A stretch of DNA of 38,572 nt from NCBI GenBank assembly GCA_041576165.1, contig JBFGLM010000043.1, forward strand, positions 1 to 38,572, given 5' to 3'. This document shows positions 1-38,572 of this stretch, one piece after another. The notes beneath the pieces were generated by a model. The model was given only the letters and a program-made list of their open reading frames with translations, did not search any database and was not told where the DNA came from. The stretch is from Acidimicrobiia bacterium. Lineage in GTDB: Bacteria > Actinomycetota > Acidimicrobiia > Spongiisociales > Spongiisociaceae. The position numbers and the translations under genes are program-made. Every line of letters starts with the position of its first letter. The first letter of the stretch is position 1.

Positions 1-74
1 ACACGATCGTCGTCTGCCCGGGTATCTTGCCTCCAATCCTAAGGAGCCCACAGGGGCACGACCCGAGGAGCGCA

Positions 75-1439
75 ATGGCCACCGTGTCCCAGCCTCACCT
101 CAGCCTCGACGACCTCCGGCGTTCGGTCGAGGCAGACGAGATCGATACGGTGGTGGTCGGATTCCCCGACCATTACGGGCGGCTCATGGGGAAGCGGTTT
201 GATGCAGGCTTCTTCGTCCGCGACGTCGCCGCCGCCGGTACCCACGGTTGCGACTACCTGCTCACCACTGATATCGAGATGGAACCCGTCCCCGGCTACG
301 AATTCGCCAACTGGAAGTTGGGCTACGGCGACTTCCATCTCGTCCCCGACCTCGCCACGCTGCGTCGTGCGACCTGGCTCGATGCGACGGCGCTCGTGCT
401 GTGCGATCTGCACACCACCGAGCACGGCGACGTGGCGCCCGCCCCCCGCACCCTGCTCCGGGGTGCAGTGGATCGCCTCGCGGCGCTGGGACTCACTGCG
501 ATGGCGGCGTCGGAGCTCGAGTACTACCTGTTCACCGACACCTATCGGGAAGCGGCGGAACGCGGATACGACGACCTCACCCCGCTGGGCTGGTACCTAG
601 AGGACTACAACATTCTGCAGGGCACCCGGGAGGAGTTCTACAACCGTGCCGTACGGCGCCACCTCGCCAAATCGGGCATCCCGGTGGAGAACTCGAAGGG
701 CGAATGGGGACGGGGCCAGCATGAGATGAACATCCGCTACACATCCGTCGACCAGATGGCCGATCGCCATGCGGTGATGAAACAGGCAATGAAAGAGATG
801 GCCGACGACGCCGGGATCAGTGTCACCTTCATGGCGAAGCCCTTCGACGGGCAAGCCGGTTCGAGCTGCCACATGCACGTGAGCTTGTGGCGGGAGGGAC
901 ACAATGCTTTCGTGGATGGCCCCGACACCTCAGGTGAATTCGGCGGCTTTGTGGCCGGGCTGCTGCGCAGGCTGCCGGATATCACAGTGTTACTGGCCCC
1001 AACGATCAACTCGTACAAACGCTTCGAGCACGGTTCGTGGGCGCCGACCCGGCTGGCGTGGAGCCGCGACAACCGGACCGCGGCGTTGCGAGTTGTAGGG
1101 GAGCGCGACAGTCTTCGCGTCGAGTGTCGGGTGCCCGGCGCTGACTGCAACCCGTATCTGGCGTATGCGGCACTGTTGGCGGCGGGTGCGGAGGGGATCG
1201 AGGACGAGCTGGCAATGCCCGACGCCTTCGTCGGCGACGTGTACGAAGCGCACGATGTTGCGACCCTGCCGACCACGCTGCGGGACGCCACCGAGCTGTT
1301 TCGCGAAAGCGAGTTCGCTGAGAAGTTCCTGGGTGGCGACGTGCACCGGCACTACACGCACTTCTTCACCACGGAGGCCGATGCTTTCGACGCAGCGGTG
1401 ACCGACTGGGAACGGCGCCGCTACTTCGAGCGGATCTAG
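75..1439 (+). CDS. Glutamine synthetase-like protein (probable gamma-glutamyl-amine/polyamine ligase type)
   Basis: GS motifs ASELEYYLF, EWGRGQHE, FMAKP, GSSCHMHVSLW, NSYKR, NRTAALR, RVECRVPGADCNPY and C-terminal WERRRYFE. ATG at 75 follows the RBS GAGGAG (65-70). Confidence 0.85.
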   Translation: MATVSQPHLSLDDLRRSVEADEIDTVVVGFPDHYGRLMGKRFDAGFFVRDVAAAGTHGCDYLLTTDIEMEPVPGYEFANWKLGYGDFHLVPDLATLRRATWLDATALVLCDLHTTEHGDVAPAPRTLLRGAVDRLAALGLTAMAASELEYYLFTDTYREAAERGYDDLTPLGWYLEDYNILQGTREEFYNRAVRRHLAKSGIPVENSKGEWGRGQHEMNIRYTSVDQMADRHAVMKQAMKEMADDAGISVTFMAKPFDGQAGSSCHMHVSLWREGHNAFVDGPDTSGEFGGFVAGLLRRLPDITVLLAPTINSYKRFEHGSWAPTRLAWSRDNRTAALRVVGERDSLRVECRVPGADCNPYLAYAALLAAGAEGIEDELAMPDAFVGDVYEAHDVATLPTTLRDATELFRESEFAEKFLGGDVHRHYTHFFTTEADAFDAAVTDWERRRYFERI

Positions 1440-1657
1440 CGGCGGCGCAGCAGACCAGGAAGGTCGCCGTGGGCACCCAGGTCGGGAGTGTGAAGCAGTC
1501 GGCTCGGCGATCCACCGAGGGGAGTGTCGCTGGGTGCCGTTGAGATCGATGAGGCCGCTCCGCTGGTGCAAGGCAAAGGTCCGCGTCTTGCCAACCAGCA
1601 GCATCCAGGAAGGGCCGCTGGCAACGACCCTCCATCGGCGGCGACCGCGGCGTGTAA

Positions 1658-1801
1658 CGCCGACCAGACCCGAGACGGCAACGGTTCGGGATTCGGGGGA
1701 TGGCCCAGCGGGCCGAGCTGCTGGGGGGCGATTCTACGGCCGGACCGGGCAACGAGCGGCGATGGGTGGTTGCGGCCACTCTGCCGCGCGACGCCAAATG
1801 A
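1658..1801 (+). pseudogene. C-terminal remnant of a NarL-type sensor histidine kinase
   Basis: Frame reads ...FGIRGMAQRAELLGGDSTAGPGNERRWVVAATLPRDAK*, matching the HATPase_c G2-box region (G-x-G-L-x-G-M-x-E-R-A-x-x-L-G-G...W-x-V-x-A-x-L-P). Its TGA overlaps the ATG of the response regulator (ATGA 1798-1801). An in-frame TAA lies at 1655 and no intact N-terminus is present. Confidence 0.65.
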
Positions 1802-2462
1802 GTATCCGGGTGCTCGTTGCCGATGACCAGGATCTGGTCCGCACCGGGCTTCGGATGATCCTCGACGCCCAGCCAGGCATCGAGGTGGTGGCCACCGCCG
1901 CCGATGGCCGCGAGGCCGTCGCCTTGGCGCGACGCCTCCGACCCGACCTGTGTCTGCTCGACATCCGCATGCCGGAGCTCGATGGAATCGAAGCGACGCG
2001 CCCGCTCGCCGCCCCGACGTCGACGATCCGATCGCGGTGGTCATCATCACGACGTTCGATCTCGATGAGTATGTCTACGGGGCACTCCAGGCAGGAGCGC
2101 GGGGCTTCCTACCCAAGGACGCCGGCCCCGAGCTCTTGGTCGAGGCACTCCGATCGGCGGTTCACGGTGATGCGCTCATCTCCCCGAGCATCACCGCCCG
2201 GCTTCTCGCAACGTTCACCGACCGGCGCCCCACTGCACCGCCAGAGCCGGTCGAGCCGCTCACGGACCGCGAGGAAGATATTCTGGTCAAGGTGGCGGTT
2301 GGGCTCACCAACGCGAAAATCGCCGAAGAGCTGTTCATCAGCCTCAGCACCGTGAAGAGTCACCTCGCCAGCCTGATGACCAAGCTCGCCGCCCGGAACC
2401 GGGTCGAGATCGCCATGTGGGCTCACCAAACCGGCAGGCTGGGCCCACGAACAGACTCCTGA
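1798..2462 (+). pseudogene. NarL/LuxR-family response regulator, frameshifted
   Basis: The receiver domain (MSIRVLVADDQDLVR...LLDIRMP) is in one frame. PDVDDPIAVVIITTFDLDEY and the LuxR HTH (LTDREEDIL...STVKSHL) are in another. One extra base near 2011-2012 would restore LAGPDVDDP. Real pseudogene or sequencing indel. Confidence 0.8.
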
Positions 2463-2539
2463 AGGGAGATGAGGGGAGCCTCGCAAACCTCTCCCGACTG
2501 CTGGCGACCACGGGTGAGGTGGCCGGGTATGGACCGACG

Positions 2540-3070
2540 TCACCGACCCACTTGTGCGGTCTTTTGGGAGAACCAGGGGTGGGATCCGAACTGGTTTCGA
2601 GGCACTGGCTCTGCCCGCGTCACGAACCATTCGACGCCGCGTATCACCGCTGACAAGTACCGGCGCAGCATCGGTCTTATGTAGACGACGTGCGGGATCC
2701 ACCGCAGGCCCACGGGGATCTTCTGGAGCACCTGCGGGTATGCGGTGATGGTGAGTTTGGATGTCGCGTGATCCACCTCTTCGAGTCTCCACGAGACGAG
2801 AGATTTGTTCTCCCCCTGAGCACCGACCTTTAGGTCGTAGCCGACGCCGTCGATCCATCGAATGAACCGCCGTTCGTAGACCCAACCGCTGAGGTAATGA
2901 ATCTCGTCCCGGGATGCGGCCTGCGACCATACGGTGACCGGGTTCTGCGCACAGAACGGATGGCAAAGCTCGAGGTTGCCCGGCATCGACATCGCAGCCC
3001 ACACATCCTCGGCGGGCGCCTCAATCGAGTGTGTAACCGCAACCGGCCATCTGAATCTGTGAGCGTTCAT
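2540..3070 (-). CDS. SRPBCC (polyketide cyclase/dehydrase-like) family protein
   Basis: 176 aa with N-terminal VTHSIEAPAEDVWA, typical of START/SRPBCC proteins. Confidence 0.65.
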   Translation of the reverse strand: MNAHRFRWPVAVTHSIEAPAEDVWAAMSMPGNLELCHPFCAQNPVTVWSQAASRDEIHYLSGWVYERRFIRWIDGVGYDLKVGAQGENKSLVSWRLEEVDHATSKLTITAYPQVLQKIPVGLRWIPHVVYIRPMLRRYLSAVIRGVEWFVTRAEPVPRNQFGSHPWFSQKTAQVGR

Positions 3071-3136
3071 CGATCAGCCTTCCGCGCATCGTATCGATGG
3101 GCCGGCTCAGCAGACCCACGGCGGGCGGATGCCCGG

Positions 3137-4156
3137 TCAGGGGAAGTCCACCACCGCCCGGCCGATCACCGCGCCGCCCGCCAGCTGATCGAGGCCTTCG
3201 TTCACCTGGTCCAGCGTCAGCTGTGCGCCGATGACCGGCTGGATGCGGCCCTGGCCAACCAGTGCCATTGCCTCCAGCAGCTCCTCGCGGGTGGAGGATC
3301 GGGATCCCATGATCGACACCTCGTCGTAGACGAGGCGCATCATCCCTGCGTTCAGCCGCGGCACGAAGTATCCGACAACTACGACCCTGCCACCCTTGCG
3401 ACACGATAGGACGCCCTGGTCAGCCGAGCCCTCGATGCCAACCAGGTCGATGAAGGCGTGGACGCCCAAACCATCCGTGACTGTGCGGATCTGCGCCGAG
3501 ACTTCGCCGTCGTTCGGGTCGATCAACCAGGTCGCCCCAAGCTCCCTGGCGAGTTCTCGGCGCTGCTTTGTGCGGGCGATGGCAATAACCCGCGCCCCGG
3601 CCACAGCGGCGATCTGCACGGCGCTGAGACCGAGCCCGCCCAGGCCGTAGATCGCAATGGTCTGCCCGGCCCGAACCCCAGCCCGGTTCATAACTGCGTG
3701 GTAGGGCGACGCGATGGCGTCGGGGACGGTGGCTGCCTGGGCGAAGGTGACCGTCGGTGGAATCTCGATCAGGTTGGCGGCCGGAACCCGGACGTAGTCC
3801 GCCAGTGCTCCGTCCTCTTCGAGACCGAGCCGAAGCAGGCGGGCACAGTAATCTAGCTTGCCCCGCCGGCAGTAGTGACACGTCCCGCAAGAAATGTCGA
3901 GGCCGACGCTTACCCGCGTTCCCTCCTCGACGCCGCGTACACCGGGGCCCAGCGCCGCGACTTCACCGGCCAGTTCGTGGCCCATGATCAGGGGAGTGGG
4001 GACGGTAGGAATACCGCCGCCGGCGATCTTGAGATCGGTGCGGCAGATGCCGGCCGCCCGGGTGCGGACGATGACCTCGCCGGGACCCGGTCTGGGGTCA
4101 TCGACCTCCCGGATGTCGAGTGGCTCGTTGAACCGATCGAGCACCGCTGCCTTCAT
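3137..4156 (-). CDS. Zn-dependent alcohol dehydrogenase (MDR family)
   Basis: MKAAVL start, GICRTD, GHELAG, structural Zn motif CGTCHYC...C and Rossmann motif GLGGLG. Start placed at ATG 4156 after GAGGGGG. Confidence 0.9.
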   Translation of the reverse strand: MKAAVLDRFNEPLDIREVDDPRPGPGEVIVRTRAAGICRTDLKIAGGGIPTVPTPLIMGHELAGEVAALGPGVRGVEEGTRVSVGLDISCGTCHYCRRGKLDYCARLLRLGLEEDGALADYVRVPAANLIEIPPTVTFAQAATVPDAIASPYHAVMNRAGVRAGQTIAIYGLGGLGLSAVQIAAVAGARVIAIARTKQRRELARELGATWLIDPNDGEVSAQIRTVTDGLGVHAFIDLVGIEGSADQGVLSCRKGGRVVVVGYFVPRLNAGMMRLVYDEVSIMGSRSSTREELLEAMALVGQGRIQPVIGAQLTLDQVNEGLDQLAGGAVIGRAVVDFP

Positions 4157-4256
4157 TCTGCCCCCCTCGGTGAGTGTCTCCGCGAGTCGGCCTGCGTCGA
4201 GCGCCGGCACGCCGTCCGTCCTTGGTGGATCATCGAGCTGTTCGGGCCTGTCCGGC

Positions 4257-5192
4257 TCACTGGTAGGCGTCGATCAGCCACTCGCGGAGCCAGTCGGCGG
4301 CCTGTGTCGCCGCGATCTCCAGATGCGACATGTCGCTGTACATGCTCATATGAGTGCTCTCTTGCTGGACGAAAAGCCTCTTCTTCTGGGTAGCGATCTC
4401 GCTGAACAGCGGAACCTCACGTTCCCACATGGTGAGGTCATCGCCCTCGGCCACGATCATCAAAGTAGGTGTGTCCAGGATCATTGGCAGGTAGGGACGC
4501 ACGTTGTACGCCCATACGAACTCGACCGACTGGATCGTGCTGTGGTGCTCGTGGCGGGGGGCGGTGGTCTCCTTGATCTTCATGAAGATCGGCTTGGTCT
4601 CGGGATGCGGCCACGTCGCTACTTCGGTCTTGGGATCCCCCGAGTGGGGGAGGTGGCCGTGGACCCCGGAAAGATAGCGGTTCTTGCGGTCCTCGTTGAC
4701 CAGGGCCGTCAACTCACGGAAGCCCACTGAGCCGTGCGCCCTCATCGAGTTGTACCACCCCTCTAGCACCGGGATCTGGGAGATGATGCACTTCACCCGA
4801 GGGTCGAGGGCGCCGACCGCCAGCACGTGCCCGCCGCTGTAGGAGATGCCCCAGACCGCAATACGCTCCGGGTCGAGGTCGGCATGGAACTCGTCGAGGT
4901 AGCTGACCGCGTCGACTGCGCTGCGGTAGTCGGCGATCTGTTTCCAGGGATCGATGTGCTGGCGGGGTTCGCCGTCGCTCGCTCCGAAATGGCGATAGTC
5001 GAAGATCAGAGCGGCGACCCCCACACTGAGGAAGTGCTGGGCGTACTCGGGCATGATCAGTTCTTTCACGTAGCACCAGCCCCCACCCATGATCACGACC
5101 GGCCAGGGTCCCTCGCCCTGATCCGGCGTGTAGAGGTCGGCACGGATCATCTCGTCCGGGTTGTCGCTGCGGAACTCGACCTCTCTGTGCAT
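4257..5192 (-). CDS. Alpha/beta-fold hydrolase (S15/YcjY-like)
   Basis: FDYRHFGASDGEPRQ, nucleophile elbow WGISYSGGH, PTLMIVAEGDD and C-terminal His (STHMSMY). RBS AGGAGG upstream; start is 5192 or GTG 5195. Confidence 0.85.
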   Translation of the reverse strand: MHREVEFRSDNPDEMIRADLYTPDQGEGPWPVVIMGGGWCYVKELIMPEYAQHFLSVGVAALIFDYRHFGASDGEPRQHIDPWKQIADYRSAVDAVSYLDEFHADLDPERIAVWGISYSGGHVLAVGALDPRVKCIISQIPVLEGWYNSMRAHGSVGFRELTALVNEDRKNRYLSGVHGHLPHSGDPKTEVATWPHPETKPIFMKIKETTAPRHEHHSTIQSVEFVWAYNVRPYLPMILDTPTLMIVAEGDDLTMWEREVPLFSEIATQKKRLFVQQESTHMSMYSDMSHLEIAATQAADWLREWLIDAYQ

Positions 5193-5350
5193 CACGTACC
5201 TCCTGGATGCGCCTCGCCGGCATCGGCTCGGGTCCACGCTACGCGCCTTTGCTGGGCGCGATCGGGCAGATAGAACGTTCATGGATCGGTCGATGGGCGC
5301 GCCCTCACCACCCGTCGGTCGATCTCGGAGCAGTCCCGCGTGGCTGAGCC

Positions 5351-6232
5351 CTAGAGCTCCAGCTCGGATCCGAACAGGGCAGCAGCTCGGTAGGCGGCGA
5401 GTTGATCGTCGTCATGCCCGACGACGATCGCGAGGTTCGGTTCGGAGCCGTGGATCCTGTTGAGCCACTGCAGCTGGTCCATGATCGCCTCGCGGTCTTC
5501 ATCGATCCAGGGAGCGTTCTTTTGTTTGCACGTGAGGATCCCGTCCATGTGCCAGGCGCAGTCGCCGACGAAGAGGTACTCCGTGCCCCCCTCAGTCTGG
5601 GCGTAGACCATCTGTGAGCCGGGCGTGTGACCTGGCGACTTGATCACGACGATGCCGGCTGCCAGGGGCTGGTAGTCCTCATAGTCAAATATCCGGTAAC
5701 GGGCTGCGGTATCGGCGGCGATTTCGAGCTGCGGTCGCTGCGGCTGCACAACAAGCGCCCACGCCTGTACCGCAGTGAGAAGCGTCTTGGGGGCAATCTC
5801 GTCGAAGAAGTCGGTGCGGACGACGCCGGCGATGTGGTCACCATGTTCATGGGTGACCACGTTGAACATGGAGCTTCGGAGCGCCTCCTGAACCCGCGCG
5901 TTCTCGTCCTCGAAGTACGGCTCTTCTTCTCCTCTCCCGTACGATGCGTGGATCTCATGATCCATGCCTGCCTCGAGCATCACATGGCCGTCCTCGTACA
6001 CAATCTGGTACACGGCTCTGGCGAAGATAGTGGTGGTGTCGGGCCCGCCTTCAAGTGCGACACTCATGGGCCGGTGACTCTCGGCAATCTTGACGGCGTT
6101 GACACGGCGCGGGCGGGGTCCCGGAACCATGTGCGCTGCGGCCCGGATGGCGGCCAGGTCGGGCTTCCAAGGCCGTGCAATCGGCCGAGCCATAGCGGCC
6201 TCGGCCACGGCTAGGAAGGTGACGTCATCCAT
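5351..6232 (-). CDS. Metallo-beta-lactamase-fold hydrolase
   Basis: THEHGDH (HxHxDH), PGHTPGS, FVGD and VGHD. ATG 6232 overlaps the end of the upstream gene. Confidence 0.85.
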   Translation of the reverse strand: MDDVTFLAVAEAAMARPIARPWKPDLAAIRAAAHMVPGPRPRRVNAVKIAESHRPMSVALEGGPDTTTIFARAVYQIVYEDGHVMLEAGMDHEIHASYGRGEEEPYFEDENARVQEALRSSMFNVVTHEHGDHIAGVVRTDFFDEIAPKTLLTAVQAWALVVQPQRPQLEIAADTAARYRIFDYEDYQPLAAGIVVIKSPGHTPGSQMVYAQTEGGTEYLFVGDCAWHMDGILTCKQKNAPWIDEDREAIMDQLQWLNRIHGSEPNLAIVVGHDDDQLAAYRAAALFGSELEL

Positions 6233-6677
6233 CGGCTCTCTCCTGTCTGTCGGTGACCGTGGCGAGCGCGGCCTGTGCGATGACTTGATCTTGCTGCCAA
6301 TCACCGCCGCTGACGCCGATCCCTCCCACGCATTCGCCTTCGACCAGAATCGGGAACCCGCCTTCCATAGCGGTCCAGCGGTCCGGGCCCGCCGCCAACG
6401 ACAGACCGATGGCGTGCACCGCATCGAGGTCCTGACCTTGCGCTCCTCTGGTGGTCGTCGGGCGCCTATTCGACGCCGCCGTGACAGCCTTCGTCGTCGA
6501 GGAGTAGACCGTGTGGAACCGTCCCATGTCCATCCGCTCCAGAACGATCAGATGACCGCCTGCGTCGACGATGGCAACGGTGATGGTGATGCCCAGGTCT
6601 TCGGCTTTGGACACTGCTGCCGCGAGCATCTCTTTCGCACCCTCGGTCGTCAGGCGGTGGGATGGGGCAAATGGCAT
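6225..6677 (-). CDS. GlcG/HbpS family heme-binding protein
   Basis: VAIVDAGGHLIVLERMD, KAVTA and GGFPILVEGECVGGIGVSGG...QD signature. Confidence 0.9.
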   Translation of the reverse strand: MPFAPSHRLTTEGAKEMLAAAVSKAEDLGITITVAIVDAGGHLIVLERMDMGRFHTVYSSTTKAVTAASNRRPTTTRGAQGQDLDAVHAIGLSLAAGPDRWTAMEGGFPILVEGECVGGIGVSGGDWQQDQVIAQAALATVTDRQERADG

Positions 6678-6690
6678 CGGCAACCTCTTG

Positions 6691-7626
6691 TCACAGATCC
6701 ACAACAAAGTCCGTCGAATGGCGGAGCTCCGGTGCGAACTCGGTGCGCGCATCATCATGCATTGGCTTCACTGCCGATCGAAAGGCTTGTTGCTCTTCGG
6801 GGGTCAGGCTAACGATCTCACCACCCGCAGCTCGGATCACTTCCTCGGCATCGAGGGCTTCCCGCTCGGACAACTGTCGCTGGTGGGCGACAGCCTCCCG
6901 GGTCGCTTGGTCCACGGCGTCCTGCAGCGCTGCGGGCCATGCGTCCACGCTCGGCCGATGAGCGAAGATTGGGCGTGAGACATAGAAATGGCCTGTCAGC
7001 GTGTGGTGTTTGTGGACCGTGTGAGCGCCGTAGGTGACCGTGTTCGCCAGCGGGTTCTCCTGCGCATCCAGGCTGCCGTCGGCGATGCCCGCAATCGCTT
7101 CAGAGAGGTCCATCTTCATGGGCGTTGCGCCAAGTAATTCGAATGTCCGAGCATGGACGTCGCTCGGCATGACTCGAATGGTCATGCCGGCCAGGTCGGC
7201 CGGACTTCGGACTGGGCGCAGCCGGTTCGAAAGGTGGCGAAACCCGTTTTCGAAGAATCCCAATACGCGGAAGTCGGTGCGGTCCTCGATCTTCATGGCC
7301 AGTAGCTCGCCGAGCGGGCCGTCGATGGCCGCGCGTGCGTGGGTCTTGTCCTCGAACAGGAACGGCAGATCGATGAATCCGAGCTCCGGCACCCGGTACG
7401 TCAGGTAGCTGCTCGATTGGTAGCCAAGCGTGAGAATGCCACTTTCGACCAAGAAGAGTATGTCTTCACCTCGATAGCCCAGATCCAAGACGTTCCAGAC
7501 GTACTTCACGTCTACGCCGTCACCAAACTCGGATTCGATTCGGTCGCCGATGAACTTCAACGACTTGCTGAAAGCGGTAGTCGGTGGGCCGTATCCACCC
7601 ATTCGGATTTGTATGGGCGCGGTCAC
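6691..7626 (-). CDS. dctP: TRAP transporter substrate-binding protein (DctP family), no signal peptide
   Basis: DLPFLF, ENGFRHL, DLAGMTIRV and LDAQENP motifs. GTG start follows GAGAGGTGA, and there is an in-frame TGA three codons upstream. Confidence 0.85.
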   Translation of the reverse strand: MTAPIQIRMGGYGPPTTAFSKSLKFIGDRIESEFGDGVDVKYVWNVLDLGYRGEDILFLVESGILTLGYQSSSYLTYRVPELGFIDLPFLFEDKTHARAAIDGPLGELLAMKIEDRTDFRVLGFFENGFRHLSNRLRPVRSPADLAGMTIRVMPSDVHARTFELLGATPMKMDLSEAIAGIADGSLDAQENPLANTVTYGAHTVHKHHTLTGHFYVSRPIFAHRPSVDAWPAALQDAVDQATREAVAHQRQLSEREALDAEEVIRAAGGEIVSLTPEEQQAFRSAVKPMHDDARTEFAPELRHSTDFVVDL

Positions 7627-7713
7627 CGAACGTCACCTCTCGTGGGTTTGTCGTGCTGGGTCGGTTGACCGCCGGGCACCCACTGGAGCACCTCTGTGGT
7701 GCGCCGCCGCGGG

Positions 7714-8289
7714 TCACCGGTCACGCAGGCCCTTGCCGTCCATGATCTTCTCGACGTATTTGTCGATCCGTGCCTGGCGTGTCTTGGCTTGTTTGGCATC
7801 TGAGAAATACAGGTTGTACTCCCGCCGCCGGCCCGGGGTCAGCGACTCGAACGCCGCGTTGAGCGACGGGTCCCGATCGAGGCGGTTCTGGAGCTCCGCA
7901 ACGAATGCGGGCTCAGGTGCGGGACCCACGTCCAGGCCCGCCTCTTCAACATCGATGGCTGCGTCGACGTAGGCCTTGACGGTGTCGGCCAGCCGGGCCA
8001 CGTCCTCTACTGAGGTGAGGCGAATGCGGCGAGCGGATCGTGAGTTTGGTCCCTGGTCCTCGAGAACGCCCGCCGGATCGTCCAACAGCGCACCCTTGAA
8101 GAACATGAGGGCGAGGAACTCGTTCATCTCCTGGAGGATGACGATGTTCTTGCCGCCGTGGCTGTAGCAGGGCTTGCCCCATTTGATCTCCTCGATCAGA
8201 CCGCACCCGAGAAGGATGGGCCGGAGTTGGCTCATCTCCTCCGGCCATTTCTGCGACCGTTCGATGTATGCATCAACTTTGGGGTTCAC
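7714..8289 (-). CDS. YdeI/OmpD-associated family protein (DUF1801 + OmdA-like)
   Basis: NPKVDAYI, EEIKWGKPCY, LMFFKGALL, AFESLTPGRRREY and AKQAKTRQARI. Start is GTG 8289 or 8292, after TAGGAG. Confidence 0.85.
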   Translation of the reverse strand: MNPKVDAYIERSQKWPEEMSQLRPILLGCGLIEEIKWGKPCYSHGGKNIVILQEMNEFLALMFFKGALLDDPAGVLEDQGPNSRSARRIRLTSVEDVARLADTVKAYVDAAIDVEEAGLDVGPAPEPAFVAELQNRLDRDPSLNAAFESLTPGRRREYNLYFSDAKQAKTRQARIDKYVEKIMDGKGLRDR

Positions 8290-8605
8290 CACCGCTCCTA
8301 TCAACGTTCCCACCGCTTGCATACCCGTGCGGCGAGACCGTCAAGCGTAGGGTTGGTCACAGGAGTCGGCCACGAGGGTCGCCCGCTCGAGTGACTGCCT
8401 CGAGCTCGTCACATGCCCGCGCTCGCCGGGTACGGTCCGGATCGACGGGTGTACCAGCGATCGGCGATCGTCCTTGAGGGCCAGGTGGCCGGGTTCCACA
8501 TCGATAGCTCACTGTCACGGTGAAATGACCGGATCGGACCGGCCCGGCCCGAAGGCACACGCCTTCTGCCTGGCGATATACCCACCGAACCAGAGGAGGC
8601 TACCT

Positions 8606-9115
8606 ATGAGCACCCAGGCCAAGCATTTCGCACTCGGCCCGAATGAGGGCAGGGCCATGTTCGTGTTGGGCGACGTGGTCACGTTCAAGATCACTGCCGC
8701 CGAATCCGACAACGCGTACTTCCTGGTGGAAATCGTGAGCGTGCCGGGAGGCGGCCCAGCATTCCTGCACACCCACATTTCGCAGGAGACGTTCTGGATC
8801 CTGGAAGGCGACTACGAGGTCTACGGGCAGGACGCGGACGGCGAGAAATACGCCATTGCCGCCTCCGCTGGCTCGACGGTGCACGTGCCCGGCAACGTTC
8901 CGCACGGTTTCCGCAACGTGGGTGATACCACCGGCAAGGTGCTGGCCATGTACGCCCCAATAACGCCTCAGCCGGAGTTCTTCATGGAGATCGGTGTGCC
9001 TATGGAATCTTCACTAGATCCGATGCCGGTCGAGCACATGCCGAGCCCGGAACGCATCATGGAGGTGCTCGCCAAATATGACATGAAGCTGCTCGAAGAG
9101 CTGCCCGATTCGTAG
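8606..9115 (+). CDS. Cupin domain protein (quercetin dioxygenase-like)
   Basis: Cupin motif 1 LHTHISQETFWILEG and motif 2 GSTVHVPGNVPHGFRN. RBS GAGGAGG precedes ATG 8606. Confidence 0.85.
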   Translation: MSTQAKHFALGPNEGRAMFVLGDVVTFKITAAESDNAYFLVEIVSVPGGGPAFLHTHISQETFWILEGDYEVYGQDADGEKYAIAASAGSTVHVPGNVPHGFRNVGDTTGKVLAMYAPITPQPEFFMEIGVPMESSLDPMPVEHMPSPERIMEVLAKYDMKLLEELPDS

Positions 9116-9166
9116 CCGAACCTCTGCCCTCCAGCGGACCCGATGCCGCTGGTGGCGAGTGGCAGA

Positions 9167-10219
9167 TCAGATCTGCACGATCGGGCGGATGGCAGCGCGA
9201 GACTCTAGGGCAGTAAAGGCGTCGTCGATTCGCTCCATCGGGTAGACGTACTGCAGGAGCGGAGACAGATCGACCGCCCCCGACTGGATCAGCTGGATCA
9301 TCGGGGGGTAGGCGTTGGGGCTGGAGCGCACCCCTAGGACGTCGATCTCATCCAGTGTGAGCCGGTCCGGGCTGATCGTCGCGGTGGCGCCTCCGGTCAA
9401 CCCGAGCAGCGCGATCTTGCCGCCGCGTCCGACGACACTGATCGCCTGGGGAATGACCGCGGCGTTGCCGGCACATTCGAACACGTAGTCGACGCCCAGC
9501 CCGGCCGTCAGCTCGCGAACCGCTTCAACCGGGTCGCGAGCTTCATAGTCGACAACGTCGTCGGCGCCCATCGCCTTGGCCGGCTCGAGGCGATGGCCCC
9601 GTCCCACCATGATGACTCGAGCGGCGCCCAGCGCTTTGGCATTGGCCGTTGACATGAGCCCAAGCAGCCCGGGCCCGAACACCGCAACCACGGCGCCTGG
9701 CTGCAATCCGACGCGGCGCATGGCGTGGACCGTGAGCGCCGCCTGGTTGACGAGCGCTCCGGCGACGGGTCCGATCGAGTCGGCGATCTTGTGCAGCGTC
9801 ACCTCGGGTCGGGCGGCGAATTCGGCCAGCGCTCCCGGAGCGGTGTGCCCGTACAGCTTGAATTCGGTGGCGCCCGAGGAGATGCACAGGTTGTAGCGGC
9901 CCGCCCGGCAATTACGACACGCCCGGCAGCCGATGTGGTTTTCTGCCACGACCCGATCGCCCACTTCGAGATCGGTCCTGGTCACATCCGGGCCGAAGCC
10001 GGCGACCGTACCAGTCCACTCGTGGCCGAGGATGAACGGCAGCGCCGGCGGCCAGCCGCGCTCCTGGAACTGCCCACCCACCATCTTGAGGTCGGTGCCG
10101 CACAACCCGCACGCAGTCACTTTGACCAGGATCTCGCCGGGACCCGGCTCGGGTTTGGCGACCTCGGCGACTCGAAGATCGTTCCAGGCGGCGAGGACGA
10201 CGGCCTTCATTGTCGTCAC
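9167..10219 (-). CDS. Zn-dependent alcohol/polyol dehydrogenase (MDR family)
   Basis: CGLCGTD, GHEWTG, CRACRNC...C, GPGLLG and FECAG. GTG 10219 overlaps the creatininase stop (GTGA); alternative start ATG 10210. Confidence 0.9.
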   Translation of the reverse strand: MTTMKAVVLAAWNDLRVAEVAKPEPGPGEILVKVTACGLCGTDLKMVGGQFQERGWPPALPFILGHEWTGTVAGFGPDVTRTDLEVGDRVVAENHIGCRACRNCRAGRYNLCISSGATEFKLYGHTAPGALAEFAARPEVTLHKIADSIGPVAGALVNQAALTVHAMRRVGLQPGAVVAVFGPGLLGLMSTANAKALGAARVIMVGRGHRLEPAKAMGADDVVDYEARDPVEAVRELTAGLGVDYVFECAGNAAVIPQAISVVGRGGKIALLGLTGGATATISPDRLTLDEIDVLGVRSSPNAYPPMIQLIQSGAVDLSPLLQYVYPMERIDDAFTALESRAAIRPIVQI

Positions 10220-11001
10220 TGCGCCTCCCCAATGACTGCCACCCGTTCCTCCAAAGCCTCCATGATCCCTTCGAACGACGAGACGACGTGATCGGCGACG
10301 GCGTCCATGATCTGCTGTGCCCGCGCTGCGTCGACCGTCCCGGGTGTGCCGTACCAACCCGTGCCAGCAACTTCGCGGAAATCGCGCATGATCGGGAACA
10401 CATCCCGGCGGCGGAACAACCCATGTCCCGCCGTACCCAGCTCTACCGGGTCGCCACCGCTGACACGGTCGAGGTGCACGAGCTTCTCATTGTGGGCCAG
10501 CACCGCCGCCGTCTCCATCGACCCCGCATGGGTGAACTCCATCTCGTCGGGGAACAGGGAGTTGGTGATTATGTGAGTCTCAGCGATGACCACCCGGGCG
10601 GAGTGTGCGCTTTGAATCTCGTCGGCGGCCAGCCGCACGGTTGGGGTGTTGCCTTCGTGCCAGTTGACGACCAGGAACACCCCGGCGCCGGCGGCGGCCA
10701 AACCTCCGGCGACGTCGAACATGAGATCCATCAAGGTCCGCGGCCGCAGCGTCAGCGATCCCGCCCACGGCAGATGATATGGAGCGACCCCCACCGGCGC
10801 GACCGGCAGGACTGGGGCGGCGATGCGGTCGGCGATCCGTAACGCAATCGTCAGGGCCGCGAAGTAGTCGGTTCCCAGAGGAAGGTGGGAGCCGTGCTGT
10901 TCGACTGATCCGGTCACCAGGATGGCGGTGCCTCGTTCGAGAGCGGCGGCCGCGTCGGGCTGGGTCATGTTGGGCAGCAACAGGGAGTGGTCACCGATCA
11001 C
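10216..11001 (-). CDS. Creatininase/creatinine amidohydrolase family protein
   Basis: GSVEQHGSHLPLGTD, VNWHEGN and HAGSMET metal-binding motifs. Confidence 0.88.
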   Translation of the reverse strand: MIGDHSLLLPNMTQPDAAAALERGTAILVTGSVEQHGSHLPLGTDYFAALTIALRIADRIAAPVLPVAPVGVAPYHLPWAGSLTLRPRTLMDLMFDVAGGLAAAGAGVFLVVNWHEGNTPTVRLAADEIQSAHSARVVIAETHIITNSLFPDEMEFTHAGSMETAAVLAHNEKLVHLDRVSGGDPVELGTAGHGLFRRRDVFPIMRDFREVAGTGWYGTPGTVDAARAQQIMDAVADHVVSSFEGIMEALEERVAVIGEAQ

Positions 11002-11201
11002 GGCATGTCTCCAGTCTTAGGGGCTCAGCGATAGGCCACTGTCTCGTCGGATGTGTACCACGGCTTGCTGCGCGACGAGCGCAGAAGCCATGTCACGGAG
11101 CGGTGTCGCAACGAACGCTACCTCCGGTCGTACCGTTCCACTGCCTATTGGCTGACCCCCTTGGGCAATGAGCCCTCTTCGGCCGGACCACGCCCGTGAC
11201 T

Positions 11202-11741
11202 TCAGTCGTGCCGGGAGTGCTTGATGAGCTCGAACAGTTCCCGGTTCCAAGCGGCGTGGACGTCGGGGGCGAGATGGTTCGCTTGCCTCGGAGGGATTTC
11301 AACCCCGGCTTCGATCGCAGCTGTATTGAGATCGTGCAACCGGTCGGGCCAGCCGTGCGGCCACGGGTCTACGAGTGACCGCAGCATCTGGAGGTCCCAA
11401 TCCCAATATCGGGCGTAGATGTCAGGTGCGTCACGGCCCAGATCGAACCACTCGGCGAAGCGTTCCAACGTCGGCACCCACGCCCAGAACTCGTCAACAT
11501 CGCCACAGAACTCTCTGACACCTGTTTCGATCTCATTCGACGTCGACCGCAGGTCATCGGGCGAGATCAGCCGCCAGACGCCGGCGATGAAGTCGTTGGT
11601 GGTCGGGTCGATGTCGACATCGGCGGAGATCGCGCTCCATGCGCGGCCGTCCTCGTCGGCCAGACCGATCCACATCAGCTCGGACCGACCCGACCACGGA
11701 AGAGCAGTCCACTCGGTGTCGACGAATATCCGGCGTGTCAT
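11202..11741 (-). CDS. Rv2179c/RNase AS-like 3'-5' exonuclease domain protein
   Basis: N-terminus IFVDTEW...ELMWIGLADEDGRAW resembles the family start (D-T-E-F...L-I-S-I-G-x-V-x-E-D-G-R-E). Also FWAW and YWDW. Confidence 0.55.
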   Translation of the reverse strand: MTRRIFVDTEWTALPWSGRSELMWIGLADEDGRAWSAISADVDIDPTTNDFIAGVWRLISPDDLRSTSNEIETGVREFCGDVDEFWAWVPTLERFAEWFDLGRDAPDIYARYWDWDLQMLRSLVDPWPHGWPDRLHDLNTAAIEAGVEIPPRQANHLAPDVHAAWNRELFELIKHSRHD

Positions 11742-11932
11742 CGCCAGATGGTAAAGCCGCGATGCCGGCTCTTGCTGGTTCGCCGCCAGCTTCGCACGCA
11801 CCAGCAAATGCGGGGCACGGTGGCAACGCTCGTTCGACAGGAGCCACACCCGTCCGTGCGCAGTTTGGTGCCTGCCACGCAAGGCCGCACTCGGATCACC
11901 ACCCTCTCAACACCCAGAACCGATCGAGTCGT

Positions 11933-12979
11933 TCAATCTCCGCCGAGTGGCCACAACTTGCCGAGCGCCACGGCCGCACCCGCCAACGTCAAGCTGGCCA
12001 AGATGAAGACGATGGGCCCCCAGTTCACCGGCGTCTTCTCGGCGGCTGCTTGGGGGACGACCGAAGGCTGAGCCTCCGGCTGCGCCGCGGGCTGCTGGGG
12101 CTCCGATCCGATGCCGAATTCCACGAATTGCGTGATTGATTTCTGGCCGTTCCGCTCGCTGGCGGAGCCATCCCAGACGGCCAAAGCCAGCTTTGTCTGA
12201 CCGTCCACAACGAACTCCGCCAGCCCCTCCGATGAGGGTGCCAGCGAACGGCTGAACAGAGCCCGCCATGTGCCGTCTCGCCACTCGCCACGCCCGGTCA
12301 CGTCCTGAATCTCCGCCGTCGTCAGCGTTCCGAAGCCTTCGGCAACCAGGTTCTCGACTGGAGTAGTCCGATCTCGCTCGGCCATCAGATTGCCGACAGC
12401 CCGCGCCGGGTTGAACGTGGTGTCATCCGCCTGCTGATAGAAATCTGTCTGGGTGTTGGGGTAGTTGTCGAGCGACGTGGCGAATCCGTCGTCGATGTCC
12501 GCCTGCCATACCGCTTTCCAATGCCAGATGTTGACCGGCAACCCGGCGGCCCCCATTGTGTACGGGGGTTCGGCCGCGGCGCTGCCGGGGAACTGAAGGG
12601 CCACCGCATCTGAGAAGGCCTCGCCGCGGTTCACACTCATGTCGGGTTCTTCGTCCGGCCACTCGACCAGTACGTGGATCTGTTCGTCGTCGAATACAGT
12701 CCGGACGGTGACGGCGTCAACGCCTCCACCGCCGAACGGCGGGACGATCGTCTGGGCGGACATGGGTATCTCCGCCGCCGGTACCTCGTCCCACTCCTGC
12801 GCCCACACGTCGTCTGCCGGGATCGAGGTGTCGATCCGCGACGCGACCACCGACGCAACCTGGGCATGCAACGGTGCGAACTCGAATGCACCGGCGATCA
12901 AACCGAGGGCGATGGCCAGCAGCACGGACCTGTAACCGGAGAGGCGCGCGCGGGCGTCAGCAGGTGTGGGAAACGGCAT
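11933..12979 (-). CDS. nxrC: Heme b-binding gamma subunit (EbdC/NxrC-like, DOMON-type) with N-terminal signal and C-terminal TM anchor
   Basis: EWPD...FSDAVALQFP, YTMG...VNIWHWKA (Met ligand region), AEGFGTLT and LAVWDGSASERNGQKS (Lys ligand region). Signal peptide ends near PLHA|Q; hydrophobic C-terminal helix. Last gene of the molybdoenzyme operon. Confidence 0.8.
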   Translation of the reverse strand: MPFPTPADARARLSGYRSVLLAIALGLIAGAFEFAPLHAQVASVVASRIDTSIPADDVWAQEWDEVPAAEIPMSAQTIVPPFGGGGVDAVTVRTVFDDEQIHVLVEWPDEEPDMSVNRGEAFSDAVALQFPGSAAAEPPYTMGAAGLPVNIWHWKAVWQADIDDGFATSLDNYPNTQTDFYQQADDTTFNPARAVGNLMAERDRTTPVENLVAEGFGTLTTAEIQDVTGRGEWRDGTWRALFSRSLAPSSEGLAEFVVDGQTKLALAVWDGSASERNGQKSITQFVEFGIGSEPQQPAAQPEAQPSVVPQAAAEKTPVNWGPIVFILASLTLAGAAVALGKLWPLGGD

Positions 12980-13730
12980 GCTCGAATCCCTCCCTTTCGT
13001 TGTTGGGCATGGGCACCGGAGTGGCGGCCATGGGGCAGGTCATCTCACCGGGCTCGTCCGCGATGAGGACCGGTTCGTCTCGAAATCGAGCCACATTGCC
13101 GAGCCGCAGGAACTTCTCCTCCGATGCGACAAAGGCTCCCAGCAGCCGGGCGGCCGCCGAGTAGAACCCGCCGCCGGCGGCTACGTCGATGCGCTGGGCG
13201 ATCAGCGGCATCCAACGAGCCGCGTGGTCTCGCACGAAGCTGCGCTGGGCTTGCCTGCACAGCTTGACGTGCTCGGCCTCGTCACCATCACGCGCAGTGG
13301 CCTCCTTGACGGCCAGGAGGTACATGAACTCGAGCTCGACACTGAGGTGGTCGGCCCGCTCGGCACGGGCATCGACGCCGAAGGCCCGGTAGAAGCCGGC
13401 GATGTCGGCCTGGTGCTGTGTCTGCTGAAAGATGTGCCGGGCGCTGAATGCCGTCTCGTGGACCGGGCAGTCCTCGTTGTAGCTGAGGGTGAAAGCCCTC
13501 TGGAACGATGCCTCGAGCGTCGCCTGATCGACCCCCTCGACAACTCGGGCCAGATCTTCTGCCGCATCGAAGACCGCCGCGCCGATGACGCCGGCGCCCA
13601 TTCTCGCCACCGACGCCGCCCGGCGCAGGTCGGTCACCGTGTCCCGGGTGGGGTAAGTAAACGAAAGGCCGAGCAGGCGATAGATCGCTGCCCTGGAGAG
13701 CGCTCGCTCCTCGCCGGTCACGCGTGCCAT
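12957..13730 (-). CDS. TorD/DmsD-family molybdoenzyme maturation chaperone (NxrD-like)
   Basis: RAAIYRLL, CPVHET, ADIAGFYRAFG, ERADHLSVELEFMYLL and FVRDH...W motifs. Lies between the beta and gamma subunit genes. Confidence 0.9.
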   Translation of the reverse strand: MARVTGEERALSRAAIYRLLGLSFTYPTRDTVTDLRRAASVARMGAGVIGAAVFDAAEDLARVVEGVDQATLEASFQRAFTLSYNEDCPVHETAFSARHIFQQTQHQADIAGFYRAFGVDARAERADHLSVELEFMYLLAVKEATARDGDEAEHVKLCRQAQRSFVRDHAARWMPLIAQRIDVAAGGGFYSAAARLLGAFVASEEKFLRLGNVARFRDEPVLIADEPGEMTCPMAATPVPMPNNEREGFEHAVSHTC

Positions 13731-13745
13731 CAGCTGCTCTCCTTC

Positions 13746-14978
13746 CTAGATCGAGTTGAGGTACTGGGCGGGCCGCTCAAATTGCGGCTCTTGCACGGTC
13801 ACTCGCACGATTTCGCGACCGTCACGTGCGTAACCGATGACGAGGTCGTTGAAGATCTCGAGCGGCTCGCCGGCCACGTTCACCTCAGAGATCTTCTCGC
13901 CCTCGACCACTTCGAACGTGAAGATGATCTCCTGGGCGACTCTGAAGAGTTGAAGCACTGCCGACGCCCGGCGGGAGGGCCGCTCGTACGCCTGGAGTGC
14001 CTGGTCGACGCCCGGGCCGAACATCTGCCGCAAGTAGTCCCGCGGCACCCACCGCGGGGGGATGTAATAGACGTTGGGTTGTGTCCCGAACTGGGGATAC
14101 AACGGCAGGGCCATTTGTTCTTCACGAATCAGGTAATAGATGGGGTTGTCCGGGTTCGCCTTCCACGTACCGTCCGGGTTCATCTCCACGAGCCCTTGCA
14201 GCCGGATCTGGCCGGGGCAGGCGGACATGCATCGCGTCTCCATCGGCAACCCATTGGTGAGCGGGTCAGTTCCGTCGACGCGCGGATAACAGCCAATGCA
14301 CTTCTCGGACGTCCGCGAGTCCGGACGGTACATCGGCTTTTTGTAGGGGCACTGCTCGACGCACTTCCGGTAGCCGCGGCATCGCTTCTGGTCGATGAGG
14401 ACTATGCCGTCCTCTTCCCGCTTGTAGATGGCGTTGCGAGGGCAGGCGGAGAGGCAAGCCGGGGTCGAGCAGTGGTTGCAGATCCGCTGCAGATAGAAGA
14501 ACCATGTCTGGTGTTCCGGCAGGCTCACGCCTTCCCCCAGGTTGCGGGCGGCCGCCGAATCTTCGTGGATGTTGGGTGCGGACCACTCTTCATCGGTGGG
14601 CAGGTACCCGAGCGCTTCCTGCCCCGTTCCCTGCGCTGCCTCGAAGATCGTCTGGCCTTCATAGGTCCCGTACGGCGCCTCTGAACTGGGTGTGCCCCCC
14701 CACGTCTGGCCGTCGGGATTGGCTTGTTCGAGAAGGTCGAGGATCTTGACATCCCAGCCCTGCGGATAACCTCCGTAGGGCTTGGTTTCGACGTTGTTCC
14801 ACCACATGTCCTCCTGACCTTCCGAGAAGGTCCAGGTCGACTTGCATGACATCGTGCAGGTCTGACACGCCAAGCAACGATTGGTGTTGAAGATCGCGGC
14901 GAATTGCCATTCGGGACTGGCCGGCTCGAACCGGTAGCTCATCTCACGACCGAGTTGCCAGTTGTAGACGGTTGCCAT
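13746..14978 (-). CDS. nxrB: Nitrite oxidoreductase/nitrate reductase beta (Fe-S) subunit, anammox/Nitrospira type
   Basis: N-terminus VYNWQLGREM and WWNNVETKPYGGYP are characteristic of periplasmic NxrB. Four Cys groups: CLACQTCTMSC, CNHCSTPACLSAC, CRGYRKCVEQC (3Fe-4S type) and CIGC...CMSAC. Also LPLYPQFGTQPNVYYIPPRWVP. Confidence 0.9.
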   Translation of the reverse strand: MATVYNWQLGREMSYRFEPASPEWQFAAIFNTNRCLACQTCTMSCKSTWTFSEGQEDMWWNNVETKPYGGYPQGWDVKILDLLEQANPDGQTWGGTPSSEAPYGTYEGQTIFEAAQGTGQEALGYLPTDEEWSAPNIHEDSAAARNLGEGVSLPEHQTWFFYLQRICNHCSTPACLSACPRNAIYKREEDGIVLIDQKRCRGYRKCVEQCPYKKPMYRPDSRTSEKCIGCYPRVDGTDPLTNGLPMETRCMSACPGQIRLQGLVEMNPDGTWKANPDNPIYYLIREEQMALPLYPQFGTQPNVYYIPPRWVPRDYLRQMFGPGVDQALQAYERPSRRASAVLQLFRVAQEIIFTFEVVEGEKISEVNVAGEPLEIFNDLVIGYARDGREIVRVTVQEPQFERPAQYLNSI

Positions 14979-14979
14979 C

Positions 14980-15291
14980 TCAACTCACCTCCGGACCTTG
15001 TTCTGGCGGGTGTCCCAGCACGTCGGTGATGAGCCGCTCGACGAACTCGGGCCCGCGGTCCCGGTAGACGGCATGGGCTGCCACGTACCTCGGCATTCGG
15101 AACATCCGGGCGATCCGGTCGCGCGGCCAGCCGAGCCGGGCGAACTCCTCGACGAAGGCCCTGGCCATGGCCGCCATCCCGTCGTAGCCGGGAGTGGAGT
15201 AGGCCACGGCGGTCGCCATGTACGGATCGGTCGGTTCGGCGACCTTGGACTGCCCTGTCCGTATGCTCACGGGCTGGAAGTTGCCGGTCAT
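14980..15291 (-). CDS. Small hypothetical protein between nxrA and nxrB
   Basis: 103 aa. Its ATG overlaps the nxrA stop (ATGA). It ends 1 nt before the nxrB ATG and contains the nxrB RBS (GGAGGTGA). Core MARAFVEEFARLGW...MFRMPRY...H...Y. Confidence 0.8.
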   Translation of the reverse strand: MTGNFQPVSIRTGQSKVAEPTDPYMATAVAYSTPGYDGMAAMARAFVEEFARLGWPRDRIARMFRMPRYVAAHAVYRDRGPEFVERLITDVLGHPPEQGPEVS

Positions 15292-18200
15292 TGAACGTAG
15301 CCTCCCGTTAGGTAGCGACGCATCCGGTCGTCTTCGTTACCCGGTGAGCGGCCGGTGGTCGCCGGCTCCCAGATGCCGACGCCGCCGAGACCGCCGTCCT
15401 CCGCCTTCGTCACCCGGACCAATGTCTCCTTGGGAACAGTGTTGATCGCGTGGTTGTCGGCCTCGCCGCCGAACATGAACGAGACGGCGATCTTGCTCTT
15501 GTGGAAGAGGGTGTCGGTCTGATGCATGGGCATGGCCCAGTCGCGAGTCACGCTTTGGTGCGACCCGTACCGATAGCTCGACTGGTAGCCGGTGTCTTCT
15601 GACACGGCCCGGCCGTCGGGGCGGGTCTCGTGGGCCAAGACCGTTTTCTGGGTGGCAAGCCAGTACCCATGTTTGGCCATCAGCACGTTGTATGGGTACG
15701 CCGCGTTGAACTTGACCCGCAGCATGAGGCGCGCCACCTTGTGGAACGGATCGGAGGTGTCGTCGGGGTCGTAGTTCGGGTAGGGCCGGTCGAGCGGGTT
15801 GGCGTCGATCCACACATAATCCCCGTCTTGGAGCCCCAGATCGCGCGCTGCCTCGGGGTTCATGTGGACCTCCCGGTCCCCGACATGGGGAAGGCGGATG
15901 TCCCGGCGATGAGGATCGCCGAAGTTGCTGCCCCAAATCGTCTCCCAATCGGTGACCGCCCACCCCGAGTGCGTTGTGTGGCGGGTCTTGGGCGTCAGGA
16001 AGTAGAACTGGAAGCCCTCCTCCCACAACGGGTTGGTTGTCTGTTTGGTCTCCTCCCAGGAGAGCTTGATGTTGCGCACCGTGCGCAGCTCCGGATCCAT
16101 CTCGTCGCGAGGTATGCCGTAGTCCTCCGGTTGGATCAATGGGTTCGTAGTGACGATCACGTTCGGCAGATATGGCGTGGCCTCGGGTCCCTCGCGATGG
16201 ACGATGAAGTTCTCGCCGTACTCGATGGCCTCGGGTATCTCGACGTAGGAGTGCATGCGCCCGGTCTCTGTCCAGAACGGCAGATCGTCATGAACCTGCT
16301 CCCAGAAGGGGATCCGCGGATAGGTCCGAAACATCATCAGCGCCGCGCCGGGTTCCCCGTACTGACCCTCGCGGATGTCGTCGACGCGGTACCCGCGGGT
16401 GGTTGCGGAGGCGTCGAGCAGACGCTGCATATAGACCTCGCCCCGGCCTTCGAGCGCAAACTTCCAATAGTCGGCGAAGCGGGGATCGTCGAGGATCGCG
16501 CCGAGGCGCTCCGCCACCTTGGCCATCATCATCAAGTCGTCTTCGCTTTCGAAGAGGGGTTCGATGCCGTCGCGTCCCCATATCTGTAGGAAGGGGTTGG
16601 AGCACGAGGCGGTGATCTCCGAGGTTTGGAACTCGACCCACGAGTTGGCCGGCAGCACGAAGTCGGAAAGCTCACACGACGAGGTCATCTCGATGTCCTG
16701 GGTGATGATCATGTCGACATGCGGGTTCACGTCCCGGATCACCAGGTAGGCGTGTTTGGCGTTGTTGATCAAGTTGACATTTGTTGTCCAGATGACCTTC
16801 GTCGGGGTCGGCATGTGGGACTGACCCGTGAAGTTCAAGCGACCGAACCTCGGCGTGTCCACGATCAGCGCCCGGTCACCGTGATCCCAATAGGCGGGCT
16901 CTTCGTCCTTGGTGTACGCCCGCACGACGATGTCTTTGCCGTCGGCCGATTCATCGAGGGTGGGGTTGAAAGGATCCTCGGCCACCCACCCCTTGAACCC
17001 CGGACCGGACCAGTCGGTCGATTGCCATAGCGCCGCCTTGTAGTTGCCCGCCCAGGTATGGCTGCCTGCTCCGGGAACACCGATGTTGCCGGTGAGCATG
17101 ACCGGGAGGTAGGTCGCCCGGTTGTGCAAAGTCGCGTGGAACCAGTGGTTGATGCCCTCGCCCGTGTGGATAGCCACCGGTTTGATCGTCGCGATGTCGT
17201 CGGCAAGGCGGCGGATCAGCTCGATGGGTGTGCCGGTGATCTCATGGACGGTCTCGAGGTCGTAGTCCCGCAGGTGGTCGCGATAGGCCTCCCACAGTGT
17301 GAGCACCTCGACGGTGCTGCCGTCGACCAGCTGGACCGGTCCGCGATAGTCGAGGCGCGGCACGAACCCGCGCTCCACCATTCGGCCACCGACATCGTCG
17401 CGCGTAATGGCCCGCAGGCCCCCCTCGCCCTCGTCGAATACGACGAAGTCCCCGCCGATTGCCTCGTACTGTTCGGATGTGAGCTTCTGCTCGGTGTAGC
17501 TCGGCCCGGCCGGATCCAGCGCCGGCACGTAATCCGGGAACACGTCGCCGGCCCGAAGCCTCTGCAGGTTGTCGCTTCGCAGCAGCAGGGGAAAGTCGGT
17601 GAACCGGAGCACGAAGTCCTCGTCGTACAGATCCTCGTCCATGAGGATCTTGGCGATCGCCAGGAATATTGCGGTGTCGGAGAGCCCGGGTCGAACCGGG
17701 AGCCAGTAGTCCGACTTCGAGGCCGGGGGACTGTACTCGGGGGCGATCGTCACGATCTTGCCGCCGTGCTCCATGATGTTCGAGAAGAAGTGGGACTCCG
17801 GCATCTTGTTCTCGACGAGGTTCTTCCCCACCTGGATGGTCAGCTTGGAGTTGGCCAGGTCGTTGAAGTCCGGCTCGGACGTCTGCACACCATGTACGAA
17901 TGGATGCCCCGGCGCCTGGTCTCCGTGCCACGTGTAGTTCGACCAGTTGCGGCCGCCTCGCGCCTCGTCCGGACCGACGCCGCGGACGCCGGTATCGAGC
18001 AGCGCGAGTGCGTTGCTCATGCGGTACATGCCGTATTTGCCGATGACGCCGAGGAGTCCCATCCCCCCGCGCAACTTCATGGTGCGGGTGCCGGCACCGC
18101 CCATCTCGTCGACCATCTCCGCCTGATAACCCTCGTCCAGCAGGCGTTGCGCGCCGGCTTCGCCGGAGTAGGCCTCGGCGACGGCAATGAGCCCGCGGGC

Positions 18201-18737
18201 GATGTAGTCATACATCTCATCCCACGACACACGAACGAACGTGTCGGTGCCGCGGCTGGTGAACATGTACGTTTCCCGGTTGTCAGCGGTGAGCTCCGGG
18301 AACCCGTCATCCGCCCACTGCTTCCAGCCGGCCCGGACCAGGGGGAATTTGAGCCGGTACGGCCCGTAGACCCGTCGGTGGAACGTCTGCCCCTTCTTGC
18401 ATCCGCGGGGGTGCCATTTGACCGAAGCGGTGTTGCCCAGCTGGTCGGCGTAGCGCCCCACGTCGTAGTTCTGCTCGATGCGTTGTATGACGCCGTTGCG
18501 AGTGAACGCCCGCAGGCGGCAGGCGTGGGTGTCGTTGGGAGAGCAGACGAATGTGAAGCTGTTGTCGTACGCATACTGGTCTCGATAGACCCGCTCCCAG
18601 TCGCGGTAGGGGTAGAAATCGAGCGGGTTGGCCACTGTGTCGGCCGTCTGAAAACTGCGCAGAAGTGGATAGGACGCAGCGCCGATCGTGGCGACCGTAC
18701 CCAGCTTGAGGAAGTCCCTGCGCGACATTCCATCCAC
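15288..18737 (-). CDS. nxrA: Tat-exported Mo-bisPGD catalytic subunit, anammox/Nitrospira-type nitrite oxidoreductase (nitrate reductase) alpha
   Basis: Tat motif SRRDFLK. FS0 motif C-x3-D-x3-C-x39-C (CSPNDTHAC...PRGC). Mo-ligand Asp in NWSNYTWHGDQAPGHPF. Long blocks match recalled anammox NxrA (RGGMGLLGVIGKYGMYR, EYGENFIVHREGPEATPYLPN, EADNHxINTVPKETLV). 1149 aa, RBS AAGGAGGG. Confidence 0.92.
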   Translation of the reverse strand: MDGMSRRDFLKLGTVATIGAASYPLLRSFQTADTVANPLDFYPYRDWERVYRDQYAYDNSFTFVCSPNDTHACRLRAFTRNGVIQRIEQNYDVGRYADQLGNTASVKWHPRGCKKGQTFHRRVYGPYRLKFPLVRAGWKQWADDGFPELTADNRETYMFTSRGTDTFVRVSWDEMYDYIARGLIAVAEAYSGEAGAQRLLDEGYQAEMVDEMGGAGTRTMKLRGGMGLLGVIGKYGMYRMSNALALLDTGVRGVGPDEARGGRNWSNYTWHGDQAPGHPFVHGVQTSEPDFNDLANSKLTIQVGKNLVENKMPESHFFSNIMEHGGKIVTIAPEYSPPASKSDYWLPVRPGLSDTAIFLAIAKILMDEDLYDEDFVLRFTDFPLLLRSDNLQRLRAGDVFPDYVPALDPAGPSYTEQKLTSEQYEAIGGDFVVFDEGEGGLRAITRDDVGGRMVERGFVPRLDYRGPVQLVDGSTVEVLTLWEAYRDHLRDYDLETVHEITGTPIELIRRLADDIATIKPVAIHTGEGINHWFHATLHNRATYLPVMLTGNIGVPGAGSHTWAGNYKAALWQSTDWSGPGFKGWVAEDPFNPTLDESADGKDIVVRAYTKDEEPAYWDHGDRALIVDTPRFGRLNFTGQSHMPTPTKVIWTTNVNLINNAKHAYLVIRDVNPHVDMIITQDIEMTSSCELSDFVLPANSWVEFQTSEITASCSNPFLQIWGRDGIEPLFESEDDLMMMAKVAERLGAILDDPRFADYWKFALEGRGEVYMQRLLDASATTRGYRVDDIREGQYGEPGAALMMFRTYPRIPFWEQVHDDLPFWTETGRMHSYVEIPEAIEYGENFIVHREGPEATPYLPNVIVTTNPLIQPEDYGIPRDEMDPELRTVRNIKLSWEETKQTTNPLWEEGFQFYFLTPKTRHTTHSGWAVTDWETIWGSNFGDPHRRDIRLPHVGDREVHMNPEAARDLGLQDGDYVWIDANPLDRPYPNYDPDDTSDPFHKVARLMLRVKFNAAYPYNVLMAKHGYWLATQKTVLAHETRPDGRAVSEDTGYQSSYRYGSHQSVTRDWAMPMHQTDTLFHKSKIAVSFMFGGEADNHAINTVPKETLVRVTKAEDGGLGGVGIWEPATTGRSPGNEDDRMRRYLTGGYVQ

Positions 18738-18750
18738 GGCTCAGCCCTCC

Positions 18751-19695
18751 TTACTCTTCCAAAGTTCCGCCCGCCGGCGGGCGGCGTGTGATCGGCAGCA
18801 GCGCCGCCAGGAGCAGGAACCCCATGAGAGCTGCCAACGTGTGATGTGCGGCCGACGGTGCCGTGCCGGTCAGTGCCAGCAGCGCCAAGGCTGCGGCCAG
18901 GGGACGTGTTGGTTCAGCCACCAGCCACTCGGCGGCCAGCAGGCCGGCACATGCCGCGCTGACGACGTACAAAGCAGGAGCCAATGACAGGCTCACGCCG
19001 AGTGCTAGATGTGAGGACATTGCGACCTGCTGACCGGCCGTGGCCACCGCAATCCCGGCGCCAAGTCCGCATAGGAGCGCCGGCTGCCAGACAATCCGGT
19101 GATGACGGCGATGCAGCACGAGATCGATCGCAAGCGCTATCGGCACCAGCGACAGACTGGCTTCGGCGATCGTACGCGCGGTCGTCACGCCAACCCATCC
19201 GATGTCCGCAGACAGTGCGACGAGGGGCCAGATACCGGCGATGATCGCAGTGCCGGCTGCGAGTAGGGCGGCGTGTACCCAGCTCCGGGGCGACAGGCCG
19301 AAAACGACTGCGAGGAGGGCAACCACTCCGGCGACACCGGCCAGTTGGATCGCAGTGGCCGATAAGGGCCCCGCCAGCACGACGGCGGCGGTTGCGATCG
19401 CCAGCATGAACGCGGCGACGCGATACGTGCGCCAGAGTGATGCGGCCCAGAGTGCGGCTGCCAGCACGGCAAGCCAAGCAGTCGCCCTCTGGCTCATGCT
19501 TCCCAGCTGCACGAGCAGAGCGCTGCCAGAGAGCGGGGCCGCCAGACGCTGCAGCGTGATCTCGGCGAGCCCGGTGATCGCAGCCGCCAGGATGAGCGTT
19601 CGCGCCAGCCCGGTAGGCAGAGCGACCGTGTCACCGCTGCGCCGGCCTCCCGACCTGGTTTCGAGAAGCGGAATCGGCGGCAACGCTGTAGCCAT
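18751..19695 (-). CDS. Hypothetical polytopic membrane protein (about 9-10 TM), first gene of the nxr operon
   Basis: About 314 aa, Ala/Leu-rich, with roughly ten hydrophobic segments. Stop lies 13 nt before the nxrA start on the same strand. No family motif recognised. Confidence 0.7.
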   Translation of the reverse strand: MATALPPIPLLETRSGGRRSGDTVALPTGLARTLILAAAITGLAEITLQRLAAPLSGSALLVQLGSMSQRATAWLAVLAAALWAASLWRTYRVAAFMLAIATAAVVLAGPLSATAIQLAGVAGVVALLAVVFGLSPRSWVHAALLAAGTAIIAGIWPLVALSADIGWVGVTTARTIAEASLSLVPIALAIDLVLHRRHHRIVWQPALLCGLGAGIAVATAGQQVAMSSHLALGVSLSLAPALYVVSAACAGLLAAEWLVAEPTRPLAAALALLALTGTAPSAAHHTLAALMGFLLLAALLPITRRPPAGGTLEE

Positions 19696-19817
19696 GACCA
19701 ACCCTTTGATCTCTCTGATCGTTAAGCGGATAGGTAGGGGTTACCGTCTCTTGTACCGCATGATATGGTTATCGTCAAGCCTCTTACATAACGTTTTTCA
19801 AATCTCTAAGGGTTACG
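19696..19817. promoter_or_regulatory. Divergent promoter region, nxr operon / Rrf2
   Basis: Short AT-enriched intergenic segment between divergent starts. It contains an 11/13 direct repeat, TAGGGGTTACCGT (19735-19747) and TAAGGGTTACGGT (19807-19819). Confidence 0.55.
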
Positions 19818-20312
19818 GTGCAGCTGGCGCTTGGCAGGAAAGGTGACTACTCCGTCAGGGCAGTGCTCGACGTGGCTGGGAATTGGACCAAAGGCCGGCG
19901 CAAAGCCCGCCAGATCGCCGAAGTGATGGACATCCCCGAGCGCTATATCACTCAGATCCTGGCGAATCTCGTACGCGAAGGGCTGCTCACCGCGGTCGCC
20001 GGGCCGGACGGTGGATACGAACTTGCCCGCCCGCCCGAGTCCATCTCGTTGCGCGACGTCGTCGAAGCATCTGAAGGGCCACTCGCTCTCGATAAGTGCA
20101 TCCTGCGCGGTGGGTCGTGCGATTGGGTGTCGAAGTGCCCGGTCCACGATACGTGGTCGCGGGCCCAGGCGGCCCTACTGCACGAACTGGAATCGACGAC
20201 TTTTGCCGATTTGGCGAAGGTCGATTTGGAAATGGTGGCCGGGAATCAGCCGGTGCTGGACAGCGAGCCGCACTCCGGCGCGACTCAGCGCAAGGGCAAG
20301 AGCCGCGCGTGA
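19818..20312 (+). CDS. Rrf2-family Fe-S transcriptional regulator (IscR/NsrR-like)
   Basis: DYSVRAV, IAEVMDIPERYITQILANL, GPDGGYELARPPESISLRDVVEASEG and the three-Cys motif CILRGGSCDWVSKCPVH. Confidence 0.92.
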   Translation: MQLALGRKGDYSVRAVLDVAGNWTKGRRKARQIAEVMDIPERYITQILANLVREGLLTAVAGPDGGYELARPPESISLRDVVEASEGPLALDKCILRGGSCDWVSKCPVHDTWSRAQAALLHELESTTFADLAKVDLEMVAGNQPVLDSEPHSGATQRKGKSRA

Positions 20313-20430
20313 TGGGGTCCGAGGACCACTGAAACGCTCGAAGTGTGCGGGCTCGTGCCCACGACGCCGATGAGACTGATCCAGGCCAAGTAATAGGCTC
20401 GGCGTCGGACCCTTCAGAGGAGATACACCG

Positions 20431-21615
20431 ATGTTCGTTGCGACCGACGGCAAGGCGCTCCAGACCACTACGACCGGCGCCCTTCCTCGCCCCTCGTGGT
20501 ACACCGAGAACCTGCGCGGCCAGCCCTTGTCCGTGGGTTTCTCGCAGCATGCCTATCGGGAGCAGCACCTCGACACCCTCGCCGCCAACATCGCCATGCA
20601 GCATCGGGCGGGCATCGACATTCTCGTTGACGGCGACTGCCGGCTTGACGACGACTGGGCGGGTAGGTCGTGGGTGGCGTATCCGCTGGAACGGATCGAA
20701 GGTATCGGACCGGGTCGCTTGGAGATGCAGCCGGCCGGGTTTCTCTCCGAGGATCGGGGGCCCGGGGACATCATGTGGGAGGTGATCGAAACCCGCCTCA
20801 CACCCCACGTCACCGGCCCGATCGGGGGTACCAAACTGGAACTCGATCGTGCCTTCAAGGCGATGGCCGCCATGACCGACCGACCGTGCAAGATCGGGTC
20901 GGCATCGGCGCAGATACTCACGATGATGGTGCAGAACGATCATTACGCCGATCGGGCGGAGCTGCTATTTGCCCTGTCCGACGCGCTGAACGCCGAGTAT
21001 CACGCCATGGCCGACGCGGGTGCTCCGATCGTCCAGATCGAGGAGCCAGAGATCCACCAGACGATCCATGATGACAATGCGCCGTTCGTTCCGGAGGTGT
21101 GGGTCGAGGCGTTCAACAGGGAGGCGAAAGGGCTACGCGATCGAACCGAGGTGTGGGCCCACGCCTGCTGGGGCAGCCCGGCCGGCCAGCGCGTATTCCG
21201 GCCCGAGGTCACCTATGAACGGGCGCTGCCGTTCTACGACCGGCTCGACGTGGATGTGCTGTGCCTGGAGGGTGCCTCGAACGGATGCGCCGACGTCGAG
21301 CTTTACGCGCGCCTGATCTCCGAGGACAAGAAGATCGCCGTTGGGATCCTCGATCACCGGTCGGTGCAGGTGGAACGACCCGAACAGGTCGCAGACCTCA
21401 TCCGCCGGTGCCTCGAGCACATCGACCCGGAACGACTGATCCTCACCTCCGATTGCGGCTTCGGTCGCCAGGGGATGAGCCGCATCCAGGCGTTCTACAA
21501 GATGGTCTCGCTGGCGCGAGGGACCAACATCGTCCGCCGGGAACTCGGCCTCGACGAGGTCCACATCCCCGCCACCGATCCCAGGCTGTCGATGGTCCCG
21601 GTGGAGGGGGCGTAG
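20431..21615 (+). CDS. Cobalamin-independent methionine synthase II family protein (single-barrel MetE-like)
   Basis: TTTGALPRP, AGIDILVDG, VQIEEP, and Zn ligands HAC / LEG / SDCGFG. RBS GAGGAG. Confidence 0.85.
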   Translation: MFVATDGKALQTTTTGALPRPSWYTENLRGQPLSVGFSQHAYREQHLDTLAANIAMQHRAGIDILVDGDCRLDDDWAGRSWVAYPLERIEGIGPGRLEMQPAGFLSEDRGPGDIMWEVIETRLTPHVTGPIGGTKLELDRAFKAMAAMTDRPCKIGSASAQILTMMVQNDHYADRAELLFALSDALNAEYHAMADAGAPIVQIEEPEIHQTIHDDNAPFVPEVWVEAFNREAKGLRDRTEVWAHACWGSPAGQRVFRPEVTYERALPFYDRLDVDVLCLEGASNGCADVELYARLISEDKKIAVGILDHRSVQVERPEQVADLIRRCLEHIDPERLILTSDCGFGRQGMSRIQAFYKMVSLARGTNIVRRELGLDEVHIPATDPRLSMVPVEGA

Positions 21616-21757
21616 ATTCCGGATCAGCGCTGGTTTCAGGGGAACGGTGACTGCGCCAACCTCGTCCACCGCGCGTAATCGACCGTCGCAACGCCGCAAC
21701 CAACGCCGGACGGGGACCTCCAGCCGGCTGATGGGCGCGGCCCGTCTACGTCCCGGA

Positions 21758-22159
21758 TCAGTCGGGAATGACCGCGTGCACGTCGACCTCGTACAACATC
21801 CCGCCTCGGGCGAGCCGGGCGACGCCGAGCAGCGTGGCTGCCGGCTTGTCGACCGGCCAGATCCCTCCGACGACCCCGTGGAGAATCGATCGTTTGGCCT
21901 GGTCGAGATCAACCACGTAGTGGATGAGTTTGGTCACCTGGGCAGGTCCGATCCCTGCCGCCGCGAGGTGGGTACGGACGTTCTCGAACGCACGCACGAC
22001 CTGTGCCTCGAACCCGCCGTCGACAAGCAGCCCATCGAGATCGCCACCCCACTGTCCCGCAAAGAACACCACCTGTCCCGGCGGCGGAATCACGATATGA
22101 CTGTAGATCTGGGACGGATCGAACGCTCCATCCGGGTTGATGTGCCGAAACTCGCTCAC
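21758..22159 (-). CDS. RidA/YjgF family protein
   Basis: YSH...VFFAGQ, FEAQVVRAFENV, PAATLLGVARL and YEVDVHAV. GTG start after GAGGAGGA. Confidence 0.85.
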   Translation of the reverse strand: MSEFRHINPDGAFDPSQIYSHIVIPPPGQVVFFAGQWGGDLDGLLVDGGFEAQVVRAFENVRTHLAAAGIGPAQVTKLIHYVVDLDQAKRSILHGVVGGIWPVDKPAATLLGVARLARGGMLYEVDVHAVIPD

Positions 22160-22259
22160 GGTCCTCCTCGAAGACACAGCCAGGCTATCGGGGGCGCGTG
22201 CGCGCAACCTCCACCGGCGTCAATTGCCGCACATGCCTCGATCCCAGCCGTGTCCAAGA

Positions 22260-23228
22260 TCATCTTCGGGGGACTTGGAACACCTTGTAGGGGCCGGTCA
22301 TCGAGAAGAAGCGTGCGTCTGCGACATAGAGATATCGGCCGAAGATGTCGGCCGTCGTCGGCGACTCGGCGCCCACCACCGGAATCACCGAACGCACGAC
22401 TCCTGCGGTCCCGCGACGGTCGAGGCGCACGGCGCTGACCTGTGCCGCGCCGGGCTCGACGACATAGAGGATCCGCCCCTTTCGGACTAAGCCGTCTGGG
22501 CTGACGAACTCGACTCCGGTGTCGATCTGTTGGGCCGAACCGTTCGAAGGGTTGACCGCGAACAGGGCGCCGAGGGAGCTATGGGCCACGATGAGCCCAC
22601 GTCCATCAGGAGTTGTCTCGATGCCGTTCAGATTGGGAAACACCACATCTGGAATATCGACAGTCAACTCCTCGATAGCGCCGGCATCGGGGAGTTTGCC
22701 ACCGGGCCCAAACGGCACCTTGAACAGCCGGGGTTCGCCGGCGAACTGAAACATGTCCGGATCCGGTGAGTTCTGGGTGCCCGAGTCGGTGAACCACGCC
22801 CCGCCCTTCGTGACGATGACGTCGTTGATGAAGGAACCGAAAGGCGCTGTGAGCTCGTAGGTCTCGAGCAACGAACCGTTCCTGCCGTCGTACACCCTGG
22901 CAGTCCCGGTCGGTCCGCCCGAGACCCAGATGCGGTTCCGCTTGTCAACGTCGATCCCGATCGTGGCGAACGGGCCGGCGGGATCGGTCAAGACCTCTCC
23001 TTGCCCGGTTCGCAGGTCGCCCCGGAAAATCGAGCCATCCGCCAGTGAGCCAACGAAGAACTTGGTCCCGCGACCAATTGTTATCCCCTCAGGGAAGAAC
23101 CCCTCTGGTAGGTCGATCTCCGCCGGGAATTGCGCGGAGTGTCCGTTGATCGCGCCGGCCGGCGCCCCCACCACCAGCAGAGCGAGTACCGTGACGATGG
23201 CCAGCAGTGTTCGAAGTCTCCCAGACAT
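22260..23228 (-). CDS. Secreted SMP-30/gluconolactonase-like beta-propeller protein
   Basis: Sec signal (MSGRLRTLLAIVTVLALLVVGAPAGA) and propeller motifs FPEGI, FINDV, WFTDS, NLNGI, SPDGL and SPTT. Confidence 0.75.
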   Translation of the reverse strand: MSGRLRTLLAIVTVLALLVVGAPAGAINGHSAQFPAEIDLPEGFFPEGITIGRGTKFFVGSLADGSIFRGDLRTGQGEVLTDPAGPFATIGIDVDKRNRIWVSGGPTGTARVYDGRNGSLLETYELTAPFGSFINDVIVTKGGAWFTDSGTQNSPDPDMFQFAGEPRLFKVPFGPGGKLPDAGAIEELTVDIPDVVFPNLNGIETTPDGRGLIVAHSSLGALFAVNPSNGSAQQIDTGVEFVSPDGLVRKGRILYVVEPGAAQVSAVRLDRRGTAGVVRSVIPVVGAESPTTADIFGRYLYVADARFFSMTGPYKVFQVPRR

Positions 23229-23422
23229 TGAATCCCCCAATGCTCGATTTCTCGGAGCGGCCTGGGGTGTAACGCTATACGACCGCGCCGCCCGCTGGGG
23301 CGCCACGACCTGGTGCCGCCCGCGTTCTGGGACAAGGTCCTCGAGAGGCGATACGGGTCTAGCGACTCATTGACCACGGAGAGTGGTCGGCATACCATCA
23401 CCCTCAACTGGAAGGAGACTCG

Positions 23423-26400
23423 ATGCGCCGCTCCGCGACCATTTGCGCTGCCGTCGGCCTGGTCCTACAGCTCATAGTCGCGCCCTCTGCGGCTGTCGCG
23501 CAGGAAGAATCGTCTTGGATTGTCACGCTCGCTCCGGGCGTCGATCCATCGGCAGCCGCCCATGGGCTGTCCTGGCAGCACGCAGGGTCTGCGGAGCACC
23601 TCTACGAGCACGTCCTCAACGGATTCTCTTTCCGCGGATCACGCCGAGCGGCTGCGGCGCTGGAGCGGCACCCTGCAGTTCTACGCGTGCAGCGCAGTGG
23701 CGTCTATGAACTCACCGAACAAGGCCCCTTCGGCGTTCTCCGCATCGGGGCCTGGGCAGCGAACCAGGCGGGCCACACCGGTCGCACGGCCGACGGCACG
23801 AAAGTTCGAGTCGCCGTGCTCGATTCGGGCGTGATGGCCAACCATCCCGATCTGGAGGCCAACGTGGATGTGGGCGAAGGAAGGAACTGCGTCATCGGCG
23901 CCGATCCGACCGACCCCTCCGACGATCACGGGCACGGGACGCATGTAGCGGGGACCATCGGTGCTGCCCTCAACGGCGACGGCGTGATCGGAGTGGCCAC
24001 CGACGTATCGATCGCCGCGGTCAAAGTCGTAAACGCGCAGGGATCAGGAACCGACGCCGAGATCCTCTGCGGGCTCGAACATGTCGCCGCACTCGCAGCC
24101 GACGGAACCCCGACGGTGATTAATATGAGCCTCGGCGAGGCGCGCAACGAAGGAGTGGGATGCGCCTCATCACCACTGCACCAGGCGATCTGCAACCTCC
24201 ACGCCCAGAATGTGGTGATCGTGGCGGCAATGGGCAACTCCTCCCAGGACGGATCCAGCTTCTACCCGGCCGCCTTTCCCGAGACGATTGGTGTGTCTGC
24301 GTTCACCGACTTGAACGGAACGGGCGGCGCCTCGTCGGGATGCCAGTTCTTCCTCGATAGCTTCTCCCAGTGCGACGAGTCGCTCGCCAACTTCACCAAC
24401 TGGGGTTCCAAGGTGGATCTCACCGCCCCGGGAGTGAACGTCCTCTCCACTACGTTTGACGGCGCATCGGGCCCCAGATCGGGGACTTCGATGGCCTCGC
24501 CACACGTCGCCGGGGCTGCTGCCCTCGTACTGGCAGCCGACCCGACCCTCAGCCCTGACGCGGTCCGTACCCTCCTGCAGGAGACCGGCGAATGCCCCGA
24601 TGGAACCACGTCCGGCGCCGCCACTTGCGCCGGCCGCGGCCAGTGGACCAAGAGCCAGATCTTCGGCGGCACGACCGCAGACCCCGATGGCATCCCCGAG
24701 CCCCTCGTCAATGCGCTGGCCGCGGCGGAGGCCGCCGCCGCCGGAGCTGTCGACCTCGTTCCCCCCGTGATCACTCTGAACCCGCCGAACCCCCAGTTCG
24801 TCACCGTCGGGAACGCCTACCCGGAGTTCGGAGCCAACGCCGTGGACGACCGCGACGGCGATATCAGCGCATCCATCACCGTCGACGCCTCAGCCGTCGA
24901 TACCGCCACGGTAGGCAGCTACCCGGTCACCTACGACGTATCGGATTCAGCTGGCAATTCCACCCAGGTAGTACGCACAGTCGAGGTCGTCGCAACTCCC
25001 GACACCACGGCGCCCGTGATGACCCTGAACGGCCCCAACCCGCTGGTTGTTGCTCAGGACGACCCCTATGTGGAAGAGGGCGCAACCGCAATCGACAGCT
25101 TCGAGGGAGACCTCTCGCCAGCAGTGGTCATCGACAGTTCTGCAGTGGACACTGCAACGGTGGGCTCGTACGAGGTCACATATGACGTGTCCGACTCTTT
25201 GGGCAACGCCGCTCCACAGCTCGTCCGCACGGTCCAGGTGATCTTCGTCGACCGCACCCCGCCGGTGATCACACTCCTCGGCGACGATCCTCAGACCGTT
25301 GTCCAAGGGTTCCGGTACGTGGAGTCGGGCGCGACCGCCTTGGATGACGTCGACGGAGACGTCTCGGCGGCAATCGTCATCGATGCGTCCGCGGTCGACA
25401 CGTCTGCAGTGGGCGGCTACCCGGTCACCTACGACGTATCGGATGCCGCCGGCAACGCGGCCCAGACAACCCGAACGGTTGACGTCGTCGCCGCCTCGCC
25501 CCAGACCTCCCATGCGGTCGATTTCTCTGCGATGAGCATCACCGCGTATGGGAATCAGGATGTTGATTCGGTGATGGCGGTGGAGGATGGTGGGGCTTCG
25601 CTGCGGTTGACGGGGAACGGGTGGAAGAAGCTGCAGCTGCCGACGGTGATCACCCCCAACAGCGTGTTGGAGTTCGACTTCTCGTCGTCGTCGCAGGGTG
25701 AGGTGCACGGGATCGGTTTCGACGCCGACGAGGCGCTGAGTGCCGACACGACGTTCCGGGTGTATGGGACACAGGTTTGGGGCATCGCCGATTTCGCGAC
25801 CTATTCGGGTTCGGGGGTGACGCATTATCGGATCCCGGTGGGTCAGTACTTCACGGGGACGTTCGACTATCTCGTGTTCGCGGCCGATCACGATGTGTCC
25901 ACGCCGAACGCCGAATCATGGTTCTCCAACGTCGAGCTGTATGACGCAGTGCCCGCCGACGTGTCGGCGCCGGTGATCACCCTGCTCGGTGATGACCCGC
26001 AGACGATCACCGAAGGTGATCCGTATGTTGAGTTGGGAGCGACGGCGTTCGACGACTTCGATGGGGACGTGTCGTCGTCGATCGTCATCGATTCCTCGGC
26101 GGTAGACACGTCGGTGGTCGGTGCCTATCAGGTCGTGTATCAGGTGTCGGATGCTGCGGGGAATACCGCCCAAGCCGTCCGGCAGGTCGACGTTGTGGAC
26201 GCCAGCAGCGTCCCGCCCGGCACCATCGATTTCTCGGCCCTCCAGCTCACGTCGTACGGCAACCAGGACGTCAACTCCATCGTGGCGGTGGAAGACGGCG
26301 GGGCGTCGTTGCGTCTAACCGGCAACGGATGGAAGAAGATCGAGCTGCCGACGGTGATCACCCCCGACACGGTGCTGGAGTTCGACTTTTCGTCGTCGGC

Positions 26401-27118
26401 GCGGGGTGAGGTGCACGGGATCGGCTTCGACACCGACGAGGCGCTGAGTGCCAACACAACGTTCCGGGTGTATGGGACACAGAACTGGGGTCTGAGCCAG
26501 TACGCCAATTATGTGGGTCCGGGGACCGTGCACTACAAAATCCCGGTCGGACAGCATTTCACCGGGACGTTCGATTACGTGGTGTTCGTCAACGACCACG
26601 ACGTGGGATCGCCCACGGCCGAGTCGCTGTTCTCGAACGTCAGAATCTACGACGCCGCGCCACTGACCTCGTACGTGGTCGACTTCGCCGAGATGCAGGT
26701 TGGCGCGTTTGGAGCTCAGGACGTTGATTCGGTGATGGTCGTTGAGGATGGTGGGGCGTCGTTGCGGGTCACAGGCAACGGGTGGAAGATGATCGCGATC
26801 CCAACCGAGCTCACACCGAACAGCGTGTTGGAGTTCGACTTCTCGTCGTCGGCGCAGGGTGAAGTACATGGGATCGGATTCGATACGGACCTCGCAGCCA
26901 GTGCCAATACCACATTCCGGGTGTACGGGACGCAGAACTGGGGTCTGAGCCAGTACGCCACCTATGTGGGCCCGGGGACGCTGCGCTACACGATCCCGGT
27001 CGGGCAGCACTTCACAGGAAGATTCGCATACATCGTGTTCGTCAATGACCACGACGTGGGATCACCAACCGCTGAATCGTGGTTCTCAAACGTGCGACTG
27101 TATGAGGCGGCTCCGTAG
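23423..27118 (+). CDS. Secreted S8 subtilisin-like serine protease with I9 propeptide, four DUF5011-like Ig domains and three 143-aa repeat domains
   Basis: Signal peptide, I9-like YEHVLNGFS, and catalytic triad motifs VLDSG, HGTHVAG and GTSMASPHVAG. Ig repeats of the form D..PPVITL.G..P....G..Y.E.GATA.D..DGD...G.Y.VTYDVSD.AGN. Confidence 0.92.
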   Translation: MRRSATICAAVGLVLQLIVAPSAAVAQEESSWIVTLAPGVDPSAAAHGLSWQHAGSAEHLYEHVLNGFSFRGSRRAAAALERHPAVLRVQRSGVYELTEQGPFGVLRIGAWAANQAGHTGRTADGTKVRVAVLDSGVMANHPDLEANVDVGEGRNCVIGADPTDPSDDHGHGTHVAGTIGAALNGDGVIGVATDVSIAAVKVVNAQGSGTDAEILCGLEHVAALAADGTPTVINMSLGEARNEGVGCASSPLHQAICNLHAQNVVIVAAMGNSSQDGSSFYPAAFPETIGVSAFTDLNGTGGASSGCQFFLDSFSQCDESLANFTNWGSKVDLTAPGVNVLSTTFDGASGPRSGTSMASPHVAGAAALVLAADPTLSPDAVRTLLQETGECPDGTTSGAATCAGRGQWTKSQIFGGTTADPDGIPEPLVNALAAAEAAAAGAVDLVPPVITLNPPNPQFVTVGNAYPEFGANAVDDRDGDISASITVDASAVDTATVGSYPVTYDVSDSAGNSTQVVRTVEVVATPDTTAPVMTLNGPNPLVVAQDDPYVEEGATAIDSFEGDLSPAVVIDSSAVDTATVGSYEVTYDVSDSLGNAAPQLVRTVQVIFVDRTPPVITLLGDDPQTVVQGFRYVESGATALDDVDGDVSAAIVIDASAVDTSAVGGYPVTYDVSDAAGNAAQTTRTVDVVAASPQTSHAVDFSAMSITAYGNQDVDSVMAVEDGGASLRLTGNGWKKLQLPTVITPNSVLEFDFSSSSQGEVHGIGFDADEALSADTTFRVYGTQVWGIADFATYSGSGVTHYRIPVGQYFTGTFDYLVFAADHDVSTPNAESWFSNVELYDAVPADVSAPVITLLGDDPQTITEGDPYVELGATAFDDFDGDVSSSIVIDSSAVDTSVVGAYQVVYQVSDAAGNTAQAVRQVDVVDASSVPPGTIDFSALQLTSYGNQDVNSIVAVEDGGASLRLTGNGWKKIELPTVITPDTVLEFDFSSSARGEVHGIGFDTDEALSANTTFRVYGTQNWGLSQYANYVGPGTVHYKIPVGQHFTGTFDYVVFVNDHDVGSPTAESLFSNVRIYDAAPLTSYVVDFAEMQVGAFGAQDVDSVMVVEDGGASLRVTGNGWKMIAIPTELTPNSVLEFDFSSSAQGEVHGIGFDTDLAASANTTFRVYGTQNWGLSQYATYVGPGTLRYTIPVGQHFTGRFAYIVFVNDHDVGSPTAESWFSNVRLYEAAP
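24752..26197 (+). repeat. Four DUF5011-like Ig repeats within the protease (about 24752-24991, 25001-25246, 25249-25490, 25958-26197)
   Basis: Repeated units of about 80 aa are visible in both the protein and the DNA (e.g. ccggtcacctacgacgtatcgga). Confidence 0.8.
25517..27106 (+). repeat. Three 429-bp (143-aa) intragenic repeats: 25517-25945, 26225-26653, 26678-27106
   Basis: Each unit reads DF...QDV.S...VEDGGASLR.TGNGWK...VLEFDFSSS..GEVHGIGFD...TTFRVYGTQ.WG...IPVGQ.FTG.F.Y.VF..DHDV..P.AES.FSNV..Y. All three are the same length. Confidence 0.9.
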
Positions 27119-27332
27119 CGGCTCCACCGAACGCACGCATCTGGACTTCCCCAAGCGGCCCTGTGCGCCCACCCGCCGGCGGGTCGGGACTGAGAAACAC
27201 GACCCACGCACCGAGCGCTTCGAGCTGCGCGAGACGCGACAGCATGTTGCCGCATACTCAGTATCAGCGTGCACGGGCCTGCCAGTACGGCGCCGAGACG
27301 AGGGAGACTTCGGACCCGCCTAATCTCGTCCC

Positions 27333-28805
27333 GTGAACGCCCAGCCCACCAGCGTGCTCTCACGGGAGCTGCTCCCGGCGTCTATCGCCATCTTCGCGAC
27401 AGCCGCGCTGGTCTCACTTCAGGTCATGGGGATTGCGGCCGCCACGCCGGAGATCGCCGCCGACTTGGGCGATGTGGCGCTCCTGCCCTGGGCCATCACT
27501 GCTTACCTACTCACCTCAGGCATGGCAACGGTCGTGGCGGGGCCGTTTGTCGACGGTGCGGGCGTGCGGAAAGTGTTCCGCATCGCGGTTGTCGTCTTTG
27601 CAACAGCAGGTTTCGCCGCCGCGTACTCGCCGTCCATGGGTGTTCTGGTCGCCATCCGAGCAGTGCAAGGTGTCGGGGCCGGGTTGATTCTCACCTCAGG
27701 CAACGCCGCCATTTCGCTTGTCTACCCGGAGCACCTCGTCGCCCGAGCGTTTGCCGCCAACGCGACGGTATGGGGAGTGATGGGTGTGGCCGGGCCGGCG
27801 GTAGCTGCCTGGATCCTCACCTTTCTGTCATGGCAGTGGATCTTCTATCTGAACCTCCCGTTCGGGATGTTGGCGTTGGCCGTGGGGTGGCGGGCCATGC
27901 CGGGACCGTACGGCGTTCGTGAGGGCCGGACCGACGTCCGCGGTCCGGCCCTGCTCGGCCTTGTGGTCCTGGCGCTGCTGCTAGCGGTCGACACTCTCGA
28001 CGTAACGTCGGTCGTGTGGGTGGGGATCGCAGCAGTGGCGGCGGCCGGGTATGCTCGGCACGCTCGCCGGGTGTCGGCGCCGGTGGTCCGCATCGAACAC
28101 ATCGCCCGCCAGCCCTACCTGGGCATGGCCGCTTCGACCGGCTTGCTGCTGACGGGCACGTTCGCAATGAACAACTACATACCCCTATACGTGCGCGCCT
28201 CCAAGGGCGCCTCACCAGGGATGACGGCATGGTCCGTCCTGCCTCTCACCGTCGGTTGGACGACGGGCGCCGTGATCTCCAGCCGCCTGGCAGACCGGCA
28301 CAGCGAATCGTGGATCGTGCTGGTCGGCCTCCTCGTTAACATCCCTGCGCTGGCCGTCACGTGGTTGCTGGTCCAGGCCGATGCGCCGATCTTTACCCTC
28401 TTCATCTCGTTCTTCACTGCCGGTGTCGGGGTGGGTATGAGCACCAACGCAGCGCTGACGTTGCTGCGTGCCGTCACTCCCACGGCCCAGATCGGCCGGG
28501 CTAGCTCGGCGCATCTTTTCGGCCGCAACATGGGGTTCACGTTCGGGGCGGCGATCGGCGGGGCGGTGCTGCTTTTCGTCGTCGCCGGCCAGATCGGCGA
28601 CCCCGAGTTGGTGCGAGGGTTGCTTGCGGGCGATGCCGCCACCTCCCCGCCCGGTTCGGCGGCGGCGGTGGCGAACGGGTTCGCGACGAGCGTCGCAGTG
28701 GGCCTGGTCCTGTCGGTTCTCGGGCTGCTCAGTTCCATCCGGCTGCGGCGTTCCCTGGCCGTGGCACGGGCCGCCAAGCGGCGCGGGGTGACGCAAGCGG
28801 GGTGA
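27333..28805 (+). CDS. MFS transporter (DHA2-like, about 14 TM)
   Basis: WAITAYLL, motif-A-like GPFVDGAGVRK, RAVQGVG, WQWIFYLNLPFG and many hydrophobic helices. Confidence 0.9.
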   Translation: MNAQPTSVLSRELLPASIAIFATAALVSLQVMGIAAATPEIAADLGDVALLPWAITAYLLTSGMATVVAGPFVDGAGVRKVFRIAVVVFATAGFAAAYSPSMGVLVAIRAVQGVGAGLILTSGNAAISLVYPEHLVARAFAANATVWGVMGVAGPAVAAWILTFLSWQWIFYLNLPFGMLALAVGWRAMPGPYGVREGRTDVRGPALLGLVVLALLLAVDTLDVTSVVWVGIAAVAAAGYARHARRVSAPVVRIEHIARQPYLGMAASTGLLLTGTFAMNNYIPLYVRASKGASPGMTAWSVLPLTVGWTTGAVISSRLADRHSESWIVLVGLLVNIPALAVTWLLVQADAPIFTLFISFFTAGVGVGMSTNAALTLLRAVTPTAQIGRASSAHLFGRNMGFTFGAAIGGAVLLFVVAGQIGDPELVRGLLAGDAATSPPGSAAAVANGFATSVAVGLVLSVLGLLSSIRLRRSLAVARAAKRRGVTQAG

Positions 28806-28938
28806 GGTCGCGACGAACGGTCCCTGTCGTGTACTGGTGATGCGTGTGAGCGGCATAACCGATGCCGTTGCGCGGCCAGGCGACGAACACCGTTCGACGT
28901 GGGGCGATGGACGTTCGGTCGCGGGGTAGGTTTTCCGC

Positions 28939-29583
28939 ATGTTCCAGCTGCCGACCACGCAATACGTGAAGTCTGGCGGCGCTCATGTGGCATTTCAGGT
29001 CGTGGGTGATGGTCCGCTGGATCTCGTCGTGTTTGGGGCCCTCGCGTCGCACGTCGAAATGATCTGGGAGGATCCCACCGCCGCACTGTTTCACCGGCGT
29101 CTCGCGGGCTTCTCCCGACCCGTCATCTACGACAAGCTCGGCGTAGGGATGTCCGACCCCATACCAGGCGGCGACTCCAGCTTGGAACAGAAGCTCGATG
29201 ACTGCCGGGCCGTCCTCGATGCTGTTGACTGCATGGAAGCCGTGTTTTCGGGGCACACGGGTGATGGCGTCATGGCTGTTTTCGACAGACCGGCGCAGGG
29301 CTTCCGATGCGCCCAAGCGGTCGCTGCGGACGTGGCGCCGCTGGGGCTGGAGTTGCGAATCGGCTTGCACATCGGTGAAGTTGAGTTCCGGGGTGACGAT
29401 GTCGCAGGCATCGCAGTGCACATCGCCGCCCGCGTGGCGGCAATGGCCGGCGGTGGCGAGGTCATGGTCAGCCACTCCATCCCACCGCTGGTTGTCGGAT
29501 CGGGGCTCTAGTTCGCCTCGGTCGGCCGTGGGGTTCTCAAAGGCGTGCCGGGGGAGTGGAAACTCTTCCGCGTGAGCGGCTGA
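28939..29583 (+). pseudogene. LipJ-like alpha/beta-hydrolase-adenylate/guanylate cyclase fusion, internally deleted and with a premature stop
   Basis: The hydrolase N-terminus (TQYVKSGGAHVAFQVVGDGPLDLV...YDKLGVGMSD) is joined directly to the cyclase TGDG...LRIGLHIGEVE...GIAVHIAARV. TAG at 29509-29511 interrupts GSGL*F, and the conserved tail LKGVPGEWKLF continues to TGA 29583. Confidence 0.8.
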
Positions 29584-29886
29584 TCGGGACGGGCACTGCT
29601 GCGTCCACACCGTCCTCATTGCTGGCATCTGGTTCAACATCGGTCCGATGTTGTTCGCCGGCGCGACGTGCGGATCTGCATCGTCTGGAGCTACGTCGTC
29701 GACGTTGCTGGTGGTGCTTGGCGAATTCGCGCTTTCACCGTAGGCCTCACCGCAGCGTTCTGTCTCGGTGTGATGTGGTCGACGATGGCAGTGGCGCGTC
29801 TGTGGTCGCCTTATGCGCACGGTGATGCCCAGCGCGGAGAACTAACCGCGCCGGCGATGGATACCCGGCTGGAGCCTGGGTCTCGG

Positions 29887-30234
29887 TCATAGCCCCAAAT
29901 GCAGGCGAAGAGCCTCGTCGATCTCGACCATCAGGCCGGGCGGGACGCTACCGGCCTTGGATGTGACACGATCGGCAGAGACGGAACGTACTTGTTCGGC
30001 CTGTGCCTTCGAGTCGCGCGTGAGCCCGGTCTGGCCGGCCGGCAGCAGAACTTGGAACGGGTAGACGCGTTCCACATTGGCGGTGACCGGGATCACCGTC
30101 ACTACGCCCCGGCCTAGTCGGGCTGCGGTGGTGTTGGCGCCATCGTTAGAGACGATCACGGCGGGACGCCGCTTGTCTGCGTCACCGCCGCGCGCTGGAT
30201 CGAGATCAACAAGCCGGATCTCGCCGCGCAGCAT
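29887..30234 (-). CDS. mazF: MazF/PemK family endoribonuclease toxin (MazF9-like)
   Basis: MLRGEIRLVDLDPARG...RPAVIVSNDGAN...GRGVVTVIPVT...VYPFQVLL...SKAQAEQVRSV...EALRLHLGL. ATG overlaps the antitoxin stop (TAATG). Confidence 0.93.
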   Translation of the reverse strand: MLRGEIRLVDLDPARGGDADKRRPAVIVSNDGANTTAARLGRGVVTVIPVTANVERVYPFQVLLPAGQTGLTRDSKAQAEQVRSVSADRVTSKAGSVPPGLMVEIDEALRLHLGL

Positions 30235-30458
30235 TATCTCGTGCTCAGACCGTCGGCACTGGTGCCGTCCCATGCCTCGGCGTCGGGCCTGTCGGTCCAT
30301 TCGGCCCACGCGCATGCATAGTCGGCTTCGAGTTCCGAGGCACGCAACAGGCGGACTGCCTGATGGACAACCGCCGAACGCGATTCGTAGCCCTTGATCT
30401 GGGCGTACTGGTCGAGGAACTCAACATCTTCTTCGGGAAGGCTCACACTCAGCTTCAT
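30234..30458 (-). CDS. mazE: Ribbon-helix-helix antitoxin (MazE9-like)
   Basis: MKLSVSLPEEDVEFLD...SRSAVVHQAVRLLR...LEADYA.AWAEW...AWD....DGL, directly upstream of mazF. Confidence 0.9.
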   Translation of the reverse strand: MKLSVSLPEEDVEFLDQYAQIKGYESRSAVVHQAVRLLRASELEADYACAWAEWTDRPDAEAWDGTSADGLSTR

Positions 30459-30464
30459 ACCTCT

Positions 30465-30496
30465 AGACTACCGATAGTAAGAATAGATAGCTACCT
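30465..30496 (-). promoter_or_regulatory. Putative mazEF -10 box and autoregulatory operator
   Basis: TAGTCT (30470-30465) sits 6 nt before the ATG. Two imperfect 12-bp palindromes: ACTACCGATAGT (30467-30478) and AGATAGCTACCT (30485-30496). Confidence 0.5.
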
Positions 30497-30598
30497 ACGA
30501 GGTGTGCCGCTTTGCGATCCAGACCGCACCCGGGAGCCGCAGTGGTGATGCAATGAGCGAACCCCAGGGCCTTCCCGGCCCGGTGATATGGTTCCGCG

Positions 30599-30940
30599 AT
30601 GGAGCGCCGCACGGTGGTGGTTGCGCACGAGATCCCCAAGCGGCAGCCCATTCAGATCACCCCCGGTGAGCGCGTGGAGGTCGGCGACCGTGACTCCGAT
30701 TGGCCGGAGTTCGTGTTCGTGAAGACTCGATCAGGTAGTGGCTGGGTGCCTGCCCGCCACCTGTCCGGCTCCCAGGGGCCGGCGATTGTGCTGAATGCCT
30801 ACGACACAACAGAGCTTCGCACGGTCATCGGCGAGCGCCTGGAGGTCGTGGGGCCCGATCCGGTAAGCGGCTGGACATGGTGCCGTAATACGGCCGGTGA
30901 GGAAGGGTGGGTGCCCGATCGGACACTCGGGTGCGGCTGA
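30599..30940 (+). CDS. Tandem SH3-like domain protein
   Basis: Two GE-x-V/L-E-V...W...GWVP units (GERVEV...SGWVP and GERLEV...GWTWC...EGWVP). Confidence 0.8.
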   Translation: MERRTVVVAHEIPKRQPIQITPGERVEVGDRDSDWPEFVFVKTRSGSGWVPARHLSGSQGPAIVLNAYDTTELRTVIGERLEVVGPDPVSGWTWCRNTAGEEGWVPDRTLGCG

Positions 30941-30963
30941 TCGCTCGCTGGGCCGACTGTGCC

Positions 30964-31878
30964 TCAGGCCGGAGCGAATAGGTCGTCTTGGAGATACTTC
31001 AATCCCGAGTCGCACAGTATGGTCACGACCCGGTGGCCTGGACCGAGGCGTTGTGCCAGATCGAGAGCAACGGAGACGTTGGCGCCGGAGCTGATTCCGG
31101 CGAAAAGCCCTTCGGTTGTTGCGAGTTCCCTGGCCATTCGGTATGCCTGCTCGTCGGTCACCGCCGCGATCTCGTCGGCGAGATCCTCCCGATAGATGGT
31201 TGGTTTGAATCCTGGTCCCATGCCTTCGAGACGATGTCCGGCGTAGGGAGGCACGCCACTCAACGCTCGCGAGTTGGCGGGCTCCACCGCGACGCAGTGC
31301 ACATCCGGGCTGCCGGCCTTGAGAATCTCGGCGGTACCAGAGAAACTGCCCCCGGTACCGACCCCCTGGACGAACGCGGACACAGTGTCACCTAGGGCGG
31401 TCAGGATCTCGTGCCCGAGGGCGTGATAACCGGTCCGGTTGTCGACGTTGTTGAATTGATCAGTCCAAAACGCGTCGGGTTCGGACGCCAAGGAGCGAGC
31501 CCGCTCGATGATGGCCTGGATCAAGTCAGGCGTGACGCGCCGATCGACGCTCGGTACCAGCTCAACTTCGGCGCCGAAGGCCCGCATGGTCTGCAATTTC
31601 TCCTCGGCGAACGCATCCGACGAGACGAAGTGTGCTCGGTACCCCTTGGCGGCACTGACCATCGCCAGCGAGCTACCGGTGCTTCCGGCCGTGTACTCAA
31701 CAACCTGGTATCCGGGACGTAGCTCGTCGCGCGCCTCGGCCCCCTCGATCATCGAAAGAGCCATCCGATCCTTCATGCTCCCGGTTGGATTGGCACCCTC
31801 CCACTTCACGTAGACCTCAGCGCTGCCCGAGCGGGGCAGCCGCTCGAGCCGTATCAGCGGTGTGTTCCCGATATGCAT
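30964..31878 (-). CDS. cysK: PLP-dependent cysteine synthase family protein
   Basis: IGNTPLIRL, KWEGANPTGSMKDR (PLP Lys), DQFNN, GVGTGG, AVEP, GISSGAN and ILCDSGLKY. Confidence 0.88.
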   Translation of the reverse strand: MHIGNTPLIRLERLPRSGSAEVYVKWEGANPTGSMKDRMALSMIEGAEARDELRPGYQVVEYTAGSTGSSLAMVSAAKGYRAHFVSSDAFAEEKLQTMRAFGAEVELVPSVDRRVTPDLIQAIIERARSLASEPDAFWTDQFNNVDNRTGYHALGHEILTALGDTVSAFVQGVGTGGSFSGTAEILKAGSPDVHCVAVEPANSRALSGVPPYAGHRLEGMGPGFKPTIYREDLADEIAAVTDEQAYRMARELATTEGLFAGISSGANVSVALDLAQRLGPGHRVVTILCDSGLKYLQDDLFAPA

Positions 31879-32218
31879 CTCTCGGACTCACCCTCCATAC
31901 GTAGAGCCCTGAGTTTGACACTACCTCCAGGGGACGACGCCCTCATCACGGCCCTGCCACGCGGTACCGGAGTCCTCCATACCTGGAGGTGCCCGGTGAG
32001 GAGAATCCGACTTCAGTTGTAGCGACTGAGCGCAAGGTCGCCGCGCCGACGAGGGGTTGACCTTGGCTTCATCGGCCCGACGAACTTCCGGCGAGACAGC
32101 GTCCGCCAGTATCGTGATCGCCCGTGCTGGACGTAACACGCCTGGTGTCGGCTTGACACCCCCCGCTCCCGAACCTCGACGCCGTCTGTCGCTTCCCGTG
32201 AGCTGAGTGGGGTGCAGC

Positions 32219-32935
32219 ATGACCATCGGGAATGAAACGGACCGCATCCTCGTCACCGGCGCCAGCCGCGGGATCGGGCGCGCCACCGCCCTCGCCTTCG
32301 GCCGCACCGGTGCTGCCATCGCGCTACTGGCTCGAGAGAGCTCTGAGCTCCGCGACGTTGCCCACGAGCTCGATGACCTGGGCGCCAGGAACGTCGTAGC
32401 GCCATGCGACGTTCGCGACGCCGAGGCGGTCGCACGGGGGATCGCGGACGTCGAACGGGAGCTGGGAGGCATCGACGTTCTCGTCAACAACGCCGGGGGA
32501 GGACGCTACGCGCCGTTCGCCGACCTGACCGAAACCGATTGGGCTGGCATGCTGACGCTGAATGTCACGGGCCTGGCCAACGTCACCCGCGCGGTGCTTC
32601 CGGGCATGCGTCGGCGAGGTCGCGGCCATGTGATCAATATCGGCTCGATCAGAGGCTTGGAGGGCGCCCCGACGATGACCGCCTACACGGCGAGCAAGTT
32701 CGCGGTGACTGGCCTCACGCGAGCGCTGCGCCAGGAGCTGGCGGGATCGGGGATACTCGTGTCGCTGGTATCACCGGGAGGTGTCAAGACCGGGTTCGGG
32801 GGCATCGACCCGGGGGAGAAGGATCCGACGTGGATGGAGCCGGCGGCGGTGGCCGATCTCGTCGTGCAAGTGGTCGAGTTCCGAGGACGCGGCTGGATCA
32901 CCGAGGTCACGATCATGCCGGAGCCGGCTGACTGA
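32219..32935 (+). CDS. Classical SDR oxidoreductase
   Basis: TGASRGIG, LVNNAG, NIGS and YTASK. Confidence 0.9.
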   Translation: MTIGNETDRILVTGASRGIGRATALAFGRTGAAIALLARESSELRDVAHELDDLGARNVVAPCDVRDAEAVARGIADVERELGGIDVLVNNAGGGRYAPFADLTETDWAGMLTLNVTGLANVTRAVLPGMRRRGRGHVINIGSIRGLEGAPTMTAYTASKFAVTGLTRALRQELAGSGILVSLVSPGGVKTGFGGIDPGEKDPTWMEPAAVADLVVQVVEFRGRGWITEVTIMPEPAD

Positions 32936-33013
32936 GGTCACCGCCTCGCCCGCGACCCGTGCAGGATCGACCGGGCGGGCGCCCGCCCCACCCGGCTAGC
33001 TTCGCGTCTCGAG

Positions 33014-34570
33014 ATGGAATCCGATCCGCACGTGCTCGCTGTCGATCTCGGAACCTCGGGACCGAAGGTGGCGCTCGTGTCGTCAGAGGGGGCCGTCGTG
33101 GGGGGCGAGTTCGAGCCGATCGAGCTCATTCTCCTGCCCGGCGGAGGCGCCGAACAGGACCCGGAGCAGTGGTGGCGGGCGATCGTGACCGCCTCCCGGA
33201 GAGCTATCGCCAATGCTGGCGTCCCCCCCGGTTCGATCACGGCGGTGTCAGTGACCGCCCAGTGGTCGGGCACCGTCGCCATCGACGCCACGGGCCGTCA
33301 CATCGGCAACGCCATCATCTGGATGGACAGCCGCGGCCAGCCTTTCGTGGCCGACCTGGTCGGCGGGCCAGTCCGGGTCCGGGGATACGACCCACGCAAG
33401 CTTCGCACCTGGATCCGGTTGACGGGCGGTGCGCCATCGGGTTCGGGGAAGGACCCCATCGCGCACATCCTCTACCTGCGTCACCAACACCCGGACGTCT
33501 ACCAGCAAGCGGCCGTATTCCTGGAGCCCAAGGACTATCTCAACTTACGCCTCACCGGAGAGACGGTCGCCTCATTCGACTCCATTGCGCTGCACTGGCT
33601 CACCGACAACCGCGATCCGAATGCGGTCGATTACCACGAGGATTTGCTCGAACTGGCGGCGATTGAGCGCGACCGCCTTCCGCGCCTGACGCCGGCCACC
33701 GAGATCATCGGTACGGTGACCGCCCAGGCGGCGTCGGAGCTGGGTCTCGAGCGGGACGTCGTTGTGATCGGCGGGACCCCCGACGTTCACTCTGCAGCAA
33801 TCGGTGCCGGAACCACCGCCGACCTCGCTGCGCACCTCTATATCGGCACCTCCTCGTGGATCACCTGCCACGTCCCCTTCAAGAAAACCGATCTCATCCA
33901 CAACATCGCCACACTCCCGGCGCCGGTCCCCGGCCGGTACCTGATCGCCAACGAGCAGGAAACGGCCGGCAAGGCACTCGAGTGGGCGGCGCGTCTGCTG
34001 TTCCCGCCACCGATCGATGCTGAGGTGTATGCGGAGATGGAACGCATGGCGTCTCGCGTCGCGCCGGGGGCCGGCGGGGTGATCTTCACGCCTTGGCTCT
34101 ACGGGGAGCGCACCCCCGTCGAAGATGCCACCCTCCGGGGAGGGTTCTTCAACCAGTCGCTCGAGACGGGGCGAGCCGAGCTGATCCGGGCGGTGTTCGA
34201 AGGGGTGGCCCTCAACGCCCGCTGGTTGCTCCAGCACGTCGAGAAACTCGCAGGGACCAGGCTCGACCCGATTGCGGCGGTGGGTGGCGGCGCCCGCTCG
34301 CAGCTGTGGGCGCAGATCCACGCCGACATCCTCGGCCGCACGATCCGGTTGGCGGAGGACCCAGTCATGGCGAATGTCCGGGGAGCGGGGTTGCTGGCGC
34401 ACGCCGCCATCGGCACGGTGGCGTGGAACGACATCCCCCACCTGGTGCCGGTGTCATCCATCCACGTGCCCGACCCGGCCAACACCCAACGGTACGAAAG
34501 AACGTACGATGCCTTCCGCCGGATCCACCGGGCGACCCGGCGAATCACCCGAGACCTCAACAGACCATGA
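33014..34570 (+). CDS. FGGY-family carbohydrate kinase (xylulokinase-like)
   Basis: [49 protein letters not shown] and VGGGARS. Confidence 0.9.
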
Positions 34571-36075
34571 ACCTCACTCCGTTCGCAGAGCGCCTCCTCT
34601 CCCGCCTCCCGCCCCGGATGGCGGAGATGCTTTTCGGCGGGGCGAACAGGATCGGCGCGGTGAGACGACGCCTCGATGATGAGTACCGGCGGATGCTCGA
34701 CTCGGCCCCGGTCCCGCGACCTGCCAATGATCTCGTTCTCCACGACCGGATCCCGGAACAGCCACTCGGCCGTGACGACATTCTTGCCACCCTGGCCACG
34801 ATGGCCGATGACGAGCAGCGGGCTTGGGAGGACGGCCGGGCCTCAGGAGCCGTCTACCACGGTGACCGGGGGCACATCGAGTTCCTCAATCAGGTGTATG
34901 CGCTCCATTCGCAGTCGAATCCGCTCCACGTCGACCTGTGGCCGTCGGGGATGAAGTTCGAGGCGGAGGTGGTGGCGATGACCGCTGCCATGCTCGGCGG
35001 CGACGGCGACGTCGTGGGCACGATGACCTCCGGCGGCACGGAGTCGATCATCATGGCGATGAAGGCCTACCGCGACCGGGCGGGGATCTCCCGGCCGGAG
35101 ATGGTGATCCCGGACTCGGCCCACGTCGCATTCGACAAGGCCGCGCACTACCTGGGTATTCGCCAGGTGAGAGTGCCCGTCGGCGACGACTACCGGGCCG
35201 ACGTCGCCGCCATGGAGGCCGCCATAACCCGCCGGACAGTGGTGGTCGCCGGGTCCGCCCCCGGATTCCCCCACGGCGTGATCGACCCTATCGCGGAGCT
35301 GTCGGAGATGACAAGGGCACGGGGTATCGGGTTTCACACCGACGCCTGTCTGGGAGCTTTCGTCCTGCCCTGGGCGGAGCGGCTCGGCTGCGACGTTCCC
35401 CGCTTCGATTTCCGCCTCGCCGGCGTTACCTCGATGTCTGCCGACACCCACAAGTACGGCTACGCCCCCAAAGGCACATCGGTGGTGTTGTACCGCGGGG
35501 CGAGCCTGCGCCGTAACCAGTACTTCGTTTCGACCGACTGGCCGGGAGGTCTCTACTACTCGGCGGCGATGGCGGGAAGCCGACCCGGGGCGCTGGTGGC
35601 GGCCGCCTGGGCGGCGATGCTCGCCACCGGTGAGCAGGGATACCTCGACGCCGTCCAGTCGATCCTGGATACCGGCGCCCAGGTACGCCGTGGCATTGAG
35701 GCGATCCCCGAGCTACGGGTGCTGGGCGATCCGTGGTGGGTGATCGCCTTCGCCTCCGACGAGGTGAACATCTACGAAGTGATGGCCCAGATGGCGAAGC
35801 GAGGATGGAGCCTCAACGGCCTCCACCGCCCGCCCGCCGTCCACATCGCCCTCACCCTCCGCCACACCCGGCCGGGGATTGCGGAGGCCTTCCTCTCCGA
35901 TCTCCGGCAGTCGGTAAACGAGGCTCGCCTGACGGGGACCGAGCCGCGCACGGGTTCGGCGCCGGTGTACGGCATGGCCGCCACCTTCCCCGCCCGGGGC
36001 GCCGTCGGCGAACTACTCCGCCGCTACATCGATCGCCTGTACCGAGTGGAGCGATCCGAGCCGATCGAGAAGTAG
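34567..36075 (+). CDS. Sphingosine-1-phosphate lyase-like PLP enzyme (group II decarboxylase fold)
   Basis: [73 protein letters not shown] and PVYGMA. ATG overlaps the kinase stop (ATGA). Confidence 0.85.
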
Positions 36076-36155
36076 CACTCGGCGGGGTAGACGCTCGATC
36101 GATCAAGCTGCGGCAGTCGACACCTCCAGCTATGACCGGCCGAGGCCGATAGCGG

Positions 36156-37220
36156 CTACCTTCGCACCGGCGGGTGTATGTTCTCCGTCTCTTCCTCAGC
36201 GCGGCATAGCCGGTGCCGGCAAGTCGCCGCTGCCTCCTGGGTCGTCTGGGTGAGTTCTTCTAGCCGCGCCGGTCGTCGCTGAACCGCTATGCGTCTCTTC
36301 GCCGATTGCGCAGGATCGACCAAAGGACCACGAGTGCGACGATTGCCACGATCTGCGACAACATGATGACAAGCGTCCGCTGGGTGCGAGGTGCACCCTC
36401 GCCAAGTTTCGCTGGTCTGGTTCTCTCCGTGGTGTGCGCGGGATGCGCCATGCCTTTCTTCTCCCTTCGATTCAAGCACTGCTACCGGGTCACGATCCAC
36501 CGGCGGCGAGCCGACGTGCTCCGACCGCCTGGATACGAGTTGTGCGCCGTACGGAATCAGAGCAACTGCCATCAGGACGGCGGCGCTCAGGTTGATGATC
36601 TCGGCGCCGTCCGGGAACCCCACGAACAGCACCCCGACCAGCAACAGCCAGAGTTGCCATCTGGGCAATACCTTGGTCTTCAGCATCGCAACAGTTTGGA
36701 TTGCCACTCCGATGGGCATGAGCAGCAGACCCCACACCAGCACCATCCAGCCTTTGAACGAGAACATGGCCAGTAGACCTGGCATCATCTGTGCGAACTC
36801 GCTCTCGGGCAGCGTGTCCAATGCGCTCATGGTCAGGCACAGCGCGCCCTTGTCTGCGGCCAGCAGGCAGGCGCCCAACACCGCCATGGCGGCTCCAACG
36901 AGGCCTGCCCAAGCGCCGGAGGTGTGGTCCAGTAACTTCATGAAGTGCACCGTCAAGACCACCAGCACTGCCGTGTTGAGAGTGACAAGCGCATGCGCGG
37001 CCTGCTGTAGGCCATCGCCGTGAGCGCGAGCTATGAGTTCCTCCGCCGTGAGTATTCGCGGGTCGGCTAGGTCGGGATGCACGGCGAAGGCGAAGACCCA
37101 GATCAGCGGGAAAACGATGAAGCAGAGCCCGACTGCAATGCGCTTCGCCCGATCGATCGGCCTGTCTTCGACAAGGCCGCCGGCGCCGTCGGTTGTTGTG
37201 TTCCCCTCTACGATCTTCAC
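36156..37220 (-). CDS. Hypothetical multi-pass membrane protein (DUF4386-like); C-terminal extension doubtful
   Basis: GTG 37220 follows AGGAGG. About six hydrophobic segments extend to about 36540, followed by a polar tail that does not look conserved. Confidence 0.6.
   Translation of the reverse strand: MKIVEGNTTTDGAGGLVEDRPIDRAKRIAVGLCFIVFPLIWVFAFAVHPDLADPRILTAEELIARAHGDGLQQAAHALVTLNTAVLVVLTVHFMKLLDHTSGAWAGLVGAAMAVLGACLLAADKGALCLTMSALDTLPESEFAQMMPGLLAMFSFKGWMVLVWGLLLMPIGVAIQTVAMLKTKVLPRWQLWLLLVGVLFVGFPDGAEIINLSAAVLMAVALIPYGAQLVSRRSEHVGSPPVDRDPVAVLESKGEERHGASRAHHGENQTSETWRGCTSHPADACHHVVADRGNRRTRGPLVDPAQSAKRRIAVQRRPARLEELTQTTQEAAATCRHRLCRAEEETENIHPPVRR
36287..36451 (-). CDS. Putative small single-TM protein (54 aa)
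   Basis: Purine-rich RBS-like AAGGGAGAAGAAAGG before ATG 36451. C-terminal hydrophobic helix LVIMLSQIVAIVALVVLWSIL followed by RNRRR. It overlaps the tail of the upstream ORF in another frame. Confidence 0.4.
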   Translation of the reverse strand: MAHPAHTTERTRPAKLGEGAPRTQRTLVIMLSQIVAIVALVVLWSILRNRRRDA

Positions 37221-37712
37221 GACAACTTCCTCCTTTCTCCCTGTGCGTCTGTCCCCACATGACCATCTCAACCCGCCGCCGTCTCCCACAAGGGACGGAA
37301 GTCGGTTCTCGCCCCGAGGGTGAGACCGGCCGCCGTGGATTGGATACGAGACGTCCCCGACGAACAGGCCTCGAGTGCGTCTTCGCTCCTCGGCACGTCG
37401 GCCGGCCGCGCTAGCGGTTGGTGGTCGAGGGGATGGCACTGCCGGGTGACCAGGTCGCGATCGCCTTCTAGTCACCGCTCGACCTGAGAGCCCGAGCCCG
37501 GCGACTACCCGGGACCCGGGCTATGACGTCAGCGCGTCGAAGCAGCGGGGCGCACGTAACCGAGAGGGGGATCGGTTGGTATGGGCTTACACTTCCGGCG
37601 CATTGGAGCGAGCACACAGTTCCGGCCCGGTGTCCCGGCGGGCCGTGATCTGTACCTTTGCCTCTGGCAAGCCGATGGCGAGCCGTCGTAGATGACGATG
37701 CAAGGAGAACCG

Positions 37713-38167
37713 ATGTTCGACAAGCTGCTCGTAGCCGTCGACGGGTCGAGCCACAGCGATCGGGCCGTCGACCTCGCCGGAGATATGGCCGGTCACTATG
37801 GAAGCGAAGTGATTCTCCTGCATGCGGCTACAGCCCGACCGGCGCCAGCTTGAGGGGAGTGGACGATTACGAGCGCGTTGAGCATTTCAAGATCACAGAA
37901 CGCGACGTGCTAGCCGCCCAGGCGCATTGGATCACCGACGAGGCGGAGAAGAGATTGCGGGGAGCCGGCGCAAAGAGTGTCGAGAAGGTCATCGTCTTCG
38001 GACACCCGGCGGCCGAGATCATCCGCTACGCCAAGGACCATCTGTCCCCGGGTGACGCAATCGTGATGGGCCGACGGGGCATGGGTGACTTCTCGGGCCT
38101 CTTGCTCGGATCCACCTCCCATCGCGTTGCGCACCTGACCGATTTCGTCGTCATCACGGCGGAGTGA
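37713..38167 (+). pseudogene. Universal stress protein (UspA family), frameshifted
   Basis: RBS AAGGAG, then MFDKLLVAVDGSSHSDRAVDLA...VILLHA, which stops at TGA 37851-37853. The C-terminal USP half (GHPAAEII...DAIVMGRRGMG...LLLGSTSHRVAH) is in another frame and ends at 38167. Confidence 0.8.
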
Positions 38168-38345
38168 CGAGGGCGGCGCCGCGTCGCACCGGTCACAGAC
38201 CCTTGCGATTCGGAAGCGAAGACTCGAGGATGCCGCTGCTCGACACAACGCGATCAGATCGCGCACACTGCCCACTGACGACCCTCATGGCGGGCCGGGA
38301 CATCGCGGGATGGCTCGAGCGTGTCAGCTCACCGGTCACCTACCG

Positions 38346-38572
38346 TCACATTCGGACCGGGAGCCGCTTAGGACCCCAGGTGCCCGGCGCAGCCTCGAAC
38401 ACACCCGCAGCTGCCTCGCCACACGCCTCGCAGCACCCGTGCTCGTCGAGGGCCCATCGACCGAGCTGGTACCAGTCTCGTTCGATCAGCCGCGCACCAC
38501 ATTGGTGGCAATAGCTGCTCTGCCCGCCGGGATCGACCACGTTGCCGGTATAGACGTACCGCAACCCGGACT
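38346..38572 (-). CDS. amrS: AmmeMemoRadiSam system radical SAM enzyme, 3' end only (runs off the window)
   Basis: GLRYVYTGNV...YCHQCGARLIERDWY...GCCEACG...GVF...PGTWGPKRLPV matches the C-terminal Zn-ribbon region of this family. The frame is open to the window edge. Confidence 0.8.
   Translation of the reverse strand, partial: SGLRYVYTGNVVDPGGQSSYCHQCGARLIERDWYQLGRWALDEHGCCEACGEAAAGVFEAAPGTWGPKRLPVRM

Follow-up and report, generated by a model that had tools for sequence, protein, structure and literature searches.

What does a complete cassette for a periplasmic nitrite oxidoreductase (NXR) do in an actinobacterial genome of heterotroph-like content, and in which direction does its enzyme mainly work? 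The question arises from a stretch of 38,572 nucleotides (contig JBFGLM010000043.1 of assembly GCA_041576165.1, hereafter the window), in which six tightly packed genes on the minus strand occupy positions 11933–19701. In order, they encode a hydrophobic polytopic membrane protein (orfX, 316 aa, 18751–19701, the first gene of the operon), the Tat-exported molybdopterin catalytic subunit NxrA (1149 aa, 15288–18737), a small conserved protein of about 100 residues (103 aa, 14980–15291), the iron-sulfur subunit NxrB (410 aa, 13746–14978), the TorD/NarJ-type cytoplasmic chaperone NxrD (257 aa, 12957–13730), and the heme-b subunit NxrC (348 aa, 11933–12979). The intergenic distances are 13, −4, 1, 15, and −23 nt, in agreement with the co-directional, closely spaced set that a preliminary description had proposed.

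The subunits were compared with the solved NXR-ABC complex of Kuenenia stuttgartiensis (PDB 7B04; Chicano et al. 2021, PMC8387239). NxrA begins with MDGMSRRDFLK, a twin-arginine motif, although its score against the Pfam TAT_signal model (17.6 bits) is below the cut-off of 22.7. It matches 7b04_B with 1700.9 bits over residues 5–1147, from which an identity of about 65% over the full length was estimated. The FS0 motif reads C65-x3-D69-x3-C73-x39-C113, and residues 267–280, NYTWHGDQAPGHPF, include Asp273; C65, D69, Asn68, and Asp273 correspond to Cys67, Asp71, Asn70, and Asp275 of Kuenenia NXR-A (PMC8387239). NxrB starts with MATVYNWQLGR, carries CLACQTCTMSC at residue 35, and matches 7b04_A with 593.4 bits (1–410 aligned to 1–410) and PF13247 at 4.1e-25. 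It has no signal peptide, and its 15 cysteines are the number required for three [4Fe-4S] clusters and one [3Fe-4S] cluster. The motif RGGMGLLGVIGKYGMYR is also present and is identical in the aligned Kuenenia chain. NxrC matches PF09459 (EB_dh; 5.3e-33) and 7b04_C (105.4 bits), and its counterparts of the heme ligands Met155 and Lys305 (PMC8387239) are the Met of YTMGAAG and the Lys of NGQKS. This subunit is predicted from hydropathy to have a signal sequence at its N-terminus and a transmembrane anchor at its C-terminus (residues 321–339), together with a Pro/Gln/Ala-rich linker. NxrD matches PF02613 at 8.7e-16 and scores 84.9 bits, under the cut-off, against TIGR03482. Every cofactor ligand named for 7B04 is thus conserved in NxrA, NxrB, and NxrC. 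The Tat signal with the Asp-containing FS0 and Mo-Asp motifs of the alpha subunit, the two beta-subunit motifs, the TorD chaperone, and the EbdC-like gamma subunit of the preliminary description were all found.

The bit scores and a phylogenetic tree place the enzyme among the periplasmic NXRs, as had been proposed, rather than with NarGHI or the selenate, chlorate, and ethylbenzene enzymes. Against 7B04, NxrA, NxrB, and NxrC scored 1701, 593, and 105 bits, whereas NxrA reached at most 189 bits with perchlorate, ethylbenzene, and Nar enzymes (PcrA 189, EbdA 163, and NarG 121 bits). A 1701-bit match to a solved NXR is far beyond chance. In the tree, NxrA lies in a fully supported clade well apart from the type II outgroups, and the haloarchaeal Halorussus representative P0134 is 39% identical. 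Scored against Kuenenia NxrA, the window sequence gives 1701 bits, a copy from Chloroflexota 1649, and one from Planctomycetales 1832, all three being about equally far from it. The named periplasmic NXR to which these alignments refer is that of Kuenenia. Together, these comparisons demonstrate, at the level of sequence, a nitrite:nitrate oxidoreductase of the Kuenenia/Nitrospira type whose topology signals predict an outward-facing enzyme.

The suggestion that this is an unrecognized system was too strong. In species-representative genomes, 563 relatives were found, the cassette being present in hundreds of public MAGs from many phyla; an NxrA-like gene occurs in 31 of 401 sampled Acidimicrobiia genomes, and the annotation "nitrate reductase / nitrite oxidoreductase alpha subunit" is already in use for such genes. 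PMC9306079 describes periplasmic NXR in non-autotrophic or heterotrophic MAGs and leaves the direction open there. The gene set is therefore widespread in uncultured bacteria and is not unrecognized sequence. The order nxrA, small gene, nxrB, nxrD, and nxrC is common to most of 80 public loci, nxrD lying downstream of nxrB in most. The window NxrA forms a separate branch of nine rows, with sequences 82–87% identical to it. The nearest of these are in Acidimicrobiia MAGs, and a cassette 86% identical lies on a 4.16-Mb Acidimicrobiia contig, in accordance with the proposed actinobacterial host. No paper describing this cassette in Acidimicrobiia was found in the literature.

What is new concerns the surroundings of the catalytic core. 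One such feature is the predicted C-terminal membrane anchor of NxrC in lineages generally regarded as single-membraned. Among 65 complete NxrC ORFs from related loci, 49 have the C-terminal helix, including all those labelled Chloroflexota, Actinomycetota, or Hydrothermarchaeota. It is absent from all those labelled Methylomirabilota, Planctomycetota, Acidobacteriota, Elusimicrobiota, Omnitrophota, Armatimonadota, Lindowbacteria, or Sysuimicrobiota, and from two unlabelled ones. A C-terminal tether of NxrC would suit a cell without an outer membrane.

The small protein, also new, is a predicted product conserved across phyla. tblastn found homologs in 72 of the 80 loci, with the gene located between nxrA and nxrB in all of them except L019, where it is upstream of nxrA. 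D22, P23, E49, F64, and G80 are invariant in a 67-row alignment, and none of the 67 members matched a Pfam family. The protein has no signal peptide, and its AF2 model (pLDDT 87.7), with four helices at residues 38–92, gave no significant fold match.

Also new are orfX, an Rrf2 gene, and a putative promoter that, by sequence comparison, are specific to the Acidimicrobiia nxr clade. OrfX matched no Pfam or NCBIfam model; hydropathy and AF2 predict about 9–11 helices (11 in the AF2 model, pLDDT 68). An ORF of 307–407 aa lies at its position in eight of the nine clade loci and in locus L014, with 26–34% aligned identity to the window copy; R52, G67, E180, G235, and R266 are invariant and H286-H287 nearly so. 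tblastn against the 80 loci found no orfX outside the clade. In the Chloroflexota-titled locus L009, the orfX counterpart is the matching portion of a longer open frame. The Rrf2-family transcription regulator (19818–20312, plus strand) is divergent from the operon, matches PF02082 at 2.3e-33, and scores 106.9 bits, above the cut-off, against TIGR00738, whereas the IscR and NsrR models stay under theirs. Its three cysteines, C-x6-C-x5-C, are arranged as in cluster-binding Rrf2 proteins. The gene adjoins nxr in 8/9 clade loci (49–66% identity), and more distant copies (27–38%) do so in 14 other loci. The region between regulator and operon (19702–19817, minus strand) is a predicted promoter/operator in which a conserved TTGAC(G) −35 box is preceded by AACGTT and followed, 17 nt downstream, by a TA-rich −10 box; the AACG and TTGAC columns are invariant in an alignment of eight intergenic regions. 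AACGTT occurs at 0.097 per kb in the genome and once in this region, at 19790, and a repeat tool found no inverted repeat there. The Rrf2 protein probably controls this promoter.

The direction of catalysis cannot be read from the sequence, as the preliminary description had stated, since the Asp-ligated FS0 and the Met/Lys heme are found in both oxidizing and reducing members of the family (PMC8387239). It was judged from the gene content of the host genome, which is 96.5% complete with 7.5% contamination, so that absences mean "not found". NarG gave no match at or above the cut-off, and neither NapA nor NasA is among the six other Mo enzymes (NuoG, FDH, a BisC-type reductase, arsenite oxidase, and two Psr/ACIII-like proteins), leaving NXR as the sole candidate dissimilatory nitrate reductase found. 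RuBisCO was found in none of five clade genomes, nor in the host. The genome does contain two NirK genes (NirK-cupredoxin fusions; 299.7 and 284.8 bits, cut-off 296.3). It also encodes a bc complex that includes a diheme cytochrome c, and a caa3 oxidase in which a cytochrome c is fused to subunit II. The heterotroph-like context that had been suggested was likewise supported. Because NarG, NapA, and RuBisCO are missing from this inventory while two NirK, the bc complex, and caa3 are present, we favor outward nitrate reduction under low oxygen as the main use, with a confidence that is roughly even.

Going by the known biology of the family, the TorD-like NxrD would help to load NxrA with its molybdenum cofactor and FS0 cluster in the cytoplasm, and the folded subunit would be exported via Tat, carrying the signal-less NxrB along. 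NxrC would be exported separately and bind one Met/Lys-ligated heme b, its C-terminal helix, on a flexible linker, anchoring the complex on the outside of the cytoplasmic membrane. Electrons would pass between the Mo site and heme b via FS0 and the four NxrB clusters, and heme b would exchange them with a membrane-bound high-potential carrier. For nitrate reduction, they would arrive from quinol through the bc complex, and NXR would begin a short chain leading from nitrate through nitrite to NO. This reductive supply is a conjecture, because the cassette has no quinol-oxidizing subunit of the NarI, NapC, or NrfD type.

The same lack of a quinol-linked subunit would suit the main alternative, which we regard as possible but somewhat less probable: an enzyme that is mainly a nitrite oxidase outside the membrane, in a heterotroph that draws extra energy from nitrite or rids itself of nitrite as a toxin. 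It is tentatively pictured as passing electrons from the NxrC heme b through a membrane-bound cytochrome c to caa3, with protons released outside adding to the gradient, in a host that would be no classical autotrophic nitrite oxidizer. The closest characterized enzyme is indeed a nitrite oxidoreductase with every ligand conserved, the aerobic high-potential chain is complete, and another extracytoplasmic high-potential oxidase, the arsenite oxidase AioAB (444 bits, above the cut-off), fits electron harvest from inorganic donors. The four sequencing runs in which the window DNA is best represented are all labelled marine metagenome, and NirK is known from accepted nitrite oxidizers too (PMC11009272, PMC3578206). 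The nearest relative examined has a full NarGHI alongside the cassette, suggesting non-redundancy; NarG and NXR are not mutually exclusive, because 4 of the 31 NXR-bearing Acidimicrobiia carry both (about 2 expected by chance). Against nitrite oxidation stand, besides the missing RuBisCO and the pairing of a sole candidate nitrate reductase with two NirK, two components of the gene set that PMC3578206 gives as common to Nitrospira, Nitrospina, and Kuenenia: none of five clade genomes yielded a cytochrome bd or bd-like oxidase, and the accessory cytochrome c and cupredoxin genes were missing from the surroundings of the cassette, both in the window and in the three clade loci with scanned flanks. 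In vitro, the purified Kuenenia NXR is itself about 25 times faster at reducing nitrate than at oxidizing nitrite (1.5 µmol versus 61 nmol per min per mg, with artificial electron donor and acceptor; PMC8387239).

Turnover of a different oxyanion or substrate, whether chlorate, perchlorate, selenate, or an organic compound, as in other type II DMSO-reductase enzymes of the same alpha-beta-gamma-delta layout, is improbable. EBDH, Ser, Clr, and Pcr do share the arrangement of an EB_dh gamma subunit with a TorD-like chaperone, and no subunit reached a curated NCBIfam model, but the estimated identity to Kuenenia NxrA, PcrA and EbdA scores nine times lower, the distant outgroups, and the retention of Asn68 on the substrate side and of Asp273 as Mo ligand argue against it. 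Least probable is a mis-binned or chimeric contig with an enzyme foreign to this genome. In its favor are the bin contamination, the absence of the gene from all 24 other sampled genomes of the family, and two near-identical cassettes whose bins carry the titles Chloroflexota (L009) and Kiloniellales (L011), but it is contradicted by the genome-like composition of contig and operon, by orthologs of a neighbor gene (20431–21615) in 5/24 same-family genomes versus 0/16 elsewhere in the order, by the cassette on the 4.16-Mb contig, and by independent contigs across the cassette borders: 11033–13573 and 18236–22547 from one public run span both, and 18510–20933 from another study's run, of a strain about 96% identical, spans one. 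In composition the operon resembles its host: its tetranucleotide distance from the genome is 0.0133, while 400 random windows of the same length have a median of 0.0130, and 42% of them lie at least as far away. Its GC3 is 0.74–0.86 against 0.72–0.83 for flanking genes, and no transposase or integrase family was matched among the 32 window ORFs scanned against Pfam; the earlier impressions of host-like codons and of flanks free of such genes thus held. The host is an uncultured marine member of the class Acidimicrobiia, with which contig composition, flank orthologs, and independent contigs are all consistent.

Among known systems, NarGHI shares the superfamily and the chemistry, and its NarJ chaperone is related to TorD, but its FS0 His ligand is replaced in the window NxrA, its orientation is opposite given the Tat signal, and in place of NarI the window has an EB_dh-type heme-b subunit. 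Haloarchaeal pNar, SerABC, ClrABC, PcrAB, and EBDH likewise place a Tat-exported alpha-beta pair outside the cell, and Ser, Clr, and Ebd have a Met/Lys heme-b gamma subunit exchanging electrons with high-potential carriers; pNar and the other type II enzymes are nevertheless distant in sequence and make up the outgroup of the tree. The periplasmic NXR of Nitrospira and Nitrospina, likened here by published description (PMC3578206), combines a Tat NxrA with a signal-less hitchhiker NxrB, an NxrC with a DMSO-reductase-type heme-b domain and Sec signal (variants have one membrane helix), and a TorD-like chaperone, as in the window; the host genome differs in that, with a silent control for ATP-citrate lyase, no searchable RuBisCO- or rTCA-based marker of autotrophy was found, nor a bd-like oxidase. 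Kuenenia NXR resembles the window enzyme in its three subunits end to end, including the Tat-type N-terminus, the FS0 of three Cys and one Asp, the Mo-ligand Asp, the substrate Asn, the all-Cys NxrB clusters, and the Met/Lys heme b of NxrC. The Kuenenia complex was purified as soluble and forms tubules with NXR-T (PMC8387239), whereas the window NxrC is predicted to be membrane-anchored and the scanned window ORFs gave no hit for an NXR-T-like cytochrome c gene; 7B04 contains neither the small protein nor orfX, and Kuenenia is an anammox bacterium whereas the window host is an aerobic-type heterotroph. The operons of heterotrophic Chloroflexota, Armatimonadota, and Proteobacteria MAGs (PMC9306079) share the enzyme clade and the question of direction, and to them the window clade adds orfX, the divergent Rrf2 gene, and the conserved putative promoter.

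The cassette comprises six genes on the minus strand of the window: orfX, encoding a polytopic membrane protein (18751–19701, 316 aa); nxrA (15288–18737, 1149 aa); a small ORF (14980–15291, 103 aa); nxrB (13746–14978, 410 aa); a TorD-like gene (12957–13730, 257 aa); and nxrC (11933–12979, 348 aa). The spacings between the consecutive ORFs are 13, −4, 1, 15, and −23 nt, which bears out the tightly packed, co-directional arrangement claimed in the preliminary description. An Rrf2 regulator gene (19818–20312) lies divergent from the operon. Comparison with all solved structures matched NxrA end to end with chain B of the nitrite oxidoreductase (NXR) of Kuenenia stuttgartiensis (7B04; 1700.9 bits), and the runners-up were perchlorate reductase (189 bits), ethylbenzene dehydrogenase (163 bits), and E. 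coli NarG (121 bits). NxrB matched chain A over its full length (593.4 bits; next about 200, 198, and 167 bits), and NxrC matched chain C (105.4 bits; next best 70.5 bits). Calibrated on matches of known identity (64% corresponding to 1666 bits and 69% to about 1940 bits), NxrA is about 65% identical to Kuenenia NxrA, a value estimated from bit scores and not an aligned identity.

The residues that hold the cofactors were also found. According to the passages of PMC8387239 used here, the Mo ligand of the Kuenenia enzyme is Asp275, the substrate-side residue is Asn70, and the FS0 cluster is held by three cysteines and Asp71, Cys67 taking the position of the NarG histidine; the remaining clusters are all-Cys, and heme b sits on Met155 and Lys305 of NXR-C. 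NxrA of the window possesses the FS0 ligands C65, D69, C73, and C113, in alignment with Cys67 and Asp71 of 7B04; Asp273, within NYTWHGDQAPGHPF, is the counterpart of Asp275, and Asn68, within CSPNDTHAC, is that of Asn70. Its N-terminus carries SRRDFLK followed by a hydrophobic stretch, a Tat export signal, and Pfam assigned Molybdopterin (1.9e-26) and TAT_signal (17.6 bits, E 0.0036, below the 22.7 cut-off). NxrB (Fer4_11) contains 15 cysteines in four groups, fitting three [4Fe-4S] clusters and one [3Fe-4S] cluster, and its N-terminus lacks a hydrophobic signal. In NxrC, the Met of YTMGAAG and the Lys of NGQKS align with the heme ligands Met155 and Lys305 of 7B04 chain C. The chaperone matched Nitrate_red_del and NxrC matched EB_dh (PF09459, 5.3e-33), in line with the TorD-type chaperone and EbdC-like gamma subunit proposed earlier; the Tat signal, Asp-type FS0, and Mo-Asp ascribed to the alpha subunit were likewise all present. 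The cassette is real, intact, and correctly recognized as a periplasmic-type NXR. All four known subunits were nearest to the "DMSO reductase type II" models of NCBIfam and none reached a curated cut-off; NCBIfam therefore holds no model for the cassette enzyme. Identity with NarGHI is ruled out by the narG model score (145.7 bits against a cut-off of 1084), the Tat signal, and the Asp-type FS0; NarI is absent from the cassette, and elsewhere in the genome there is one 34-bit domain match.

Of 8000 candidates scored in a protein search, 2156 were relatives at E ≤1e-50, and 563 encoding stretches came from a scan of species-representative genomes. The analysis uses the best 80 of the 563, which include none from Nitrospira, Nitrospina, or Kuenenia. 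The NxrA tree (FastTree) has 96 rows, namely 82 loci, the window, and 13 distant representatives; it omits L001, which is the window, L002, which duplicates locus L010, and the fragments L003 and L006, and it contains no named Nitrospira, Nitrospina, or Kuenenia row, that is, no reference nitrite oxidizer. An NXR clade of 83 rows was fully supported against the 13 outgroup rows, so that the branching with other type II enzymes that would have spoken against the preliminary description was not seen. The window falls within a fully supported clade of nine rows. Seven of them bear the label Actinomycetota or Acidimicrobiia, L009 is labelled Chloroflexota, and L011 Kiloniellales; sister to the clade is a Chloroflexota MAG (L014). 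The order-mates L004 and L005 possess a different NxrA type (60–61% identity), basal in the NXR clade, and a second Actinomycetota pair (L067 and L085) is placed elsewhere in the NXR tree. In a protein library clustered at 50% identity, the entire clade merged into one representative. Two distant full-length NxrA-like families were also seen, one from SAR202/Dehalococcoidia (P0122, 47% identity) and one, more distant still, from Gaiellaceae, a second actinobacterial class (P0125, 43%).

Within an even sample of the class that includes the host genome G000, an NxrA-like gene (E ≤1e-100) was found in 31 of 401 Acidimicrobiia (about 8%), and in 26 of 313 when high-quality genomes alone are counted. 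Most of these genes are of a 58–62% type; the 86% type occurs only in G336, on the 4.16-Mb contig of locus L008. In a kinship-ordered sample, 4 of 16 genomes from the order's other families had the gene, and none of 24 others of the same family did; G028 and G039 are among the genomes lacking it, and G026 is one of the carriers (L002 = L010). The cassette flanks differ between the window and the three other clade loci scanned. The patchy distribution and the differing flanks are therefore best read as repeated transfer. The cassettes of L009 and L011, from bins titled Chloroflexota and Kiloniellales, are of the Acidimicrobiia type (NxrA 83–84% identical), both with orfX and that of L011 also with an Rrf2 gene beside it, which points to mis-binning or very recent transfer. 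In G376, G382, and G407, the nxrA match runs in two frames, which could reflect a frameshift, a pseudogene, or an assembly error.

The attribution of the cassette to an acidimicrobial host holds. G000 comprises 5.1 Mb in 161 contigs (96.5% complete, 7.5% contaminated), and the window is the entire contig C43. The GC content of C43 is 0.647 (bin, 0.653), its tetranucleotide rank is 55 of the 95 contigs of at least 10 kb, and the nxr operon is itself no compositional outlier, as the earlier impression of a host-like codon style had suggested. Orthologs of the neighboring gene at 20431–21615 occur in 5 of the 24 genomes from the family and in none of the 16 others; for the left-flank gene, the host family yielded no ortholog; and a GS-like gene at the start of C43 finds its best matches (61–64%) within the host order. 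Contigs of X1, a public marine metagenome run that may be the source sample, cover both cassette borders (11033–13573 and 18236–22547), and a contig of X6, a marine metagenome run from another study, spans one border (18510–20933) with 99 differences, indicating a related strain. None of the runs listed as containing this DNA is an RNA data set. Composition, flank orthologs, and border-crossing contigs thus all agree with an actinobacterial host and a non-chimeric contig. Over 14408–18679 (nxrB and nxrA), the summed contig depth was 2–9 times that of the flanks in all four runs. This is not copy number, because conserved pieces from other organisms pass the 95% threshold; therefore, many other organisms in the sampled communities carry nxrA/nxrB stretches at least 95% identical. 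The Pfam scan of 32 window ORFs matched no transposase or integrase family, in agreement with the earlier claim that none flanks the cassette. It also revealed a PemK/MazF-like toxin ORF (29887–30315, minus strand; PF02452, 5.6e-24) and a secreted-type subtilase of 1231 aa (23423–27118, plus strand) bearing a HYR domain as well as four Ig-like bacterial surface domains.

Two products of the operon are extra parts of a well-studied enzyme system, one crossing phyla and the other clade-specific. A homolog of the small protein was found by tblastn in 72 of 80 public loci (the best 80 of 563 relatives), and its gene lies between nxrA and nxrB in all of them except L019, where it is upstream of nxrA. 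An alignment of 67 rows (L056 was left out owing to stop codons) has five invariant residues, and the predicted structure is, with good confidence, a small helical domain (pLDDT 87.7). None of the 67 members matched any Pfam family, the Atlas yielded "hypothetical" clusters only, and Foldseek gave nothing at E ≤0.001. Kinship with the FF domain was rejected, as the best VIA-align Z of 6.1 is within the noise range for helical models. Since the small protein lacks a signal peptide, our guess is a cytoplasmic role in assembly. Among the loci scanned, orfX is confined to the Acidimicrobiia-type clade and L014. Its product matched no Pfam or NCBIfam model and scored at most 0.82 against the Atlas. 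A TehA/SLAC1 anion channel was considered from a structural search with a predicted model (pLDDT 68); the top Foldseek rows (E 0.15–0.6, TM 0.30–0.40) are not significant and serve as a lead only.

NxrC ends in a Pro/Gln/Ala-rich linker followed by a hydrophobic helix (residues 321–339). Among related NxrC ORFs whose 3' end is complete, 49 of 65 have such a helix, including every complete Chloroflexota or Actinomycetota copy and both Hydrothermarchaeota copies. The 16 NxrC proteins lacking it, many of them 520–580 aa long, either carry one of the labels Methylomirabilota, Planctomycetota, Acidobacteriota, Elusimicrobiota, Omnitrophota, Armatimonadota, Sysuimicrobiota, and Lindowbacteria or have none. 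Chloroflexota, Actinomycetota, and Hydrothermarchaeota are generally taken as one-membrane lineages. Because the helix tracks these lineages, we read it, from sequence, as a device that would retain the exported complex at the cell; the match is a pattern and not a test, as NxrC relatives share ancestry and are not independent. The tail anchor would be a simple explanation, and one open to testing, of how a one-membrane cell keeps hold of an exported complex of the soluble type.

In eight clade intergenic regions, TTGAC(G) is followed after 17 nt by a TA-rich −10 box, and an AACGTT element is likewise shared; a repeat search found no inverted repeat in the operon control region. The genome carries two nirK genes, on contig C45 (L087:5149–7196; 549 aa, 299.7 bits) and on contig C79 (L088:5288–7309; 540 aa, 284.8 bits; cut-off 296.3 for both), whose products both have a C-terminal amicyanin-like cupredoxin domain. 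Each nirK is directly downstream of its own Rrf2 paralog (34–37% identical to the nxr Rrf2), and each of these Rrf2 genes has upstream of it a long GAATTCCATAGTT...AACTATGGAATTC-type palindrome, which differs from the AACGTT at nxr. Common regulation of nxr and nirK is thus unsupported.

Besides NXR, the Mo enzymes of G000 comprise NuoG, a formate dehydrogenase of the NAD type, a BisC-type reductase, AioAB, and a pair of Psr/ACIII-like proteins; NapA and NasA are not among them, and no match reaches the NarG model cut-off. A bc-type complex is encoded on contig C33 (L089:11987–19145), where cytochrome b is split and is joined by a Rieske protein, a diheme cytochrome c of 487 aa, and a ferredoxin. 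Beside it is a heme-copper oxidase gene, weakly CcoN (cbb3)-like (135.7 bits against a cut-off of 583), just past which the contig ends; this divergent enzyme could be an oxygen or NO reductase. COX1 was found in all five clade genomes, and the caa3 oxidase of G000 has a subunit II with fused cytochrome c. A high-potential route to a terminal oxidase is therefore present, its connection to NXR being putative. In the closest complete relative, COX2 and COX1 lie about 6–9 kb upstream of nxr (L008:253–1515; G041 C3:1115376–1116710); the flanks scanned in the window, L007, and L015 gave no COX match, and the proximity in L008 may be coincidence. An AioBA arsenite oxidase is encoded on contig C20 (L092:1789–4883), its large subunit scoring 444 bits (cut-off 359) and its Rieske small subunit 132 bits (cut-off 96); it gives G000 a second electron-donating, high-potential enzyme outside the cytoplasm. 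Of the genome content that the preliminary description had pointed to, the bc complex, caa3, NirK, and ACIII-like proteins were found and carbon fixation by RuBisCO was not: the large subunit was matched in none of the five clade genomes, while the positive control matched. The search for ATP-citrate lyase (PF16114) gave no match anywhere, the control genomes being silent too. A siroheme nitrite/sulfite reductase was matched in none of the five.

We favor the reading that the cassette mainly reduces nitrate, fed through the bc complex, and our confidence in it is evenly poised. The preference arises because this NirK-bearing genome shows no candidate for dissimilatory nitrate reduction other than NXR, a point that also tells against nitrite oxidation, and because Kuenenia NXR readily reduces nitrate in vitro, as a passage of PMC8387239 states. 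The main rival, that the cassette mainly oxidizes nitrite, is a substantial minority possibility. In its favor, the cassette lacks a quinol-linked subunit, the aerobic high-potential chain and the arsenite oxidase suit electron harvest from inorganic donors, and NirK is known also from nitrite oxidizers (passages of PMC11009272 and PMC3578206). NarG and NXR, moreover, occur together in 4 of the 401 Acidimicrobiia, the nearest relative examined included, where about 2 would be expected; mutual exclusion of the two is thereby rejected. In two genomes of one genus from the class sample, the NXR gene and a true narG are within about 15 kb of each other. A more specific proposal, which we consider rather doubtful, is that marine cassette-bearing Acidimicrobiia are unrecognized non-autotrophic nitrite oxidizers, in which a tail-anchored NXR would pass electrons to caa3 and orfX and the small protein would be parts of the complex or its assembly.

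These readings matter for how nxr genes are interpreted. To our knowledge, nitrite oxidoreductase is the sole known biological source of nitrate, and surveys score nxrA genes as nitrite oxidizers. A complete and, judged by its sequence, apparently functional NXR occurs here in a heterotroph-like actinobacterium, and NxrA-like genes in about 8% of the sampled class species. If nitrate reduction is its use, nxr gene counts may take nitrate reducers for nitrifiers; the alternative is a large heterotrophic group that may oxidize nitrite, and either outcome alters the reading of nxr gene data. Were the marine cassette-bearing Acidimicrobiia nitrite oxidizers, abundant heterotrophs would add to ocean nitrate formation, including in low-oxygen water, where measured nitrite oxidation outstrips the known oxidizers.

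We found no report of periplasmic NXR in Acidimicrobiia in the literature searched, most subscription journals being outside the search; the nearest mention was one sentence on nxrAB in Actinomycetota UBA5794 MAGs, in the part of PMC13335318 available. The preliminary description had suggested an unrecognized system, a view that goes too far: the cassette joins a known, widely spread enzyme kind, with 563 relatives, and its layout is clade-specific. Passages of PMC9306079 describe a periplasmic Nxr of the nitrite-oxidizer/anammox group, direction unknown, in seven heterotrophic MAGs, and passages of PMC10359470 describe 111 nxrA MAGs from oxygen-deficient zones, including Marinisomatota and Chloroflexota. 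The common set of Nitrospira, Nitrospina, and Kuenenia, as given in part of PMC3578206, consists of a bd-like oxidase, extra cytochromes c, and cupredoxins near nxr; it is absent from the cassette flanks scanned, and Cyt_bd_oxida_I (cytochrome bd) was matched in none of the five clade genomes. The FS0 cluster is His-ligated in NarGHI, whereas it is of the Asp type (C-x3-D-x3-C ... C) in NxrA of the cassette. Compared with the Kuenenia NXR, the window keeps counterparts of every ligand listed for 7B04.
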